The notes beneath the pieces were generated by a model. That model searched no databases. It had not been told where the DNA came from and worked only from the letters and a program-made list of their open reading frames with translations. A stretch of 64,000 nt of DNA from an uncultured Maribacter sp. (GTDB taxonomy: Bacteria; Bacteroidota; Bacteroidia; Flavobacteriales; Flavobacteriaceae): positions 18,924-82,923 of the forward strand of contig CANMKG010000012.1 of assembly GCA_947498505.1 (NCBI GenBank). The letters run 5' to 3'. The translations under genes were made by a program, and so were the position numbers. Each line of letters opens with the position of its first letter. The stretch's first letter is position 1. This document shows, piece by piece, positions 1 to 64,000 of this stretch.

Positions 1-1
1 T

Positions 2-3000
2 GATAATGGAACGTCTCAAACAATAACGGTGTATGCAATTGATGCTAATGGTTGTGAATCACAATTTACAAGAACAATAGACCCACCTGGTAATGTTACT
101 GGTGTAATTACCCAAGTATCACCCATGGATTGTGAAAATCCAGAACGTATAACCATAGATGTAACAGGTACAACTAATTTCACTATCGAAGATCAAGGCT
201 CGTCAGTTGCATTCGTGCCAAATGTGGTTCAAACTAGTGGAACGTCAGTTACTTTTGATTTACCGTTTGCTGTAGGTGAATATCGTTTACAAATAAATGA
301 TGCTGGGGGATGTACATACCCAATAGCAGCATATACTGTTATTCAGCCGGTATTGCCATCGGTTACAATAAGTGAGGCAGAACCTATAAGTTGTTTTGGA
401 GCTATAGATGGAGCAATTAATATAAATGTAACCGATTTTAACGGTGTTTATGACTATTGGGTGTATGACGCAAGTGACCCAGGCTTTACAACAGGTACAT
501 TTGGTGCTGTTGTAGCAGGAAATTCTACTGGTACTATTGACATGGCGACTGATGGAAATCCTTTTATAATTACTGGTTTACCTGCAGGTAGCTTAAGAGT
601 AGTGATTAGAGAGCAAGGAATGACAGTTTCTGGTTGTAATGTATTCAGTGATGTTGCAGTAATTGGATCTCCAAATGGACCATTGATGATTTCGGATGTT
701 ACTACAGAACCTGTTGGCTGTTCCAACGACTTGGGAGAAATTACTGTTACAGCTAGTGGAGGATGGGAAAATGCTCCTTATCAATACATGTTAGAAATAG
801 AAAACCCATTAGGTAGTGGAACGTTTGTTCCTCATACACCTGTAGGAGGTTTGAACACCTTCAGCGGTTTAGCTTCTGGTAACTATAGGGTTATAGTAAC
901 AGATTCTGAAGGCTGTCCAGTTTCTCAGGAAATTTTGCTTAATCCAACCCCGCAAATAGATGCCGAGGCTATGATTGCAAGGCAATTAGAGTGCCCAGGA
1001 GGTAACGATGCGATTATTCAAGCAGTGGAACCTGGTACTACAACTCCTGGAGCGGTTGGAGGGGTAACTGGAGCAGGTTATCAGTATCGTTTATTAACGT
1101 TAAATGACAACGATAATACGGATGTTGCTAATGCAACAGGTTTACAAAATGATCCAACATTTGTTGGTTCAGCAGGAACAGGTGTTATTGAGGCAGGTTG
1201 GTACGCTATTGAAATTGTATCAACATTAAATTGCTCCTTTGTTACTTCACCTATTCAGGTCGTTCCTCCGCCACCAATTAACCCAAGATTAATCCAAACA
1301 GCGGTGCCTGCGTGTGGTAATATAGCTAGTATGAAAATAGAGTTAGGCACCTCAGCAGAGGCAGGTGCAACTTATGAATATAGGGCTTTTGGGTCTTTGG
1401 ATCCATGGCTGCCAATGACATATCAAGGAGGTACTGCTGAAGAGAATATACCTGGTGTAGTAAATCAGTTTTACCGATTTGAAGTGAGAAAAGTAGGTAA
1501 TTTAGGTGCTTGCGAACCGACAGGAACCAATGGTATACCTATTAATGAAGCAGACCCTTTGGATTTGGATGTGAACTCTCCAACATTTGATGTTACTTGT
1601 GCTTATGAAGTTGATGGTAGAATTGAAGCTCAAGTAGAGGGAGGGACAGGTGTCTATGAGTTTAGAATATATGATACTGATCCAGGTGCCGATGCTTTTG
1701 CTGCAGAAGCATTACCAACATATCAAAATAGGCCATATCAAAGTACAGGTACTTTTGAAGATTTAGAAGGTGGAGACTACTGGATATCTGTAATTAGTAG
1801 GTTAAGCTGTGGTGAAATTGAGGGCCCTTTTCGAATTGAGTCTGTTGATCCTGTGATAATAGCAGATAGCTCAACACCAGTTACTTGTAATGGAGAAGAA
1901 GATGGTACGATAACAATGACAGTTACAAGTCCTACTTCTGGACTAGTTAAGTTTGCTATAGAGCCAAATTTAAGTGAGTTAGTAACGGATCCAGATAATC
2001 CTACTACGTACACATTCACAGATTTAGCAGCGGGAACGTATACAGTGCTTGCTCAAGATGCAGAAGGATGTCCGCAAACATTCTCCGTTACTGTTGGAGA
2101 GCCTGATCCAATTATTGCAGGTAATCCACAAGTGGTAGATGAAACATGTATTGGTGATGCTGACGGTGAAGCGCAGTTGACAGTAACTGGTGGAACTCCA
2201 TTTTTTGATACTGTTACGTTATCACAATATTATGAGACACGATTAGTAGGACCAAATTCTGATGGTACAGAGGTATTTGTTAGAAATGATGCCTTAACAT
2301 TTACAGGGTTAGAAGGAGGAAATACATATATCGTTCAAATAAGGGACGCTAGTTATTGTGAAACAACTGCTTTAATTCCAGTGGGAATAGGAGTCGATTT
2401 AACTGCGGAACCGGAGGTAGAATATGGGTGTACAGGCGTTTTTCCAAATAGTACAACTACTATTCAAATGCAAGAAACCAGCTTGTTACCAGATTTATTG
2501 TTTGCATTGGATCCTATGGATCCAACCGACGCAATAACTGCCTTGGCCGATACTACTTTTACTTGGGGTGATTTACCTGCGGGTGACCATACTGTATATA
2601 TATATCATACAAATGGATGTAGAAATTTTGTTGAATTTACTATTGATGCCTATAGTCAACTTACTTTAGATGCCGTAAAAACAGGCCCAGATGAGTTAAC
2701 TGCGACGGCTACTGGTGGTTATGGAAATTATGAGTTTTTCTTTAATGGAGAATCTTATGGTGATGAGTTTGTATTTACTACAAATCAAAGTATGACCGTT
2801 AATGTTGAGGTTGTAGATGAAAGAGGTTGTAGAGCTGTGGCAGCCATTCCGTTTGAATTTACTGGAATGTTGGAGTTTCCAGAGTTTATGACGCCAAATG
2901 GAGATGGACAAAATGATGAGTGGGCGCCTAGTAATAGAAGATTTTTTCCAAGTATTGAGGTGAAAATATATGATAGATATGGTAGAGTGGTGGCAGAACT

Positions 3001-3130
3001 TAACGATGTTACCTACTGGGACGGAAAGTATGAGGGTACTGAGTTACCATCTGGTGATTATTGGTATGAGGTGAATGCCAATGATAAAAGTAAATTTAGA
3101 TATGTGGGTCACTTCACATTATACAGATAA
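2..3130 (+). CDS. SprB-repeat cell-surface adhesin, C-terminal part (5' end lies outside the window), with a T9SS type-B / gliding-motility C-terminal sorting domain
   Basis: The frame is open from nt 2, with no stop before the first ATG at 29. It contains many ~80-100 aa modules anchored by a C-x-G/N-x-x-DG-x-I pattern (SCFGAIDGAI, TCAYEVDGRI, TCNGEEDGTI, TCIGDADGEA). The last ~85 aa (FMTPNGDGQNDEW...IYDRYGRVV...WDGKY...LPSGDYWYEV...GHFTLYR) match the gliding-motility-associated C-terminal domain. Confidence 0.8.
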   Translation, partial: DNGTSQTITVYAIDANGCESQFTRTIDPPGNVTGVITQVSPMDCENPERITIDVTGTTNFTIEDQGSSVAFVPNVVQTSGTSVTFDLPFAVGEYRLQINDAGGCTYPIAAYTVIQPVLPSVTISEAEPISCFGAIDGAININVTDFNGVYDYWVYDASDPGFTTGTFGAVVAGNSTGTIDMATDGNPFIITGLPAGSLRVVIREQGMTVSGCNVFSDVAVIGSPNGPLMISDVTTEPVGCSNDLGEITVTASGGWENAPYQYMLEIENPLGSGTFVPHTPVGGLNTFSGLASGNYRVIVTDSEGCPVSQEILLNPTPQIDAEAMIARQLECPGGNDAIIQAVEPGTTTPGAVGGVTGAGYQYRLLTLNDNDNTDVANATGLQNDPTFVGSAGTGVIEAGWYAIEIVSTLNCSFVTSPIQVVPPPPINPRLIQTAVPACGNIASMKIELGTSAEAGATYEYRAFGSLDPWLPMTYQGGTAEENIPGVVNQFYRFEVRKVGNLGACEPTGTNGIPINEADPLDLDVNSPTFDVTCAYEVDGRIEAQVEGGTGVYEFRIYDTDPGADAFAAEALPTYQNRPYQSTGTFEDLEGGDYWISVISRLSCGEIEGPFRIESVDPVIIADSSTPVTCNGEEDGTITMTVTSPTSGLVKFAIEPNLSELVTDPDNPTTYTFTDLAAGTYTVLAQDAEGCPQTFSVTVGEPDPIIAGNPQVVDETCIGDADGEAQLTVTGGTPFFDTVTLSQYYETRLVGPNSDGTEVFVRNDALTFTGLEGGNTYIVQIRDASYCETTALIPVGIGVDLTAEPEVEYGCTGVFPNSTTTIQMQETSLLPDLLFALDPMDPTDAITALADTTFTWGDLPAGDHTVYIYHTNGCRNFVEFTIDAYSQLTLDAVKTGPDELTATATGGYGNYEFFFNGESYGDEFVFTTNQSMTVNVEVVDERGCRAVAAIPFEFTGMLEFPEFMTPNGDGQNDEWAPSNRRFFPSIEVKIYDRYGRVVAELNDVTYWDGKYEGTELPSGDYWYEVNANDKSKFRYVGHFTLYR

Positions 3131-3133
3131 ATT

Positions 3134-3159
3134 AAAAAGGCGCTTTTTTGCGCCTTTTT
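3134..3159. terminator. Bidirectional rho-independent terminator between convergent genes
   Basis: AAAAAGGCGC-TTTTTT-GCGCCTTTTT is a GC-cored hairpin flanked by an A-run and a T-run. It lies between the stop at 3130 (+) and the stop at 3159 (-). Confidence 0.75.
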
Positions 3160-4337
3160 TATATTCTCGCGCATTTAATAACCACACGTTGGTTTTCTGA
3201 GTTTGTTGTGAAGAAAAGATAAATATCACCACCATCACTTATTTTTAGGTTTTTACGAATTTCTGCAACACTGATAGGGAAATTTCTCGAAATTACATTT
3301 GCCTTTTTTATACCCATTTTTTTTATTGCTTTTTTGTTATACAGCAATACTTCTTCAATTTTAAAGGTTTTTCCAGTAAAATCAATTAAATGCTTTGAAG
3401 TGTATAGGTGTGTATGTTTATGTAACTTAAAAAGTTGAAGTTTTTTTGCAACAACTTTAAAACCTCCAGATTTTAAAATAGCAGTATTTGGTTCGTATAA
3501 ATATTCTAAAGGATTTGATAATTCAGTTTTGGCGTTTTTTTCTTCCGACAAAACAAACTCAAACAACTCTTTTTTGTTTTTTTTAAAGTTAACGGTTTTA
3601 ATTTGAGTTTCGCCAGAGAAGTTTTTTTGAATAATCCATAGCAATTCTTTAACGTCATTTTCAACAGCTACAACATGAATTTCTTTAACAAAATGAAGCT
3701 CTTTTAGTCCAGCTGAAATATCTAAAAGGGGAGCAGTTTTTATTAAAATATTATCCGAATATTTTAGGAGGATATCTAAATTTTCAGGAATATTTGGTTC
3801 ACAATCTGAGAGTAAAAATACCTTGCCTTTTATATCACTTCTTCGAGATGGATCTGCGTAGATTGCGTCAAAACTTTGGTTTGTGTTTTTTAAGAAATCA
3901 ATACCATTTCCAGGTACGGTTTTTATATTTTTTATATCTAAAATTTGATAATTATGTGAAGCTATTTTGGAAAGATTTTCGTTCTTTTCACAATGCCAAA
4001 TTTGACTGGAATATTTGCTAAAAAAATAGCTATCAACACCAAACCCCCCGGTGAGGTCAATAAGTGTTTTTTTGGTTAAAATTTTAGCTTTGTATTCTGC
4101 GGTTACTTCAGAAGAGGTTTGTTCAATATTTAACTTGTTGGGGTAGTAAATGTTTGATGTGTTATACCATGTAGGGAGCTTTTTTTTACATTTTTTTTTG
4201 GCTTCTATTTGTTCAACAAGTTCCTTAGTAGAAATATTGGGGAAAGGAGCTTTTTTTAACAAAACTGACATGATGTCAGTGTTTAAATTTTTTTGTATAA
4301 AATTCTGTACACCAGTATTTAATATGCTTTTATTCAA
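3159..4337 (-). CDS. Class I SAM-dependent methyltransferase (family carrying a THUMP-like C-terminal domain)
   Basis: 392 aa. SAM motif I-like LIDLTGGFGVDSYFFS is followed by an acidic motif (AIYADPSRR). Length and layout fit the Bacteroidota methyltransferase family. Confidence 0.6.
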   Translation of the reverse strand: MNKSILNTGVQNFIQKNLNTDIMSVLLKKAPFPNISTKELVEQIEAKKKCKKKLPTWYNTSNIYYPNKLNIEQTSSEVTAEYKAKILTKKTLIDLTGGFGVDSYFFSKYSSQIWHCEKNENLSKIASHNYQILDIKNIKTVPGNGIDFLKNTNQSFDAIYADPSRRSDIKGKVFLLSDCEPNIPENLDILLKYSDNILIKTAPLLDISAGLKELHFVKEIHVVAVENDVKELLWIIQKNFSGETQIKTVNFKKNKKELFEFVLSEEKNAKTELSNPLEYLYEPNTAILKSGGFKVVAKKLQLFKLHKHTHLYTSKHLIDFTGKTFKIEEVLLYNKKAIKKMGIKKANVISRNFPISVAEIRKNLKISDGGDIYLFFTTNSENQRVVIKCARI

Positions 4338-4344
4338 AGTAAAA

Positions 4345-5445
4345 CTATAGATTTTCAGTAAGAGATTTTACTATCTTGTTTTCTGATAAAAATTCCTTCA
4401 AAATCACTTTAATAACGGTGTAGCCAGGCACGGCAACTATCATTCCTAACACTCCAAAAAGCAAACCAGCAATAATAATAATAAGAAAAATTTCAAGAGG
4501 ATGAGACTTAACGCTATTGGAAAAAATTAAAGGTTGTGATACAAAATTATCAACCAATTGACCAATCGCTAAACCTATTAAAACATAACCGGATTTTGGC
4601 AAAATTACGGTACTAAAATCTGCTCCTAAATTGCTTGTCATGGTAAGTGTAATCATGATAATTCCTCCAATGATTGGACCTACATACGGAATGATATTAA
4701 ATAGCGCACATAAGAATGCAATTACAACTGCATTTTCAATTCCGATTATGAGTAATGCAATCGTGTAGATTACAAATAAAACAAAAATTTGAAGTAGTAA
4801 TCCAACGAAATATCTGGATAGTAAATTGTTGATTTTTTCGATAGAATTAATGGTTCCTGTTTCCTTGTTTGAAGGAACGAAAATAAGTAACCCATTTTGA
4901 AACATTTTACTGTCTTTTAGAAAAAAGAACGAAATAAATAATACTGAAAAAAGTCCTATACTTACCGAGCTTAAAATGTCTAAAAACGAATTTAAAAAAT
5001 TAGGAATAAAGTCAACATTAATTCCAGCAAGAATGTTTTTTTCTAGGTTTGCTTCCTCAATGGCTTCATTAACTACTTGAGCAGAATCGCCAAAGTAATC
5101 CATAATTTCAGAGTAAAGCGTATTTAAATTCGCTTGAAGCTCGTTAATGTTTAGTAAGGATAAGTTTTTACCCTGTTCTGATAATAAAGGAATAAAAAGC
5201 GCTATTAAGCCTGCAATCAAACCTATCATTAATAGCATGGTAGCTACAACGGCTATTGTGTTAGGAAACTTTAGTTTTCTTCTTAGAAAAAGTACAATAG
5301 GTCTTCCGATAAGTGCAATTACTGCCGCTATGGCTAAATACGCCAAAACAGATTGAATTTTGTAGAGAAAAAATAGCACTAAAGCTATACCTATTAAAAT
5401 TCCTACAGCACGTAAAATTCCATTAGAAATGTTTTTTGACGTCAT
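4345..5445 (-). CDS. AI-2E family (PerM-like) transporter
   Basis: 366 aa polytopic membrane protein. It has an N-terminal pair of TM helices, a central soluble loop and a C-terminal TM bundle containing NIIPYVGPIIG, typical of the AI-2E/UPF0118 family. Confidence 0.8.
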   Translation of the reverse strand: MTSKNISNGILRAVGILIGIALVLFFLYKIQSVLAYLAIAAVIALIGRPIVLFLRRKLKFPNTIAVVATMLLMIGLIAGLIALFIPLLSEQGKNLSLLNINELQANLNTLYSEIMDYFGDSAQVVNEAIEEANLEKNILAGINVDFIPNFLNSFLDILSSVSIGLFSVLFISFFFLKDSKMFQNGLLIFVPSNKETGTINSIEKINNLLSRYFVGLLLQIFVLFVIYTIALLIIGIENAVVIAFLCALFNIIPYVGPIIGGIIMITLTMTSNLGADFSTVILPKSGYVLIGLAIGQLVDNFVSQPLIFSNSVKSHPLEIFLIIIIAGLLFGVLGMIVAVPGYTVIKVILKEFLSENKIVKSLTENL

Positions 5446-5448
5446 TTT

Positions 5449-6099
5449 TTAGTTTTTAAAAACATATGATACAATGTTAGCCCCCATTTGCAATGCTTTT
5501 TTTCTTATTTCAGGAGGATTGTTATGTACTGCTGGGTCTTCCCATCCGTCACCTAAATCGCATTCGTAGGTAAAAAGTAAAATAAGTCTATCTTCATGAA
5601 AATAACCAAGAGCTTGAGGTCGTTTTCCATTATGCTCATGTATTTTGGGTAAACCTTCTGGGAACTGAAACTCTTGTTTAAAAATATTATGATTAGCTCC
5701 TAGTTCTTCTAGTTTTTTATCTGGAAATATTTTTAATAGTTCTTTTTTTAAATAGGGTTCCATTCCAAAATTATCATCAATATGTAAAAAACCACCTGAA
5801 AGTAAGTAAGTTCTTAAATTAGCAGCTTCCGCTTCTGTAAAAACAACATTTCCGTGTCCCGTCATATACAAGAAAGGATACTGGAAAATGCCTGAATCAC
5901 TTGCCTCAATAATAGCAGGTTTGTTTTTTATTGTAGTGTTTATATTGTTGTTACAATAGGAGATAAGGTTAGGGAGTCCGGTAGGGTTAGCATACCAATC
6001 ACCACCGCCAGAATATTTTAAAATTGCTATTTCTTGACTAAAAAGAACTAAGGAAAAACAACTTAATACGATTGAAAACCAAATGCGAACTTGTTTCAT
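5449..6099 (-). CDS. DUF4159 domain-containing secreted protein
   Basis: 216 aa with a signal peptide. The strings LKYSGGGDWYANPT, YMTGHGNV, GGFLHIDDN and YECDLGDGWED match what I remember of the Bacteroidota DUF4159 family. Confidence 0.55.
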   Translation of the reverse strand: MKQVRIWFSIVLSCFSLVLFSQEIAILKYSGGGDWYANPTGLPNLISYCNNNINTTIKNKPAIIEASDSGIFQYPFLYMTGHGNVVFTEAEAANLRTYLLSGGFLHIDDNFGMEPYLKKELLKIFPDKKLEELGANHNIFKQEFQFPEGLPKIHEHNGKRPQALGYFHEDRLILLFTYECDLGDGWEDPAVHNNPPEIRKKALQMGANIVSYVFKN

Positions 6100-6185
6100 A
6101 AATTACAATATACTGGTGCAATCAAATTTACATATAATTTGACACGAATAAAACGTATTTAAAGAGAGTTAATCCTCGCCGTGGT

Positions 6186-6893
6186 TTAGCTGTTGTTTAT
6201 TAGTGCTATAGTGGTGCACGCATAAATAGCAGCTGTTTCGGTACGTAGCCTATTACGACCCAGTGAGACTGGTAAAAACCCTTTTTCGTAAGCAGATTGA
6301 ATTTCGTTTGTTGAGAAGTCTCCTTCTGGGCCAATTAAAATAGTGATGTCTTTGTCAGCAGCAGCTCTTCGTTTGAGTTCTACTTTTTCTTCTTTTTCAC
6401 AATGACCAATGAACAAAAGCCCTTCGTGTTTTAGGTTTAAGTATTCTTTTAACGAAATTGCTGGGTTTATCTTGGGTAAAAATGTTTGCAATGATTGCTT
6501 CATGGCTGACTGTATCACCTTTTGTAATCTTTCTTGTTTTATTACTTTTCGTTCCGACCTTTCACAAATAATAGGGGTAATTTCATTCACGCCAATTTCT
6601 GTAGCTTTTTCTAAAAACCATTCAAAACGGTCATTGTTTTTGGTTGGGGCAACTGCTAAATGTAGCCAATATTTAGTTTGGTGTTTTTTTGTTTCATTAG
6701 TAATCTGAACTTTACATTTTTTTGGGTCTGCAACTACAATTTTAGTTTCGTAAAGGGTGCCTTTTCCGTTTGTTACAAAAAGTATGTCGTTCTCTTTTTT
6801 TCGAAGTACACGAATAATATGCTTACTCTCTTCTTGCGGAAAAACAAATTGAGCCGCACTGCTATCTAAGTTTGAGTTGTAAAAAAGCTGCAT
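6186..6893 (-). CDS. rsmE: 16S rRNA (uracil1498-N3)-methyltransferase
   Basis: 235 aa. It has an N-terminal PUA-like region and a SPOUT C-terminus with ILIGPEGDFS and SLGRNRLRTETAA. Confidence 0.85.
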   Translation of the reverse strand: MQLFYNSNLDSSAAQFVFPQEESKHIIRVLRKKENDILFVTNGKGTLYETKIVVADPKKCKVQITNETKKHQTKYWLHLAVAPTKNNDRFEWFLEKATEIGVNEITPIICERSERKVIKQERLQKVIQSAMKQSLQTFLPKINPAISLKEYLNLKHEGLLFIGHCEKEEKVELKRRAAADKDITILIGPEGDFSTNEIQSAYEKGFLPVSLGRNRLRTETAAIYACTTIALINNS

Positions 6894-6898
6894 AGGTG

Positions 6899-7249
6899 TT
6901 ATTTAGTGTTTTTAAGTTTGCTTTGTGCGTGTTCAATTCCTAGTTCAATCCACTCTTGTAATTGTTCTTCAGTTTTAAAACCTTTAGAAGAAACGTATAA
7001 GAACTCCTTCATTGGTTTTTTTGTAAAATCCATTGGTCTGACAAATTCATGGTTTAAAACAAAACTCATTTTGTCACTAATAACACGAACCGCCAAATCG
7101 TCTTTGATAATTCCAACGGTCATTTTTCCTTTGTATAGAAATGATAATCCGCCAAACATTTTTTTCTTGGTGATATTATTTTTAATCTCAGCAGGAAAAG
7201 TATTCAGCGAAAAATCTATTCGTTGTTCAATATTAGAATTATAAGACAT
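6899..7249 (-). CDS. TfoX/Sxy N-terminal domain family protein
   Basis: 116 aa. KKMFGGLSFLYKGKM..GI..D.L..RV matches the TfoX_N pattern. Confidence 0.6.
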   Translation of the reverse strand: MSYNSNIEQRIDFSLNTFPAEIKNNITKKKMFGGLSFLYKGKMTVGIIKDDLAVRVISDKMSFVLNHEFVRPMDFTKKPMKEFLYVSSKGFKTEEQLQEWIELGIEHAQSKLKNTK

Positions 7250-7264
7250 GACGAACGGTGTTAG

Positions 7265-8287
7265 TTAAATAACATATCTAGCCTTGGCTGTAATGCTTTG
7301 GCTTGAAAATTGTTGTTCCAGATATTTTAAGTAGCCAACAATTCCAATCATAGCAGCATTATCTGTGCAATACTCAAATTTAGGAATAAATGTTTTCCAT
7401 TGATGAGAACTTTCCATTTGCTTAAGTTTTGTTCTAATGCCACTATTAGCGGAAACACCACCACCAATAGCTACTTGCTTTATTCCAGTTTGTTTAACAG
7501 CTTTTTTAAGCTTATCTGTTAATATTTGAATAATAGTATGTTGTATAGAAGCACAGATGTCATTAATATTTTTAGTAATAAAATCTGGATCTTTTTGTGT
7601 TTCTCTTTGAATAAAATAAAGTATGCTGGTCTTAAGTCCACTAAAACTAAAATTTACACCCTCTACTTTTGGTTTCGGAAAGGGAAATTTTTTCGGATTT
7701 CCTAAAGCAGCATATTTATCAATTAAAGGTCCTCCAGGGTATGGTAATCCTAGTAATTTAGCACTTTTGTCAAAGGCTTCTCCTACGGCATCATCTAGAG
7801 TCTCTCCTAAAATTTCCATCTCAAAATAATCAGAAATCTTAACAATTTGGGTGTGTCCACCGCTAATAGTCATTGCTAGGAATGGAAACTCAGGAGTGTT
7901 TTGTGCATCATCTTTGATAAAATGGGCTAGAATATGCGCCTGCATATGATTTACCTCTATCAACGGAATGTTTAGCCCTAATGATAATGATTTTGCAAAA
8001 GATGTACCAACTAATAACGACCCCATAAGGCCTGGTCCTCGTGTAAAAGCTATGGCTGATAACTGTTTTTTATCGATATTTGCCTTAGCTAAAGCTTGAT
8101 GAACAACAGGAACAATATTTTGTTGGTGTGCTCGTGAAGCAAGCTCAGGAACAACACCGCCATATTCCTCATGAATTTTTTGAGTGGCGACAATGTTGCT
8201 TAGAACACGATTGTTGTGTAAAACGGCAGCTGAAGTATCATCACATGATGATTCTATAGCGAGAATATAAATATTTTCATTTTTCAT
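7265..8287 (-). CDS. tsaD: tRNA N6-adenosine threonylcarbamoyltransferase
   Basis: Kae1/TsaD motifs are present: ILAIESSCDDTSAAV, HMQAHI, SGGHTQ, GGVSANS. I chose the ATG at 8287 (MKNENIYIL...) rather than the track start at 8314, because family members begin just before the ESSCDDT motif. Confidence 0.9.
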   Translation of the reverse strand: MKNENIYILAIESSCDDTSAAVLHNNRVLSNIVATQKIHEEYGGVVPELASRAHQQNIVPVVHQALAKANIDKKQLSAIAFTRGPGLMGSLLVGTSFAKSLSLGLNIPLIEVNHMQAHILAHFIKDDAQNTPEFPFLAMTISGGHTQIVKISDYFEMEILGETLDDAVGEAFDKSAKLLGLPYPGGPLIDKYAALGNPKKFPFPKPKVEGVNFSFSGLKTSILYFIQRETQKDPDFITKNINDICASIQHTIIQILTDKLKKAVKQTGIKQVAIGGGVSANSGIRTKLKQMESSHQWKTFIPKFEYCTDNAAMIGIVGYLKYLEQQFSSQSITAKARYVI

Positions 8288-8371
8288 CCTATTTTGGAAT
8301 AAAAATTGGAACACAAAGGTAAAACATAAGGCACTATCAAAAAATTAAAAAAAATACTGGTTAGAACCCTT

Positions 8372-11300
8372 TTGGTGTTTTTGCTAATTTGTGTTTTGGG
8401 GACAATCATTTTGTCTTTACCTGTTGTGCAGACTCGTTTTGCTACTTATGCAACAGATTCCATTAACAAAGAGTTTGGTACAAACATTAAAATTGAAAAG
8501 GTAAGGCTGTCCTTAATTTCTTGGGACGTAGCCTTAAAAAGTATTTATATACAGGATTATCAAAAGGATACCCTTTTTTATGTTGATAGGTTAAAAACTT
8601 CCATTGTTAGTATTCGAAATCTAACAAAAGGTAAATTGGAGTTTGGTGAGATAGATGTTGATGATCTTCATTTTAAGTTAAAAACCTACGAAGGAAAGCG
8701 GAATACTAATTTAGAGGTTTTCATTGAGAAATTGGATGACGGTAAACCCAGAAAGCCAGGAACACCTCCGTTCTTTTTTTATGCCGAAAATGTAAAAGTA
8801 AAAACGAGTAGGTTTCAGTATATCGACGAGAATTTTGAAAGGCCAAAAATTCTTGATTTTAAAAAGTTGGAAATTAACGCGGATGATTTTCATATTCTTG
8901 GACCTGATGTTTCCGTAGGTGTAAATCAAATGTCTTTTAACAGTCAAAGAAATTTAGAGGTTCAAAAACTTACTACCAATTTTAAATACACAAAACAGCA
9001 AATGCGTTTTGATTCTTTAGGAATTCAAACGCCAAATTCTCATTTGAAAGGAAGTCTTGTGTTTGATTATGATAGGAAAGATTTTGTAGACTTTTTAAAT
9101 AAGGTAAAAGTGGATGCCCAGTTTAATGAGTCTACAGTATCACTTGGGGAAATTAATAACCTTTATAATGAATTTGGTGCAGATAAACAGGTCGTGTTTT
9201 CTTCTGGGTTTAGCGGTGTATTGAATGATTTAAATGCGGAGAAACTCTTTTTAAATTCAGATAATACAGGTATCAGGGGGGATTTTAATTTTAAAAATTT
9301 GTTTAATCGTAAGGAACCTTTTGTTTTAAATGCCAAAATTAAAAATATTACATCCAGTTATTATGAGTTAAGGGCTTTGATGCCAAAAGTTTTGGGAAAA
9401 TCGCTCCCAAAATCCTTTACAAAATTAGGTCAGTTTACGGTTTTAGGAAATGCAGTAATTACAGAAACTTCGATTGATGCTAAGGTGAATATTAACTCCG
9501 CTATTGGTAGTAGTTATACTGATGTAGTTTTAGAAAACGTAGATAAGGTAGAAGATGTTACCTATAAAGGTTTTGTATCTCTAATAGATTTTGATTTAGG
9601 CGGCTTTGTTGAAATAGATAAAATAGGAAAAACATCATTAGATTTTAATGTAGAGGGAAAAGGGTTTACAAAAGAAAGTCTAAATACAGAGGTAATAGGA
9701 GATGTATATTCCATTGTTTTTAATGATTATGATTATCAGAATTTAAAGGTTTCAGGGGTCTTAAAAGATCAGTTATTTGATGGTTTGTTGGTTAGTGATG
9801 ATGATAATATTAAGTTTAATTTTAAAGGACTTGCTGATTTTGGAGAAGGACGTAATAATTTCAACTTTAATGCAAATGTTGCTTATGCAGATTTAAAGAA
9901 ACTAAATTTTATAAGAGATAGTGTTTCTATTTTTAAGGGTAGTGTTATAATGGATATTTCAGGAAACACTCTTGATAATATCATAGGAGATATTAGTTTT
10001 AGTAAGACGAATTATAAAAATGCCAACGATACTTACTATTTTGATGATTTTAAGGTTTCATCTTCCTTTGAAAATGATTCTATTAGAACCGTAGAGATAA
10101 ATTCACCTGATATAATTACGGGCTATCTAAAAGGAAATTTTAAAACCAAAGAGTTGGGTAGGCTAATTCAAAACTCATTAGGAAGTATATATACCAATTA
10201 TAGACCTTTTAAAATTTCTAAAGGGCAAACATTGGCATTCAACTTTAGAATTTATAATAAAATAGTCGACGTTTTTTTTCCAGAAGTAAAGTTTGATCCA
10301 AATACCTTTATTAAAGGGAATATTGATTCGGACGAGGGAGATTTTAGATTAAATTTTAAATCTCCTAGTATAATTGCATACGGAAACGAGGCTGATAAAA
10401 TAGAGGTTAAAATAGATAACAAAAACCCTTTGTTTAACACGTTTGTTTCAGTTGGGGATTTATCTACGGACTATTACGATGTTCGTGATTTTAACCTTAT
10501 TAATACCACATTAAAAGACACACTTTTTTTTCGAGCAGAGTTTAAAGGAGGTAGCAAGTATAATGATAGTTATAACCTTAATTTTTATCATACGTTTAAT
10601 AATCAAAACAAATCGGTAATAGGCTTAAAAAGGTCGGAGATTGATATTAAAGGAAATACTTGGGTACTTAATAAAAACGGAGACGATAAAAACAAAGTAA
10701 TTGTAAACAAAACATTAGATAGTATTACAATTCGTGAAATTGTAATGAATAACGATGTGCAAGAACAAATTCGTTTAAAAGGACAATTGGCAGACTCTAC
10801 GTACAAGGACTTAGAGTTGCAGTTTAAAATAGTCTCTCTGGATAAAATAACACCCGTGGTAGATAGTTTAAGGCTTCAAGGTGAGGTAAACGGGACGTTA
10901 AATATTCTACAAAAAGAAGGCATTTACTTACCATCTTCAAATTTGAAAGTTGATGATTTTGGAGTGAATGATATTAGAATGGGAGACTTATCTGTTGGGA
11001 TAGTAGGAAATAGAGATTTAACAGATTTTGTTGTGAGCTCGCAACTTACCGATAATGGCATTGAAAAACTTGGTATTGTGGGTAATATTAAAAACACAGG
11101 AAACATTCCGGAGGCAAATTTACTCGCTAATTTCAGGAGGTTTGATATAGAGCCTTTTGACCCACTTGGGGAGGGTATTATTGGAAATATACGAGGTAAA
11201 ATAAGTGGTAGCGCACAAATTACCGGAAAAATAGATAATCCTGAAATCAATGGCCTTTTAACGCTTGATAATGCGGGCATAGGAATACCGTACCTAAACG

Positions 11301-12811
11301 TAAATTATAGTTTTGCTCCCAACTCAAGAGTAAGACTTAGTAAGCAAACTTTCAATTTTGAAAATATTGGATTGAGTGATGTTGCACATAATACGAAAGC
11401 AACATTGGACGGTACAATAACACATTCGTTTTTTAAAGATTGGGTTCTTGATTTAGATGTTGATACCTATAACAATCGTTTTTTAATTTTAGATACCGAG
11501 TATGAAGAAGGTGATTTGTACTACGGCTCAGGATATTTAAAGGGAGTTGGACGAATATTCGGGTCTACTAGGGCGCTTACTATTACCGTAGAAGGAGAAA
11601 CAGCAAGAGGAACATCTTTAAAAATACCATTGAGTGATGTGGCTTCGGTGGGAGATTATTCCTTTATAAATTTTGTTGAAAAGGGAGATGTTAAGTCAAT
11701 AGAGGCACAAAGGGTGCTAGATGATATTCAAGGATTGGAATTAGAGTTTGATTTAGATATCACCAAAGATGCAGTGGTGGAAATTGTAACGGATCAAAAA
11801 ACAAATAGCTCGTTAAGGGGTTCGGGAGAGGGGCCTCTGCTGCTGCGTATTAATACCAGGGGTAAGTTTGAGATGTATGGAGTGTTTGTTGTTGTGAATG
11901 GAGTGTATAACCATAAATTTGGAGGTGTTATAAACAAGACGTTTAACGTGCAGCCAGGAGGAACAATTACCTGGGATAGAGACCCATTAGGAGCTCAATT
12001 AAATATGGAAGCTGTATACTCTTTAACAGCTAATCCAGGGGCTTTGTTAGATAACACAGGATATACGCGTAGAATTAATACTGATGTTGTTATAAATCTA
12101 ACAGGAGAGCTTGAAAGTCCTGATATAAAATTTGAAATTGACTTTCCAGGGACAAATTCTATTATTAAATCTGAATTAGAATATCGCCTACAAGATCCAA
12201 TTATTGAAGAACGCAACGCACTTTTTTTATTAGCGCAAGGCTCATTTGTTAGTGATCAGTCTGGGTTTAATCAACAAGCGGTAACTGGTAATTTGTTACA
12301 ATCGGCATCGGGTCTTTTAAGTAAGGTGTTAAATGGAGATAATGACAAATATGATCTTGGTTTGTCATACGAACAAGGAGGTTTTGATAGAAATGCAGAT
12401 ATACAAAGAGAAGACCGTATAGGTGTAACAGTATCAACAAAAATTAGCGATAGAGTTCTTTTTAATGGTAGGTTAGGAGTACCAGTTGGAGGAAGTAGTG
12501 AGACAGTTGTTGCAGGAGATGTTGAAATTCAGCTGTTGCTTAATGAGGAAGGAACGCTAAGTGCCAAAATTTTTAATCGAGAAAATGAAATTCAAGAGTT
12601 TCTTGGTGATGATCAAGGGTATACCCAAGGGTTAGGTATTTCGTATGAGGTAGATTTTGATAATTTCAGAGAACTTTTCCGTAAAATATTAGGTAAAAAA
12701 GAAGAAGAAAAAAGCGTTCCGAAGAAAAAATCTGCAGAGAACAAAGCACCTTCTTCTACTATGGGAAAGGATAGCTTGTTAAAGTTTTATCCGAAGGAAA
12801 AAACGTTTTAA
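8372..12811 (+). CDS. Translocation/assembly module protein TamB-like (DUF490 family)
   Basis: 1479 aa. It has an N-terminal hydrophobic anchor (FLLICVLGTIILSLPVV), a long beta-rich body and a C-terminal TamB/DUF490-like region (DLGLSYEQGG...RIGVTVSTKISDRVLFNGRLGVPVGG). The start at 8372 is a TTG and is uncertain (see findings). Confidence 0.75.
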   Translation: MVFLLICVLGTIILSLPVVQTRFATYATDSINKEFGTNIKIEKVRLSLISWDVALKSIYIQDYQKDTLFYVDRLKTSIVSIRNLTKGKLEFGEIDVDDLHFKLKTYEGKRNTNLEVFIEKLDDGKPRKPGTPPFFFYAENVKVKTSRFQYIDENFERPKILDFKKLEINADDFHILGPDVSVGVNQMSFNSQRNLEVQKLTTNFKYTKQQMRFDSLGIQTPNSHLKGSLVFDYDRKDFVDFLNKVKVDAQFNESTVSLGEINNLYNEFGADKQVVFSSGFSGVLNDLNAEKLFLNSDNTGIRGDFNFKNLFNRKEPFVLNAKIKNITSSYYELRALMPKVLGKSLPKSFTKLGQFTVLGNAVITETSIDAKVNINSAIGSSYTDVVLENVDKVEDVTYKGFVSLIDFDLGGFVEIDKIGKTSLDFNVEGKGFTKESLNTEVIGDVYSIVFNDYDYQNLKVSGVLKDQLFDGLLVSDDDNIKFNFKGLADFGEGRNNFNFNANVAYADLKKLNFIRDSVSIFKGSVIMDISGNTLDNIIGDISFSKTNYKNANDTYYFDDFKVSSSFENDSIRTVEINSPDIITGYLKGNFKTKELGRLIQNSLGSIYTNYRPFKISKGQTLAFNFRIYNKIVDVFFPEVKFDPNTFIKGNIDSDEGDFRLNFKSPSIIAYGNEADKIEVKIDNKNPLFNTFVSVGDLSTDYYDVRDFNLINTTLKDTLFFRAEFKGGSKYNDSYNLNFYHTFNNQNKSVIGLKRSEIDIKGNTWVLNKNGDDKNKVIVNKTLDSITIREIVMNNDVQEQIRLKGQLADSTYKDLELQFKIVSLDKITPVVDSLRLQGEVNGTLNILQKEGIYLPSSNLKVDDFGVNDIRMGDLSVGIVGNRDLTDFVVSSQLTDNGIEKLGIVGNIKNTGNIPEANLLANFRRFDIEPFDPLGEGIIGNIRGKISGSAQITGKIDNPEINGLLTLDNAGIGIPYLNVNYSFAPNSRVRLSKQTFNFENIGLSDVAHNTKATLDGTITHSFFKDWVLDLDVDTYNNRFLILDTEYEEGDLYYGSGYLKGVGRIFGSTRALTITVEGETARGTSLKIPLSDVASVGDYSFINFVEKGDVKSIEAQRVLDDIQGLELEFDLDITKDAVVEIVTDQKTNSSLRGSGEGPLLLRINTRGKFEMYGVFVVVNGVYNHKFGGVINKTFNVQPGGTITWDRDPLGAQLNMEAVYSLTANPGALLDNTGYTRRINTDVVINLTGELESPDIKFEIDFPGTNSIIKSELEYRLQDPIIEERNALFLLAQGSFVSDQSGFNQQAVTGNLLQSASGLLSKVLNGDNDKYDLGLSYEQGGFDRNADIQREDRIGVTVSTKISDRVLFNGRLGVPVGGSSETVVAGDVEIQLLLNEEGTLSAKIFNRENEIQEFLGDDQGYTQGLGISYEVDFDNFRELFRKILGKKEEEKSVPKKKSAENKAPSSTMGKDSLLKFYPKEKTF

Positions 12812-12850
12812 AATTGCAAATTTTAGATTATTAAAATGTTACATTTTTAC

Positions 12851-12895
12851 AATCTAGATAAAGTTTTGTTTAAGAAAACGTTTTCGTAGATTTTT
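12851..12895 (+). terminator. Possible terminator after the tamB-like gene
   Basis: AATCTA (12851-12856) pairs with TAGATT (12887-12892). The loop encloses a GAAAACGTTTTC palindrome and a T-run follows. The structure is AT-rich and weak. Confidence 0.3.
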
Positions 12896-12942
12896 GCCTA
12901 AAAATAAGGGCTTTAACAGTTCTTTTATTTCAATAAGTTTCC

Positions 12943-12950
12943 TACTTTTG
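12943..12950 (+). promoter_or_regulatory. Candidate Bacteroidota -7 promoter box (TAnnTTTG) for pfkA-gap
   Basis: TACTTTTG is an exact match to TAnnTTTG and lies 18 nt upstream of the pfkA ATG. I did not see a clean -33 TTTG. Confidence 0.35.
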
Positions 12951-12967
12951 TTGGCTTAAATTATCAG

Positions 12968-13951
12968 ATGGCTAAAATACAAAAAATAGCAGTTTTCACC
13001 TCTGGTGGAGACTCTCCAGGAATGAACGCAGCCATTAGATCTGTAGTTCGTACATGTGCTTATCTTGAAGTAGATTGCGTTGGAATATATCATGGTTATG
13101 AAGGCATGATTGAGGGCAACTTTAAAGCAATGGATGCTCGAAGCGTAAATAATATTATCAATAAAGGAGGTACTATCTTAAAATCTGCAAGAAGTGTAGA
13201 ATTTAGAACAGCCGAAGGTAGAAAAAAGGCGTATAAGCAATTAAAAGCTGAAGGAATAGATGCCTTTATTGTTATTGGAGGTGATGGAAGTTTTACTGGA
13301 GCAATGATTTTTAATCAAGAATATAACTTTCCAGTTATAGGAATCCCTGGGACTATAGATAACGATATTTTTGGAACTACTTTTACTCTTGGTTTTGATA
13401 CTGCATTAAATACAGTTGTAGAAGCAATAGATAAAATTAGAGATACAGCAAGTTCGCACAATAGATTGTTTTTTGTTGAGGTAATGGGACGCGATGTAGG
13501 TCACATTGCATTAAATGCAGGTATTGGAGCAGGAGCTGAAGAAATTTTAATTCCGGAAGAAAATTTAGGATTGGATAGGTTGATAGAGTCTTTACGACGT
13601 AGTAAAGAATCTGGAAAATCTTCAAGTATTGTAATCGTAGCTGAAGGGGATAAAACAGGGAAAAATGTTTTTGAACTTAAAGAATATGTAGAAAAACACC
13701 TTCCAATATATGATGTAAGAGTATCTGTTTTAGGGCATATGCAACGTGGAGGAGCTCCATCATGTTATGATCGTGTGTTAGCTTCAAGAATGGGAGTTAG
13801 GGCAGTTGAAGCTCTCTTGGAGGGTAGAACAAGTTTAATGGTTGGTATTCAAGATAATAAGCTTATTCTAACACCAATAGATAAGGCCATTAAAGGGCAT
13901 ACAAAAATAGATAAGGAGCTTATTAGAGTTTCAGATATAATGACCGTATAA
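12968..13951 (+). CDS. pfkA: ATP-dependent 6-phosphofructokinase
   Basis: 327 aa with the motifs TSGGDSPGMNAAIR, IGGDGS, PGTIDND, MGRDVGH and GHMQRGG. Confidence 0.92.
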   Translation: MAKIQKIAVFTSGGDSPGMNAAIRSVVRTCAYLEVDCVGIYHGYEGMIEGNFKAMDARSVNNIINKGGTILKSARSVEFRTAEGRKKAYKQLKAEGIDAFIVIGGDGSFTGAMIFNQEYNFPVIGIPGTIDNDIFGTTFTLGFDTALNTVVEAIDKIRDTASSHNRLFFVEVMGRDVGHIALNAGIGAGAEEILIPEENLGLDRLIESLRRSKESGKSSSIVIVAEGDKTGKNVFELKEYVEKHLPIYDVRVSVLGHMQRGGAPSCYDRVLASRMGVRAVEALLEGRTSLMVGIQDNKLILTPIDKAIKGHTKIDKELIRVSDIMTV

Positions 13952-14980
<1,029 letters not shown>

Positions 14981-15008
14981 TAAAATAAATATTTTTTTAT
15001 GTAAGGAT

Positions 15009-15053
15009 ATCCTGAAAGTAAGTTATTTTGCTTATTTTCAGGATTCTTTTTTT
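15009..15053 (+). terminator. Rho-independent terminator after gap
   Basis: ATCCTGAAA (15009-15017) pairs with TTTCAGGAT (15036-15044), followed by TCTTTTTTTT. Confidence 0.75.
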
Positions 15054-15064
15054 AATACTGTTAT

Positions 15065-15916
15065 ATGATATTAATTGTAGATAGTGGGGCAACAAAAGCT
15101 GATTGGATTGCTTTGGATGAAAAAGGCAATCAGTTGTTTTTTACACAGACCTTGGGTCTTAGCCCAGAAGTTTTAACTAGAGAAGTAATTGAAGACAGAT
15201 TGGCTAACAATTTTGAGCTTTCTAAGAATAAGGAAAATGTTACTAAACTGTTTTTCTATGGAGCTGGTTGTGGAACTGACCGTATGAAAACATTTCTGAA
15301 AGATATTTTTTCAGACTTTTTCCCCAAAGCGAAAGCTGTTGTAAAAGAGGATACATACGCTGCGATATATTCAACTATAAAAATTGGAGAGCAGGGGATA
15401 GTGTGTATATTAGGCACTGGGTCTAATTGTAGTTATTATGATGGTAATCAATTATTCCAAAAAGTTACTTCATTGGGCTATATTCCAATGGATGACGGTA
15501 GTGGCAATTTTTTTGGAAGAAAACTTATACGTGATTACTACTTCAATAAAATTCCTCAAGACTTAGCTATAAAGTTTGCTAATGAATACAATTTGGATGC
15601 CGATGTTATTAAAGATAACCTGTACAAGCAACCAAATCCTAACACCTATTTAGCGACTTTTGCACGTTTCATGATAGAAAATAAAGAGCATCCATATTGT
15701 AAAGGTGTTATAGATAAAGGATTCCAACAGTTTATTAATAACTATGTGATGCAATTTGAGTTGGCAACTAAGGTTCCAGTTAATTTTGTAGGTAGTATAG
15801 CATTCTATTTGAAAGATGAACTAATATCGGTATTAAAACGTAATGACCTAGTTGTTGGTGTAATTCGTCAAAGACCAATAGAAGGTTTGGTAGAGTTTCA
15901 TCAAAACACCTTATAG
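15065..15916 (+). CDS. BadF/BadG/BcrA/BcrD-type ATPase, N-acetylglucosamine-kinase-like
   Basis: 283 aa. It starts with ILIVDSGATKADW (ASKHA phosphate-1 motif) and also has ILGTGSN. Size and layout match the flavobacterial GlcNAc-kinase-like family. Confidence 0.7.
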   Translation: MILIVDSGATKADWIALDEKGNQLFFTQTLGLSPEVLTREVIEDRLANNFELSKNKENVTKLFFYGAGCGTDRMKTFLKDIFSDFFPKAKAVVKEDTYAAIYSTIKIGEQGIVCILGTGSNCSYYDGNQLFQKVTSLGYIPMDDGSGNFFGRKLIRDYYFNKIPQDLAIKFANEYNLDADVIKDNLYKQPNPNTYLATFARFMIENKEHPYCKGVIDKGFQQFINNYVMQFELATKVPVNFVGSIAFYLKDELISVLKRNDLVVGVIRQRPIEGLVEFHQNTL

Positions 15917-15921
15917 GTTGT

Positions 15922-16302
15922 TTATTTAATTGCTATCATTGAAATTTCAACATTAACAAATTTAGGTAAATTGGCAACTTCGACAGTTTCTCTAGCAGGA
16001 GCTGTTTTGGAATTAAAATAGGAGCCATAAACTTCGTTTACCATTGCAAACTGCTTCATATCACTTAAGAATATGGAGCTTTTTACTACATTTTCAAAAG
16101 TTAAACCAGCTTCAGTCAAAATGGCTTTTAAGTTTTCCATGCACTGTCTGGTTTCTTTTTTTATGTCATCATTTATTAAATCCCCTGTTGATGGGTCAAT
16201 TGGAATTTGACCAGAAATATACAATGTGTTTCCCGCTAATATAGCTTGATTGTATGGGCCAATAGGAGCAGGAGCATTTACAGTATTTATTATTTTTTTC
16301 AT
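15922..16302 (-). CDS. ridA: RidA (YjgF/L-PSP) family reactive-intermediate deaminase
   Basis: 126 aa. The strings APAPIGPYNQA, ISGQIP, R.T.EV..LP and VEI are typical of RidA. Confidence 0.85.
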   Translation of the reverse strand: MKKIINTVNAPAPIGPYNQAILAGNTLYISGQIPIDPSTGDLINDDIKKETRQCMENLKAILTEAGLTFENVVKSSIFLSDMKQFAMVNEVYGSYFNSKTAPARETVEVANLPKFVNVEISMIAIK

Positions 16303-16321
16303 ACCAGTAGTTTTGCGAAAA

Positions 16322-19048
16322 TTATTGACTTCTAACGGGCTGACTTCGGTTTTCCCATTTAAGATCCTTAAGTATTGAGCTTTTTATTCCAATATAAAAA
16401 TACCATCTTTTATATTGACCAAAAGGGGTCCAATTAAATCGCATAGTGAAACTTTTTAAATCTCTTTCAAAGCGTAATTGCGTTAATGTAAAACCTTTAT
16501 TTTTTATATCATAACCAGAGGATCCTCCAATTTTCCATCTTGGAGATAATGAAATATCACCAGAAAACATTAGCGAATGACTGCTAAATTCATTTTGTCG
16601 TGCGCTATTAGAGTAGTTGGCTGCATATGCAAACCTAAAATTCCAGGGAATTTTGGTTCCATAGATAGGGTTTTCTACATCGCTGTCTGATCGCTTTTCG
16701 TCTTCTAAATCCCGTCGTGAAAAACTATCATCTTTTCCAAATAAATCATCATCACGCCCTCCACTTGCAGCTACGTAATCATAGGGGTCTGGTTCATCCT
16801 CTTCTTCTTTCTTTTCTTTTTTCTTGCCGAAAGTTTCGCTGTCTATTGAATAGCCTACATTTACATTGGCTCTAGTTAAGCGCAGTAAACTTCCGCCGTT
16901 GTCTATATTAAATTTATTAAATCTACGCCCATTACCATCAACAGCATAAGGGTCTAAACCAGCTGAAAAGTTGATAGACATTTTGTTATCCAAAATGGAT
17001 GTTCCACCGTTTACATTTAGCGGACTAAGTTTTAAAGAATCAGACTCAAAATTATAACCTGTAGAAATATTAAAATTACTAAGTAGGGGTATTTTTTTAG
17101 GTTTTGTTGCAGTAGAATCTTTATCTCTTACTTTTGCTTCTAAAGTATTTGCAAGTGAAAATGTAATGCTATTGGAGCGGTTTAAACTAGGGGCTCCGTT
17201 AAGTGTTCCTTGAAAGCGGGTATATTGCACAGGGTCGCCATTTGCATCTGGATATTCATCATAAAATTGTTCAAAAGAAGGTGCCCATCCGTATCCAATG
17301 GATGGTCTCATTACATGACGAATGGCTTGTATTTTTTTGCTTTCGCCAAAATTAAAAGTACCATAAATTGTTGTTCCAATACTAGCGCTTAGGTTGTATT
17401 TGTTAAAGCGATCAAAACCACTAATCGTGTCTCGTACAACTTTGTTTTCTTGAATATCAAAACTTTGTCTAAAAGTTTCAAGTGTCCACACATCTTCATA
17501 GCTTCCACCCATAGAAACACTTAAGTATTTGGCGACTTTAAAGTTTGTGCTAACGGGCAATCGGTGTCTAGCCCCAACTCTTGCGTTGTCAAACATTTCA
17601 CTTTTAAAAAAGTCTTCATCATTTGTAGAAATACTGTTGCTTGCATTAACATCATACTGAAAGTTTATGTTTTGCAGTGCTCCCTTTTTTATACCATCTC
17701 TTTTTGCAAACGGAAATATACGTTCAAGACTTGCTTGAAAAGTTGGCAATGTCATTTGTATATTATTTGTGGCAGCATTTTGTGAAGTAAGTTGACTATG
17801 CGTAGCTGTAACACTCATGTTTACCGATGGGTATGCAGGAAAAGTTTTTGAGTATGATATGGACGATGATAAAGTATTGTTTTGTGTATTAGGTAGGTTT
17901 TGTCGCTGTAATGAATTTTGATAATATTGGCTACTACCTAAGTTTACCGAAGCAGAGAATCTAGAATTAGGACTGGCTTTGGTGTCTTGAGAATGTGATA
18001 TTTGTATGTTGTAATTACTGGACCTACTATAATCGTCAAAACCTTTTTGGCTATTTACCAGATTTTCATACCTAATATTAATGTTTCCACGGTATTTATA
18101 TCTTTTGGTGTATATAGATTGCGTGTTAAAACTATAGCTTCCGTTAGTATAGAAACTACCCATTAGGGTCATATCTGCATATTCCCCAATAGGTATATAA
18201 TACCCCATGTCTTGCAGGAAATATCCTCTATCGGGTTCATTACCAAATGTTGGCATTATAATTCCAGCAGAGCGCCCAACACTTAAAGGAAAATACGCGA
18301 ACGGTAAAAAAATGGGCGTTGGTACATCAACAATGTATAAATTACTGAAACCTGCAATTACTTTTTTCTTTGGTACAAACTTAGCCTTGCGAACTCTAAT
18401 ATAGTAATCTGGATTAATGGTGTCTTCGGCTGTAGTTAATTTACCTTCACTTAAAAAGTAAACCGAATCATTTTCTTTTTTAGTAATATCTGCATAAACT
18501 TTCATGGCATCACTACCTAAAGCTCCTGCCGCTGCCTGTTGCTCCGTTCTAGAATTCCAAATTAAAGCTTTTTGAGTGTCAAAATTGAACCTAATGGAAT
18601 CTGGAATCACTTCATTGGTTCCTTGTTTAAAAAAGGGTAGCTGCGTATAATTACCTAAGGAGTCTTTTATTCTACCTGCATAAACCTCATTTTTAATGTA
18701 GTCCATTATTATTATACCTGCCTTTAACTGTGTGTCTTGGTAATTAATTTCGGCTTCGTTGTACAAGTATATTTTCTGATCGGTCTGACTTAGCTTAACA
18801 TAATCTTTTGCTTTGTATGTTATTTTTCCTAGTAGAATGGATTGCTTCTTGTTTAAAGAGTCAGAAGCAATACTATCTTGAGCGGTTTCGTCTTGAATGT
18901 CTTTTAGGGTTAAAATAGGAGCACTGATCGAGTCTTCAACAACATCATAAGCAGGGAGAGGTATGACTTTATCTTCTTGGGCAGAAGAAAATTTAATGCC
19001 TATAAAAAGCATTAAAAAGACAAGAAATAAATGTTTATTTGATTGCAA
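16322..19048 (-). CDS. Outer-membrane LptD-like LPS-assembly protein (Bacteroidota type)
   Basis: 908 aa with a signal peptide, a long beta-strand-rich sequence and an aromatic C-terminal region. It also has an internal acidic/lysine-rich insert. Its position next to ridA and the amidase is typical of Flavobacteriia. Confidence 0.7.
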   Translation of the reverse strand: MQSNKHLFLVFLMLFIGIKFSSAQEDKVIPLPAYDVVEDSISAPILTLKDIQDETAQDSIASDSLNKKQSILLGKITYKAKDYVKLSQTDQKIYLYNEAEINYQDTQLKAGIIIMDYIKNEVYAGRIKDSLGNYTQLPFFKQGTNEVIPDSIRFNFDTQKALIWNSRTEQQAAAGALGSDAMKVYADITKKENDSVYFLSEGKLTTAEDTINPDYYIRVRKAKFVPKKKVIAGFSNLYIVDVPTPIFLPFAYFPLSVGRSAGIIMPTFGNEPDRGYFLQDMGYYIPIGEYADMTLMGSFYTNGSYSFNTQSIYTKRYKYRGNINIRYENLVNSQKGFDDYSRSSNYNIQISHSQDTKASPNSRFSASVNLGSSQYYQNSLQRQNLPNTQNNTLSSSISYSKTFPAYPSVNMSVTATHSQLTSQNAATNNIQMTLPTFQASLERIFPFAKRDGIKKGALQNINFQYDVNASNSISTNDEDFFKSEMFDNARVGARHRLPVSTNFKVAKYLSVSMGGSYEDVWTLETFRQSFDIQENKVVRDTISGFDRFNKYNLSASIGTTIYGTFNFGESKKIQAIRHVMRPSIGYGWAPSFEQFYDEYPDANGDPVQYTRFQGTLNGAPSLNRSNSITFSLANTLEAKVRDKDSTATKPKKIPLLSNFNISTGYNFESDSLKLSPLNVNGGTSILDNKMSINFSAGLDPYAVDGNGRRFNKFNIDNGGSLLRLTRANVNVGYSIDSETFGKKKEKKEEEDEPDPYDYVAASGGRDDDLFGKDDSFSRRDLEDEKRSDSDVENPIYGTKIPWNFRFAYAANYSNSARQNEFSSHSLMFSGDISLSPRWKIGGSSGYDIKNKGFTLTQLRFERDLKSFTMRFNWTPFGQYKRWYFYIGIKSSILKDLKWENRSQPVRSQ

Positions 19049-19179
19049 TGCTATATATCCTATTTTTGTAAAAGGTTTAGCTTTTTTTTCGAAGTCAAAA
19101 CTACATATATTTTTTGTTCCGATACTAGACTATTACAATAATTTTAACCATTTCTAGGGTCTTTAAGGCTAATGTTAAT

Positions 19180-20502
19180 ATGAATACTAGACTTTTTTAC
19201 ATTACTTTTTTATCATTTATTTTTTGCTCGTTTATTACACTAGCTTCTGAAAACCAAGAAGAACAGGATATTGACCCATTTGTCGTTGTGCTGGATGCGG
19301 GGCATGGAGGCCATGACCCAGGTAATTTAGGGAATGGTTATTTAGAAAAAAATATTGCACTTAATATAGTTTTGAATGTTGGTAAAATATTAGAACAAAA
19401 CCCTAATATTAAAGTAGTTTATACAAGAAAGGATGATACGTTTATTGATTTGTTTGTTCGCGGCGAAATTGCAAACAAAGCAAATGCTGATTTGTTTGTT
19501 TCAGTTCATTGTGATTCCCATAGTTCAGATGCTCATGGTGCAGGAACGTTTGTATTAGGATTGCATGCCAATAAACAAAATTTTGAAATCGCGAAAAAGG
19601 AAAACTCCGTGATTTACTTGGAAGATAATTATGAATCTAGATATGCAGATTATGATATTAATTCTCCAGAGTCTGTAATAGGTTTAACCATTATGCAAGA
19701 GGAGTTTTTAGATCAGAGTATTTCATTAGCTAAAATGATTCAAGATAACTTTACAGGAAATTTAAAGCGAAAAGATAGGAAGGTTAAACAGGCTGGATTT
19801 ATAGTGTTACATCAAACTTTTATGCCAAGTGTTTTGGTAGAAACTGGGTTTTTAACCAATAAATCTGAAGGACAATATTTAAACTCCTTAAAAGGGCAAA
19901 AAGAAATGGGTTCCGCTATAGCAAAAGCCATCTTGAAATATAAAGAAGGTATTCAAGGCAGTACTTTTAATACACCAATTAGTACTAAAGAGGAAGAAAT
20001 GCTTCCTGTGGTGGAACCAATAAAAAAAGAAGAAAAACAAGATACTCCTCCGGCAGTTGAAGTTGTTAAAGAAGAAAAGAAAACAGTTGAAAAACCTGAA
20101 GTTGTTATTAAGGAAGATGAGAAACCTGCTGTTGTTGTAAAAGAAAAATCAAAGCCAAGTAAACCAATTGTAAAAGTTGAGGAGAAGGAAGTAAAGAAAG
20201 AATCGGTTGAGCTACCTATTGATGAAAAAGGAAAATCTAGAATTGAGTTTAGAGTTCAGATTATGGCGACTGTTAAAGTAATTCCGTTAGATGGAGATAA
20301 TTTTAATGGATTAAATAAGTTATCTAAAGAACAATACAAAAACTTTTATAGGTACATGTATGGCAATGTTGATACGTACCAAGCTGCAAAACTGTTAAAA
20401 TCAAATGCTGATTTAAAAGGATATAAAACATCGTATATTGTAGCATATAAAGACGGCAAACGTATTCCAGTGAAGGAAGCACTTAAATACGTTTCACAAT
20501 AA
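19180..20502 (+). CDS. N-acetylmuramoyl-L-alanine amidase (Amidase_3) with a K/E/P/V-rich linker and a C-terminal SPOR domain
   Basis: It carries VVLDAGHGGHDPG and SVHCDS zinc-amidase motifs. The C-terminal ~80 aa (FRVQIMA...YKTSYIVAYKDGKRI) are SPOR-like. Confidence 0.85.
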   Translation: MNTRLFYITFLSFIFCSFITLASENQEEQDIDPFVVVLDAGHGGHDPGNLGNGYLEKNIALNIVLNVGKILEQNPNIKVVYTRKDDTFIDLFVRGEIANKANADLFVSVHCDSHSSDAHGAGTFVLGLHANKQNFEIAKKENSVIYLEDNYESRYADYDINSPESVIGLTIMQEEFLDQSISLAKMIQDNFTGNLKRKDRKVKQAGFIVLHQTFMPSVLVETGFLTNKSEGQYLNSLKGQKEMGSAIAKAILKYKEGIQGSTFNTPISTKEEEMLPVVEPIKKEEKQDTPPAVEVVKEEKKTVEKPEVVIKEDEKPAVVVKEKSKPSKPIVKVEEKEVKKESVELPIDEKGKSRIEFRVQIMATVKVIPLDGDNFNGLNKLSKEQYKNFYRYMYGNVDTYQAAKLLKSNADLKGYKTSYIVAYKDGKRIPVKEALKYVSQ

Positions 20503-20557
20503 TAGAATCTTCTAAAAATTTATTTCTAATTTTGTTAGGAACAGAAAAACAATCCGT

Positions 20558-21520
20558 TTGAAACTATCTAGAGAAATTAAAACCGGAATTATCGTTATTG
20601 GAGGTGTTCTGTTATTTATTCTAGGCTTTAGCTATTTAAAGTCTTCTCCTCTTTTTGATGACAGCAAAACGTTATATGCAATTTATCCACATGTACAAGG
20701 ACTGCAAACAGGAACACCAGTTTCAATAAATGGACTTTCGGTTGGAACGGTTAATGACATTAGAAGGTTAGATAATAAAGGAAATTTGGTGGTTACTTTT
20801 TCTGTAAATAATGAATTTTCTTTTTCAAAAAATAGTACTGCTGAGTTGTACGACACGGGTATTATTGGAGGTAAGGGACTGCAGATAATACCAGTTTTTG
20901 ACGCTTCTAGCCTAGCACAAAGTGGAGATACTTTAATAACGCTAACTAGGCCAGGTTTAACGGAACTTGCACAACAAAAATTGACACCCTTGTTTAAAAA
21001 GTTTGAATCTGCTGTTACAGATGCTGATTCTGTTTTACTAAACGTTAATGAGGTTTTAGATACTAAAACAAAAAAAGATTTGCAAAATGCTATTACTGGA
21101 TTAAGTAATTTAATGGTAAGTTTAGAGAGTAGTGGAGCAGTGCTTAATCGTTTATTAAAAAGTAATGAGAAAAAATTGGACAGTTCACTAACTAATTTTG
21201 AAACACTTACTAGTAATTTTGCTAAACTATCAGACTCTCTTAATAATGCAGGTTTAGGAAGGACATTAGCAAGTTTAGAAGGTACAGTTGCAAATTTAGA
21301 TAAGTTAATGGCTAAAATAGAAGGAGGAGAGGGTACTATGGGAGCGCTTATGAACAATAAAGAGCTTTATAATAACCTTAATAATGCTTCTAAAGAACTT
21401 GATTTACTGTTGCAAGACTTTAGACTTAATCCAAAGCGATATGTAAATGTTTCGGTTTTTGGAAAAAAACAAAAAGATTATGCGTTACCAGAAAATGATC
21501 CTGCCGAAAAAAATGAATAA
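20558..21520 (+). CDS. MlaD/MCE family protein
   Basis: 320 aa with a TTG start. It has an N-terminal TM (IKTGIIVIGGVLLFILGF), an MCE domain (V.GL..G.PV.ING..VG.V) and a coiled-coil tail. Confidence 0.75.
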   Translation: MKLSREIKTGIIVIGGVLLFILGFSYLKSSPLFDDSKTLYAIYPHVQGLQTGTPVSINGLSVGTVNDIRRLDNKGNLVVTFSVNNEFSFSKNSTAELYDTGIIGGKGLQIIPVFDASSLAQSGDTLITLTRPGLTELAQQKLTPLFKKFESAVTDADSVLLNVNEVLDTKTKKDLQNAITGLSNLMVSLESSGAVLNRLLKSNEKKLDSSLTNFETLTSNFAKLSDSLNNAGLGRTLASLEGTVANLDKLMAKIEGGEGTMGALMNNKELYNNLNNASKELDLLLQDFRLNPKRYVNVSVFGKKQKDYALPENDPAEKNE

Positions 21521-21527
21521 AACGTAA

Positions 21528-22853
21528 ATGAATTATATACCTAACATCGTATTTGCTTTAGTTCTACTATGTGGAATTTTGTTCTTTTCAAGAAATGTAA
21601 AAAAACTATATAGGAATATAAAACTAGGTAAAGATGTTGATGTTAGTGATAACGAGCCTTTACGTTGGAGGAATATGGTCAATATTGCTCTTGGACAATC
21701 TAAAATGGTTGTTAGACCAATAGCAGGATTACTTCATATAGTAGTTTATGTTGGTTTTATCATTATAAACATTGAAGTTCTTGAGATTGTTATTGATGGT
21801 CTCTTTGGAACACACCGCGTTTTTGCTTTTCTTGGTAGTGCTTACAATATATTAATAGCGTCATTTGAAATACTTGCTTTACTAGTAATCGTATCGGTTA
21901 TTCTATTTTGGGTTCGTCGTAATATCATACGATTACAGCGATTTGTAAAACCTGAAATGAAAGGATGGCCTAAAAATGATGGGAATCTAATTTTGTATAT
22001 AGAATTGGTATTGATGGTTTTATTTTTGACCATGAATGCTGCGGATTATCAATTGCAGTTATTGGATGCCGAAGGCTATACTAAAGCTGGCTCTTTTCCT
22101 GTAAGTGGATATTTTAGTATGTTGTTTAATGGAGCTTCTGCCTCTAGTTTAATACTAGTGGAACGAACAGCTTGGTGGTTACATATTGTAGGTATTTTGT
22201 TTTTTCTTAATTACCTATATTATTCAAAACATTTGCATATACTATTGGCGTTTCCAAATACGTATTATGGAAAAGTTACTCCTCAAGGAAAATTTAAAAA
22301 TTTGGAGTCTGTTACCAAAGAGGTAAAACTAATGATGGATCCGTCAGCTGATCCCTTTGCTGCTCCTGCAGAAGATGCTCCTCCACCTGAAAAGTTTGGA
22401 GCATCAGATGTTCAAGATTTAAATTGGGTACAATTATTGAATGCCTATTCATGTACAGAGTGTGGAAGATGTACTAGTGAATGCCCTGCCAATTTAACTG
22501 GAAAAAAATTATCTCCAAGAAAGATAATGATGGATACCAGAGATCGTCTCGAAGAAGTTGGTAAAAATTTAGATGTTAATAAAGGAAACTTTATTGATGA
22601 TGGTAAGCAACTTTTAGGAGACTATATAAGTCACGAAGAGTTGTGGGCATGTACATCATGTAATGCTTGTGTAGAAGCTTGTCCAATTAGTATTGACCCG
22701 TTGAGTATAATTATGGACATGCGTCAATACTTAGTAATGGAGCAATCAGCAGCACCATCGGATTTAAATAATATGATGGGCAATATTGAAAATAACGGAG
22801 CCCCCTGGCCATTTAATCAAATGGACAGACTTAATTGGGCTAAAGAAGAATAA
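21528..22853 (+). CDS. Membrane-anchored 4Fe-4S dicluster protein (HdrD/DsrK N-terminal-half-like fused to a polytopic membrane domain)
   Basis: 441 aa. The first ~230 aa hold about 5-6 hydrophobic helices. Two ferredoxin-type cysteine motifs follow: CTECGRCTSECP and CTSCNACVEACP. Confidence 0.7.
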   Translation: MNYIPNIVFALVLLCGILFFSRNVKKLYRNIKLGKDVDVSDNEPLRWRNMVNIALGQSKMVVRPIAGLLHIVVYVGFIIINIEVLEIVIDGLFGTHRVFAFLGSAYNILIASFEILALLVIVSVILFWVRRNIIRLQRFVKPEMKGWPKNDGNLILYIELVLMVLFLTMNAADYQLQLLDAEGYTKAGSFPVSGYFSMLFNGASASSLILVERTAWWLHIVGILFFLNYLYYSKHLHILLAFPNTYYGKVTPQGKFKNLESVTKEVKLMMDPSADPFAAPAEDAPPPEKFGASDVQDLNWVQLLNAYSCTECGRCTSECPANLTGKKLSPRKIMMDTRDRLEEVGKNLDVNKGNFIDDGKQLLGDYISHEELWACTSCNACVEACPISIDPLSIIMDMRQYLVMEQSAAPSDLNNMMGNIENNGAPWPFNQMDRLNWAKEE

Positions 22854-22864
22854 AAAAAGGACCT

Positions 22865-23656
22865 ATGGGAAACGAATTAAAAGTACCTACAATGGCAGAA
22901 CTTTTTGCCTCGGGTCAGCAACCAGAAGTTTTGTTTTGGGTTGGATGCGCAGGAAGTTTTGATGATAGGGCAAAAAAAATAACAAAAGCGTTTATTAAAA
23001 TATTAAATAAAGCTAACGTGTCCTTTGCAGTCTTAGGAACCGAAGAAAGTTGTTCAGGAGACCCTGCAAAAAGGGCTGGTAATGAGTTTTTGTTTCAAAT
23101 GCAAGCAGTTACAAATATTGAAGTAATGAATGCTTATGAGGTGAAAAAAATAGTTACTACATGTCCGCATTGTTTTAATACACTAAAAAATGAATACCCA
23201 GAGTTAGGAGGTGATTACCAAGTTGTTCATCATACTCAATTTATAAATCAATTGTTGGAAGACGGAAAAATTTCCTTAAATGGAGGTTCGTACAAAGGAA
23301 AAAAGATAACATATCATGATCCATGTTATTTGGGTAGAGCTAATAACGTTTATGAGGCGCCTCGTGATTTAATCAAGAAGTTAGATGCTGAATTGGTTGA
23401 AATGAAAAATTGTAGGTCAAAAGGGCTATGTTGTGGTGCTGGAGGAGCGCAAATGTTCAAAGAACCTGAAAAAGGAGAACAAGACATTAACGTAAAACGT
23501 ACTGAGGAGGCGATTGAGGTTAAACCGGATATTGTGGCAGCTGGTTGTCCGTTTTGTAATACAATGATGACTGATGGTGTTAAGGCAAAGGAAAAAGAGT
23601 CTTCAATTGCAGTTTTAGATATTGCTGAACTTATTGCAAATGCGGAAGATTTGTAA
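22865..23656 (+). CDS. Cysteine-rich CCG-domain (Fe-S)-binding protein (HdrD C-terminal half / GlpC / LutA-like)
   Basis: 263 aa with two CCG-type cysteine clusters: CPHCFNT...DPCYLGR and CCGAGG...GCPFCNTM. It starts 11 nt after the previous gene. Confidence 0.7.
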   Translation: MGNELKVPTMAELFASGQQPEVLFWVGCAGSFDDRAKKITKAFIKILNKANVSFAVLGTEESCSGDPAKRAGNEFLFQMQAVTNIEVMNAYEVKKIVTTCPHCFNTLKNEYPELGGDYQVVHHTQFINQLLEDGKISLNGGSYKGKKITYHDPCYLGRANNVYEAPRDLIKKLDAELVEMKNCRSKGLCCGAGGAQMFKEPEKGEQDINVKRTEEAIEVKPDIVAAGCPFCNTMMTDGVKAKEKESSIAVLDIAELIANAEDL

Positions 23657-23698
23657 ATTGATTTAAAAATCAATTCATTTAAATTCAAAAGAAAATTA

Positions 23699-24181
23699 AT
23701 GTTAGTAGATTTTAATACATTGCCAAATACGGCAAGAGTCTGGGTTTATCAGGCTAGTAGAACCTTTTCAGAGATTGAGTTATCTCAAATAAAAGAGGAG
23801 GTGGAAGCTTTTATTGAAGAATGGACAGCTCATGGAGCGGATTTAAAAGCGGGCTATGAAGTAAAATATAAAAGGTTTATTGTACTTGCCATAGATCAAT
23901 CATTTAACTCGGCTTCTGGTTGTTCAATAGATGCATCGGTTCATTTTATACAAACCTTGGAAAAAAAATACGATGTATTACTCTTAGATAAAATGAATGT
24001 CTCTTATAAGCAAGGTGAATTTATAGCTTACAAACCATTAGTTGATTTTAAAAAAATGGCGAAACAAAAATCTGTTTCGGCGAACACTATAGTTTTCAAT
24101 AACTTGGTTACAAATAAATTGGAATATCTAGAACATTGGGAAGTCCCTGCTTCTGAAAGTTGGCATAGCAGATTTATGTAG
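23699..24181 (+). CDS. Conserved hypothetical protein, ~160 aa
   Basis: This is an uninterrupted ORF, co-oriented with the Fe-S pair and 42 nt downstream of it. I see no Walker A or B motif, TM helix or signal peptide. From memory, homologues in Flavobacteriia are often labelled 'ABC transporter ATPase', which the sequence does not support. Confidence 0.5.
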   Translation: MLVDFNTLPNTARVWVYQASRTFSEIELSQIKEEVEAFIEEWTAHGADLKAGYEVKYKRFIVLAIDQSFNSASGCSIDASVHFIQTLEKKYDVLLLDKMNVSYKQGEFIAYKPLVDFKKMAKQKSVSANTIVFNNLVTNKLEYLEHWEVPASESWHSRFM

Positions 24182-24237
24182 ATTGCTACACGATTTGATT
24201 TTCTTTTACGTTTTAGGTATCCAACACTTAACTTTTT

Positions 24238-27150
24238 ATGCGATTTAATATAGCTATCTATATATTTTTTATTGGTTTTTTTTCTGCGCAAGCGCAAACC
24301 AATCCTTTAGTTACAAACGATAGCTTAGCCCAGCACCATTGGGTAGAGGAGCAATACAATGAAATGTCTCTTGAGGATAAGTTTGGACAGTTATTCATGG
24401 TAAGCCTAGCTTCAAATGGTAGTAAGTCCGCTGTAACAAGGATTAAAAAACTTATTAGAGAGCAAAAAATTGGTGGAGTTATTTTTTCTAAAGGAGGGCC
24501 AATTCAGCAAGCAAAGCTTACGAATACCTTTCAGAATATTTCTAACACTCCGCTTTTAATAGGAATGGATGCAGAATGGGGGCTTGCAATGCGTTTAGAT
24601 TCTACATACGCTTTCCCCTGGAATATGACTTTAGGCGCTATTAAGGATAATAGTATTGTTGAAAAAGTAGGCTATAGGATAGGTTTACATGCAAAACGAT
24701 TAGGAGTTCATATAAATTTTGCACCAGATGTGGATATTAATACAAATCCTAAAAACCCAATTATTGGAAATAGATCGTTTGGTGAAAATCGTGAAAATGT
24801 TACTGAGAAAGGAGTTTCGTTTATTAAGGGAATGCATAAAGCTGGTGTTTTATCAAGCGCAAAACACTTTCCTGGTCATGGAGATACAGCAACGGATTCT
24901 CATTTAGCTCTGCCTACCATTAATTTTGAAAGAAAACGATTAGATAGTATAGAGCTTTACCCCTATAAAAAAATGATTCAGGAAGGGGTTAGCAGTATTA
25001 TGGTTGCTCATTTATATGTTCCGCATTTAGAATTGAAAGAAGATTTACCTTCATCTCTTTCTGAACAAATTGTTACCGGAGTTTTAAAAGAAGAAATGAA
25101 ATTTAATGGTTTAGTTTTTACCGATGCCCTAAATATGAAAGGAGCTTCTGATTATGGAAAAGAAGGAGAGGTGGAGACAATGGCACTCTTGGCGGGTAAT
25201 GACATTTTATTAATGCCAACATCAGTAGAACTGGCAAAAAAAAGGCTGTTAAAATTATATAATAAGGGGAAAATTTCAGAGGAACGCTTAGCACATTCTG
25301 TTAAAAAAATACTGCTCGCAAAATATAAAGTAGGGCTTCACAAAAAAAATAATGTAAAAATTCAAAATTTACATGCTGACTTAAATTCGTTAGATGATGA
25401 TTTAGTATATGAGGAGGCAATTGAAAATGCTATAACAGTCATTAAAAATAAGTTCAATTTAATTGGAATTAAAAGATTAGAGAATAAAAAAATTGCCTAC
25501 ATAAAATTTGGAAATGATGATAATGAAGCTTTTGTAAAAGAGTTACGTAAATATGCGGATGTTGCCTTAATAAACGCAAATGATATTAGTACTATAAAAA
25601 AGCAACTTTCAGCATTTAATTTGGTTATTATAGGTCATCATACAAACAATGATAGTCCTTGGAAACCATATAAATTTTCAAAAACAGAGCGATTTTGGTT
25701 GCAGGAAATAGCTAGTGTTCGTACCTCTAATACTATTTTATGTACATTTTCTAAGCCGTATTCACTATCGGATATCACAGACTTTAACAGTATAGATGCT
25801 GTGGTGGTTGGCTATCAAAACAGTAAAATGGCGCAGCAAAAAATGGCACAGTTAATTTTTGGAGCCATTCCAGCAAAGGGAGAATTGCCGGTTAGTATTA
25901 CCGATGAATTTCCAGCAGGTACCAAGGTGACTTTAAGTTCTCTAAAAAGGTTAGGATATAGTTTTCCTGAGCGTACAGGGATGAGTTCTATAAAATTAAA
26001 GGAAATAGATAGGTTGATTCAAAATGGGCTTGATTCTCTGATGTTTCCTGGAGCGCAGGTGGTTGTTGCTCGAAAGGGAAAAATAATATATAATAAAGGT
26101 TTTGGTAAGCCTACGTACAATTCTAAAGAAAAAATCACACCAAATCACATTTATGATTTGGCATCGGTAACAAAAATTTTAGCTACACTTCCTGTAATAA
26201 TGAAAATGGAAGAAGAAAATAAAATAGCTTTAAACAATACCTTTCAGGAGTTAATTCCAGAATATTCAGATACCGAAATTAAAAATGTTACGGTACTAAA
26301 AGCTCTGTCTCACTATGGAAGATTGCCCGCATGGATAGCTTTTTATGCTGCAACACTTAACAAAAATAAAAAACCATCTAAAGAGTTTTATAGAAATACC
26401 TTAGAAGATGGATTTTCAACCAAAGTTATAGATGGGTTGTATTTAGCAGACGCCTATAAAGATTCTATATATAATCGTATTGGAAGGCAAGATTTAAAAT
26501 CGAATAGATATCGTTATAGTGATGTGGCCTATTATGTGATGAAAAAGTATGCAGAAGATACGTATAAAAATAAATTGGATAAACTGGCATTAGATTTTAT
26601 TTATAAGCCAATAGGAGCTACTAAAACAAGATATAATCCTTTGGATGAATATGATAAATCAATAATAGTGCCTTCAGAGGAAGATACCTATTATAGGTAC
26701 CAAACTGTACAGGGATATGTACATGACATGGGGGCAGCAATGCAGGGTGGAGTAGGAGGTCATGCCGGATTGTTTAGTAATGCAAATGATGTTGCTAAAA
26801 TTATGCAAATGTACCTTCAAGGGGGCTCCTATGGTGGAACACGTTTTTTTGATTCGCGAACAATTAAAAAGTTTAACACTTGTTACTTTTGTCATAAAAA
26901 TGTAAGAAGAGGAGTTGGTTTTGATAAACCACAATTAGAAGAAAGTGGACCTACTTGTGGTTGTGTTTCTCGTAAAAGTTTTGGTCATAGTGGATTCACA
27001 GGAACATATACATGGGCGGATCCAGAAGAAGAAATTGTCTACGTTTTCTTATCAAATAGAACTTATCCAACTGCATCTAACAGACTTTTAGTTAAATCTG
27101 GGTTAAGAACTAGAATTCAACAAGCCATTTACGACTCAATACTAAATTAA
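24238..27150 (+). CDS. Secreted fusion protein: glycoside hydrolase family 3 (NagZ-like beta-N-acetylhexosaminidase) N-terminal half plus a serine beta-lactamase/PBP-like hydrolase C-terminal half
   Basis: 970 aa with a signal peptide (FFSAQAQ). The GH3 signature KHFPGHGDT is in the N-terminal half, along with NFAPDVDI and NRSFG. The C-terminal half has the S-x-x-K motif (LASVTK) and HSGFTG, typical of class C/AmpH-like serine hydrolases. Confidence 0.8.
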   Translation: MRFNIAIYIFFIGFFSAQAQTNPLVTNDSLAQHHWVEEQYNEMSLEDKFGQLFMVSLASNGSKSAVTRIKKLIREQKIGGVIFSKGGPIQQAKLTNTFQNISNTPLLIGMDAEWGLAMRLDSTYAFPWNMTLGAIKDNSIVEKVGYRIGLHAKRLGVHINFAPDVDINTNPKNPIIGNRSFGENRENVTEKGVSFIKGMHKAGVLSSAKHFPGHGDTATDSHLALPTINFERKRLDSIELYPYKKMIQEGVSSIMVAHLYVPHLELKEDLPSSLSEQIVTGVLKEEMKFNGLVFTDALNMKGASDYGKEGEVETMALLAGNDILLMPTSVELAKKRLLKLYNKGKISEERLAHSVKKILLAKYKVGLHKKNNVKIQNLHADLNSLDDDLVYEEAIENAITVIKNKFNLIGIKRLENKKIAYIKFGNDDNEAFVKELRKYADVALINANDISTIKKQLSAFNLVIIGHHTNNDSPWKPYKFSKTERFWLQEIASVRTSNTILCTFSKPYSLSDITDFNSIDAVVVGYQNSKMAQQKMAQLIFGAIPAKGELPVSITDEFPAGTKVTLSSLKRLGYSFPERTGMSSIKLKEIDRLIQNGLDSLMFPGAQVVVARKGKIIYNKGFGKPTYNSKEKITPNHIYDLASVTKILATLPVIMKMEEENKIALNNTFQELIPEYSDTEIKNVTVLKALSHYGRLPAWIAFYAATLNKNKKPSKEFYRNTLEDGFSTKVIDGLYLADAYKDSIYNRIGRQDLKSNRYRYSDVAYYVMKKYAEDTYKNKLDKLALDFIYKPIGATKTRYNPLDEYDKSIIVPSEEDTYYRYQTVQGYVHDMGAAMQGGVGGHAGLFSNANDVAKIMQMYLQGGSYGGTRFFDSRTIKKFNTCYFCHKNVRRGVGFDKPQLEESGPTCGCVSRKSFGHSGFTGTYTWADPEEEIVYVFLSNRTYPTASNRLLVKSGLRTRIQQAIYDSILN

Positions 27151-27155
27151 AGGGG

Positions 27156-27163
27156 TAGATTTG
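27156..27163 (+). promoter_or_regulatory. Candidate -7 promoter box (TAnnTTTG) upstream of bshA
   Basis: TAGATTTG is an exact TAnnTTTG match and lies 57 nt upstream of the ATG at 27220. Confidence 0.3.
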
Positions 27164-27219
27164 TAATTACTAAATAGGAAATACAACTTATTATTTAGTA
27201 AACAGAGAAATTTTATCGA

Positions 27220-28365
27220 ATGAAAATAGCAATAGTTTGTTATCCAACTTTTGGAGGAAGTGGAGTTGTTGCCACAGAATTAGGTATAGCTTTGGCTACC
27301 AGAGGACACGAGGTTCATTTTGTAACCTACAAGCAACCCGTAAGATTAGAGCTTCTAAATAATAATATATATTTTCATGAAGTTCATGTGCCAGAGTACC
27401 CGTTATTTCATTATCAGCCTTATGAGCTTGCTCTGTCTAGTAAACTGGTAGACACTATTAAACTATATGATATAGATTTGCTTCATGTACATTACGCAAT
27501 TCCTCATGCCTATGCTGGATATATGGCAAAAAAAATGTTGGAAGAAGAAGGTATTCATGTTCCAATGATTACAACATTGCATGGTACTGATATTACTTTA
27601 GTGGGTAAACATCCGTTTTATAAGCCCGCTGTTACATTTAGTATTAATCAATCAGATGTAGTAACATCGGTTTCTGAGAGTTTACGGCAACAAACTTTAG
27701 ACTTGTTTGATATAAAGGGAGAAATAGAAGTTGTTTCTAACTTCATAGATAAACGGAAATACAGCCCTAATTATACGGATTGCGAACGTACCGCAATGGC
27801 AAACGATGACGAAAGAATAGTTACACATATTAGTAATTTTAGAAAGGTAAAACGCATTCCAGATGTGCTTCATATTTTCAATAAAATACAAGAAGAAATT
27901 CCCGCGAAATTGATAATGGTAGGTGAAGGGCCAGAAAAAGAGAATGCAGAATTTATTTGTGAGCAATTGAGAATAACAGATAAGGTGATTTTTCTAGGAA
28001 ATAGCAACGAAATTGATAGAATATTGTGTTTTTCAGACTTGTTTTTACTACCGTCTGAAACTGAAAGTTTTGGATTAGCTGCTTTAGAGGCAATGATTAA
28101 TAAAGTTCCTGTAATTTCAAGTAATTCCGGTGGAATCCCAGAGGTTAATAAACATGGTGTTTCAGGATATTTAAGTGATGTTGGAAACGTTGAGGAAATG
28201 GCCGTTAATGCGCTGAAAATATTGAGAAATGATATGGACTTAAATGCTTTTAAGAAAAATGCTGTAACCGTTGCAGAACAGTTTGATATTTTACAAATCT
28301 TGCCCAAATACGAGGAAATATACGAAAGAGCCTATAGTAGCAGATTTAAAAATGTAGATAGATAA
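27220..28365 (+). CDS. bshA: N-acetyl-alpha-D-glucosaminyl L-malate synthase (bacillithiol biosynthesis GT4 glycosyltransferase)
   Basis: 381 aa. The N-terminus is MKIAIVCYPTFGGSGVVATELG..LA.RGHEVHF. It also has the GT4 E-x7-E region (PSETESFGLAALEAM). This matches what I remember of BshA in Flavobacteriia and Firmicutes. Confidence 0.8.
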   Translation: MKIAIVCYPTFGGSGVVATELGIALATRGHEVHFVTYKQPVRLELLNNNIYFHEVHVPEYPLFHYQPYELALSSKLVDTIKLYDIDLLHVHYAIPHAYAGYMAKKMLEEEGIHVPMITTLHGTDITLVGKHPFYKPAVTFSINQSDVVTSVSESLRQQTLDLFDIKGEIEVVSNFIDKRKYSPNYTDCERTAMANDDERIVTHISNFRKVKRIPDVLHIFNKIQEEIPAKLIMVGEGPEKENAEFICEQLRITDKVIFLGNSNEIDRILCFSDLFLLPSETESFGLAALEAMINKVPVISSNSGGIPEVNKHGVSGYLSDVGNVEEMAVNALKILRNDMDLNAFKKNAVTVAEQFDILQILPKYEEIYERAYSSRFKNVDR

Positions 28366-28446
28366 AATGGCTATATTTTAGGGTGAAAGGAAAAGGTACT
28401 AAAGCGTATTTTAATCTAAGTTTCTTATATGTAGCTATCTAACGAT

Positions 28447-28473
28447 AAAAAAAGCCTTTTCAAGGTTTTTTTT
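28447..28473. terminator. Weak A/T-flanked hairpin, possible terminator after bshA
   Basis: AAAAAAAGCCTT-TTC-AAGGTTTTTTTT. The GC core is only 4 bp, with one G.U wobble and A-U extension. Confidence 0.4.
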
Positions 28474-28529
28474 ATTAAGTTGACTTGATTAATTTAATTT
28501 TATACATTATTAGCCCCTAATTTTACATT

Positions 28530-29705
28530 ATGAAAACAATGAAAACGCTATACGTACTGGCTATAGTACTTTGTGTGAATGTTAGTTCTGGTCAAGAAAA
28601 TTTACAATTAACTTCAAGAGATAGTTTAGTGGAAAGTTCATGGATTTTTGGACTTGGCTATAATTTTGTAGATGATTCTGGTGATGTGTTTGATAATCTT
28701 TTTGATTTTGAAAATCAATGGAATGCTGTTGCTTTTCCATCAAGAATTAGTATCGGAAGATACTTTAAAAGTGGTTTGGGTATTGAAGCTATTGGTACTT
28801 ATAACAAGTATAAAGTTGGTAAAATTATTGATAAATCCGTCAACTTAACAGAATCAGACTATTTTGGTGTAGATGCAAGATTATCTTATGATTTAAATAA
28901 GCTTATTGGGCAAACAGCATGGTTTGATCCTTATGTTGGTGTTGGTGTGGGTTATACAGAAGCTAGTAATCAAGGAAGAGGTACCTATAATGCTGTAGTT
29001 GGTTTTAGAACTTGGATTAATGATAATTGGGGGTTAGATTTTAGTTCCTCAGGAAAATGGAGAATTGGTGATAAAGGCACAAATCACATCCAACATGCAG
29101 CAGGTGTTGTTTATCAGTTTGGGATTGAAAAAGGTCTGTCTAAAAAAGGAAAAGAAAAATTAGCTCTTATAGAAGCTATAGAAAAAGAACAGCAACGAAA
29201 AGCAGATTCAATTGCTGATGTTAATAGAGCAAGAGAGGCACAAGAATTGGCAGATAGATTGGCCAAGGAAAAAGAAGCAGCTAAATTAGCTGCTATTGAA
29301 AAAGCAAAGCAAGATGCTATAAATAAGAAGAAACTAGCCATTGAAAATAAAATTAAGGAATATGGACTGGTTTATTTTAAGCTAAACTCTTCGTATTTAT
29401 CCGAGTCTTCAAAAAAAGCTTTAGACGCTGTAGCTAAACTTTTAACAGAAGAACCTAATATTGAGATTAAAATTACAGCTCATACCGACTCAAGAGGTGG
29501 AGCTAAATATAATAAATGGTTATCCGAGAAAAGGGGAGGACGAACAAAAGACTATTTACTTAAAAAAGGTATAGAGGCTTCTAGAATTGTTATTGAAGCT
29601 TATGGAGAGGAAAAATTACTAAATGAGTGTGACGATAATACCTATTGTCCAGAAGATAAGCATAGACTTAATAGAAGATCTGATATGAATGTTATTAAGT
29701 TTTAA
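28530..29705 (+). CDS. OmpA-family outer-membrane protein (N-terminal beta-barrel, central coiled coil, C-terminal OmpA/peptidoglycan-binding domain)
   Basis: It has a signal peptide and a Gly/aromatic-rich barrel segment. The central part is a K/E/A-rich coiled coil (KEKEAAKLAAIEKAKQDAINKKK). The C-terminal OmpA motifs are ITAHTDSRGG..YN..LSEKR and NRR. Confidence 0.8.
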   Translation: MKTMKTLYVLAIVLCVNVSSGQENLQLTSRDSLVESSWIFGLGYNFVDDSGDVFDNLFDFENQWNAVAFPSRISIGRYFKSGLGIEAIGTYNKYKVGKIIDKSVNLTESDYFGVDARLSYDLNKLIGQTAWFDPYVGVGVGYTEASNQGRGTYNAVVGFRTWINDNWGLDFSSSGKWRIGDKGTNHIQHAAGVVYQFGIEKGLSKKGKEKLALIEAIEKEQQRKADSIADVNRAREAQELADRLAKEKEAAKLAAIEKAKQDAINKKKLAIENKIKEYGLVYFKLNSSYLSESSKKALDAVAKLLTEEPNIEIKITAHTDSRGGAKYNKWLSEKRGGRTKDYLLKKGIEASRIVIEAYGEEKLLNECDDNTYCPEDKHRLNRRSDMNVIKF

Positions 29706-29730
29706 GATTGTATTTTAGATAGAATAAAAG

Positions 29731-29762
29731 AGCTAAAGGTTTATTTTCTTTAGCTTTTTTTT
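29731..29762. terminator. Rho-independent terminator between the convergent ompA-family gene and the last gene of the polysaccharide locus
   Basis: AGCTAAAG (29731-29738) pairs with CTTTAGCT (29748-29755), followed by T7. AAAAG lies upstream. Confidence 0.65.
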
Positions 29763-29780
29763 GTTTAATTCTTTAATAGG

Positions 29781-31016
29781 CTAAACTTCGGTTATGCATA
29801 CCTCTTTAATGTTTTTTACGCTTTTAATTAAATATTTGTTTTTGCTTATTACGTATAATTCCGTTTCCGACAACTTTTCTTGATTTAGATATAAGAAATC
29901 AAAAAGGACAATTTTTAAGAAACTATATTTTTTTTTGTTATAATCTAAGTGAGTTAGTTCATTTGTTTCATAAACCGTGGAAGGATTGCTAAATTCATGT
30001 TTTATAGATAGTTTTTTTTCCCTTCTTCTGTTTTTAAATTTAAAAGTGATTCTATGCAGTTTTTGGTTTATTTTTTTAGTTCTTAAAAATTGCTTGAAGT
30101 CGAAATAAATTTTAAGATAAATGGCAATTGCACTAGATATTATTGAAGCGCTATTATAATAAATTTGATATTCATAATTATATTGTAGGTCACTCCATCT
30201 TACTTTATAGTCAAAATAACCTTTGGAAAAATCAAGAATTTTATACTCGTTTTGAATTCCCCATTCAATAAGCTTCATTATGGTTACTGAGCCTAAGTGA
30301 AATTTAGCATAATCAATATCGAAAACGGTAATAGCATCAAAAATTATTGACTCTGAAAAATAGATAAGTGTAATTCCAACGGGAATGTTGTTGGAGTAGA
30401 TTACAAATAAAGCGGCTTTTTTTTCAAGTATTAGGGGAAAGGTTACTTCATTGTAAAAGTTCCATTCTTCAAGATTTAAATTGTTATTTATAGTTTGTTT
30501 GTCTTGAAAACGCTTTTGTAATAAATCTTTAAAGCAGGAGAAAATATAGTTATAATCTTTTTTAGAAATTTCACCAAAAAAAAACTTGTAATCAATATCA
30601 AAACATAGCTCCAATCTTTTTTTATACTTGTTTAGTTTATATCGACTACTTTTTCTAAAGGTTTTTATTAAATAATCATTTAAGTTTTCATAATTATATA
30701 GATGAATTAAAAAACCAGGATATTGTTTACTAGTAAATAGTTTTAAAACTCCTTGAGTTTTTATATTAAAATGTTGCGGGACATCATATATTAGATAAAC
30801 GTTTTTTTTGTGAGAGATGAATTGTGTGTTACTTAATGAGTAGTATATACCCTTGGTATGAGTTTTGCCAACGTTACTATATAAAGGTATTTTTTTTAAT
30901 TTTACAAAGGATATTCCTTTAAACTCAGGAAACGTTATTACAGTATTGTTTGAGGCAAAGTGCTTAACCCAAACGTTTGAAAAAATGCTAGACGAGAATG
31001 GATTTTTAATTCTCAT
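29781..31016 (-). CDS. GNAT-superfamily protein of the Acetyltransf_6 / BioF2-like / CelD(BcsL)-like type
   Basis: 411 aa. It has the central pattern FRKSSRYKLNKYKKRLE and a C-terminal ILDFSKGYFDYKVRW, which resembles the family motif DF.RG...YK.RW. It overlaps the upstream gene by 11 nt. Confidence 0.6.
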   Translation of the reverse strand: MRIKNPFSSSIFSNVWVKHFASNNTVITFPEFKGISFVKLKKIPLYSNVGKTHTKGIYYSLSNTQFISHKKNVYLIYDVPQHFNIKTQGVLKLFTSKQYPGFLIHLYNYENLNDYLIKTFRKSSRYKLNKYKKRLELCFDIDYKFFFGEISKKDYNYIFSCFKDLLQKRFQDKQTINNNLNLEEWNFYNEVTFPLILEKKAALFVIYSNNIPVGITLIYFSESIIFDAITVFDIDYAKFHLGSVTIMKLIEWGIQNEYKILDFSKGYFDYKVRWSDLQYNYEYQIYYNSASIISSAIAIYLKIYFDFKQFLRTKKINQKLHRITFKFKNRRREKKLSIKHEFSNPSTVYETNELTHLDYNKKKYSFLKIVLFDFLYLNQEKLSETELYVISKNKYLIKSVKNIKEVCITEV

Positions 31017-32070
31017 TTTCTTTATGTAGCATTAAATTACACCTATAACATGGAAAGAAATCTGTACAATTGTTAAAGTTTAATTTGCAAGATTTTGTTT
31101 GCATTTGGAATACTAAGTTTTTGTATAGATTTTGGTCGATTGTGTATTTCCATAATTTAAACGTCTTGTAGTCTTTAGAAAAACCAGATTTAAATTTTAG
31201 AAGAGAATCTTCTTTATTGCCTACACCGCCTCCTAGATTAAAAAAAATAAAATTTTCAGAGCTTGCCTGCAACCTCATTTCATCGATTAATAGTTTAATG
31301 GCATTATATTCCAAATAATTTTCCTTTGAGCCTGATAGATGATACTGAATAATTTTATTTTTTTTAATGAACATTGCTCCAGCAATGATTTCGTTAGATA
31401 ATTTATCAATAGCAACCAATAACTCTGTTTGAAAAGCGTTACTATCAAAAAATGAAAAAAAGTATTCTTTTGGAAAAAAGTAATTGGAAGTGGCGTTTAC
31501 TCTTTTCATGTTAGCGTGATATATCTTTACAAATTCAGTAATATCATCTTTGGAGTTTACTTTTTTTATGTAACACAGTTTTCTAGATTTATTTATATAG
31601 GTCTTATATCTTTTACTATAATCTTTCTTTTGGTTTTCGAGGTTTTTTGTTAGATCAATGTTTACAATTTTACCTGAATTGTAAATGAATCCAATGTTTT
31701 TTAAAACTGTTTCTTGATTTGAAACGAATGGATTAAGTCTGGAGAAAACAGTAATTATGTTTTGTTCAAGTAATACTTTGTTCAGCTCATTTTTGAAATT
31801 GATATTATCAAAATCAGAATCAATGTTGATGGTAAGAGGTCCTGAATACCCATAAACCGAGGTAGCATCAAAGTAATTGGTGTTCCCGATTTTTCGAAGC
31901 AATAGTGGAAGTCCAATTACTTTGTTATCCTCCTTATATTGTATTAAAATAGGAGTTTCATTTAGGGACTTTGATAGCAGGTGATAATCGAAGGTGTGAT
32001 AAAAATCCGCGTTTTCACATTGATTTATTAGATTACACCATGCTTTCTTTTTAGTAATAATAGTTGTCAT
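31006..32070 (-). CDS. FemAB-like (aminoacyl-tRNA-dependent transferase fold) / Acetyltransf_6 family protein
   Basis: 354 aa. The strings DFYHTFDYH, YGYSGP, YSKRYKTYINKSRK, YHLSGS and NLGGGVG..EDSLLKFKSGFS fit the FemA/FemX-type layout. Confidence 0.6.
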   Translation of the reverse strand: MTTIITKKKAWCNLINQCENADFYHTFDYHLLSKSLNETPILIQYKEDNKVIGLPLLLRKIGNTNYFDATSVYGYSGPLTINIDSDFDNINFKNELNKVLLEQNIITVFSRLNPFVSNQETVLKNIGFIYNSGKIVNIDLTKNLENQKKDYSKRYKTYINKSRKLCYIKKVNSKDDITEFVKIYHANMKRVNATSNYFFPKEYFFSFFDSNAFQTELLVAIDKLSNEIIAGAMFIKKNKIIQYHLSGSKENYLEYNAIKLLIDEMRLQASSENFIFFNLGGGVGNKEDSLLKFKSGFSKDYKTFKLWKYTIDQNLYKNLVFQMQTKSCKLNFNNCTDFFPCYRCNLMLHKENEN

Positions 32071-32112
32071 TCCAAAGAAGTACTACTAATTATTACTACA
32101 AAACTATACTAC

Positions 32113-32769
32113 CTAAACAATTTTTACTTCATTATATGATGAAATAAACTTTTGAGGCATATATTTTTCCTCGTTGAATAAGTGAGAATTACTATGAATA
32201 TTAAGACCATTGTCCAACAAAGCTATAGTATTCCACCCTAATTTGTTTGGTGCTATAAAATCTTTTTTAAGATTATCTGCTATATAGTAATAATTACAAT
32301 CTTTAAACTTTTTTTCAATTGCCAAGTAATTTTCTTGACATGGTTTTTCAGTGCCAATTTCTTCAGAAATTACGACTTCATTTATGACATTTGACAGGTT
32401 CAATGAAGTAATTTTGTTTAATTGAGTGGTTTTTCTACCATCAGTTATTATGCAAACTTTACCTTTTTTAGCTTTAATTTGTTCAATTATGGTAAGTACG
32501 TTGTCAAATAATGAAATATTTGGCTTATGGTTTCTGTATAAGTCTATTAAATCTTTTACACTTATTTCATATGTTTTGGATAGAAATTCGAAAACGTTTT
32601 CATTTGAGCGGTATAACGAAAAAATTCTTGCATACAAAGGCATCCAATAATTACCCTCAAGCTTCATGGCAATTTCTTTATAAGCAGACTTTAAGTACTC
32701 TATTTCGTTGTATAACGTATCGTCTAAATCAAAAACAATAACTGTAGAACTATTAATCTTGATATCCAT
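32113..32769 (-). CDS. HAD-superfamily hydrolase (probable phosphatase)
   Basis: 218 aa with HAD motif I (VIVFDLDDTLY), motif II-like ITDG and motif IV-like YIADN.KKDF. It overlaps the ATP-grasp gene by 17 nt. Confidence 0.75.
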   Translation of the reverse strand: MDIKINSSTVIVFDLDDTLYNEIEYLKSAYKEIAMKLEGNYWMPLYARIFSLYRSNENVFEFLSKTYEISVKDLIDLYRNHKPNISLFDNVLTIIEQIKAKKGKVCIITDGRKTTQLNKITSLNLSNVINEVVISEEIGTEKPCQENYLAIEKKFKDCNYYYIADNLKKDFIAPNKLGWNTIALLDNGLNIHSNSHLFNEEKYMPQKFISSYNEVKIV

Positions 32770-33721
32770 GAACTAGTATTTCGTCATCATATCTAATCAT
32801 TAACAAATTATCTTCCCAGCAATCAAATTGCTCCTCAATTTTTTGGTCCAACAAATACTCGGCAATAATCCATTTTGGAAAATTTGCTCCTGCTAAATAG
32901 GAGAGCGGGTAGCCTCCTCCAAATCTGGGATTAATCTCAATTGCATAAACACTATCTTTAGTTTTATGCTTGAAAAACTGAGCGGTAATACATCCAACGG
33001 CTCCATCTATGTAATTCAATTTTTCCTTTATATAACCTACCAATTCATTATGTCTGGTAAGCGCTTTGTATACCTCTCCATCTCTAACTTCAACTCGCTT
33101 TCTTGGGACTGCGCATTTTAACAAATGATTTTTATCGTAATATAAATCGCATGTAAACTCGTCATGAAGCTGATGGTCTATATATTCTAGAAACATAAGT
33201 TTGTTGTTACTAAAATGGTAATCAGTTAAATCATCTTTTGTTTTAATTAAATAAGTGTCTACACTTCTACTACCATCTATAGGTTTTATAAATAGAGGTA
33301 GTTTGTAGTCATCCTTTTTGTACTCTTTGGCTATATTAACACCTTTGTCATCAAAAAAATCGTGTATCTGTCTTTTGTCCCGACATTTTTGGACAAAACC
33401 TTCAGAGGCAATAATAGGCTTTATGCCTTTACTTAGAAGCAGTTGTTTATTTTTTGATAATAAAAGGAGTTCAGTATCTATTGTAGGAATAATTAATTTA
33501 ATGTTAAACTCTTCACATTTTTTTATTAAAAATGGAAGGTAATCATTGCTATCTAATCTAGGGACTTTAAAATTTTCATCAGCTATTTGGCAAGCAGCGG
33601 ATAAAATGGGATTAGCATCTGCGGCATAAACTTTAGCTTCTGGATTAATTTTTTTTAACTCCTTTTGAAAAGCTCTTACCAGGGACACTCTTCTACCTGC
33701 AGATGATATTAAAATATTCAT
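32753..33721 (-). CDS. ATP-grasp domain ligase (carbamoyl-phosphate-synthase-L-like / PylC-like amide ligase)
   Basis: 322 aa. It starts MNILISSAGRRVSLVRAF (pre-ATP-grasp). It also has FIKPIDGSRS and a C-terminal EINPRFGGGYPLS Mg-ATP motif. Its start overlaps the GT2 stop by 4 nt. Confidence 0.75.
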   Translation of the reverse strand: MNILISSAGRRVSLVRAFQKELKKINPEAKVYAADANPILSAACQIADENFKVPRLDSNDYLPFLIKKCEEFNIKLIIPTIDTELLLLSKNKQLLLSKGIKPIIASEGFVQKCRDKRQIHDFFDDKGVNIAKEYKKDDYKLPLFIKPIDGSRSVDTYLIKTKDDLTDYHFSNNKLMFLEYIDHQLHDEFTCDLYYDKNHLLKCAVPRKRVEVRDGEVYKALTRHNELVGYIKEKLNYIDGAVGCITAQFFKHKTKDSVYAIEINPRFGGGYPLSYLAGANFPKWIIAEYLLDQKIEEQFDCWEDNLLMIRYDDEILVHGYQD

Positions 33722-34737
33722 TTAACTAAATTATAAAACGTTCTAAAGACTTTAATAAATGGATTAATTAAAGGCTTTCTGTTAAAAATAAAAACCGATA
33801 TTGCATATAAAGGCCCGTGATAATCCTTACCTAAGAATTTGTTTAATGGATATGCATCAACTTTTTCAAAACCACTAAGCATCTCAGGGATTTTCTTTAT
33901 CGAAATGTCTGATTTCATTAACCGCACTAACAAAAAAAACACAAACGACTGTTGTCTAGTTTTTAACCTTTTAATACACTTGTGAGCATTTCCATGGTTT
34001 TTTGGTATACTGTCAATCAATCCATGAAAAACATGAGCCGCATTTGCGTTGTCAAATATAACCTTTTTATAATGTTCAGGACTTTTATTTCTCATTGCAG
34101 AGGTAGGAAGAATTCTATATCTATGAGCATCCAAATTTATATGAGCCATTTTTTTTGCAACACAAAACAATTCGGTAGTTAAAATAGCATCTTCCATCCA
34201 TTTTCCTTCAATAAAACGAATTCCTGTTGATAACATGAATTCTCTATTGATGATGTACCACCAAATCTCATTATGATATTTTTTGTTGGAAATGTAGGTA
34301 ATACCATCTTCTATATTAATCTCTTGTGAAAATTTTTCTAAATTGGATGAATCATTGTTATCATCATCATAGACCTCGACACTATTAAAAGAAAGGATAT
34401 TTAATTTGTTGTTATTAGCAAGATTGTAAATAATAGTCAAAACATCTTTGGCAAGATAATCATCTGGATCAAGAAAATATAAATACTTTCCAACCGCTAC
34501 ATCAAGACCAGAGTTTCTGGCCGCACCAACTCCTGCATTTTTTTTATCTATAACTTTTATATTACTGTTTTTATTAGCATATGCATTAGCTATAGCTAAG
34601 GTGCCATCCTTTGACTCGTCATTAACTATAATAATTTCAAACTCTTCTTTAGGAAAATCCTGTACGAGCAAACTATCCAAACATTTTGGAAGGTATTTCT
34701 CCATGTTGTAACATGGAATAATAAAACTTAACTTCAT
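33718..34737 (-). CDS. Glycosyltransferase family 2
   Basis: 339 aa with SFIIPCYNMEKYL, VNDESKDGT and the DxD motif FLDPDD. Confidence 0.85.
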   Translation of the reverse strand: MKLSFIIPCYNMEKYLPKCLDSLLVQDFPKEEFEIIIVNDESKDGTLAIANAYANKNSNIKVIDKKNAGVGAARNSGLDVAVGKYLYFLDPDDYLAKDVLTIIYNLANNNKLNILSFNSVEVYDDDNNDSSNLEKFSQEINIEDGITYISNKKYHNEIWWYIINREFMLSTGIRFIEGKWMEDAILTTELFCVAKKMAHINLDAHRYRILPTSAMRNKSPEHYKKVIFDNANAAHVFHGLIDSIPKNHGNAHKCIKRLKTRQQSFVFFLLVRLMKSDISIKKIPEMLSGFEKVDAYPLNKFLGKDYHGPLYAISVFIFNRKPLINPFIKVFRTFYNLVK

Positions 34738-34745
34738 AATTTGTT

Positions 34746-35348
34746 TTAATTACCTGTGAAAAATTCCATTGTTGCGCTAGTATCGGAGGAAATACCATCT
34801 CTTTTAATCACCTTTAAAAAGGTTAACCATAATATTTTAATATCTATCAATAATGAGCAGTTTTTTACATACCACACATCTAATTCAAATTTTTTTTTCC
34901 ATGAAATAGTGTTTCTACCATTTACCTGAGCCCACCCAGTAATTCCGGGTCTTACATTATGTCTTTGTTTTTGCTCTTCGTCGTATAATGGTAAATAGGA
35001 AACCAATAAAGGGCGGGGGCCAATCATGGACATATCACCTTTTAGTACGTTAAGTAATTGCGGAATTTCATCTAGTGATGTCTTTCGAACGAATTGACCA
35101 ACTTTTGTAATTCTTTCTGCATCTGGTAAAAGATTCCCATTAATGTCCTTTTTATCATTCATAGACTTAAATTTCATTATTTTGAAAATCTTTTCATTTT
35201 TCCCAGGTCGTTGTTGAACAAAAAAGGCATCTCCTTTGTTGGCCAGAACAAGTAAAATATATACTACAATAAAAATAGGGCTCACCAGTATTAAAATGGA
35301 CACAGATAGTACTATGTCTAGGATTCTTTTTAAATAGTTTTTATACAT
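34746..35348 (-). CDS. Small monotopic polyprenyl-phosphate sugar-phosphate transferase (bacterial sugar transferase, PglC/WcfS-like initiating enzyme)
   Basis: 200 aa with a single N-terminal re-entrant helix. The motifs are SLDEIPQLLNVLKGDMSMIGPRP and PGITGWAQVNGR. Confidence 0.88.
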   Translation of the reverse strand: MYKNYLKRILDIVLSVSILILVSPIFIVVYILLVLANKGDAFFVQQRPGKNEKIFKIMKFKSMNDKKDINGNLLPDAERITKVGQFVRKTSLDEIPQLLNVLKGDMSMIGPRPLLVSYLPLYDEEQKQRHNVRPGITGWAQVNGRNTISWKKKFELDVWYVKNCSLLIDIKILWLTFLKVIKRDGISSDTSATMEFFTGN

Positions 35349-35462
35349 TTTTTATATAGTCTACCAGAAACTATCACAAATTATTACTAAAATTTTAATT
35401 GTGTTTATATCCTAGATAAAATGCAATATTAACTGGTTAAGTTTAATGTTTGAGAGTATGTT

Positions 35463-36656
35463 TTAATTTATATGTTTGATTATTGTTAGATACGCATCTT
35501 TCGAGGATAAATTATTCCTCATATATTCATATCCATTTTCACCCATTTGTTTTCTCAATCGTGGATTATTATAGAGCTCTAAGAGTTGCTTTTTTAACGC
35601 TATCGTATCTCCTGCTTGAGCCCATAACCCAACATTTAACTTTTCCAAAATATCGCCAAAGTCTGTGTTTTTATCTAAAGAAGCTAAAATTGGTTTTTTT
35701 GTATTGTAATAAGATAAAGCTTTGGAAGGGATGTTTGGAATTGTGAATTTTTCACTTAAAGAAATTAATCCAACATCTGCCACCTGAAGTATTTTGAAAT
35801 AGTCATTATGAGATAGACCATCACGTAGTTGAATGTTAGACAAATTTTTCTCTTGAAGTAAATTTTCTAAATTCCCCCTTTCATTACCATTTCCATAAAT
35901 TAGAAATAATATATTAGGAATATCAGTACATGCCTCAGCTAAGTTTACAATATTTTCCATTTTTTGAGGTAGACCTATATTTCCTCCAAAAACAAGTATA
36001 AATTTATCTTCCCACCCTTCTTTTTGTCTTAAATTTTGGACAATAGTTTGATTGTCTAAGGGTAAAATACTTCCCCAGTTTGGTAAAATATGCAGTTTTT
36101 CGAAATCTATATAGGGGTTGTGCGTTTTAACATAAGAGATATTTCCGTCAGACATACATCCTATACTATCCGCCTTTTGATAAAGTTGTTTTTCTTTTTT
36201 CCTAAAATAGGCGTGAAAGGGACCTTTTGGTTTCATGATACCCAGGTCAACAGCGTTTTGTGGAAAAATGTCTCTTAAAATAAGGTATACCTTTCCTTTT
36301 GATTTCTTTTTTAACCAAGAAACCACCTTATAAAGTGTTATAGGAGGAGTGGGAGTTATTATTAAATCAAAGTTTAAATCAATTTTAGCATCAATTAAAG
36401 CTTTTTTATATTGATTTGGTAACATAAGGTTGGCCATTCCTTTTTGGATAAAGCCAACCTTAAAAAGTTTTAATGTTTTTACTCTTAGAACCTTAACACC
36501 GTCCTCAATTTGCAACCCCGTAATATTAGGGTCATATGCGGGTGCTACAGCTAAAATATCATGACCATTTCTATGAAATTCAGAAACAAGTTCTGTATAA
36601 AGATATTTGCTTTTACTCATGTTTGGAAAAGCAAGCCCTAAAAAAATTACTCTCAT
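35463..36656 (-). CDS. Glycosyltransferase family 4, WbuB-like by position (candidate L-FucNAc transferase)
   Basis: 397 aa GT-B protein lying immediately downstream of the fnlA/B/C block. This is the classic position of wbuB/wbjE-type transferases. Confidence 0.7.
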   Translation of the reverse strand: MRVIFLGLAFPNMSKSKYLYTELVSEFHRNGHDILAVAPAYDPNITGLQIEDGVKVLRVKTLKLFKVGFIQKGMANLMLPNQYKKALIDAKIDLNFDLIITPTPPITLYKVVSWLKKKSKGKVYLILRDIFPQNAVDLGIMKPKGPFHAYFRKKEKQLYQKADSIGCMSDGNISYVKTHNPYIDFEKLHILPNWGSILPLDNQTIVQNLRQKEGWEDKFILVFGGNIGLPQKMENIVNLAEACTDIPNILFLIYGNGNERGNLENLLQEKNLSNIQLRDGLSHNDYFKILQVADVGLISLSEKFTIPNIPSKALSYYNTKKPILASLDKNTDFGDILEKLNVGLWAQAGDTIALKKQLLELYNNPRLRKQMGENGYEYMRNNLSSKDAYLTIIKHIN

Positions 36657-36660
36657 GACT

Positions 36661-37797
36661 TTAGTGTTTAGACCAAGCTACACGATTAATATAGTCTACA
36701 TAAGAAATTATTATACGAACCACTTTTTCACTTACATTAGGCATTGAATAATCCGCTACGGGCCTAAAATTTCTTTCCGGATTTCTTTTCTGAACATCTA
36801 GAGCAGCCAAAGCCTGCATAATTCGTTCAGGATTCATACCCACCATCATTACAGATGCTTCCTCCATTGCCTCAGGGCGTTCATGAGCTTCTCTAATGTT
36901 TAGTGCTCTAAAATTTAAGATAGAAGATTCCTCTGAAATAGTTCCACTATCAGATAGAACAGCAAACGAATGATACTGCAATGCGTTATAATCAGAAAAG
37001 CCTAGAGGTTTTAAAAGTTGAATATTCTTGTGCGTTTTAACATTTGTAGCATTTAGCATGTTACGAGTTCTAGGATGAGTAGAAACAATTACTGGATAAT
37101 CGTACTTCTCTGCAATTTGATTTAATGAAGTAATTAATCCCTCAAAATTTTTAGGGTTACTTATGTTTTCTTCTCTATGTGATGACACCACAAAGAATTT
37201 TTCTTTTTCTAATCCTAGCTTTTCTAAAACATCAGAAGCTTCGATTTTAGCTTTAAATTGATTTAAAACTTCATACATAGGACTTCCCGTTTTAATGACT
37301 CTATCTGCAGGTAATCCTTCTCTTAAAAGATATTCTCTGGCAATATCACTGTAGGTAAGATTAACATCTGCAACATGGTCAACTATTTTCCTGTTGGTTT
37401 CTTCAGGTACTCGCTGATCAAAGCAACGATTACCTGCTTCCATATGAAAAACAGGTATTTTCCGTTTTTTTGCAGGTATAGCACATAAACATGAATTTGT
37501 GTCGCCTAAAACCAAAAAAGCATCTGGCTGAATTTTTTCTAAAAGAGGGTCTATTTTAATTAAAATATTACCAACTGTTTCTGTTGCGTTTTTTCCTGCA
37601 GCGTTTAAGAAGTGATCTGGCTTTCTTATTCCTAAATCCTCAAAAAAGATTTCATTTAATTCATAGTCATAATTTTGGCCAGTATGAACTAAAGTATGAT
37701 CAATGGCCTCATTTGCGTCCAAAGCATTTAAAACGCAAGCAAGTCGAATTATTTCTGGTCTGGTACCAACAACGGTAAAAACTTTTAATTTTTTCAA
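36661..37797 (-). CDS. fnlC: UDP-N-acetylglucosamine 2-epimerase (non-hydrolysing), FnlC/CapG/WbjD type
   Basis: 378 aa with VVGTRPEIIRL, HMEAGNRCFD and SDSGTISEE. It is the third gene of an fnlA-fnlB-fnlC arrangement. Confidence 0.85.
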   Translation of the reverse strand: MKKLKVFTVVGTRPEIIRLACVLNALDANEAIDHTLVHTGQNYDYELNEIFFEDLGIRKPDHFLNAAGKNATETVGNILIKIDPLLEKIQPDAFLVLGDTNSCLCAIPAKKRKIPVFHMEAGNRCFDQRVPEETNRKIVDHVADVNLTYSDIAREYLLREGLPADRVIKTGSPMYEVLNQFKAKIEASDVLEKLGLEKEKFFVVSSHREENISNPKNFEGLITSLNQIAEKYDYPVIVSTHPRTRNMLNATNVKTHKNIQLLKPLGFSDYNALQYHSFAVLSDSGTISEESSILNFRALNIREAHERPEAMEEASVMMVGMNPERIMQALAALDVQKRNPERNFRPVADYSMPNVSEKVVRIIISYVDYINRVAWSKH

Positions 37798-37825
37798 AAT
37801 ATTTATTTTGGTGTTTTGTGTTTAG

Positions 37826-38941
37826 TTATACGTTTTCAAAATAGGTGTCAGCATCTTCTGGGTTGTAAGGTTCATTTATCCAGAACAGAGTAATTAATTC
37901 TTCTTCACCTATATTTTTAATGTTATGTGTATACCAAATTGGCATGTCTACATAAGCGGGTTCGTTACCATTTAACTCATAGTTAATAATCTCGTCTGTT
38001 CCTATTTTTCTTAACTGAATTAATGCTTTTCCGCTAATTACAGCAAATCGCTCAGCTTTTCTAGTATGAAAATGATTTCCTCTTGTAATACCAGGAACTG
38101 TTGTAGAAAAAGAAAACTGACCGCTAGTTTCCGTTCTTGCAATTTCAACAAAACTTCCACGTGGGTCAGTGTGTTTTGTGAATTTTACAGGATAATGTTC
38201 GATAGGAACATAGCAACGAAAAGTATTAAAAAGTGCTTTTTCAAATGGGTCTTCTAAACTTGGGAAAACACCACTACCCATATAGTCCTTTTTATATCTG
38301 GTTAGTAAAGCTAATATTTCTGAAACCTTTTTAAAGTGATTAGGGTTTATTTTGATTTCTGAAATCTTTTGTTCATCACTTTTAACAGCCTCGATAAAAA
38401 ATTGCACTAGTTCGTTGATATATATAAGACCAACTTCTCCATCATTTAGTATAGTAGGTTCTTCATTACGAGCTACCTTATGACAGAACGTAGCTACTAC
38501 AGAATTGTAATTTGGTTTGCCAAAAGGTCCAAAAACATTTGGAATCATTAGAGAAGTAAATTGAGCGTTGTTTTTAGAGGCCCAATTTTTAAATTTTTCC
38601 TTTCCTTCTTTTTTGGATTTTCCATAAAGATTATCTTTTTCTTCTTGAGAAGAAGAAGAGAAAATAATGTGAGGATTTACATTAACATTTTCACAACTTA
38701 AAACAAGTTTATCTACTAGCGCTAAATTTGTAGTGTAAATTACATTTTGATCCTCGTGTCTATTCATTGCTGCAAGGTGTACTATTACATCACATTGCTT
38801 AACAAATTCATCCATTTTTGTAGTATCTTCGAAAAAAGATCTCTCAAATGGGATTAATTTTACATTGTCATCTAAGGAAAGGGTAGTGTACAAATGGTTT
38901 CCAACAAAACCGGCCTGACCTGTTATTCCTACTTTTTTCAT
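37826..38941 (-). CDS. fnlB: FnlB/CapF-type bifunctional enzyme (N-terminal SDR reductase plus C-terminal cupin 3-epimerase) of UDP-L-FucNAc synthesis
   Basis: 371 aa. It has N-terminal ITGQAGFVGNHL (Rossmann). The C-terminal cupin is GNHFHTRKAERF...MPIWYTHNIKNIG, matching the known CapF architecture. Confidence 0.8.
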   Translation of the reverse strand: MKKVGITGQAGFVGNHLYTTLSLDDNVKLIPFERSFFEDTTKMDEFVKQCDVIVHLAAMNRHEDQNVIYTTNLALVDKLVLSCENVNVNPHIIFSSSSQEEKDNLYGKSKKEGKEKFKNWASKNNAQFTSLMIPNVFGPFGKPNYNSVVATFCHKVARNEEPTILNDGEVGLIYINELVQFFIEAVKSDEQKISEIKINPNHFKKVSEILALLTRYKKDYMGSGVFPSLEDPFEKALFNTFRCYVPIEHYPVKFTKHTDPRGSFVEIARTETSGQFSFSTTVPGITRGNHFHTRKAERFAVISGKALIQLRKIGTDEIINYELNGNEPAYVDMPIWYTHNIKNIGEEELITLFWINEPYNPEDADTYFENV

Positions 38942-38958
38942 AATATTTTATAATGGTT

Positions 38959-39384
38959 TTACCATTTTGATTTAAAAGTGTCTAAAGAAAACCTAAAATC
39001 ATCATTTTTAGATTGCTCTAAGGTGAAATTTGAGTAAACAATAAGCTCAGAATCACTATCTATTGCTTTAAATGCTGTTGCATATCCTTTAGGAATCGCT
39101 AAAATTTGAAGCTCATTACTTTCTAAAAAAAAGGTTTCTGAAGTTAAATTAGTGCTCGGTTTTTCAAAATTATCAACCTTAACTAAATTAACGGTAAAAC
39201 CTCCCCTTGAGCAATAGAACCATTTTTTTTCGTCCTTATGGGCTTGCCAACCTCTTATAAATTCAGAATCGTTAGGTTGTATTTGATAAAACCTAACGAT
39301 TTCTTTCATGTCAAAAGCGTTAAAAAACAAAAGCTTACCTCTGTTATCTGAAAAGCTACTTCCTTGAATTAAGGTGGTTTTCAT
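38959..39384 (-). CDS. Stand-alone cupin-fold protein (WxcM/FdtA-like or WbuC-like)
   Basis: 141 aa. SDNRGKL...IRGWQAHKDEKKWFYCSRG resembles the FdtA/QdtA R-G-x-H-A-H-K core, but Gln replaces the first His. It lies between fnlA and fnlB and shares 1 nt with the fnlA stop. Confidence 0.55.
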   Translation of the reverse strand: MKTTLIQGSSFSDNRGKLLFFNAFDMKEIVRFYQIQPNDSEFIRGWQAHKDEKKWFYCSRGGFTVNLVKVDNFEKPSTNLTSETFFLESNELQILAIPKGYATAFKAIDSDSELIVYSNFTLEQSKNDDFRFSLDTFKSKW

Positions 39385-40388
39385 TATAGATTTTCTTTTA
39401 TAAAATCTAAATTTAAAAGCGTTTGTTTTAACTCTTCATTTGTTAATTGGGTAGTGTTATGAGAGTGGTAGTCTTCAATAGCACTAATGTCAGTTTCCCC
39501 TTCTGAGAAATAACGCCCATAATTTAAATCACGATTATCAGCAGGAATTCTATAGAATTCTCCCATATCCTCTGCTTTTTGCATTTCTTCACGAGTACAT
39601 AAAGTTTCATAAAGTTTTTCTCCATGCCTAGTACCAATAACTTTGATTTCATTATCGGCTTTAAAGATATTTTTAACGGCTTCTGCCAAATCACCAATAG
39701 TACTTGCTGGGGCTTTATTTACAAACAAATCACCTTGATTACCATGTTCAAAGGCAAACAGTACTAAATCAACTGCATCTTCTAATGACATTAAAAAACG
39801 TGTCATATTTGGGTCAGTAACTGTTAGTGGTGTTTTTTCTTCAATTTGCTTCACAAATAAAGGAATAACGGATCCTCTAGAAGCCATAACATTACCATAC
39901 CTTGTTAAGCACACGGTTGTTTTACTTTCAGGAATGTTTCTAGAAGCTGCTACGGCTACTTTTTCCATTAGTGCTTTACTAATACCCATTGCGTTAATTG
40001 GGTAAGCAGCTTTATCTGTACTTAAACAGATTATTTTTTTTACATCAGCGGCTACAGCGGCATCTATGGTATTTTGAGTTCCAAATACATTTGTTTTTGT
40101 GGCTTCAATAGGGAAGAACTCACATGATGGAACTTGCTTTAATGCTGCAGCATGAAAAACGTAATCTACGCCTATCATTGCTCTTGCTATACTATTATAG
40201 TCGCGAACATCTCCAATATAGAATTTTACCTTTTCGTTTTTTAAGGTGTTACGCATATCATCTTGCTTTTTCTCATCTCTAGAGAAAATGCGAATTTCTT
40301 TAATATCAGTTTGTAAAAAGCGATTTAGAACAGCGTTTCCAAATGATCCTGTACCGCCAGTAATGAGTAGTGTTTTTCCTTTAAACAT
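39384..40388 (-). CDS. fnlA: UDP-N-acetylglucosamine 4,6-dehydratase/5-epimerase (inverting), FnlA/CapE/WbjB type
   Basis: 334 aa starting MFKGKTLLITGGTGSFGNAVL..F......EIRIFSRDEKKQ. It also has STDKA and MGISKAL, as in CapE/FnlA. Confidence 0.88.
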   Translation of the reverse strand: MFKGKTLLITGGTGSFGNAVLNRFLQTDIKEIRIFSRDEKKQDDMRNTLKNEKVKFYIGDVRDYNSIARAMIGVDYVFHAAALKQVPSCEFFPIEATKTNVFGTQNTIDAAVAADVKKIICLSTDKAAYPINAMGISKALMEKVAVAASRNIPESKTTVCLTRYGNVMASRGSVIPLFVKQIEEKTPLTVTDPNMTRFLMSLEDAVDLVLFAFEHGNQGDLFVNKAPASTIGDLAEAVKNIFKADNEIKVIGTRHGEKLYETLCTREEMQKAEDMGEFYRIPADNRDLNYGRYFSEGETDISAIEDYHSHNTTQLTNEELKQTLLNLDFIKENL

Positions 40389-40393
40389 GTTAT

Positions 40394-41467
40394 TTATTTC
40401 TCAGTTAAAAAAAATTGAATTTTGTTTTGAAATTGTTGATAGTCTTCTGCTACTTTATTTAAGAACAAATTACAACCATTAACAAAATCTATTTTAGTGA
40501 AATTTTCTTTATATTCTATTAATTTGTTAGGTAACTCTTCGTATTTATCAACGACAATTCCGAATTTATATTTTTGAATTATTTTTTTTTGTTCAATAGT
40601 CTGATTATTTACTATACATGGAATATTTAAAAGAGCAGATAAATATAACCTATTACTAGTTACTCCATTATTAAACTTATTGTCGCTTATTAAAATATTA
40701 ATAAAGTCAACATTCTTTAGCAGACTTTCTTCTTCTTCTTTTTTATATGAACCATGAAAACCAATATTCGAAATTGAGTTCTCTGTTGAAAACTTTTTTA
40801 GTGATTCTAATGTTGGACCAAACCCAATAAAATTCATATAAAAAGGGTCATTGTTCATTAATTGAGTTACAAATGTTTTGTCAGAATTATAATCTTTAAT
40901 TTGCCCAATTGTGGCAATAGAAATAGTATCCGATTTGAAAAACACTCTATTTGTTTCTTGATTTTTTAACCTTTTCTCTATCAGGTTAATATCTATATTA
41001 TGACTTATAGTGTATTTTTTTTCTTTTGGAAGCCATTTTTTAAAACCATTTGAGGAAATACAGATAGTATTTGCTCCTAAAAGCAATTTTTTAAACCTTG
41101 TTTTAAAAAATGGAATTATTTTAGAGTAGTCTCTTATGTCTACTAAATATTGGTTTTTGTATTTTTTATTTAAAAAACTACTCAATAAAATACCTAGTTG
41201 ACAAGAAAATACTATAATCTTATCGTATTCTTTTTCTGTGGTTTTTTTAATTACAAAATCTCTATACTTAAAAAAACCAGAAAACCTAGAATAGATTGTT
41301 TTCCTGTTTTCATTTTGATTAAATGAGATACAATTTTCTTCTGTAACCCCCGATCTGTTCCAGGTAATTATATCATAAGATACATTAGACTTTTCTAATA
41401 TTTGGGTGTAATATCTTAGATAAGGAGATGTGTAAATGTTATTAGGAAATAGGAGTGCTACACTCAT
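40394..41467 (-). CDS. Putative divergent GT-B-fold glycosyltransferase / capsule biosynthesis protein
   Basis: 357 aa, soluble, in a two-halves layout. Its position in the locus is suggestive, but I could not recognise a clean E-x7-E or DxD signature. Confidence 0.4.
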   Translation of the reverse strand: MSVALLFPNNIYTSPYLRYYTQILEKSNVSYDIITWNRSGVTEENCISFNQNENRKTIYSRFSGFFKYRDFVIKKTTEKEYDKIIVFSCQLGILLSSFLNKKYKNQYLVDIRDYSKIIPFFKTRFKKLLLGANTICISSNGFKKWLPKEKKYTISHNIDINLIEKRLKNQETNRVFFKSDTISIATIGQIKDYNSDKTFVTQLMNNDPFYMNFIGFGPTLESLKKFSTENSISNIGFHGSYKKEEEESLLKNVDFINILISDNKFNNGVTSNRLYLSALLNIPCIVNNQTIEQKKIIQKYKFGIVVDKYEELPNKLIEYKENFTKIDFVNGCNLFLNKVAEDYQQFQNKIQFFLTEK

Positions 41468-41702
41468 TTTTAGGTACTGATTTGTTTGCCCTTTTTTAAA
41501 AATCCAGTCAAAGATATATATTATTTCCGGTTACAAAATAATATTACTACGAATAGCTAAATTAACGGATGTTCTGCAAAATTATTTTGTAATAACAGTT
41601 ATCGCAATTGCCTTTTAAATATTGTATTGAATGATTTTAAAAAATAATTTGAACTATCTTCGCACTGTCTGCTTTTTGCAGATTTTTTTATAAAATTACA
41701 TT

Positions 41703-42470
41703 ATGATTATTATAAATAGTGATGATTTTGGGTTTTCTCCCGAAATCAACAAAGCTACATATATAGCCTTTAAAGAGGGGCTTATCAGTTCTACAACTAC
41801 TTTAGTGAATTTCGAGGAGGGGTTTATTGATGCTCTCAAGTATATTAAAGAAGATAAACTAGATAAAAAGGCAATTGGTATTCATTTAAACTTAACGGAA
41901 GGTATTCCACTGACCGAAAAAATTAAGAAAAATCCTAGATTTTGCGTAGATGGAAAATTTATCAATAAAAGATCCTCAGCAACTGCATTTAAATTAGATG
42001 CTTTTTCAAAAGAATGTGTCTATGAAGAAATTGAAGCTCAGTTAAAACGTTTTATAAGTAAATTTGGTTTTATACCAAGCCATATAGATTCTCATCACCA
42101 TATTCATACTGAATTTTCTATTACAAAATGTATTTTAGATTTAGCTAAAAAATATAAAATAAAGTGTATTAGGTTGGCAAGAAATACAGGAGAAAAGAAT
42201 GATATAAAAAGGGCTATTTATAGAGGGCTTTTAAATGGTTATATGCGGTTAAGAGGGGCTAGGGGTACTGATAAGTTTGGTGGTGTAGAGGATATTATTT
42301 TTTCAGGAATTAAGCCCAATGTTAATTATGAGATTATGGTACACGCTATTCTACCACTTAATGAAGAGAAGTTGGTGGATTTGGATAATCTTGATTTAAG
42401 AGGGAAGTTGGTAAAACTTTTTAAAGGTGAGAACTGGCAAATTAGTAATTATACTGATTTAATAAACTAA
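41703..42470 (+). CDS. YdjC/ChbG/HpnK-family carbohydrate deacetylase
   Basis: 255 aa starting MIIINSDDFGFSPEIN. This matches the family signature (N/A)DDFG.S..(I/V)N with the catalytic Asp. There is also a downstream DSHHHIH metal site. It is the only plus-strand gene inside the minus-strand arm. Confidence 0.75.
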   Translation: MIIINSDDFGFSPEINKATYIAFKEGLISSTTTLVNFEEGFIDALKYIKEDKLDKKAIGIHLNLTEGIPLTEKIKKNPRFCVDGKFINKRSSATAFKLDAFSKECVYEEIEAQLKRFISKFGFIPSHIDSHHHIHTEFSITKCILDLAKKYKIKCIRLARNTGEKNDIKRAIYRGLLNGYMRLRGARGTDKFGGVEDIIFSGIKPNVNYEIMVHAILPLNEEKLVDLDNLDLRGKLVKLFKGENWQISNYTDLIN

Positions 42471-42497
42471 AGGTTTAATCAGTTATGTTAGAATGAT

Positions 42498-43712
42498 TTA
42501 TTTTTTTAATTTGGAGTTATAAAACTCCAAAACGCGTTCTGCTTGTTTTTCATTGTTTTTGTTTTTGATAACAAATTGTTTGGCTTGTTCACCAAATTTG
42601 TGAAGTTCGTCTCGATTAGTGTTTAGTACATTTTCCAGAGTTTTGTGCATACCTTCAACGGTTTCATCATTAAACAAAAACACAAAATCATGATATTCTA
42701 TAGGCATTCCTGCGAGTTTTGTGGTAGCGGTTGGGGTTCCGGATACCATATATTCCATATTTTTCGAAGGAAAAGAATATTTTGTAAACTCTTCTTTGGT
42801 TGGTCTAGGGTTTACGAGTAAAGTTGCTTTAAGTTGGTCTTCAACTACAACGGCGTTTGGAACAATGCCTTTATACATTATTCTGGAATCCTTGTTGGTA
42901 TATTTATGCATATTGGCAACCATTTCTCCAGAACCGTAAATATGCAATCTGGCGTTAGAGTTATTAAGCATTGTAAAAGCGTCTATTAAAGTTTTTACAC
43001 CATACTTTTCGTATAAACCTCCTGCGTATATGACTATTAATTCATCTGCTTTTTTCTCTAAATTATTTATTCGCCCTCTCATTCCACTATCTACCAAACC
43101 TTCCATTATGATATAAGGTTTGTTTTTTGGGTTAACCTTAGGATTCATTTGTTGGGTGAGTAATATATAGCCATCAAACCTTATTAAAACCCAAGAGATT
43201 ATTTTTCTGTATACTAAACTTGTAATTTTAGTGTCTTTCCGAATATTGGTTACCATTAAACCAGGTAAATCCATAACTATAGTAACATTTTTAGTGAATG
43301 TTAACTTACAGGCTAGAGATGAAGCTGTGGCTATTGTAACATATAAAGCATCACATACAACCATTCTTTTTTTTCCAATATTAAATAGAGACCAAAAAAA
43401 GACTTTGAAAAATGTATATAAAAAAACACCTAAATTTTTAACTACTGGAATATTTATAAAGGGAATATAGGTATACTTAATATTATTGAACACCTCTGAT
43501 TTAACATACCAAAGTTTTCTTTTATGATTGGACGGTATAACAGGAATAGAACTAACCGTTTCTATAGTACATTTGTTATTAAGTTTTCCTAATCCTTTGG
43601 TTAGTAAGCCGTGAAATTTTTGATCAGCTTGTTCAGGTTTATTTATTGAGGTGTCAAAAACGTATTTAAATACTTTTTCTGAACAAAGATTACTTACGTA
43701 AAGTATTTTCAT
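42498..43712 (-). CDS. Glycosyltransferase family 4 (GT-B)
   Basis: 404 aa with a C-terminal E-x7-E-like region (FPSKNMEYMVSGTP). Its stop lies 27 nt from the convergent deacetylase stop. Confidence 0.8.
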   Translation of the reverse strand: MKILYVSNLCSEKVFKYVFDTSINKPEQADQKFHGLLTKGLGKLNNKCTIETVSSIPVIPSNHKRKLWYVKSEVFNNIKYTYIPFINIPVVKNLGVFLYTFFKVFFWSLFNIGKKRMVVCDALYVTIATASSLACKLTFTKNVTIVMDLPGLMVTNIRKDTKITSLVYRKIISWVLIRFDGYILLTQQMNPKVNPKNKPYIIMEGLVDSGMRGRINNLEKKADELIVIYAGGLYEKYGVKTLIDAFTMLNNSNARLHIYGSGEMVANMHKYTNKDSRIMYKGIVPNAVVVEDQLKATLLVNPRPTKEEFTKYSFPSKNMEYMVSGTPTATTKLAGMPIEYHDFVFLFNDETVEGMHKTLENVLNTNRDELHKFGEQAKQFVIKNKNNEKQAERVLEFYNSKLKK

Positions 43713-44905
43713 TTTAATTGTTGTAATACAAGGTTTTCATAATACTTATTAATTATTCCTTTAAAAAGACAAAACAGAACAAATAACGAAAAAATTCCTT
43801 CGAAAATTGGTTCTACCATAAATATCATTATAAAAGCTAAAGAATAAATTAATATTAGAACATTCAACGATAACTCTTTTGAATTAGTGCTTATAATTTT
43901 TTTAATTTGAAAAAAAGATTTAATGGTATAAAGTATTAATAAAGTAAAAGAGAGCACTCCTCCAACTCTTAAAACATCAAACCAAAGATTATGAGCATAA
44001 CCAAATTCTTTTAAATTCCACCCTAAAGGTTTTTTGAATAAATATTCTATAGATTTTACCCACCTATCACTACGTCCACCACCACTAGCAATGCTACTGT
44101 TTTTGTCGTTCATTCGATCAGCAAAAGTAGTAAGCCAATCTTGATCAGCATCAAATGAAACATTTTTGAGAAATAAAAATAAAAGAAATCCTATAAACAA
44201 CATCAAGATAACATTTTGCTTAAAAGTTTGCTTTCTGAAAACATAAATGGTTGATATTACGCTTGTGATAAGTGTTATAGCAAGTTGTGTTCGGCTTCCA
44301 ATTCTTAAAACACATATTAAAGAAATAACAAATATTGTAACACTAAGTGCTTTGAAAAAAAAGTTTTTAAAAGCAAATTTACCAATAAGAAGGGCAGGAA
44401 TGCACATGTTAAAGGTTAAGTATGCTCCCATAATAGTAGCAGATACTGTATTTCCATTCCAGAACATTGGAATATTTCTGTCTTTTTGAGTGAAGCCTCC
44501 TTCTAAAAAGTTTAAAAAAACTGAAATTATTGCTGAAAAGGAAAAGAGTATTGTTATGCAAAACACAATGTACATAATTGTTTTAGCGGAACTGGCATTT
44601 TTACTCAGATATTTTCCGGTTAGATATAGAATAGGTGGGGTTATTCCATAAATTACAATAAATTGATTTCCAAGAGATTCGCTTGCTTTAAACGAATAGA
44701 AAGCCGCATATACAAGGGAGAAAATTAATAACAATACAAATTCAGAGTCTAAGTTTTTAAGTATAAAATTCTTTTTTAAGATTATCACAGGAAATAATAA
44801 ATAACCTGCAAAATATCCCAAATTGAATGGGTCAAGAAGATAAATTAATAATAAGGATAGAACAATTAAACCTACAGATTTCAAATATTTAAACATTTGT
44901 TTCAT
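43709..44905 (-). CDS. wzy: O-antigen/capsule repeat-unit polymerase (Wzy, O-antigen ligase-like family)
   Basis: 398 aa with about 10 or more hydrophobic helices and one larger loop containing RIGSRTQ. It overlaps the downstream GT by 4 nt. Confidence 0.7.
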   Translation of the reverse strand: MKQMFKYLKSVGLIVLSLLLIYLLDPFNLGYFAGYLLFPVIILKKNFILKNLDSEFVLLLIFSLVYAAFYSFKASESLGNQFIVIYGITPPILYLTGKYLSKNASSAKTIMYIVFCITILFSFSAIISVFLNFLEGGFTQKDRNIPMFWNGNTVSATIMGAYLTFNMCIPALLIGKFAFKNFFFKALSVTIFVISLICVLRIGSRTQLAITLITSVISTIYVFRKQTFKQNVILMLFIGFLLFLFLKNVSFDADQDWLTTFADRMNDKNSSIASGGGRSDRWVKSIEYLFKKPLGWNLKEFGYAHNLWFDVLRVGGVLSFTLLILYTIKSFFQIKKIISTNSKELSLNVLILIYSLAFIMIFMVEPIFEGIFSLFVLFCLFKGIINKYYENLVLQQLK

Positions 44906-44917
44906 ATTTAAGTATCG

Positions 44918-46180
44918 CTAGTTAGATGCTATAGAATTATAGATTTCTATTGTTTTTTTCATGTTTATGCTTCGGCTATGTCTTTCTTTCCCTATTTTTC
45001 GAGCATTTTCCGAAATATCCAAAGCAAATTTTTCATTAAGAAATATTTTCTTTATTCCTTGAGATAACATTTCAATTTCTTCAAACCGATAAATTATTCC
45101 AGTTTTTTCATTTTCAATCATATCAGGAATTCCTCCTACGTACGATCCAATTGATGGTACACCAAGAATTTGAGCTTCTCCCAAGGAATTCGGGCTATTT
45201 TCAATACTAGAAGGACAAATAAAAAGATGAGACTTAAGGTACTCATTAACCATTTGATCCGCGTTTATGAATCCTAAAAATCTAACATTATCAATTAGAC
45301 CATGTTTTTTAATCAGTTTTTTTATATACGAACCATAGCCACCTAGCCTTAATTTATCTCGTAAAGTTTCTGAATTGGTAATGTCATCTCCAGCTATTTT
45401 AATCTCAATATTAGGAAAATCATTTTTAATTAAAGCAACCGCTTCAATTACTTTGTGTAAGCCTTTTAAGGGGTAACCTGCTTGACTTAAAAATATGCTA
45501 TATTTTTTTGCGTTTTTTAAAGACCATTGTTTTTCAGTATAAAATTCATCTCGGAGAGATTCATTACAAAAATGATATATACAGTTTGGGTTTTTTACTT
45601 TTACATGATCATAATCCCATTTTGTTCTACCAATAATATTTGAAGTCAAGTTTAAATACTGATTCTCAATTTTTTCGCTTCTCTTTTTAAACTTGTTTTT
45701 GGCATTTATGAGTGTGTCCTTTTTAAGGATATCTCTAAAAGTAATGCTTTTGAGTACTTCCTTATTTGTAATACCTCCAAGATAGTGTCTATAAATAACA
45801 CTGGGCAATCCCTGAATGGAAACCACATACTTTAATTCTGGATAAGTTTTTATCAAAGCTAGACCGTGTGCATATTCAACACCGTGAATGTGGACAACAT
45901 CGGGAGCTATTTCTTTGATTATTTTATTCCATTGCTCTTCTAAAGTGATATCATATTCAGAAAAGTGTTTTACTCCCTTTAATAGATAATAGTTAATACC
46001 CTCTATCTTTTTATTAGAACTAGAAAGTTTGGTATTGGTTGTGGCAACAGTAAGTTTTATTCCAGAGTTAGAAATATCTTTGGCAAGCCCATACATCCAT
46101 CCACCAACCACTGGAGGAGGAATGTTTAAATCATTAGAAAAATCTGGGAAAATAGTATTAACAACCCATAATACTTTCAT
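44918..46180 (-). CDS. Glycosyltransferase family 4 (GT-B)
   Basis: 420 aa with an E-x7-E region (PSSIENSPNSLGEAQILGVP). Confidence 0.8.
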   Translation of the reverse strand: MKVLWVVNTIFPDFSNDLNIPPPVVGGWMYGLAKDISNSGIKLTVATTNTKLSSSNKKIEGINYYLLKGVKHFSEYDITLEEQWNKIIKEIAPDVVHIHGVEYAHGLALIKTYPELKYVVSIQGLPSVIYRHYLGGITNKEVLKSITFRDILKKDTLINAKNKFKKRSEKIENQYLNLTSNIIGRTKWDYDHVKVKNPNCIYHFCNESLRDEFYTEKQWSLKNAKKYSIFLSQAGYPLKGLHKVIEAVALIKNDFPNIEIKIAGDDITNSETLRDKLRLGGYGSYIKKLIKKHGLIDNVRFLGFINADQMVNEYLKSHLFICPSSIENSPNSLGEAQILGVPSIGSYVGGIPDMIENEKTGIIYRFEEIEMLSQGIKKIFLNEKFALDISENARKIGKERHSRSINMKKTIEIYNSIASN

Positions 46181-46182
46181 AA

Positions 46183-47295
46183 CTAGTTTTTTATAAGTTC
46201 TTTTAATATCTGAATTTGATACTCAGGATTATATTTATCATCAATTATTTTAATCGCTTCTTTTTGAACAATATTGCGACCATCCAAGTCTAGTGAAGCC
46301 CAATAGCTAATTTTTTGTTTTAAATCATCTAAGTCGTTTTCCTTGAAAAAGTCTCCAGTAACGCCTTTTTTGATTACCTCAAATTCAGGCATTTGTTTAT
46401 GGAAATTATCATTCGTAACAATGGGTAGTCCATAGGTTGCTGCATGAAGGGCTGTGAGTCCAATAGGACCAGGAGAAACGCATAAGTCAGCATTATAGAG
46501 TAGATTGCCTATTTCAGACTCATTGTAACAAGGCCCGTAAAACCATACATTTTCTTTTAAATTGTAGTTGTCAACTAGTTTAGGTATATCATTATTTTCA
46601 ACATCTGAACCAATTAAAACAAGATTAAAAAAAATGTTAGCCTCTTTTAGTTCTGCAATTGCTTTTATTAAGAGGTCTATTTTTTTTGTTTTTTGAATTC
46701 TGCCGATGTATAGTAGAACAGGTGATTCATTTTTAAAATGGTTTTTGTACAGGGCGTTTTTTTTAAGAGTAGCCCTAATTTTTATTTGGTTTGAGTAATC
46801 TAATGAATTGTAAATAGGGATTAACTTACTTTTTTTAAAACCTTTTTTAACCATTAAACCCTTGGAGAATTCACCATATAGAAGAAGCTTGTTACATAAT
46901 CTATAAAAGTTAGTAGCTATGTATTTACTAGCAGTACTTGTTTCATCTCTTAGTCCATGAGTCCAGGCATAAACTTTTTTACCAAATATAAGTGCAAATA
47001 AAAGTAACATCCAATTGGACAAGGAACCAGGAGACCCTGTAATAATATAGTACTTGTAAGGTTTAAAAATAAGTTTCCAAGCCCCTTTTTGCCACTCAAA
47101 ACCAGTATTCGGGATTTTAATATTTTTTAGAATTTTTTTAAATCCTTCTAGAGATTCGTAATCCATTAATTTTATTTTGGTCTCTACTTTATCTCCAAAA
47201 TAAAAATCACAGTCTAGCTCTTTATCCATTTGTCTAAAAATGGGTTCTCTATAATGAGGTGCAAGATTGAAAATGCAACAAACTTTTTTTTTCAT
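46183..47295 (-). CDS. Glycosyltransferase family 4-like (GT-B)
   Basis: 370 aa with a C-terminal GT-B Rossmann half (YIGRIQKTKKIDLL, LVLIGS, GLTALHAATYGLP). Confidence 0.75.
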   Translation of the reverse strand: MKKKVCCIFNLAPHYREPIFRQMDKELDCDFYFGDKVETKIKLMDYESLEGFKKILKNIKIPNTGFEWQKGAWKLIFKPYKYYIITGSPGSLSNWMLLLFALIFGKKVYAWTHGLRDETSTASKYIATNFYRLCNKLLLYGEFSKGLMVKKGFKKSKLIPIYNSLDYSNQIKIRATLKKNALYKNHFKNESPVLLYIGRIQKTKKIDLLIKAIAELKEANIFFNLVLIGSDVENNDIPKLVDNYNLKENVWFYGPCYNESEIGNLLYNADLCVSPGPIGLTALHAATYGLPIVTNDNFHKQMPEFEVIKKGVTGDFFKENDLDDLKQKISYWASLDLDGRNIVQKEAIKIIDDKYNPEYQIQILKELIKN

Positions 47296-47318
47296 TTATT
47301 TTTTATAAATCTCCTTGC

Positions 47319-48758
47319 TTATTTTTTGTTTAAAAACCCCTTGGCTTTTACCTTTATTAAGTCTAATTCTTTAATTTTAAATAGTTTAATTAAAAAGTAA
47401 TAGATGCTCCCAGCCACTATTGGAGCAACCAATAATTTAATCAAATCGTTATCTAAGTAAAAAGTTATTATAAAAACACTAATCACCATTATTATACTTG
47501 AAATTATTATGGTTGATAAATCCTTTAATTGATTTAAAGGACCATATTTCATTATTTTTCCTGGATAGTAAGTGTTTATAAAGAAATGAACAGCTGTTGA
47601 GGCTAGTTCAGCTAGAGCTATAAATACTATACCATAGTTTAAAGCAACAATGAAAAAAACAACTCGCACAATTATTTTCAGATATTGTTGTCTTAATGCT
47701 AAATCTGTTCTTCCGATTGTGTATAACAAATTCACGTTTATGCCAGAAATAATTGTTATCAATCTTGCAACACAAAAAATTTGCAATATTGGAACAGCAA
47801 GAATCCATTTGTCTGTCAGCAAGTAAACAACTATTGGTTTAGACATGACGGCAATAAATAGGAAAAGAGGAATTACAAATAATGCTGTAGCTCTAATTAT
47901 GGTTCGAGTATGTTTAATTAAAATATCATGTTGATTTTGTACGCTCGATAAACCAGGTAATAAAACGCGATCAAAAATTGCATTTACAGTTGAGAAAATT
48001 ACATCTGAAAACTGTGTTCCTCTTGTGTAGTAACCCAAATCTTTTGCGCTAATAAATTTAGCAATAAATAATGAGTAAAAATTATTTACAATGACGTTAA
48101 GAAGGGAAGAAGCTAAAAGTTTAGAGCCAAAGGAAAACAAACTTTTAATTGAGGATTTAGAGAAAAGCCATTTTGGTTTCCACCTTAAAAAAAACCACAT
48201 AAATATTAATGTAGAAAACGATTTAATAATAGTTTGAAATACCAATGACCAGACACCATAGCCAGAATATGCTAAATATATAGCAACTCCACCAGACAAT
48301 AGCGTAGCTATTAAATTTATTTTCGTTAATGTTTTAAAATCTAATTCGATTGTGTATAATGTTGCAGGAACTGTAAAAAGAGCATTGGAAATAAGTGATA
48401 AGGCTAATACTCTAAGTAATATTGAAAGACTTTCTATTTCATAAAATTGAGCAACAAATGGAGCAAGTATCCAAATGATAATATAGCAGACAATACTTAT
48501 GATTATATTAAAAAAAAATACAGTTGAAATATCGTTTTCTGTTCTGTCCTGTTTCTGAATTAAGGCTTTGGTAAACCCACTGTCAATGAAAACTTGTGAA
48601 ACGACAATGAAAACTAGCAAAATACCAATAATTCCATATTCTTTTGGAGTTAAAATTCTTGCAAGTATTATGCCTAATACAAATTGAATAGCTTGTATAG
48701 AGATACGTTCGATGGCACTCCAAGCCATACCATTAAACATTTTATTTCCGAGTGACAT
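47319..48758 (-). CDS. wzx: Polysaccharide repeat-unit flippase (Wzx, MOP superfamily)
   Basis: It has about 12-14 TM helices. The N-terminus MSLGNKMFNGMAWSAIERISIQAIQFVLGIILARILTPKEYG is the typical Wzx/PST start, so I chose the ATG at 48758 rather than the track start at 48842. Confidence 0.8.
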   Translation of the reverse strand: MSLGNKMFNGMAWSAIERISIQAIQFVLGIILARILTPKEYGIIGILLVFIVVSQVFIDSGFTKALIQKQDRTENDISTVFFFNIIISIVCYIIIWILAPFVAQFYEIESLSILLRVLALSLISNALFTVPATLYTIELDFKTLTKINLIATLLSGGVAIYLAYSGYGVWSLVFQTIIKSFSTLIFMWFFLRWKPKWLFSKSSIKSLFSFGSKLLASSLLNVIVNNFYSLFIAKFISAKDLGYYTRGTQFSDVIFSTVNAIFDRVLLPGLSSVQNQHDILIKHTRTIIRATALFVIPLFLFIAVMSKPIVVYLLTDKWILAVPILQIFCVARLITIISGINVNLLYTIGRTDLALRQQYLKIIVRVVFFIVALNYGIVFIALAELASTAVHFFINTYYPGKIMKYGPLNQLKDLSTIIISSIIMVISVFIITFYLDNDLIKLLVAPIVAGSIYYFLIKLFKIKELDLIKVKAKGFLNKK

Positions 48759-48898
48759 TAAGGAATTTGTGTTACACTTAATTTTAAGGTTCAAATATCT
48801 TGAATAAAAACTAAATACACACTTAATTAGTTTAAAATACACTTAATCACGACTAACAAACGTGTTAACTCCTATTTTTAATATGCAAAAAATAAAAA

Positions 48899-51739
48899 TT
48901 AATTTGGTGGAGAGAAATTAACATTGCTCCAACTGCAATTTTCAAAAGAAACATCAAAACTACTATATGGTTCATATATTCCTCCAGTTTCAACATATAG
49001 TTTATTTCCATTGCTAAACGAGCACGTTTTAAAAAGAATATCTTCGGTTGGTGTATAGGTAACCGCTACAGTATTGAAATTTGAGAAGTTACAGTTAACA
49101 AAAGTGTTTCTTCTTGCCCATGCATTAAATTGTTCTCCATCACCCACACGCAAAACACTATTGGTGTCATTGATATTTACGCCGTCAAAAACATTATCGT
49201 ATCCGCAACTAACTTCATCTCTATCTCCTCCAGGTCCAACGTATCCATCATCGTTATCTAGCCAAGTGATAGCAGTCCATGTATTTTGAATGGTCATGTT
49301 TTTAATAATATTATTATTTGCACCATTAAAAATTGCCAACCTTGACTCCCATTGACCACTATTATTGCCATTTCCATAAATAAAACAACCTTCAATCGTG
49401 TTGTGTTTAACCCCTCCAAAATTAAGCTCAAAACTCGTCCTGTTTGCAGTACAGTTGTAGAATAGGTTATTTTCTGCTAAATCCTTCATAGTGAAACCAT
49501 GTCCACCATGTCCTAATTCTGGGTTTCTGTCAGCATAGCTGTTTTTTACAACCGAATGTTGGGTTCCACCTGTTATTAGAAAATAGTAATCTGTAGGGTT
49601 TGTTGTATTGTCTGAGTATACTTCACAATTGTTTACAACGGAGTAATCTGAGTCGAATAGTTTGATAGCTTCTGCATTAGCATTCAAAATAAAACAATTT
49701 TCAATTTTTGAGTTGTTTCCTCTTATTTCGATAGCAAAACCATCATACAGAGTTGAATTTGTTTGACTCCCGCTATTAGTGACAATAATGTTTTTCAATG
49801 TTGTGTTAGTAGCAGCGGATATAGAGTTAATACCTTTTGTATATCCTGTTATTTGGAAGTTTTCAATATGTATGTACTTATGATAAAGAGTAATTGCGTT
49901 ACCTGATGATGATGAGCTTAAAAGAGGCATCTTATTCGAATTTAGCGATTCTCCATAACTGAATGTTGAACCTTGGGAACTTGTAACATCACCTGGTATA
50001 CTAGAATATCCTATGAATTTAATTGGTTGAGAGCTTGTGCCATGGTTTCCAGAGATGATTTGCTGGTATCCGTAATTTCCTGATTTAACATATACAATGT
50101 CACCTGGTCTTGCTGTTTTAAAAGCATGTTCTAAACTCCATGAATTATTTTCAGATAGACCATCATTGAAAGAGTTGCCATTGGAAGTTACATAGTATCC
50201 GGGTAATGTATTTACATTTGGAGGGTTTATGGTTATGTTAATTGTAGATGTGTGGTTGAGGCCTTCATCATCATACACAGTTAACTGTACGTTATAATTT
50301 CCAGGATTAACAAAAGTATGTGATGGATTTTTGTTATCGGTGGTTGATCCATCATTAAAATCCCAAAAATAACGGGTAATTCCTTTGTCATCTGTAGAAT
50401 TGTTGCTTAAAAATTGTATTTCAGAAGGAGCTTCTCCACTTGTTGAAGAAGCCGTAATTGTTGAAACAGGGGCATTATTTGTCGAGCCTTCTACCGTTAT
50501 AACTACTGTTTTTTTATTTTCCAGCCCATGTTCATCTTTTACAGTCAATTCTACCTCATAAGAACCTTCATTAGAAAAAGAATGCGAGGGATTAGCTGTA
50601 TTGGCTGTACTTCCATCCTTAAAATCCCAAAAGTAGCTTACAATGGACGAGTCATCTGAAGATTTGTCGCCTATAAATTGCACCTCCAGAGGAAAATTTC
50701 CTGTTAGGGGTGAGGCGCTTAGGTTTGCAATTGGAGCTAAGTTATCTTCCTCTTTTGCTGTTATGATAACAAGGTCGGAATCCGTCACCCCGTTTATATC
50801 CGTAATGGTTAAAACTACTTCATAAACTCCAACATTATTAAAAACATGAGTAGGATTAGCAATACTGTCAATTATTGTATCGTTAAAGTCCCAAATGTAA
50901 CTTACGATACTATCAGAACTTGTTGAATTACTGCCTGTAAAAGAAACTTCAAGAGGAGCTTTGCCGCTAGTTAATGTTGCGTCAGCTATAGCAATTAGTT
51001 CATTTATTTCCTCACCAGTACCATCGATGTTATCTTCTTCTTCAGGAATAATTATTTCTGTATCCTTAGGAGCATCATATGTCACAATCAGTTTTGGGCC
51101 AATTTTAGAAGAATGTTCTTTAGAAGCAAAGGCTAAGTCATTTGCTCCTTCATGATTTAATACAAGGGATATTTTTTCTGAACTTATTTTTGTTATATCT
51201 AGATTAACCTCTTCTTTTGTACCTACCTTATATTCTTTTGATACGGAACCTAATTCCTCGTCTGTTTCAGGAATATTGTTGTTGGATATTTCATTTTCGG
51301 TCCAATTTGAGTCCTTTCCTTTGTAAATAGTTATTTTACCATTTCCATCATCTTTGTTAATCGTAAATTCTAGTTTAGCTTCTTTTATTATGCCTCCAAT
51401 GCTATCAATGGGGCTTAAATCAAACATTAAATAACTTGTTCTTTGGTTTTCTTCTAAACGAACAATATTTTGATTATAGATTAAACCGTTTTGAACATAA
51501 GCATCTTGTATAGTTCTAAAAGACGAGGTTCTTTGCTCAAGGCTATCAATAGGGTTCAGAATAGGTGAGGAGGGCTTAGTTGCTTCTGAGGTTTCAACTT
51601 TTTTAGGTTTTTCTTCTGATTCTTTGAGAACCGAATCTAGTAGTAAGTCTGAGTCTTTGCTACAAGATATTAGAACAGAAATAAAAACAAAACAAATAAA
51701 AAAAAACAGCAAGTAGATTTGTGTGGGACGAAATCTCAT
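48899..51739 (-). CDS. Lipoprotein: N-terminal DNRLRE/CBM96-like domain, three PKD domains, C-terminal right-handed parallel beta-helix domain (candidate polysaccharide lyase, hydrolase or C5-epimerase)
   Basis: 946 aa with lipobox LISC (Cys26) followed by SKDSD. The N-terminal domain contains DAYV...RTSYLMFDLSPID...AKLEF. Three WDF(N/K)DG PKD units span aa ~248-505. The C-terminal ~430 aa carry recurrent beta-helix turns (IENCF, VNNCEV, FYNCTA, IEGCFI, VNCNF). It is a paralogue of 51919..53961. Confidence 0.7.
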   Translation of the reverse strand: MRFRPTQIYLLFFFICFVFISVLISCSKDSDLLLDSVLKESEEKPKKVETSEATKPSSPILNPIDSLEQRTSSFRTIQDAYVQNGLIYNQNIVRLEENQRTSYLMFDLSPIDSIGGIIKEAKLEFTINKDDGNGKITIYKGKDSNWTENEISNNNIPETDEELGSVSKEYKVGTKEEVNLDITKISSEKISLVLNHEGANDLAFASKEHSSKIGPKLIVTYDAPKDTEIIIPEEEDNIDGTGEEINELIAIADATLTSGKAPLEVSFTGSNSTSSDSIVSYIWDFNDTIIDSIANPTHVFNNVGVYEVVLTITDINGVTDSDLVIITAKEEDNLAPIANLSASPLTGNFPLEVQFIGDKSSDDSSIVSYFWDFKDGSTANTANPSHSFSNEGSYEVELTVKDEHGLENKKTVVITVEGSTNNAPVSTITASSTSGEAPSEIQFLSNNSTDDKGITRYFWDFNDGSTTDNKNPSHTFVNPGNYNVQLTVYDDEGLNHTSTINITINPPNVNTLPGYYVTSNGNSFNDGLSENNSWSLEHAFKTARPGDIVYVKSGNYGYQQIISGNHGTSSQPIKFIGYSSIPGDVTSSQGSTFSYGESLNSNKMPLLSSSSSGNAITLYHKYIHIENFQITGYTKGINSISAATNTTLKNIIVTNSGSQTNSTLYDGFAIEIRGNNSKIENCFILNANAEAIKLFDSDYSVVNNCEVYSDNTTNPTDYYFLITGGTQHSVVKNSYADRNPELGHGGHGFTMKDLAENNLFYNCTANRTSFELNFGGVKHNTIEGCFIYGNGNNSGQWESRLAIFNGANNNIIKNMTIQNTWTAITWLDNDDGYVGPGGDRDEVSCGYDNVFDGVNINDTNSVLRVGDGEQFNAWARRNTFVNCNFSNFNTVAVTYTPTEDILFKTCSFSNGNKLYVETGGIYEPYSSFDVSFENCSWSNVNFSPPN

Positions 51740-51818
51740 GAACCTTCAAAATTTTAGAACTCCAAATAATATTCTGCAATTATAATGATTCTATGAAATT
51801 TTGGATGATATAACTTTT

Positions 51819-51850
51819 TTTTTCGATGAAATGCACTTTATTGACACAAT
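51819..51850. promoter_or_regulatory. Recurring intergenic motif, copy A (TTTTTCGATGAAATGCACTTTATTGACACAAT)
   Basis: It matches copy B1 (54051-54082) at 25 of 32 positions, including an exact 13-mer TTTTTCGATGAAA. It shares the exact strings TCGATGAAATGCA and ACACAAT with copy B2. Confidence 0.5.
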
Positions 51851-51859
51851 AAAGTGCAT
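51831..51859. repeat. Perfect 13-bp inverted repeat with a 3-nt spacer (ATGCACTTTATTG-ACA-CAATAAAGTGCAT)
   Basis: Read directly from the sequence. It lies in the 179-bp gap between the two beta-helix paralogues, 92 nt upstream of the start at 51739. Confidence 0.9.
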
Positions 51860-51918
51860 CGAAGCTTTTTGTTTAACGAAGCAATTTAGTTCGTTAATTA
51901 ATATTTATTGTTAAAAAT

Positions 51919-53961
51919 TTAATTGCTTTCAGATGGTGGTTGAAAATTGTTATTGCTCCATGTACAATTTTTAAAGGCAACATCAAATTTACTATAAGGC
52001 TTGTATTTGCCATCAGCTTCAACATAGGCTATATTTCCATTTGAAAAAGAAGAGTTTTCAAAAACAATATCTTCAGTTGGAGTATAAGTAACTGCAATGG
52101 TATTAAAATCAGAAATTTCGCAATTTTTAAAAGTGTTTCTTCTTGCCCAAGAGTAAAACTGTTCTCTTTCTCCAACCCTAAGAGCACTATTTGTTTTTGT
52201 GATTTTTAATCCGTCGAAAGTATTGTCATATCCACAACTCAATTCATCTCTATCTCCACCAGGACCAACATATCCATCTTCATAATCTATCCAAACAATG
52301 GCTGTCCAGGTGTTTTCAATTGTCATGTTTTTAATTAGGTTGTTATTGGCTCCGTTAAAAATACCTAATCTTGATTCCCATTGCCCTGTTTGCGTTCCAT
52401 TTCCGTAAATAAAACAATTTTCGAAAACATTGTTTTTTACTCCTGAGAAGTTCAACTCAAAACTTGTTTTTCTTGCAGTACAGTTAATGAACAAATTGTT
52501 TTCACCTAAATCTTTAATTGTAAATCCATGTCCTCCATGGCTAAGTGAAGCTTCTCTTTCAGCGTATGAATTTTCAATAACGCTGTTGTTTGTCCCTCCA
52601 GTTAGTAAAAAGTAATAGTCAGTAGGGTTATTCGGGTTATTAGCATAAACCGAACAGTTGTTAACTCTTGAGTTATCAGAATTAAAAAGTTTGATAGCTT
52701 CGGCTGTAGCATTTAACACAAAACAATTCTCTATTAAGGCATTTTCACTACCATTAAGAGCAATTCCCCATCCATCATAGGCATTGTATTCATTTTGATT
52801 TCCAAGATTAATAGCGACAATATTTTTTAGTACTAGGTTGTTCCCAGTTGATTCAATTCCTTTACTGTAACCAGTAATCTGAAAATTTTCAAGGTGTATA
52901 TGGTTCTCAAATGTTTTGATACTAGTGGAATTTGAATAATTATTGGATTTTAATAAAGGCATAAAATCAGAATTTAAATTGTCTCCAATTTTAAATGTTG
53001 AGCCATTTTCACTTGAGATATCACCTGGAGTATTTTGATATCCAATAAATTTTATTGGATTGTTTAAGGAGCCTGAATTGTCAACAGTTAGCTCCACGGC
53101 GCCATAGTCTCCTGCTTTTATATATACTATGTCCCCTGCCTTTGCTGTTTCAAAAGCGTATTGTATATTCCACGCAGTTGCCTCTGTTAAACCATCGTTA
53201 TTTGCACTTCCGTTTGTTGTTACAAAATAACCATCAGTATCTGTAGGGGTAGGCGTTGGTTCTGGTTCGGGTGTTGGTTCTGGTTCAGGTGTTGGTTCTG
53301 GTTCAGGAATTTCTAGTTCAGGAGAGTCTTTATCAGCTAAGTAAGAAACTATAAGCTTTGCTCCTTTATTGTTTGAATTTTCTTTTGAAGCAAATGCTAA
53401 GTCATCACTTCCATTATGGGTAAGTACTAAACTTGTTTTTTCATTGTTTAACTCGGCAGCTTCAAGTGCTAGTTGGTTAGCAAGCCCAACTTTATAATCT
53501 TTGCTAATGGACCCTAGCAGCGTTTCTTTTTCAGGAGAGTTATTGTCGGTTAGATTTTCTTCAGACCAATCATTGGAAGAACCTTTATGCACACTGATGG
53601 TTCCAGAGCCTTCGTCGCTGTCAACGTTGAATTCTAAGACAGCACTTGTAATTTCTCCATCAATAGGACTTAGATCAAACATTAAATAACTTGTTCTAAA
53701 CCCTTCTTGTAGTCTTACAATATTTTTATTGTGCCCGTCTGAATCTTGAATATAGGCATCATTAATCGGAGAAAAGGAAAAGGAACGTTCTACTAGGTTG
53801 ACGTTACTTTTTTCTTCGTTACTTTTTTCTTCAATTGACGTTTCGGAATTTTTAAGAGCAGAATCTAAGAAAATATCTGAGTCTTTACTACATGAGATAA
53901 GGCTAAATAGGGCAATAAAAAATACGGTCAACATGTAGGTTTTAGTCGTTGTTCTTTTCAT
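51919..53961 (-). CDS. Lipoprotein: N-terminal DNRLRE/CBM96-like domain, (PEPEPT)n linker, C-terminal right-handed parallel beta-helix domain; paralogue of 48899..51739
   Basis: 680 aa with lipobox LISC (Cys24) followed by SKDSD. It shares identical strings with its neighbour: RTSYLMFDLSPID, NPTDYYFL, GHGGHGFT, GQWESRL, IFNGANNN, DGYVGPGGDRDE, WARRNTF and AVTYTPTEDI. Confidence 0.7.
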   Translation of the reverse strand: MKRTTTKTYMLTVFFIALFSLISCSKDSDIFLDSALKNSETSIEEKSNEEKSNVNLVERSFSFSPINDAYIQDSDGHNKNIVRLQEGFRTSYLMFDLSPIDGEITSAVLEFNVDSDEGSGTISVHKGSSNDWSEENLTDNNSPEKETLLGSISKDYKVGLANQLALEAAELNNEKTSLVLTHNGSDDLAFASKENSNNKGAKLIVSYLADKDSPELEIPEPEPTPEPEPTPEPEPTPTPTDTDGYFVTTNGSANNDGLTEATAWNIQYAFETAKAGDIVYIKAGDYGAVELTVDNSGSLNNPIKFIGYQNTPGDISSENGSTFKIGDNLNSDFMPLLKSNNYSNSTSIKTFENHIHLENFQITGYSKGIESTGNNLVLKNIVAINLGNQNEYNAYDGWGIALNGSENALIENCFVLNATAEAIKLFNSDNSRVNNCSVYANNPNNPTDYYFLLTGGTNNSVIENSYAEREASLSHGGHGFTIKDLGENNLFINCTARKTSFELNFSGVKNNVFENCFIYGNGTQTGQWESRLGIFNGANNNLIKNMTIENTWTAIVWIDYEDGYVGPGGDRDELSCGYDNTFDGLKITKTNSALRVGEREQFYSWARRNTFKNCEISDFNTIAVTYTPTEDIVFENSSFSNGNIAYVEADGKYKPYSKFDVAFKNCTWSNNNFQPPSESN
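53255..53308. repeat. Three tandem copies of an 18-bp unit (GTTGGTTCTGGTTCRGGT) encoding the PEPEPT linker
   Basis: The three copies are at 53255-53272, 53273-53290 and 53291-53308. They differ at 1-2 positions. The repeat is in-frame (6 codons per unit) on the minus strand. Confidence 0.9.
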
Positions 53962-54050
53962 AAGTAGGTTTTTGGCTAACGGGTAAATTAGCTTTAATTT
54001 GGGATTATAAAAATATTAAAAAAAACAACATTTTAGATAAAAGCACCTGC

Positions 54051-54082
54051 TTTTTCGATGAAAGGTCGTTTATTAATACCAT
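54051..54082. promoter_or_regulatory. Recurring intergenic motif, copy B1 (TTTTTCGATGAAAGGTCGTTTATTAATACCAT)
   Basis: See copy A. It lies 90 nt upstream of the start at 53961, in the same orientation as copy A. Confidence 0.45.
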
Positions 54083-54213
54083 TAGCAATTGGGGTGTCGC
54101 CATATACAATCCTAAATTATTTTAAGTTTAATTTTTTTAAATGTGTTTCTTGTTCTACGCTATAGAATCATATTTGGATTATTTATTTTTTTCTTTTAAC
54201 ACAAATTGGCAAA

Positions 54214-54247
54214 GTAATCGATGAAATGCATTATTTGTTAACACAAT
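54214..54247. promoter_or_regulatory. Recurring intergenic motif, copy B2 (GTAATCGATGAAATGCATTATTTGTTAACACAAT)
   Basis: It shares the exact 13-mer TCGATGAAATGCA and the string ACACAAT with copy A. The palindrome seen in copy A is degenerate here. Confidence 0.45.
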
Positions 54248-54327
54248 TGCACAGTTTTATACAGTTGTAAAAGTATAAGCGAAATTTATTGACAACAGTG
54301 CTTTGCGAAATGATAAAGTCCGGAAAG

Positions 54328-55608
54328 TTATAGGCTGCCGTTTGAAGTTCCTTTTTTTAGAACTCCTTTTACATCGTATATAATGCCTTTTTTATTTAAT
54401 AGCGTTTTTAATTTTAACCCAGAAAACTTTTCGTGAGGTACAGCGAGGATTATAGCATCAAATGTATTATTCGGAAGTTTTGAAGTGATTTCTAAATTGT
54501 GTTCTTTTTTTACGTCTATCGGATTTGCCAAAGGGTCGCATATAGTTATTTTGGTTCCATAACCATTTAAATTTTCAATAATATCAACAACTTTAGTATT
54601 TCTAACATCTGGGCAATTTTCTTTAAAAGTTATTCCTAAAATTAAAATGTTAGATCCTTTTATTTTTAATTCGTTTTGGACCATTAATTTTATTATTTCA
54701 GTGGAAACGTATTTACCCATGCTGTCATTTATTCTTCTTCCTGCAAGAATAATTTCAGGGTGATATCCATATTCTTGAGCTTTTTGAGCTAAATAATAAG
54801 GGTCTACACCTATACAATGGCCTCCTACTAAACCTGGTTTAAACGGAAGAAAGTTCCATTTTGTTCCAGCGGCTTCTAATACCTGATTGGTATCTATATT
54901 GAGTAGGTTGAAAATTTTAGAAAGTTCATTTACAAAAGCAATGTTAATATCTCTTTGTGAATTTTCTATTACTTTGGCGGCTTCTGCTACTTTAATTGAA
55001 GGAGCCAAGTGAGTGCCAGCAGTAATGACTGAGTTATATAATGTATCAACTTTTTTTCCAATTTCTGGTGTTGAACCGGATGTGACTTTAAGAATTTTAT
55101 CAACGGTATGTTCTTTGTCTCCAGGATTTATTCTTTCGGGAGAATAGCCAACGAAAAAATCAATATTGAACTTTAGTTTACTTACTTTTTCAAGGACGGG
55201 GACACATTCTTCTTCGGTTGCTCCAGGGTATACCGTAGACTCGTATATAACAATATCTTCTTTTTTTAACACTTTGCCAACTGTTTCGCTAGCTCTGTAT
55301 AATGGTTTTAAATCTGGCTTATTGTGTTTGTCTGTTGGGGTAGGGACTGTAATGATGTAGTAATTACAGTTTTTTAACTCGACGATATCGTTCGAATAAA
55401 ATAAGCCTTTTGATGAAGTGTTTTTTTGTTTTGAAGATTTTTCAAGATTCTGCTTACTAACCTCAAGTGTATTGTCAATATTTTTTTTCAACTGCTGTAT
55501 TCTGTTTTTATTGATATCAAAACCAACAACCGCATATTTAGAGGCAAATAGGTTGGCTAAAGGTAGCCCAACATAACCAAGTCCGATAATTCCAATTTTG
55601 ATATCCAT
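54328..55608 (-). CDS. UDP-N-acetyl-hexosamine 6-dehydrogenase (TviB/WbpO/VipA-type nucleotide-sugar dehydrogenase)
   Basis: 426 aa with N-terminal IGIIGLGYVGLPLA and the catalytic-Cys region GLVGGHCIGVDPYY. Its size and its pairing with a TviC/WbpP-like epimerase fit this type. Confidence 0.82.
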   Translation of the reverse strand: MDIKIGIIGLGYVGLPLANLFASKYAVVGFDINKNRIQQLKKNIDNTLEVSKQNLEKSSKQKNTSSKGLFYSNDIVELKNCNYYIITVPTPTDKHNKPDLKPLYRASETVGKVLKKEDIVIYESTVYPGATEEECVPVLEKVSKLKFNIDFFVGYSPERINPGDKEHTVDKILKVTSGSTPEIGKKVDTLYNSVITAGTHLAPSIKVAEAAKVIENSQRDINIAFVNELSKIFNLLNIDTNQVLEAAGTKWNFLPFKPGLVGGHCIGVDPYYLAQKAQEYGYHPEIILAGRRINDSMGKYVSTEIIKLMVQNELKIKGSNILILGITFKENCPDVRNTKVVDIIENLNGYGTKITICDPLANPIDVKKEHNLEITSKLPNNTFDAIILAVPHEKFSGLKLKTLLNKKGIIYDVKGVLKKGTSNGSL

Positions 55609-55633
55609 AAATATATTTTTAGCTGAAAACGGT

Positions 55634-56629
55634 TTAGTTTTTTAAGTTTTCCCAGTACCATTCGACTGCTTCTATTAATCCTGATTTAAAATCATATTTC
55701 GGATTGTAATTTAGTAATTCTTTTGCCTTAGCGATAGAAGCTAATGAGTGCGGAACATCCCCGACACGAACACTTCCGTAGTTAATATTTATATCTTCTA
55801 TTTTTTTATCAAACTTAGATAGGTGTCTTTTTAACAATTCTACCAGTTCGTTAAGTGATGTGCGCTCTCCATGGGCAATATTATATACGGTGTTAATCGC
55901 CTTTGGATTTTTTGTTATTAAGGCCTTGATATTTGCTTCCACAACATTTTCAATATATGTAAAGTCTCTAGAGAACGTTCCGTCACCATTAATACAAGGA
56001 GATTCGTGGTTTATGAGTTGAGTTACAAATTTGGGAATAACAGCTGCATAAGCACCATTTGGGTTTTGAAACCTTCCAAAAACGTTAAAATATCTTAACC
56101 CAATAGTTTCAATACCATAAGTGTTGCTGAAAACATCAGCATATAACTCATTAACGTATTTAGTTATAGCGTAAGGAGATATTGGTTTTCCAATTTTTTC
56201 CTCAATCTTGGGGAGTGTTTTTGAATCTCCATATGTGGAAGAACTTGCGGCGTATACAAAACGTTTTATTCCAGTTTCTTTAGATGCTACAAGCATGTTT
56301 AGAAAACCAGAAACATTTACTTCATTACTGGTTATGGGGTTACTAATGGATCTTGGTACAGAGCCCAAAGCTGCTTGATGTAAAACATAATCAACTTTTT
56401 CACAAGCTTCAAAGCATGTGGTGTAATTTCTTATGTCACCCTTTATGAATTCAAAATTAACATGATTGGATATTTCTTGCAGGTTTTCAATATTTCCTGT
56501 CGAAAGGTTGTCTAGGCAAATAACTTTGTTACCATTGTTTATCAATGTTTTACACAAGTTAGAGCCAATGAAGCCAGCTCCTCCAGTAACTAAAACAGAG
56601 TATTTTGAATTTAAGAAATTACTTTTCAT
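55634..56629 (-). CDS. SDR-family UDP-HexNAc(A) 4-epimerase (TviC/WbpP-like)
   Basis: 331 aa with VTGGAGFIGSN, the catalytic Y-x3-K (SPYAITKYV) and NVFGRFQNPNGAYAAVIPKF, typical of WbpP/TviC. Confidence 0.8.
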   Translation of the reverse strand: MKSNFLNSKYSVLVTGGAGFIGSNLCKTLINNGNKVICLDNLSTGNIENLQEISNHVNFEFIKGDIRNYTTCFEACEKVDYVLHQAALGSVPRSISNPITSNEVNVSGFLNMLVASKETGIKRFVYAASSSTYGDSKTLPKIEEKIGKPISPYAITKYVNELYADVFSNTYGIETIGLRYFNVFGRFQNPNGAYAAVIPKFVTQLINHESPCINGDGTFSRDFTYIENVVEANIKALITKNPKAINTVYNIAHGERTSLNELVELLKRHLSKFDKKIEDININYGSVRVGDVPHSLASIAKAKELLNYNPKYDFKSGLIEAVEWYWENLKN

Positions 56630-56715
56630 AATTTAGATATATAACTCGTAAATTGAAATTTTTCAAAAATAGGTATAGTTAATTTGTAAATTAAGTTAAC
56701 GTTGAAGTTTTGTTC

Positions 56716-56762
56716 AAAAAAAAACTTTCATTGATAATAAAAAGTATTGATCAATGAAAGTT
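56716..56762 (-). terminator. Strong rho-independent terminator downstream of ugd
   Basis: This is a perfect 13-bp stem: AACTTTCATTGAT (56723-56735) pairs with ATCAATGAAAGTT (56750-56762), with a 14-nt loop. On the minus strand the hairpin is followed by a U-run, seen as the plus-strand A-run at 56716-56722. Confidence 0.8.
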
Positions 56763-56786
56763 GCTATTTTAAGGTAAACAGAGTCT

Positions 56787-58184
56787 TTAAGACTGTCCTA
56801 TTTTGTAATATTTAAATCCAATACCTTCAATGTTTTCTTTATCTAAGATTCTTCTTCCATCAAACAAAAAAGCTGGTCTCAACATTTTTTCGTAAACGTT
56901 GTTCCAATCATAAGCTTTAAATTCATCCCATTCTGTTAAAATTGCTACAGCGTGGGCATTTTCCGCCGCTTCGATAGGGTTATTTACAACTTTAACTAGC
57001 TTTCTGTTTTCTTCGGGAGATCGCGTGTTTAAGTAGTCTAAGTCAGCATATATTGTTTCTGCAGATACTTTTGGGTCATAAATAACTATTTCCGCTCTTT
57101 CATCAAGTAATGCATCAGCAACATAAATTGCGGCAGATTCTCTAGTGTCGTTAGTATCTTTTTTGAATGCCCAACCGTAAAAAGCAATTTTTTTACCAGA
57201 AACAGTATTATATAAAGTAGTAATTATATTTTCTGCGAAACGCCTTTTTTGATAATCATTCATCAGAATTACTTGTTCCCAATAGTCAGCAACTTCTGGT
57301 AAACCAAAACTTTTAGCTATATATACCAGGTTAAGAATGTCTTTTTGAAAACATGATCCACCAAACCCTACAGAAGAGTTTAGAAATTTTGAACCTATTC
57401 TACTATCATATCCAATTGCTCTTGAAACTTCATCAACATTCGCATCTGTTTTTTCACATAATGCAGATATAGAATTAATAGAAGAAACTCTTTGAGCTAA
57501 GAAAGCATTGGCTACAAGCTTAGAAAGTTCAGAAGACCATACATTTGTCTGAAGTATTCTTTCTTTCGGAAGCCATTGTTCGTAGATGCTACTTAAGGTA
57601 TCTTTGGCTATTTGTCCAGTAGGGGTATCATCTCCACCAATCAACACCCTGTCAGCATTTAGTAAATCTTCAACAGCTGTACCTTCGGCAAGAAATTCAG
57701 GATTTGATAGAATTTCAAATTTAACGCCATTTCCAGTGTTGTGTAAAATACTTTTAATGGCTTGCGCAGTTCTAACAGGTAAAGTAGATTTTTCAACGAC
57801 AATTTTGTCCGTTTTTGCTACCTTAGCTATGTTACGAGCACAAAGTTCTATATATTTTAAATCTGCAGCTTGTCCTTTTCCTTTTCCGTAAGTTTTTGTA
57901 GGAGTATTTACAGATATAAAAACGACTTCTGCTTCGTCAATTGCCTTGTCCACCTCAGTAGAGAAAAAAAGGTTTTTACCCCTAGTTTCGGCAACAATTT
58001 CTTTTAACCCAGGTTCATAAATAGGAAGATTGTCTAAGTCAGAGTCATTCCATTGTGCAATTCTTTTTTCATTAATATCAACAACAGTAACCTCTATATC
58101 TGGACATTGTTTAGCTATAACAGACATTGTAGGGCCTCCTACATATCCAGCACCAATACAACATATTTTATTTACTTTTCTCAT
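56787..58184 (-). CDS. ugd: UDP-glucose 6-dehydrogenase (long, eukaryote-like type)
   Basis: 465 aa with [12 protein letters not shown] and the catalytic [10 protein letters not shown]. Length and conservation match the long form of Ugd. Confidence 0.9.
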
Positions 58185-58251
58185 TTATTTTTTATTGGGT
58201 GTTTAGATTTTTTTTGCAAAGATTATTAAATAACTTAATATGATGGTAAAT

Positions 58252-58269
58252 ATAATCGATAAAATGACC
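58252..58269. promoter_or_regulatory. Possible further copy (C) of the recurring motif (ATAATCGATAAAATGACC)
   Basis: 14 of 17 positions match copy B2 (GTAATCGATGAAATGCA). It has the same orientation and lies 68-85 nt upstream of the ugd start. A second CGATAAAA lies at 58347-58354. Confidence 0.3.
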
Positions 58270-58387
58270 TTTTTAAAGTTTATGGGTTGTTTGATGATAT
58301 AATAGGGGGTCGTATGGTGTTTTTTATATAAAAAAGACCGTTTAACCGATAAAAACGAAATCTTAAACGAAATATAATTTAGATTGG

Positions 58388-58417
58388 TTTGATAACTGAA
58401 TTTGAGTACTATCTTTG
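58388..58417 (+). promoter_or_regulatory. Candidate Bacteroidota promoter (TTTG, 18-nt spacer, TATCTTTG) for the plus-strand arm (aminotransferase, dehydratase, wza, wzc)
   Basis: TATCTTTG (58410-58417) is an exact TAnnTTTG match. TTTG at 58388-58391 sits at about the expected -33 distance. The site is 58 nt upstream of the start at 58475. Confidence 0.45.
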
Positions 58418-58474
58418 GGGTCAAGATTATTGAACCCTAAATTAATACTAACCTAATAGTAAACTATAATTCTT

Positions 58475-59608
58475 TTGACAACTAAATCCAAAATTTGGCT
58501 TTCATCTCCTCACATGGGACATAATGAAGAGCATTATGTGAAGGAAGCTTTTGATACAAATTGGGTTGCTCCATTGGGACCCAACGTAACTTTATTTGAA
58601 GAAGCAATAACTAAATATGTTGGAGGTAATGTACATGTAGCTGCGCTAAGTGCAGGCACAGCGGCAATTCATTTAGCTCTTAAAATGTTAAATGTTTCTC
58701 ATGGAGATGAAGTAATTTGCCAAAGCTTTACTTTTTCAGCGTCTGCAAATCCCATAATGTATTTGGGAGCCACTCCTATTTTTGTGGATAGTGAAAGAGA
58801 TACATGGAATATATCTCCTGAGCTCCTTAAAGAAGCTATAGAGGATAGAATGGCTAAAGGGAAAAAACCAAAAGCAATTGTTGGTGTACACTTATATGGT
58901 ATGCCTTATAAAATAGATGAAATAAAAGCAGTAGCAGATGAATACGGTATTCCAATTGTAGAGGATAGTGCGGAAGCACTTGGTAGTAAATATAAGGGAG
59001 TACAATGTAGCAGTTTCGGTGATATAGGAATTTTATCTTTTAATGGGAATAAAATTATAACCACTTCAGGTGGTGGCGCTTTGGTTTCTAAAAAAGAAGA
59101 GTATAAGAAAAAAGCAATATTTTTAGCAACTCAAGCGAGAGATGATGCACCTCATTATCAGCATTCTAATGTTGGATTTAATTACAGGATGAGTAATGTT
59201 TTGGCTGGAATTGGAAGAGGACAAATGGAGGTTTTGGATGAAAGAGTTGCATCAAGAAGAGCTAATTATGAATTTTATGTTAATAAATTAGGTAAATTAG
59301 AGGGGGTAGAATTTGTTAAAGAGCCTGAAGGGTTTTATTCTAACAGATGGCTTACGTGCATATTAACAGATTCTTTTCAAGTTAGAGAAAATATTAGATT
59401 AAGGCTGCAAGAAGAAAATATTGAATCTAGACCATTGTGGAAACCAATGCACTTGCAACCGATTTTTGAAAAATACCCTAACTATTCAGATGGAACGTCT
59501 TTAGATTTATTTGAAAGAGGATTATGTCTACCAAGTGGTTCAAATTTAACCACTGAGGATTTAGAAAGAATAACCACCACAATCATTAAAGAACTCACCA
59601 ATGATTAA
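58475..59608 (+). CDS. DegT/DnrJ/EryC1/StrS-family PLP-dependent sugar aminotransferase (PglE/WcfR-like, UDP-4-keto-6-deoxy-HexNAc 4-aminotransferase)
   Basis: 377 aa with a TTG start. IWLSSPHMG..E..YV.EAFDTNWVAPLGPNV is a typical N-terminus. The PLP-lysine region is SFNGNKIITTSGGGAL. It is coupled to the downstream dehydratase by an 8-nt overlap. Confidence 0.85.
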   Translation: MTTKSKIWLSSPHMGHNEEHYVKEAFDTNWVAPLGPNVTLFEEAITKYVGGNVHVAALSAGTAAIHLALKMLNVSHGDEVICQSFTFSASANPIMYLGATPIFVDSERDTWNISPELLKEAIEDRMAKGKKPKAIVGVHLYGMPYKIDEIKAVADEYGIPIVEDSAEALGSKYKGVQCSSFGDIGILSFNGNKIITTSGGGALVSKKEEYKKKAIFLATQARDDAPHYQHSNVGFNYRMSNVLAGIGRGQMEVLDERVASRRANYEFYVNKLGKLEGVEFVKEPEGFYSNRWLTCILTDSFQVRENIRLRLQEENIESRPLWKPMHLQPIFEKYPNYSDGTSLDLFERGLCLPSGSNLTTEDLERITTTIIKELTND

Positions 59609-61535
59609 AAATTACTTAGTAAACAATGCCCATAGATACGCGTCTAAATGGCTAGTATTAGGGATAGATGTTTTTTTAATAATTTTTGCATTTGTATTGT
59701 CGTACTTAATAAGGTTTAATTTAACCTTGAATTTTGATATTGACAAACTATTGATACAATTGCCAATAGTAGCTACAATAGCAATAATTTCTTTTTTAAT
59801 AACCGGTTCGTATAAAGGAGTAGTAAGACATACAGGGGTTAGGGATGTTTATAACATTTTTAATGCAGTATGTTTGTCTAGTATCATAAGCATATTCATG
59901 GTTATTGGTAATAGAGAATTCGGATTAATAGATAGCTTTACGATTCCTTTATCAATAATAATAACTCATAGTTTAATCGGTTTTATTGCTTTAACAGCTG
60001 CGAGATATGTTTTTAAGACATTGTATTTTAATGTTGTTAAAAAGTTTAAATTAACCAAAAATGTGTTAATCTATGGAGCAGGAGAATCAGGTATTTTAAC
60101 TTATAATGCAATGACCAATCAGACTAGCAGTAGTTCAAGGGTAATTGGTTATATTGATGATGATTTAAAAAAAGTAGGGAAAAACATTAACGGTATACCT
60201 GTATATAGCAAACAAGATTTATCAGAATATTTTATAGCTAATAGAGATGTTTCTGAAATTATTGTTTCTATTAATAATGTGGAAAGCAGTAAACTAAGAG
60301 AGTTGGTAGAGAGTTTAGTTGAGTTTCCTGTAAAAGTTAAAATTGTACCTCCTGTTGAGAGCTGGATTAATGGAGAACTTAAGGTTTCTCAGATTAAACA
60401 GGTACAAATCGAAGATTTACTTAATCGTGTGCCAATAGATATTAAAAAATCTAAAATCTCGGAGGAATTAAAAGAGAAAGTGGTAATGGTTACTGGTGGA
60501 GCGGGTTCTATTGGAAGTGAAATAGTTAGGCAGATAGCTAATTATGACTATAAATCTTTAATTGTTATAGATCAAGCGGAATCAGCGTTGTATGATTTGC
60601 AACAAGAATTGAAGCAAAATGGCTTTCATAATTTTATTCCTATAGTTGCGGATATTAGGGATAAGAATAGGATGAATACTTTTTTTCAAGAATATAAGCC
60701 AACAACAGTGTTTCATGCAGCAGCATATAAACATGTACCCTTAATGGAATACAATTCTTATGAGGCAATCAAAATTAATGTTATTGGCACAAAAATAGTT
60801 GTTGATTTAGCACTTGCTCACAATGTGGAGAAATTTGTGTTTGTTTCCACGGATAAAGCGGTGAACCCCACTAACGTTATGGGAGCCACTAAACGAATTG
60901 CAGAGATGTATATTAGTAGTATGCAGCAAGAAAATAAAACTAAATTTATTACTACTAGATTTGGTAATGTTTTAGGTTCTAATGGATCAGTAATTCCTTT
61001 GTTTAAAAAACAAATTGAAAAAGGAGGTCCTTTAACCGTAACTCATAAAGATATTACAAGATATTTTATGACAATTCCCGAGGCATCTCAACTTGTGTTA
61101 GAAGCAGGAGCAATGGGGCAGGGAGGTGAAATATTTATTTTTGATATGGGTGAATCTGTCAAGATTTTCGATTTAGCCAAAAATATGATTAGACTATCTG
61201 GGCTTAAATACCCTGAAGATATTGATATTAAAGTTACTGGATTGCGCCCAGGAGAAAAGTTGTATGAGGAATTACTAGCAAATGGAGAGAATACGCTACC
61301 AACTTATCATAAGAAAATTTTAATCGGAAAAACAAGAGAGCTGGACTATTCCTTAGTCAGATCTAAAATTGACGAGTTATGTGTGTCCAACATGTTTTTT
61401 AATGGAAACACAGTAGCTTTAATGAAAGAAATTGTTCCAGAATATGTTTCTAACAATTCTGATTTATGTGAGTTTGACAAAAAGGAAAGAAATACAGTTA
61501 AAAACAAAGAAGATAAGAAGATATTGCAGTCATAA
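59601..61535 (+). CDS. Membrane-bound UDP-N-acetylglucosamine 4,6-dehydratase (CapD/PglF/WbpM family)
   Basis: 644 aa with four N-terminal TM helices. It has two Rossmann regions (IYGAGESG; VTGGAGSIGSE), plus VSTDKAVNPTNVMGATKR and TRFGNVLGS. Confidence 0.88.
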   Translation: MIKNYLVNNAHRYASKWLVLGIDVFLIIFAFVLSYLIRFNLTLNFDIDKLLIQLPIVATIAIISFLITGSYKGVVRHTGVRDVYNIFNAVCLSSIISIFMVIGNREFGLIDSFTIPLSIIITHSLIGFIALTAARYVFKTLYFNVVKKFKLTKNVLIYGAGESGILTYNAMTNQTSSSSRVIGYIDDDLKKVGKNINGIPVYSKQDLSEYFIANRDVSEIIVSINNVESSKLRELVESLVEFPVKVKIVPPVESWINGELKVSQIKQVQIEDLLNRVPIDIKKSKISEELKEKVVMVTGGAGSIGSEIVRQIANYDYKSLIVIDQAESALYDLQQELKQNGFHNFIPIVADIRDKNRMNTFFQEYKPTTVFHAAAYKHVPLMEYNSYEAIKINVIGTKIVVDLALAHNVEKFVFVSTDKAVNPTNVMGATKRIAEMYISSMQQENKTKFITTRFGNVLGSNGSVIPLFKKQIEKGGPLTVTHKDITRYFMTIPEASQLVLEAGAMGQGGEIFIFDMGESVKIFDLAKNMIRLSGLKYPEDIDIKVTGLRPGEKLYEELLANGENTLPTYHKKILIGKTRELDYSLVRSKIDELCVSNMFFNGNTVALMKEIVPEYVSNNSDLCEFDKKERNTVKNKEDKKILQS

Positions 61536-61569
61536 TTTTTTATTAATATTGCAGTCAAAACCATTAATT

Positions 61570-62349
61570 ATGTTCAGAAAAAGACGTTCTTTAAGTTTAT
61601 CAATGTTAGCACTTGTTATAGGTGTTCTTTTAATGTCCTCATGTGCTTCTAAAAAGGATGTTGTTTATTTTCAAAATACTGGTGATTTTGAAACACTAGT
61701 AGATAAAAATAGTTTTACACCTAAGTTTAAAGTGGATGATTTGGTAAACATTTATGTTTCTACTTTAGATAATGAGGCAAGTGTTCCTTTTAATTTGTTT
61801 AGAGGAGCTTCTGAAGGAGGAATAGCTCCAGAACAAGTTGATTATTTAGTAGATAAAGAAGGGGAAATTGATTTTCCTGTTGTTGGAAAAGTTAAAATAG
61901 CTGGTCTATCATCTGAAGAAGTAAGAATCTTACTAAGAGAAAAACTATCGGATTATTTAAAGAATCCAATAATAAACATTAGACTTAAAAACTTTACTGT
62001 AACTATATTAGGAGAGGTAAATAGACCGGGTACATATCCTGTAAATGGTGAGCGAATTACAGTTTTGGAAGCTTTAGGTTTGGCGGGAGATTTAACCATA
62101 AAAGGTATGAGAGAGAATGTTTTGGTAATAAGAGATTTTGACGGTACTAAAATTTATACTCGTATTAATTTAACCAATAAGCAAGCATTAAGTTCTCCAG
62201 TTTATTATTTAACGCAGAATGATGTTGTGTATGTTGAGCCAAATCAATCAGCTGTTACAGCATCAAGTCTAGATAACAGGGCAACGATTGCAATTTCTAT
62301 TGCCTCAGTATTAATTACTTCCTCAGTACTGTTATTAACAAGAAATTAA
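61570..62349 (+). CDS. wza: Polysaccharide export outer-membrane lipoprotein (Wza family)
   Basis: The lipoprotein signal is LLMSSCAS. It has a Poly_export motif region (FKVDDLVNIYV) and an SLBB domain. I chose the ATG at 61570 (MFRKRRSLSL...), because the track start at 61432 would overlap the dehydratase gene by 104 nt. Confidence 0.85.
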   Translation: MFRKRRSLSLSMLALVIGVLLMSSCASKKDVVYFQNTGDFETLVDKNSFTPKFKVDDLVNIYVSTLDNEASVPFNLFRGASEGGIAPEQVDYLVDKEGEIDFPVVGKVKIAGLSSEEVRILLREKLSDYLKNPIINIRLKNFTVTILGEVNRPGTYPVNGERITVLEALGLAGDLTIKGMRENVLVIRDFDGTKIYTRINLTNKQALSSPVYYLTQNDVVYVEPNQSAVTASSLDNRATIAISIASVLITSSVLLLTRN

Positions 62350-62376
62350 TTTTTTTCGACACATTTACTAAAAACT

Positions 62377-64000
62377 ATGAGCTTACAAGACGTATCTTCT
62401 GATAACAGTGTTGATTTAAAAGAAGTTGTTTTTAAATATCTTAAATATTGGAAATGGTTTGTTGTGTCTTCTGTGTTAGCATTGTTGTTAGCATTTGTTT
62501 ATATACGTTATACCACACCAGAATATAGTGCAGAAGCAAAAATTCAAATTTTAGACGATGATTCTGCAGGAGGAATTGATTTATTTAAGGAACTTGAAGT
62601 ATTTACAGGAGGAGGAAATGAAATTCTGGATGAAATAGAACTAATTTCTTCAAGATCTAATTTTATAGATGTTGTAAAGGAGTTAGATTTAAATATTAGA
62701 GTGTTGGCTTTGGGGAATGTTATTGATTCTGAATTATATAATACCTCTCCAATAAAAATTAACTTTATAGAGGCAGATTCTATCATTGATAAGTCCAATT
62801 TTGATTTTTATGTTGTACCAATGTCTTCTACCTCTTTTGGTTATAGTGAAGAAGAGGATAAGCCAACTAAAGCATTCTCTTTCGGAAAAAATATTTCTAC
62901 GCCTATCGGGGATATTGTTATAACACCAAATCAGAAATATTTTAATAAGTATAAGACAAAAAAATTAAGGGTTGTTATAGAACCAATTGGTAGAGTTGCT
63001 CAACGTTACCGAAATAAAATATCGGTTACAGATATTGATAAAACATCAAGTATTCTTAATATAAGTTTAACAGATCCCATAAAAGATAAAGCTAAACATA
63101 TTATTCAATCGTTAATTAGGACGTATAATTTAAATGCAATAGAGGATAAACAAATAATAGCGGACAAAACTTCAAATTTTATTAATGAAAGGATTGCAGA
63201 TATTTCTTCAAGTTTAACATCTGTGGATCAATCTGCTGAAGATTTTAAAACTGAGAAAGGAGTTACAGATATTGCTTCTGAAGCACGTATAAATCTTAAT
63301 GTTGGAGTAGCCAATCAGCAAGAATTAGCAAGCGCAAGAACACAATTGAATATTGCAGCTTCTATGAGTGAAATGATAGATCAGCAAGAGAGTTTAGATG
63401 TATTGCCAACTAACATTGGACTGTCTGATCCCACTATTGCAAGTACTACTGCAAGGTATAATCAATTGGTTCTGGAAAGACAACGGTTGCTTAAAAGTTC
63501 TAATGAGAAAAACCCTATAATTGTTAATTTGGATGAAGAAATTCAAGGGTTAAAACAAAGCATGCAGTCAAGTCTTAATAGTACAGTGAATAATTTAGGA
63601 CTTACAGTTAATTCATTGAGTGGCCAGCAAGCTCGCTTTAATTCTAAAATATATTCTTCTCCAAAAAACGAAAGAGCTCTTCGGGATATTACAAGAAAAC
63701 AGGAGACAACGGAGCAGTTATATTTGTATTTGTTACAAAAAAGGGAAGAAGCTCAAATTGCTGTTGCCTCTACAACCCCAAAATCTAAAACAGTAGATGA
63801 GGCTTATAGTCCAAGTGATTTTCCCGTATCACCCAAAAAGCCTTTAATATATTTAGCCTCATTGATTTTGGGAATGTTAATTCCTTTTTCATATCTATAT
63901 GTAAATGATTTATTAGATAATAAAATTCATAATATGTACTCACTTTCTAAATTGGCCAATAATGTTCCAGTTTTAGGTGAGTTGCCGAGACTTTCTAAAA
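62377..64000 (+). CDS. wzc: Polysaccharide co-polymerase / tyrosine autokinase (Wzc/GumC family), N-terminal ~540 aa; 3' end outside the window
   Basis: This ORF is not in the supplied track because it has no stop inside the window. The frame is open from the ATG at 62377 to nt 64000. It begins MSLQDVSSDNSVDLKEVVFKYLKYWKWFVVSSVLALLLAFVYIRYTTPEYSAEAKIQIL, a Wzz-type TM1. A long coiled-coil periplasmic region follows. A second TM (PLIYLASLILGMLIPFSYLY) lies near the window end. Confidence 0.85.
   Translation, partial: MSLQDVSSDNSVDLKEVVFKYLKYWKWFVVSSVLALLLAFVYIRYTTPEYSAEAKIQILDDDSAGGIDLFKELEVFTGGGNEILDEIELISSRSNFIDVVKELDLNIRVLALGNVIDSELYNTSPIKINFIEADSIIDKSNFDFYVVPMSSTSFGYSEEEDKPTKAFSFGKNISTPIGDIVITPNQKYFNKYKTKKLRVVIEPIGRVAQRYRNKISVTDIDKTSSILNISLTDPIKDKAKHIIQSLIRTYNLNAIEDKQIIADKTSNFINERIADISSSLTSVDQSAEDFKTEKGVTDIASEARINLNVGVANQQELASARTQLNIAASMSEMIDQQESLDVLPTNIGLSDPTIASTTARYNQLVLERQRLLKSSNEKNPIIVNLDEEIQGLKQSMQSSLNSTVNNLGLTVNSLSGQQARFNSKIYSSPKNERALRDITRKQETTEQLYLYLLQKREEAQIAVASTTPKSKTVDEAYSPSDFPVSPKKPLIYLASLILGMLIPFSYLYVNDLLDNKIHNMYSLSKLANNVPVLGELPRLSK

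Follow-up and report, generated by a model that had tools for sequence, protein, structure and literature searches.

At the end of the minus-strand arm of a glycan locus in an uncultured Maribacter sp., four closely packed genes encode an ATP-grasp ligase, a HAD hydrolase, a Fem-like protein and an Acetyltransf_6 protein, which raises the question of whether they form one decoration module and which group of which sugar they would modify. The block closes a surface-polysaccharide locus of the Wzx-dependent type in a Maribacter-like flavobacterium. Within the window (the whole 64,000-nucleotide stretch analysed), the locus contains Wzx, GT4s, FnlABC, a PglC-like phosphoglycosyltransferase (PGT), DegT/PglF, a TviB/TviC-like pair, and UDP-glucose dehydrogenase. 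By family assignment, a 4-amino sugar route is encoded by the LegC-family aminotransferase and the PglF-like dehydratase, and uronic acid routes by the TviB/TviC-like pair and UDP-glucose dehydrogenase. Both routes had been proposed in a sequence-only reading, together with the four minus-strand open reading frames, their overlaps and their families, and all of these hold; the Pfam matches are PylC-like_N and ATPgrasp_Ter, HAD_2, FemAB, and Acetyltransf_6, and three of the four proteins come from amide-forming families inside a glycan locus.

Organization and distribution of the four genes

Features of the locus discussed here, with positions in the window
Feature	Position	Strand	Length or support
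Acetyltransf_6 gene	29781-31016	minus	411 aa, ORF listing
Fem-like gene	31006-32070	minus	354 aa, ORF listing
HAD gene	32113-32769	minus	218 aa, ORF listing
ATP-grasp gene	32753-33721	minus	322 aa, ORF listing
GT2 glycosyltransferase	33718-34737	minus	Glycos_transf_2 117 bits; ATGA overlap with ATP-grasp
Small PglC-like monotopic PGT	34746-35348	minus	200 aa; Bac_transf 217.6 bits
YdjC-like deacetylase gene	41703-42470		family match
LegC/PglE-type sugar 4-aminotransferase	58475-59608	plus	DegT 320 bits; TIGR04181 LegC family 389.6 bits
PglF-like membrane-anchored UDP-GlcNAc 4,6-dehydratase	59601-61535	plus	Polysacc_synt_2 410 bits and CoA_binding_3
Terminator-like hairpin	29726-29760	none	14-pair stem, then T run

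The junctions were read directly from the sequence. The GT2 stop and the ATP-grasp start share an overlap of 4 nt, through which the ATP-grasp gene is predicted to be translationally coupled to GT2. The 3' end of the ATP-grasp gene (...CAAGATTAA) lies within the HAD start (ATGGATATCAAGATTAA) in an overlap of 17 nt, and the 3' end of the Fem-like gene (...AATGAGAATTAA) runs across the Acetyltransf_6 start (ATGAGAATT) in an overlap of 11 nt; a gap of 42 nt separates the HAD and Fem-like genes. The OmpA-family and Acetyltransf_6 genes converge, and the hairpin between their ends marks where the minus-strand arm stops. The PglC-like PGT is presumed to start the repeat unit using a tailored UDP-sugar, and the LegC/PglE-type aminotransferase is predicted to supply the 4-amine. 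A Pfam profile search of the arm proteins found no PglD-like or other N-acetyltransferase.

The order PglC-GT2-ATP-grasp-HAD is kept in loci of the Maribacter, Arenibacter and Zobellia type, gene order together with the 17-nt ATP-grasp/HAD overlap is repeated in Arenibacter, Zobellia and Winogradskyella, and the complete four-gene block is present in at least six other genomes. Because order, overlap and the whole block all recur, chance does not account for the arrangement. The earlier description of the combination as unusual was overstated: the ATP-grasp protein has 7,476 homologues at E<=1e-10, the top 120 sharing 68-100% identity, and the block is found in Zobellia galactanivorans as well as in other genomes. 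Of the 36 listed loci, 29 have a PglC-like PGT gene within the fetched flank of the ATP-grasp gene, the Fem pair or both.

The four genes are, moreover, two separable cassettes, ATP-grasp with HAD and Fem-like with Acetyltransf_6, since the two pairs are distributed independently; the idea of a single decoration module is replaced accordingly. The ATP-grasp/HAD pair also exists in loci that lack Fem and Acetyltransf_6 genes, is found in Priestia, Segatella, Palleronia, Ensifer, Ruegeria and Roseibium, and spans three phyla (Bacteroidota, Bacillota and Alphaproteobacteria). The Fem-like and Acetyltransf_6 genes adjoin each other in eight independent loci, always with a neighbouring PGT gene, and occur with or without the ATP-grasp pair, some loci carrying PglD-type N-acylation in its place; among the loci examined, this cassette is confined to marine Flavobacteriaceae. 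Two types of fusion exist, a 766-aa Fem+Acetyltransf_6 protein and a PglD_N-Hexapep-Fem/GNAT protein.

The ATP-grasp ligase and the HAD phosphatase

The ATP-grasp protein matches PylC-like_N (83.8 bits) and ATPgrasp_Ter (48.1 bits) and reaches 367 bits against NCBIfam NF009405, just below the cutoff of 390, which would make it a carboxylate-amine ligase of the PRK12767 'carbamoyl-phosphate-synthase-like' type. In the PDB, it has a single relative (E 2.6e-32), the uncharacterised structural-genomics protein 2pn1. The HAD protein (HAD_2, 66.5 bits) shows all four catalytic motifs in its translation (D14-x-D16-x-T18, T109, K142 and D165...D170) and is predicted to be a HAD-IA phosphatase, the partner of the ATP-grasp protein; family and homology searches found no characterised close relative. 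The two genes lie side by side in all sufficiently long loci, except for one distant E. coli plasmid.

The usual neighbour of this pair is a small PglC-like PGT, and a frequent one is a 4,6-dehydratase or 4-aminotransferase. In Winogradskyella, the pair is inserted exactly between PglF-DegT and PglC, and in Priestia, an aminotransferase gene is followed by PGT, ATP-grasp and HAD. In the loci examined, the pair and a PglD-like acetyltransferase never occur together; of the 36 listed loci, PglD-like genes are confined to the two with Fem/Acetyltransf_6 genes but without ATP-grasp. PglD occupies the same slot as the ATP-grasp protein in the order dehydratase, aminotransferase, N-acylase, PGT, but it is a left-handed beta-helix using acetyl-CoA, whereas the ATP-grasp protein, of an unrelated fold, would use a free acid and ATP. 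The PGT/DegT/PglF linkage, the mutual exclusion with PglD and the precedent of Bacillus cereus Pyl point to the sugar 4-amine as the probable acceptor; gene neighbourhood speaks against the uronate carboxylate in this role. A formyltransferase also recurs alongside the pair, hinting at chemistry beyond the scheme proposed below.

Pyl, described as ligating 2-oxoglutarate to UDP-4-amino-FucNAc, is the nearest studied case. In B. cereus ATCC 14579, Pat/Pyl (Bc5273/Bc5272, UDP-yelosamine pathway) include an ATP-grasp protein whose gene neighbours encode a sugar 4-aminotransferase and a small PGT, as here. By this likeness of context, the ATP-grasp protein is proposed to be a Pyl-like N-acylase of a UDP-4-amino sugar, acylating the 4-amine of UDP-2-acetamido-4-amino-2,4,6-trideoxyhexose in place of PglD. 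There are differences: the HAD partner, constant here, does not figure in the Pyl reaction as published, and the product here may be further extended by Fem-type enzymes. The ATP-grasp gene is also reported as largely present in the neighbourhood of small PGTs in cluster 24 of a PGT sequence-similarity network (PMC11626204).

The Fem-like and Acetyltransf_6 proteins

The Fem-like protein scores 37.2 bits against FemAB (cutoff 24), and its family profile matches W. viridescens FemX (E 6e-8), to which its identity is approximately 20%. FemX residues F304-K305 and Y254 align with the family-invariant F293-K294 and Y243; a catalytic role is described for FemX Lys305 (PMC12945691). In a Foldseek search with the predicted model (pLDDT 89.5), FemX (E 2e-14, TM 0.68-0.72) is a top hit, together with Sba18/Sbb17, FemA and MprF, and aminoacyl-tRNA transferases dominate the fold matches, including Sbb17/Sba18 bound to an amino-sugar substrate. 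The protein is therefore proposed to be a FemX-like double-GNAT, aminoacyl-tRNA-dependent aminoacyltransferase. With FemX, Orf11 of the BD-12 pathway and Sba18/Sbb17, it has in common a double-GNAT body without the FemA coiled coil and a conserved catalytic Lys preceded by an aromatic residue. These enzymes act in peptidoglycan or antibiotic pathways, whereas the Fem-like gene lies in a Gram-negative polysaccharide locus; Orf11, described as using Gly-tRNA to acylate an amino-sugar amine, and Sbb17 indicate that aminoacylation of such an amine from aminoacyl-tRNA is possible for enzymes of this kind.

The Acetyltransf_6 protein (PF13480, 31.3 bits, cutoff 22) is modelled (pLDDT 90.4) as a double GNAT that also has a helical hairpin at the C-terminus and a small beta domain. 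Its top Foldseek matches are MprF/aa-PG synthase domains, FemX, Sbb17 and ATE1, at modest TM-scores of 0.4-0.6, and K271 is invariant in 16/16 orthologues and paralogues. It is proposed to be a second aminoacyl or acyl transferase; a profile-profile alignment between the Fem and Acetyltransf_6 families gave no significance. The suggestion that both Fem/GNAT proteins can use aminoacyl-tRNA is supported by the predicted folds, the closest being aminoacyl-tRNA-dependent transferases, and, for the Fem-like protein, by the FemX Lys305/Phe304 equivalents.

A candidate pathway and its alternatives

The preferred reading, given a probability of about 0.45, is that both cassettes tailor the initiating bacillosamine-type sugar in the cytoplasm, adding a non-acetate acid and amino acids. 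From their families, the PglF-like and LegC/PglE-like enzymes would form UDP-2-acetamido-4-amino-2,4,6-trideoxyhexose. On synteny and the Pyl precedent, the ATP-grasp protein would then replace the PglD acetyltransferase, converting a carboxylic acid to its acyl-phosphate and forming an amide on the 4-amine. The acid could be 2-oxoglutarate, the one that Pyl uses, or else an amino acid or some other hydroxy or dicarboxylic acid; a flavobacterial O-antigen is reported to carry a 2-hydroxyglutaryl amide on QuiNAc4N (PMC3210612). In the most tentative step, the coupled HAD-IA phosphatase may strip a phosphate ester from the acid, before or after ligation. The fold, the conserved catalytic Lys and the constant adjacency to a PGT gene suggest that the Fem-like and Acetyltransf_6 proteins would each move an aminoacyl group off aminoacyl-tRNA to an amine or hydroxyl of the initiating sugar or its new side chain, UDP- or undecaprenyl-PP-linked, after which the PglC-like transferase and the coupled GT2 would build the repeat unit. 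Against this scheme, Pyl chemistry needs no phosphatase, leaving the HAD partner unaccounted for; a 4-amine filled by the ATP-grasp protein leaves the acceptor of the Fem-like and Acetyltransf_6 proteins undefined; and an acyl-CoA-type N-acyltransferase activity is proposed for Acetyltransf_6 relatives, HfsK among them.

That last point underlies a reading, rated unlikely, in which both GNAT-type proteins depend on acyl-CoA and would N-acylate or N-acetylate, without tRNA, an amine exposed by the YdjC-like deacetylase. The annotation of PF13480 is that of a GNAT acetyltransferase family, a YdjC-type deacetylase lies within the locus, and PIG-L deacetylases adjoin Fem genes in Arenibacter; yet no YdjC gene occurs in the other Fem/Acetyltransf_6 loci among the 36 listed, every one of the best structural matches of highest TM-score uses aminoacyl-tRNA, and the equivalents of FemX Lys305/Phe304 and Tyr254 are invariant. 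Caulobacter crescentus HfsK, by its description a Fem-related tandem-GNAT genetically tied to a surface polysaccharide, is a FemX-like double GNAT for which N-acylation of the holdfast polysaccharide, in partnership with the deacetylase HfsH, is proposed, but this precedent is one of genetics, its donor never having been determined. HfsK is also under c-di-GMP control, exerted through a C-terminal tail, and acts with a polysaccharide deacetylase, whereas the pair in the window lies beside a PGT and an ATP-grasp gene and has relatives in large paralogue arrays.

The constant HAD partner would be explained by a Campylobacter-like glucuronamide pathway, judged distinctly improbable, in which the ATP-grasp protein joins a phosphorylated amine (ethanolamine-P, serinol-P or phosphoserine) to the C6 carboxylate of GalNAcA/GlcA, the HAD protein then dephosphorylates it, and the Fem-like and Acetyltransf_6 proteins take the 4-amine. 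In the C. jejuni glycan locus, too, an ATP-dependent amide former (the Cj1438 C-terminal amidoligase) accompanies a HAD phosphatase (Cj1435); the uronic acid genes would provide the acceptor class, and without PglD the 4-amine would be free for Fem-type aminoacylation, as with Orf11/Sbb17. However, this analogy, drawn in the sequence-only reading, survives at the superfamily level only and not as direct homology: Cj1438C is a TupA-like ATP-grasp (PF14305) and Cj1435 a PF12710 HAD, compared with PylC-like_N/ATPgrasp_Ter and HAD_2 in the window, and BLASTP gave no match between either of them and the proteins of the window. In C. jejuni, the amide is formed on a uronate carboxylate of the growing chain; gene context in the window favours a sugar amine instead. 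Moreover, a profile search of the arm found no Cj1436/Cj1437-like PLP enzymes, within the fetched flanks uronate dehydrogenase genes appear in only one other ATP-grasp locus while the PGT is nearly universal, and most loci, having the pair without Fem/Acetyltransf_6 and without PglD, would keep a bare 4-amine. Cj1438/Cj1435 may still serve as a mechanistic model for a ligase with an accompanying phosphatase. Flavobacteria make amino-acid-containing lipids, and the block, at the very end of the arm beside an OmpA-family gene and with MprF-like fold matches for the Acetyltransf_6 protein, might merely neighbour the glycan locus and target such lipids or peptidoglycan precursors; the predicted coupling of GT2 to ATP-grasp, and the constant position of both cassettes beside a PglC-like PGT in many genera, across phyla for the ATP-grasp pair, make this very improbable.

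The earlier suggestion that the tandem Fem/GNAT genes may build a peptide-like substituent becomes more attractive given the relatives' tandem arrays, with at least six divergent Acetyltransf_6 paralogues. The four-gene block, uncharacterised as an arrangement, is recurrent in marine Flavobacteriaceae and not rare.

Gene order and surroundings of the block

The minus-strand arm of the polysaccharide locus terminates in four tightly packed ORFs, which encode an ATP-grasp ligase, a HAD protein, a Fem-like protein and an Acetyltransf_6 protein. As read directly from the sequence, the GT2 stop and the ATP-grasp start have ATGA in common, the ATP-grasp frame overlaps 17 nt of the HAD gene, and the Fem-like frame overlaps 11 nt of the Acetyltransf_6 gene, while a gap of 42 nt separates the HAD and Fem-like genes. 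The sequence-only reading had described the four ORFs and their overlaps in the same way; every junction agrees, and Pfam and NCBIfam confirm the families. Exact matches to the window exist in two public assemblies (GCA_947497925.1 and GCA_947498585.1), after which the closest relative is an isolate named 'uncultured Maribacter sp.'. A search for expression evidence found no public runs containing the window stretch.

The arm and its divergent neighbours encode both uronate-making and 4-amino-sugar genes; hence, the earlier premise that uronate carboxylates and a sugar 4-amine are both available in the locus holds. Neither a PglD-like acetyltransferase nor any other N-acetyltransferase for the sugar 4-amine is found in the arm. 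The window contains no dedicated tRNA genes of the kind seen with staphylococcal Fem enzymes, and two unannotated membrane-type ORFs give no Pfam match.

Several other genes were observed in and around the locus. Two CBM96/beta-helix proteins, encoded inside the locus between Wzx and the genes for nucleotide sugars, may be secreted to bind or depolymerise glycans. The YdjC-like deacetylase gene, located mid-arm on the opposite strand, is limited to the window and its nearest relatives; its product could unmask the amine of a sugar. FnlA and FnlB are separated by a WxcM/cupin-like ORF, which occupies the same position in related loci, with 54–58% identity. Just outside the locus, a 970-aa protein, whose homologue in comparison locus L001 carries Glyco_hydro_3 and Beta-lactamase Pfam domains, adjoins a GT4 that is 77–81% conserved across genera. 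Many relatives encode, between the OmpA-family gene and the polysaccharide locus, a conserved protein of ~683 aa whose N-terminal domain is a HAD; the window lacks it.

Features of the window and of comparison loci (L numbers) from other genomes and plasmids
Feature	Location	Strand	Remarks
Acetyltransf_6	29781-31016	-	411 aa, ORF list for 27-36 kb
Fem-like	31006-32070	-	354 aa, ORF list
HAD	32113-32769	-	218 aa, ORF list
ATP-grasp	32753-33721	-	322 aa, ORF list
GT2	33718-34737	-	directly before the block
PglC-like phosphoglycosyltransferase	34746-35348		200 aa; followed by GT2, then the block
Terminator-like hairpin	29726-29760		between the convergent OmpA-family gene and the end of the minus-strand arm
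UDP-glucose dehydrogenase			minus-strand arm/divergent neighbours
TviB-like UDP-GlcNAc 6-dehydrogenase and TviC-like 4-epimerase			arm/divergent neighbours; would yield UDP-GalNAcA
FnlA/B/C (L-FucNAc) and WbuB-like GT4			arm/divergent neighbours
Wzx and several GT4s			arm/divergent neighbours
CBM96/beta-helix protein	48899-51739	-	946 aa, CBM96, PKD repeats and beta-helix; arm/divergent neighbours
CBM96/beta-helix protein	51919-53961	-	680 aa, CBM96 and beta-helix; arm/divergent neighbours
LegC/PglE-family 4-aminotransferase		+	389.6 bits
PglF-like dehydratase		+	
YdjC/chitin-disaccharide-deacetylase-like	41703-42470	+	
WxcM/cupin-like ORF	38959-39384	-	141 aa
970-aa protein	24238-27150	+	
GT4 outside the locus	27220-28365		
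~683-aa N-terminal-HAD protein	L005 11941-13989; L026 13745-15796; L037 15256-17307		
Fem and Acetyltransf_6 array	L028 9054-17041		Arenibacter palladensis
Fem and Acetyltransf_6 array	L022 12680-20966		Thalassobellus sediminis
Fem and Acetyltransf_6 array	L021 18689-20548		
Methionyl-tRNA-formyltransferase-like	L026 11725-13381; L028 6170-7824; L032 6063-6986; L034 5023-5934; L036 2568-3524		
Block in Zobellia galactanivorans DsijT	L037 5373-14955		FP476056.1; the block falls within 4392041-4413285 of this genome
Apparent PglD_N-Hexapep-Fem/GNAT fusion	L029 6250-7998		Aquimarina mytili, 582 aa

Distribution of the two gene pairs

Gene presence was scored in 24 ATP-grasp genome loci, together with plasmid-borne homologues and loci found via the Fem-like and Acetyltransf_6 proteins. 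The ATP-grasp and HAD genes adjoin in every locus that extends far enough, with the exception of a distant E. coli plasmid homologue at 27% identity. This adjacency is observed in Segatella (Bacteroidales), in the Alphaproteobacteria Palleronia, Ensifer, Ruegeria and Roseibium, and in Priestia (Bacillota), where the order is aminotransferase, phosphoglycosyltransferase (PGT), ATP-grasp and HAD. A PglC-like PGT occurs in the flanks of 27 loci of the ATP-grasp/HAD survey. In five Winogradskyella loci, the pair is located exactly between PglF-DegT and PglC, which is the position that PglD takes in the classical bacillosamine pathway.

The Fem-like and Acetyltransf_6 genes are restricted to a subset, namely the window and its sister locus L003, L020, L021, L022, the Arenibacter locus L028 and the Zobellia locus L037. 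In addition, a locus of Maribacter polysiphoniae (L027) and one of Aquimarina mytili (L029) have both genes but no ATP-grasp/HAD pair; each of these two loci contains a PglD-like gene, whereas none of the ATP-grasp loci scored does. Elsewhere among Maribacter-type loci, the HAD gene is followed either by an empty slot or by a formyltransferase and a PIG-L deacetylase. From the distribution of both pairs, the block combines a conserved core pair with an accessory pair that varies between strains, and each of them is linked to the initiating transferase.

The sequence-only reading had treated the four genes as a single module of unusual composition. Its gene order, families and substrates stand, but the single module resolves into two cassettes with different distributions, the comparison with Campylobacter jejuni fails at the level of homology as described below, and the combination is not unique. 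The whole block recurs, and Zobellia galactanivorans DsijT carries the same PglC-GT2-ATP-grasp-HAD-Fem-Acetyltransf_6 arrangement. There, the block is followed by an MBOAT protein, an AlgX-like SGNH protein and a further Acetyltransf_6 paralogue, and the same MBOAT and SGNH-like pair is present in Aquimarina (L029). On a Segatella copri plasmid with an ATP-grasp/HAD homologue (L030 1-3657), genes for an adenylation enzyme, a carrier protein, an AAC(3)-family N-acetyltransferase and an alanine racemase are found, a set that looks like a D-alanyl decoration cassette.

The ATP-grasp ligase and its HAD partner

The window ATP-grasp contains the Pfam domains PylC-like_N, ATPgrasp_Ter and ATP-grasp_3, and scores 367 bits against NCBIfam NF009405 (PRK12767.1-4), slightly below the cutoff of 390. 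The 'carbamoyl-phosphate-synthase-like' PRK12767-type fold is recognised from the sequence, with the Mg/ATP motif intact. Its sole PDB relative is 2pn1, an uncharacterised structural-genomics protein, and the alignment spans residues 2–317, including EINPRFGGGYP. At E<=1e-10 there are 7,476 homologues, the best-ranked of which come mostly from marine Flavobacteriaceae, with 68–85% identity. The PglC-like gene lies 1 kb from the window ATP-grasp, DegT and PglF genes belong to the locus as well, and this linkage to a dehydratase, an aminotransferase and a small PGT is also present in Winogradskyella, Priestia and Palleronia.

The Bacillus cereus Pat/Pyl system is the one studied system that shares this gene context; Pyl joins 2-oxoglutarate to UDP-4-amino-FucNAc. 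Orthology of the window ATP-grasp to Pyl is inferred from family and context, and the protein would add to a recognised type on which little work exists. In the PGT sequence-similarity network study, this ATP-grasp and the sugar-modifying enzymes largely adjoin small PGTs in cluster 24 (PMC11626204). A 2-hydroxyglutar-5-yl amide on QuiNAc4N is known in a flavobacterial O-antigen (PMC3210612). A link to the 2-hydroxyglutaryl-QuiNAc4N O-antigen of Tenacibaculum maritimum was considered and rejected, as the type-strain cluster is described with an acetyltransferase but without an ATP-grasp. With its counterparts in loci that lack Fem genes, the window ATP-grasp shares 76% identity; this makes the sugar amine itself its probable acceptor, and the Fem-type enzymes probably act after it or on another atom.

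The HAD protein possesses all four catalytic motifs, as read from the translation: D14/D16/T18 (DxDxT 14–18), T109, K142 and D165/D170. It matches HAD_2 at 66.5 bits and TIGR01549 (HAD-IA) at 33.8 bits, above the 23.3 cutoff, and is on these profiles a type IA HAD. Pfam, NCBIfam and a PDB sequence search give no close characterised relative; the PDB search returns uncharacterised archaeal HADs only. The Pyl chemistry as published requires no phosphatase, whereas the window ligase and its relatives have a HAD partner almost throughout.

The C. jejuni capsule glucuronamide pathway, in which the amidoligase Cj1438C and the HAD phosphatase Cj1435 act, had been named as an analogue of this pair. 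With the sequences taken from the supplement of PMC11800397, BLASTP gives E 0.68 for Cj1438C against the window ATP-grasp and E 2.3 for Cj1435 against the window HAD. Cj1438C is a TupA-like ATP-grasp (PF14305), whereas the window protein falls in other ATP-grasp families, and Cj1435 belongs to PF12710, whereas the window HAD is HAD_2/IA. The locus contains no Cj1436/Cj1437-like phospho-amine PLP enzymes, the sole PLP enzyme found being the DegT/LegC-type sugar aminotransferase. Membership in the Cj1438C/Cj1435 system is therefore rejected, and the analogy survives only as a possible logic, by which a phosphorylated partner would be ligated and then dephosphorylated.

Furthermore, a methionyl-tRNA-formyltransferase-like gene adjoins the ATP-grasp/HAD pair in five loci from two phyla, in Flavobacteriaceae and Alphaproteobacteria, accompanied by a PIG-L deacetylase in the flavobacterial loci. 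Such a gene is a hint of a free amine along the pathway; its recurrence suggests that ligation often leaves an amine behind, and an amino acid stays a candidate substrate.

The Fem-like/Acetyltransf_6 pair and a possible route to side chains

The Fem-like protein matches Pfam FemAB at 37.2 bits (cutoff 24), and its family profile matches Weissella viridescens FemX with E 6.2e-8. F304-K305 and Y254 of FemX align with F293-K294 and Y243 of the Fem-like protein, positions that do not vary among 33 homologues; in FemX, the catalytic residue is Lys305 (PMC12945691). In the AlphaFold model (pLDDT 89.5), the top structural match is also FemX (E 1.9e-14, TM 0.68 query-normalised and 0.72 target-normalised), followed by Sba18/Sbb17, then S. 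aureus FemX and FemA, and MprF. As in FemX, the coiled coil of FemA is missing. Sba18/Sbb17 are peptide synthases that depend on aminoacyl-tRNA, and their crystals contained the amino-sugar compound streptothrisamine; Orf11 of the BD-12 pathway is a Fem-like enzyme shown to glycylate an amino-sugar amine. In the literature searched, Caulobacter HfsK is the only Fem-like protein tied to polysaccharide synthesis.

The Acetyltransf_6 protein matches PF13480 over residues 151–271 (31.3 bits, cutoff 22), and a PDB sequence search with it returns nothing. Its model (pLDDT 90.4) matches MprF/aa-PGS (aminoacyl-PG synthase) domains, FemX, Sbb17 and ATE1 (E 5e-8 to 1e-5), with modest target-normalised TM values of 0.5–0.6, and these leading matches are all aminoacyl-tRNA users. 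A helical hairpin (residues 292–328) and a small C-terminal beta domain are additional, and the N- and C-terminal extensions have no Pfam match. All 16 orthologues and paralogues compared have K271. Forced alignment with hhalign places this residue opposite K294 in the Fem-like protein, at a non-significant probability of 0.18, and the profile–profile comparison of the two families is not significant over the full length or the C-terminal GNAT domain.

The two genes adjoin in eight independent loci, and in the metagenomic protein P0362 (766 aa) a Fem-like part, 49% identical to the window protein, is fused to Acetyltransf_6, although this fusion could be a frameshift (assembly) artefact. The family of this cassette is small (1,019 clusters at 50% identity, E<=1e-3), and its named members are all Flavobacteriaceae. 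By eye, no signal peptide or membrane anchor is apparent at either N-terminus; a cytoplasmic location would fit aminoacyl-tRNA use on UDP- or Und-PP-linked intermediates. The window has one Acetyltransf_6 partner of the Fem gene, whereas in Arenibacter and Thalassobellus a single Fem gene is followed by at least six tandem paralogues, the arrays extending past the edges of the loci examined. Any two of these paralogues of ~390 aa share only 25–36% identity, and the invariant Lys is retained in every one. Of the leads from this locus, the arrays are the most intriguing, as they point to tRNA-dependent peptide building on a glycan.

In the proposed mechanism, the ATP-grasp would acylate the 4-amine of the UDP-4-amino sugar in the stead of PglD, the HAD would remove a phosphate borne by the acid, and both GNAT-type proteins would add tRNA-derived aminoacyl groups to the 4-amino sugar or its side chain. 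In a further-reaching reading, the FemX-like and Acetyltransf_6 proteins would carry out a tRNA-dependent, non-ribosomal assembly of a defined amino-acid or oligopeptide side chain on the bacillosamine-type first sugar of a Gram-negative surface polysaccharide, primed by the ATP-grasp/HAD pair, with the paralogue number setting the chain length. We consider this further reading tentative, with a probability of about 0.2. It would form the glycan counterpart of bridge synthesis by FemX/A/B. The pair in a Gram-negative polysaccharide locus would be a novel variant of Fem/MprF-type aminoacyl transfer.

Three rivals to the proposed mechanism were scored separately. Uronate amidation would draw on the carboxylates that the locus supplies, and beside it stands the lack of similarity to the glucuronamide enzymes. 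Acyl-CoA-dependent re-acylation would assign an acyl-CoA donor to proteins whose closest folds use aminoacyl-tRNA. A non-glycan target would place the substrate outside a locus in which both pairs accompany the initiating transferase.

If the proposed mechanism is correct, the replacement of PglD would be defined for thousands of polysaccharide loci in three phyla, and a role would be given to the HAD protein, the constant companion of the Pyl-like ligase. Simultaneously, aminoacyl-tRNA-dependent transfer, so far found in peptidoglycan, lipids, proteins and a few antibiotics, would reach Gram-negative surface polysaccharides. Genetic tools exist for Zobellia galactanivorans DsijT, which carries the block; hence, the question is directly testable. 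Marine Flavobacteriaceae play a major part in the degradation of algal polysaccharides and as hosts of phages. Were their O-antigen or capsule decorated with variable acids or peptides, this would shape the diversity of phage receptors, the charge of the cell surface and the attachment to particles.

Follow-up and report, generated by a model that had tools for sequence, protein, structure and literature searches.

In a 64,000-nucleotide stretch of DNA from an uncultured Maribacter sp. (hereafter the window), two adjacent open reading frames on the (-) strand encode the paralogous proteins S (680 aa; 51919..53961) and L (946 aa; 48899..51739), exactly as a preliminary description had reported. 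S is annotated in the source assembly as a 671-aa protein starting at Met10, and L is identical to P0003 of GCA_947498585.1. Pfam assignments also agree with the described placement of the pair between a flippase and uronic-acid genes. Downstream lies a Wzx-type flippase gene (47319..48842, (-); Polysacc_synt_3, 301.8 bits), followed by glycosyltransferase genes to about 29781, and upstream are genes for a UDP-glucose 6-dehydrogenase (465 aa), an NAD-dependent epimerase (331 aa) and a second UDP-sugar 6-dehydrogenase (426 aa; together 54328..58184, (-)). A divergent arm (58475..62349, (+); Pfam) encodes a DegT aminotransferase, a CapD-like dehydratase and a Wza-type exporter.

The similarity between S and L far exceeds chance, with 63% identity over 435 aa in the C-terminal region (BLASTP, E = 0), close to the two-thirds estimated earlier by eye, and 47% identity over 227 aa in the N-terminal region (E = 2e-56). 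Strings common to both proteins are LISCSKDSD, RTSYLMFDLSPID (the identical 13-aa string already noted in the N-terminal domain), NPTDYYFL, GQWESRL, DGYVGPGGDRDE, WARRNTF and AVTYTPTEDI. One block of the earlier list needs amending, as GHGGHGFT is exact in L only and the common form is HGGHGFT. Each protein consists of a lipoprotein signal, a CBM96-like head, a spacer and a C-terminal beta-helix. In S the spacer is a Pro/Glu/Thr linker, (PEPEPT)n (aa 214-240; 53242..53322, (-)), which is encoded by an 18-nt tandem repeat (direct repeat D7) and modelled with pLDDT < 50, the full-length AlphaFold2 model of S having a mean pLDDT of 90.3. In L, three PKD domains form a stalk joining head to helix (about aa 240-505; 50225..51022, (-); Pfam PKD_4 190.9 bits and PKD 122.8 bits, three stretches each). 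The linker and the PKD domains, both overlooked in the preliminary description, account for the whole length difference between S and L. Neither protein has a match to the T9SS C-terminal domain model PF18962 (Por_Secre_tail) at E <= 0.1, as had been described.

Export from the cytoplasm is predicted for both proteins from a signal peptide with the shared lipobox L-I-S-C. In S (53869..53961, (-)) the lipobox ends in Cys24 and is followed by S-K-D-S-D-I-F, and in L (51641..51739, (-)) it ends in Cys26 and is followed by S-K-D-S-D-L-L, corresponding to the consensus C-S-K-D-S-D-L-L, the conservation of which is restricted to the capsule-locus clade. The preliminary description likened the stretch after the cysteine to a surface-export signal. 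Compared with the optimum tested in Flavobacteriaceae, C-X-K-(D/E)2-X (PMC5080379), this likeness holds for K at +3 and D at +4 and breaks down at +5, where the window proteins have S instead of D/E, with a D following at +6. The pattern C-x-[KQ]-[DE]-x-[DE] is matched by 38 of the 50 capsule-clade proteins, and strong conservation of K at +3 and of acidic residues at +4 and +6 is confined to this clade. S and L are probably outer-membrane lipoproteins exposed at the cell surface.

Proteins of this kind might instead face the periplasm as housekeeping depolymerases that clear misdirected polymer or free the Wza/Wzc path, a role proposed for AlgL, VexL and RbmB. Although VexL and RbmB do act in the periplasm and the export signal is imperfect relative to the tested optimum, we consider a periplasmic role quite unlikely given the clade-restricted conservation at +3, +4 and +6 and the presence of CBM heads, PKD stalks and Pro-rich linkers, which are typical of extended surface proteins. 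Moreover, some distant relatives outside capsule loci carry T9SS C-terminal domains and are therefore predicted to be exported beyond the outer membrane.

The heads of S (aa 62-205; 53347..53778, (-)) and L (aa 73-220; 51080..51523, (-)) match the CBM96 model PF24517 at 55.4 and 51.4 bits, respectively (cut-off 26 bits), which substantiates the DNRLRE/CBM96-like domain proposed earlier, and L alone also exceeds the cut-off (34 bits) of the NCBIfam model NF033679 (DNRLRE_dom; 47 bits). Foldseek comparisons relate the predicted beta-sandwich of the S head to a chondroitin-sulfate-binding CBM (8wab; TMt 0.72) and to the alginate-binding CBM96 of Dp0100 (7vbo; TMt 0.61, rmsd 3.9, 23% identity), a module typically joined to polyuronate lyases. 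Internal alginate chains are the ligand of the founding CBM96, and alginate, hyaluronate and pectate lyases contain DNRLRE domains (PMC9971899). However, the CBM96 of Dp0100 has a Lys-rich groove, whereas the S and L heads are net acidic (pI 4.5-4.9, and 4.4-4.9 across all domains of the two proteins). Since the alignment with 7vbo spans residues 51-115 only, the binding residues Lys10, 22, 25, 27, 31, Arg36 and Tyr159 of TM6-N4 are unaligned. Family matches and modelled structure support a resemblance of the heads to modules that bind acidic polysaccharides.

The C-terminal domain of S (aa 244-680; 51922..53232, (-)) is modelled as a parallel beta-helix of right-handed turn (helix-only model, pLDDT 96.2, pTM 0.94), and the corresponding domain of L occupies aa 514-946 (48902..50200, (-)). 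Both proteins score above the cut-off of the Pfam Beta_helix model (30 and 36 bits; cut-off 25.9). The helix family is small, with 796 representatives among 1.84 billion, and is distant from solved structures, the best matches in a PDB fold search reaching TM <= 0.62 and identity <= 16%. The nearest folds are those of the carbohydrate-active beta-helix enzymes PL6, PL9, PL31, AlgE, RbmB and GH28, most of which act on polyuronates. This structure search favours the enzyme-type helix of the preliminary description, albeit by matches to generic CAZyme folds, and an adhesin beta-helix, which that description had named as a competing outcome, was rejected because the nearest folds are carbohydrate-active enzymes instead.

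The helix domain has an N-terminal cap motif in common with PL9 (Pel9A, 1ru4; 5olq), YYV..G.D.N.G....A....A......GD.V.IKAG.Y, and a search of the helix-family profile against PDB sequences aligned Pel9A at this cap only (profile positions 242-306, E = 2.9e-7). PL9 folds give a TM of 0.47-0.51 to the S helix. The Pel9A-like_beta_helix model PF22842 has precomputed matches on most homologues, and a search of one copy of Pfam gave no match to it for the window helix. PL9 lyases have four Asp calcium ligands and a catalytic Lys in their groove. Membership of PL9 by sequence was rejected, with a core alignment of -9.3 bits and nothing found in a single-sequence search. GH28 polygalacturonase, which has the ordered motifs NTD, G/QDD, G/SHG and RIK, was also rejected, as only the SHG/GHG string was found, NTD, DD and RIK are absent in S and L, and the fold TM is 0.26-0.42. 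Another beta-helix protein, WcaM, belongs to the colanic-acid locus; no WcaM model was among the NCBIfam matches of S or L at E <= 0.1.

Conservation in the family alignment suggests a candidate active site in S, D448-Y449 ... R469 ... H475-G-G-H478-G-F-T-I-K483 (52513..52620, (-)), and the residues D, Y, R, H, H and K are kept in L. Across 94 family members from both clades, D448, Y449, R469, H475, H478 and K483 are 87-100% conserved. D562 is conserved among them too, and the conserved acids of the helix family include D448, E502, D559 and D562. In the DSSP register of the model, the core-block residues occupy the start of the first strand and the preceding loop in consecutive coils, and judging from this strand register they may share one face of the helix, clustered in a groove. 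The conserved residues fail to tell a lyase from a hydrolase or an epimerase. We regard it as unlikely that the helix is a C5-epimerase of the AlgG/AlgE kind, or another modifier of the exported chain that does not cut, even though no other solved structures combine TM and rmsd as favourably as the A-modules of AlgE6 and AlgE4 (TMq 0.55, TMt 0.62, rmsd 4.9) and the locus encodes uronic acid synthesis. Tyr, His, Asp, Arg and Lys are indeed the kinds of residue that epimerases use, and proton abstraction is common to epimerases and lyases. Against an epimerase, identity to the AlgE modules is 11-13%, a regular-expression search found neither of the AlgE/AlgG signatures YG(F/I)DPH(D/E) and DPHD in S or L, and for a phage tail, in which the helix also occurs (see below), a binder or depolymerase would plainly be useful and an epimerase would not.

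The position of the helix gene is retained well beyond the window. It sits between wzx and the dehydrogenase/epimerase genes in members of Maribacter, Muriicola, Robiginitalea and Arenibacter and in several assemblies, where wza, wzc, capD and degT form a divergent arm. The related loci L003, L004 and L005 have the divergent arrangement of the window, and related loci also have the dehydrogenase/epimerase genes ahead of the helix gene. The slot is kept in at least 10 named genera and further assemblies of marine Flavobacteriaceae. A genome scan detected capsule-core genes within 10 kb in 30 of 34 motif-bearing loci, compared with 7 of 44 loci without the lipoprotein motif, and a UDP-sugar 6-dehydrogenase gene in 26 of the 34. 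The suggested tie to capsule loci is thereby borne out for homologues that share the lipoprotein signal. The helix lipoprotein is a conserved accessory of the Wzx/Wzy and Wza/Wzc capsule/EPS locus in marine Flavobacteriaceae, which contradicts the earlier view of the duplicated pair as a non-standard element of Wzx/Wzy loci; the gene is often single, pairing not being the rule.

A further suggestion of the preliminary description, that the targets are foreign algal or bacterial uronic polysaccharides, finds no support in this genomic setting. Enzymes for such polymers, used in nutrition or competition and placed in the capsule locus by chance, would fit with the occurrence of CBM96 modules in alginate lyases, with the specialisation of marine Flavobacteriaceae in polysaccharide degradation and with the distant relatives found outside glycan-synthesis loci. 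However, the pair has no neighbouring SusC/SusD, transporter or sugar-catabolism genes and there is no PUL context, whereas the slot between dehydrogenase and Wzx is kept across genera and helix type co-varies within the locus, making a foreign substrate very improbable.

The helix domain has a homologue in phage tails. A tblastn search of 50,697 phage records matched only the Cellulophaga baltica phages phi4:1 (34%, E = 5e-30) and phi17:2 (31%, E = 2e-22), and the helix-only model of S superimposes on a virion structural protein of phi17:2 with a TMq of 0.88 (rmsd 3.0, 27% identity). In phi4:1 the protein is gp048, which is MS/MS-verified in virions, is encoded among tail genes, and shares 57% identity over 522 aa with a Maribacter lipoprotein of a verified polysaccharide locus. 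PHROG 36353 (phrog_36353) matches the S helix with E = 4.7e-28 (query 5-437 on profile 3-472 of 944) and the L helix with E = 2.8e-20, the shared portion being the N-terminal half of that family only. The likeness is one of true homology over the entire helix domain, but the phage protein has its helix at the N-terminus, lacks a signal peptide and CBM, and is fused to a tail-protein module (PHROGs 22767, 21199). No capsule-locus homologue from Cellulophaga baltica that closely resembles the phage protein turned up in a search. This link between a capsule-locus helix and a phage tail protein is new. Beta-helix proteins of phage tails typically bind and depolymerise capsule or O-antigen, and the homology strengthens the case for S and L acting on their own capsule; the phage tail protein could bind yet not cleave.

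Binding without cleavage might also apply to the host proteins. Compared with the window helices, gp048 keeps D-Y, R469 and H475 and carries R for H478 and Q for K483, which would suit a non-catalytic tether or lectin that holds the capsule on the outer membrane, its helix having been borrowed by the phage as a receptor-binding module, for which binding alone is needed. Wzi has a capsule-holding role in enterobacteria, and the lipid anchor, carbohydrate-binding head, spacer and conserved locus place of S and L would all serve such a function. We nevertheless think it improbable that S and L are tethers, as the best fold matches are enzymes, and D-Y, R, H..H....K and D562 are near-invariant both in the capsule clade and in distant secreted relatives outside glycan loci. 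Such a near-invariant polar block is more typical of an active site, since a specificity surface should vary with the polymer.

Based on locus linkage, the phage link, the fold, the head, the polar block, the export signal, the match of helix type to locus and the precedents of VexL and RbmB, we lean towards S and L being depolymerases tethered to the cell surface that act, probably as lyases, on the acidic capsule of their own cell. The lipid anchor and flexible tether would fix each protein to the outer membrane, the CBM96-like head would hold an acidic polysaccharide chain, and the helix domain, set off from the head by the short Pro/Glu/Thr linker (S) or the three PKD domains (L), would cut the capsular polymer endolytically. 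Cutting would most likely proceed by beta-elimination at a uronic acid residue, in which the invariant Arg or Lys could act as base while the nearby His, Tyr and acids, possibly with Ca2+, handle the carboxylate. Cleavage would leave the capsule trimmed, thinned or released, and the two stalk lengths may place the enzyme at two depths of the capsule layer.

There is ample documentation of own-polymer-cutting enzymes for synthase-dependent and ABC-transporter-dependent exopolysaccharides, but to our knowledge none for such enzymes as a conserved component of Wzx/Wzy capsule loci, nor in Bacteroidota. Like AlgL, VexL, RbmB, PslG and PelA, which are exported from the cytoplasm, S and L are encoded inside a conserved biosynthesis locus. 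Two of these precedents are beta-helix lyases that cleave their own uronic-acid polymer, VexL in a capsule locus (PMC6003464) and RbmB in an EPS locus (PMC12993940). VexL, the Vi-antigen lyase of Vi capsule loci of Burkholderiales (PDB 6FI2; PMC6003464), shares the right-handed beta-helix with S and L and makes endolytic cuts in its N-acetylated polyuronic acid, Arg and Lys residues being essential. However, it is clearly homologous to pectate lyases, is soluble and periplasmic, comes from an ABC-transporter-type locus, and has no CBM, stalk or lipid anchor; its groove is electropositive while the S and L domains are net acidic, and no sequence relationship between VexL and the window proteins was detectable. 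RbmB, the VPS lyase of Vibrio cholerae (PDB 9ozd, 9ozl; PMC12993940), is encoded within a biofilm polysaccharide cluster and cleaves an acidic, amino-acid-decorated polymer. It is among the fold matches to the S helix, weakly so (TM 0.25-0.41, 12-14% identity), and differs in being probably periplasmic, single-domain and tied to biofilm dispersal, outside a Bacteroidota Wzx/Wzy locus. The net acidic domains, the restriction of PL9 likeness to the cap and the periplasmic location of the VexL and RbmB precedents count against the proposed reading of S and L.

If S and L do cut their own capsule, the helix family, which has no characterised member, would be a candidate new family of polysaccharide-degrading enzymes. 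It would also provide a direct way into the control and shedding of capsular material by abundant marine Flavobacteriaceae, material that adds to dissolved and gel-like organic carbon at sea. With 57% identity between them, the capsule-locus lipoprotein and the phage tail protein concretely exemplify a probable capsule-recognition domain common to host and phage, with possible use in predicting the receptors of flavobacterial phages.

The two parts of the proteins appear to have had different histories. S- and L-type heads fall into orthologous groups across genomes, so the short/long pair is old, whereas helix type tracks the locus and not the paralog. The helix domains within a genome usually resemble one another and have therefore been reassorted, as would be expected if both enzymes must fit one polymer. 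Such discordant histories of head and helix suggest modular exchange of specificity. More tentatively, the helix may be a capsule-type-specific cutting cassette common to host and phage, with one or two host copies, on two stalk lengths, that match the cell's own capsule and are swapped or homogenised when the capsule type changes, and with phages having captured the cassette for their tail spikes. Were this the case, the host gene would predict phage receptor specificity, and the cassette may shape the capsular material that marine Flavobacteriaceae shed into seawater.

Similarity between the paralogs extends into non-coding DNA. A segment upstream of S (54030..54082, (-)) has a copy upstream of L at 51798-51850 with 72% identity (direct repeat D5). 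The 12-mer GCATTTCATCGA occurs exactly at 54218-54229 and 51823-51834, upstream of S and L, respectively; with up to two mismatches allowed it has 10 matches against 4.7 expected, and these two are its only exact copies.

The two genes are neighbouring open reading frames on the minus strand and lie exactly where the preliminary description placed them, at 48899–51739 (946 aa) and 51919–53961 (680 aa). Their paralogy is borne out by 63% identity over 435 residues at the C-terminus (E = 0) and 47% over 227 residues at the N-terminus (E = 2e-56), and the sequence strings quoted in its favour occur in both proteins, with the exception of GHGGHGFT, which is exact in the 946-aa protein only, the common string being HGGHGFT. 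Pfam confirms a CBM96 head and a right-handed Beta_helix region (the helix) in both proteins and, again as described, a T9SS tail in neither; NCBIfam DNRLRE_dom is over its cut-off in the 946-aa protein. The two-domain layout stands, although it overlooked the source of the length difference, namely three PKD domains (about aa 240–505) that separate head from helix in the 946-aa protein and a (PEPEPT)n linker, coded by an 18-nt repeat, in the 680-aa protein. T9SS cargo and members of the WcaM family were rejected as identities for the pair by Pfam/NCBIfam profile searches. In the source assembly the short gene is annotated from Met10 (671 aa), and its exact 680-aa sequence is therefore missing from a collection of 15 billion proteins; the 680-aa start adds a basic n-region (MKRTTTKTY) that would suit a signal peptide.

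Based on the evidence assembled below, we consider it somewhat probable that these are surface-tethered lipoproteins whose helix cleaves the cell's own exported polymer. A lipid anchor and a flexible tether would be followed by the CBM96-like head, which would hold the polysaccharide chain, and a spacer of one of two lengths would connect the head to the helix. Cleavage, probably by β-elimination at a uronic acid, would set the thickness of the capsule or release polymer. Action on the own polymer is the best-supported step of this reading, and lyase chemistry the least. The closest functional precedents, by analogy, are VexL (PMC6003464) and RbmB (PMC12993940), β-helix lyases encoded in a capsule and an EPS locus, respectively, each of which cuts its own acidic polymer. 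However, the Maribacter proteins belong to an unrelated sequence family, are encoded in a Bacteroidota Wzx/Wzy locus, carry a lipid anchor with a probable surface-export signal as well as a CBM96 head and PKD stalk, and form a conserved pair of two stalk lengths with a phage tail homologue.

The pair sits within a long minus-strand operon and, as had been reported, between uronic-acid genes and the flippase, the order being UDP-glucose dehydrogenase, an epimerase, a second UDP-sugar 6-dehydrogenase, the two lipoproteins and Wzx. After Wzx follow GT1 glycosyltransferases, a 398-aa protein without a Pfam match and FnlA/B/C-like genes, and the operon ends with a small initiating sugar transferase, a GT2 and then ATP-grasp, HAD, FemAB-like and GNAT-like genes. 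A divergent arm on the plus strand encodes a DegT aminotransferase, a CapD-like dehydratase and a Wza-type exporter. The locus is of the Wzx/Wzy plus Wza/Wzc type, for an acidic polysaccharide which, judged from gene content, probably contains uronic acids and N-acetylated deoxy-amino sugars. The ATP-grasp enzyme, HAD hydrolase and FemAB-like and GNAT-like proteins at the distal end (29781–33721, minus) hint at amino-acid decoration of the polysaccharide; in VPS, a glycine amide on a uronic acid is needed for recognition by RbmB (PMC12993940). A YdjC-like gene (carbohydrate deacetylase family) lies on the opposite strand amid this operon (41703–42470, plus).

The helix family is small, since an exhaustive search of 1.84 billion representatives returned only 796 proteins at E <= 1e-3 and 213 at E <= 1e-30. 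Among 5.8 billion proteins we found 123 relatives, in which short (CBM96–helix) and long (PKD–helix) forms occur repeatedly on one contig; those with a named source belong to Maribacter, Arenibacter, Muriicola, Robiginitalea, Zobellia, Cytophaga and an unclassified Flavobacteriaceae strain. Maribacter algarum, Muriicola, Robiginitalea, Arenibacter, one further assembly and a metagenome contig share a common slot for these genes, after dehydrogenase and epimerase genes and ahead of Wzx. We scored 78 distinct loci, from one genome per species, for homologues of the window's capsule genes. Capsule-core genes lay within 10 kb in 30 of the 34 loci whose helix protein has the lipoprotein motif (one of the four exceptions being a 7-kb contig) and in 7 of the 44 without it, several of these seven probably being start-codon miscalls (Fisher p = 9e-11, with loci counted without regard to phylogeny). 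A UDP-sugar 6-dehydrogenase was present in 26 of the motif-bearing loci and two helix genes in 13. It had been held that homologues lying outside glycan loci as a rule would argue against a capsule role; given 30 of 34 loci near capsule genes, this objection fails for the lipoprotein clade. In distant relatives (29–37% identity) from Saprospiraceae, Bacteroidales, Desulfobulbaceae and other groups, the helix directly follows an ordinary signal peptide; some bear a T9SS tail, and their surroundings are free of capsule genes. A literature search found no study of the helix family or of β-helix lipoproteins in flavobacterial capsule loci.

Two further features of related loci concern their polymers. 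The capsule locus L004 has, amid its glycosyltransferase genes, one for a heparinase II/III-like protein (18992–20866; PF16889, PF07940), a possible second polymer-acting enzyme of that locus. PAPS synthesis genes and sulfotransferases occur in the Muriicola and Robiginitalea helix-gene loci (L002, 3728–9445 and 22287–22928; L003, 19699–20337), from which some of these capsules are probably sulfated.

The mature N-terminus of the capsule-locus clade, C-S-K-D-S-D-L-L, shows striking conservation, with 38 of 50 clade proteins matching C-x-[KQ]-[DE]-x-[DE]. This signal is kept even where the next domain differs, whether CBM96, Big_9 or none. The optimum tested for surface export in Capnocytophaga, also of the Flavobacteriaceae, is C-X-K-(D/E)2-X (PMC5080379), with which the pair's motif shares K at +3 and D at +4 but differs in S at +5. 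Given this partial match, which we count against the proposed mechanism, the lipoproteins are likely to be surface-exposed. The imperfect motif would also suit a depolymerase with a housekeeping role in the periplasm, like VexL, RbmB or AlgL, an alternative that we regard as improbable beside the conservation of the signal across the clade.

The link of the capsule-locus helix family to a phage tail is new here. Among predicted viral structures, one match stood far above the rest, a ‘structural protein’ of Cellulophaga phage phi17:2 (E = 2.6e-24, TM-score by query length 0.88, rmsd 3.0, 27% identity), and tblastn against 50,697 phage records hit only the Cellulophaga baltica phages phi4:1 (34%, E = 5e-30) and phi17:2 (31%, E = 2e-22). 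The phi4:1 protein, gp048, has 932 aa, is MS/MS-verified in virions and is encoded near an annotated pectate lyase, a tail protein, two structural proteins and a tail fiber. Within the family it is nearest to an SCSKDSDLL lipoprotein of 668 aa from an uncultured Maribacter (57% identity over 522 aa). The gene of this lipoprotein has no phage genes around it and belongs to a polysaccharide locus (GT2, dehydratase, ATP-grasp, acetyltransferase, Wzy, Wzx and GT1). Taken together, the structural match, the tblastn matches and this identity to a capsule-locus lipoprotein establish recent common ancestry of the lipoprotein and phage tail domains. With the phage helix domain as query, just 19 matches were found among 5.8 billion proteins, Maribacter family proteins on top; we found no close Cellulophaga baltica host gene, the nearest cellular relatives being those of Maribacter.

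Phage tail proteins with a β-helix typically serve to recognise capsule or O-antigen and to cut it. By analogy, no other indirect evidence speaks as strongly as the phage homology for an action of the host proteins on the host's own surface polysaccharide. Degradation of foreign polysaccharides, with which a carbohydrate-binding head would also be compatible, is very unlikely in the light of the capsule-locus setting. Within gp048 (L084, 5995–8793), residues 1–525 form the host-like helix and 529–931 match the tail-protein PHROGs 22767 and 21199, so that the protein is a chimera; its second half has an additional weak Beta_helix match. It adjoins the annotated ‘pectate lyase’ gp051, and phi4:1 may carry several polysaccharide-directed tail proteins. 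A literature search found no study of gp048 function. IMG/VR relatives (L085–L088), which are candidate phages, have 30–32% identity. The Peptidase_S74 intramolecular-chaperone domain is typical of phage tail spikes and fibres; one distant relative of the phage helix domain (P0267, 678 aa) has such a domain, which hints at more phage-borne family members.

The full-length model of the 680-aa protein (mean pLDDT 90.3) has disordered tethers at residues 25–53 and 224–240. In Foldseek comparisons of the model, the head resembled the chondroitin-sulfate-binding module 8wab (TM-score by target length 0.72) and the alginate-binding CBM96 7vbo (0.61); the founding CBM96 binds internal alginate chains, and DNRLRE domains are found on alginate, hyaluronate and pectate lyases (PMC9971899). 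Foldseek searches with the full-length model gave low TM-scores, inflated by the two-domain geometry, and were repeated with a helix-only model (pLDDT 96.2, pTM 0.94). The fold matches of the helix were generic (PL6, GH136, PL9, PL31, GH87, GH28, AlgE epimerases and RbmB; TM <= 0.62, identity <= 16%), with no adhesins or autotransporters among the top ones. The helix alone matched no PDB sequence at E <= 10 and the family profile reached PL9 enzymes at the N-terminal cap only, and therefore an assignment to a known PL or GH family could not be made. Identity with GH28 was rejected on the absence of its signature motifs.

Across 94 members from both clades, an Asn ladder is invariant, a polar block of D448, Y449, R469, H475, H478 and K483 (numbering of the 680-aa protein) is invariant or nearly so, and D562 is kept in 91–100%; E502 is conserved within the capsule clade only. 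Phage gp048 retains D-Y, R469 and H475, with H478 replaced by R and K483 by Q. In the strand register of our model, the polar-block residues of three or four consecutive coils open the first strand or belong to its preceding loop. Active sites of β-helix lyases and hydrolases are found in just these places, and the block would lie at the usual active site. A non-catalytic tether is unlikely in view of the near-invariance of the block across both clades and of fold matches that are enzymes. The residue set would be compatible with a lyase, with Arg/Lys acting as the base and acidic residues dealing with Ca2+ or protons, and may also serve a hydrolase or an epimerase. We dropped an argument that a single conserved carboxylate excludes a hydrolase, since a count at a lower threshold shows D562, D559, E502 and E421 to be fairly well conserved. 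A polymer-level epimerase or modifier would suit these residues and the uronic-acid genes, yet AlgE/AlgG identity was rejected because the signature motif is absent, and we hold this alternative to be rather unlikely. That all domains are net acidic counts against the proposed cleavage of the own polymer.

In ten genomes with a short/long pair, heads (51080–51523 and 53347–53778 in the window) and helices (48902–50200 and 51922–53232) have discordant histories. Heads are 51–69% identical between short proteins of different genomes and 47–62% between long ones, whereas short and long heads of one genome share 34–53%. Across genomes, short CBM96 heads group as orthologues, and so do long ones; the duplication therefore predates the compared genera. 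Helix pairs of one genome are 56–66% identical in seven of the ten genomes, and on average only 43–55% identical to orthologues elsewhere, so that the two are as a rule each other's nearest relatives and the helices have been reassorted or homogenised relative to the heads, possibly through gene conversion or cassette replacement (related loci L008, L010, L011, L014, L016, L017, L018, L020 and L022). The tree contains about three helix types, each common to both paralogs of a locus; the cultured relative Maribacter algarum has the type seen in the window. That helix type goes with the locus and not with the paralog is as expected if both enzymes must fit one polymer.

About 50 nt of upstream non-coding DNA was copied along with the gene (51798–51850 and 54030–54082, 72% identity), and both upstream regions contain an exact GCATTTCATCGA (51823–51834 and 54218–54229, minus); these may represent an element of a common promoter or 5' leader. 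At 51833–51857 (minus), 62 nt past the stop of the 680-aa gene, the sequence GCACTTTATTG-tgt-CAATAAAGTGC makes up a perfect 11-bp hairpin. A terminator scan of the intergenic DNA called no terminator between the genes, passing over this hairpin because it is followed by an A-run and not a T-run. Sigma-70-type promoter matches were near chance, the model being ill-suited to Bacteroidota; the Bacteroidota −7 motif TAnnTTTG occurred at chance frequency and was absent from both upstream regions, and Rfam had no match in 48500–54700. In loci that are otherwise tightly packed, the first helix gene is consistently preceded by a non-coding gap of ~350–650 bp (window, 53962–54327; related loci L002, 9446–10000; L003, 9416–10000; L004, 9481–10000; L005, 9361–10000), which suggests that the lipoprotein genes may be regulated separately.
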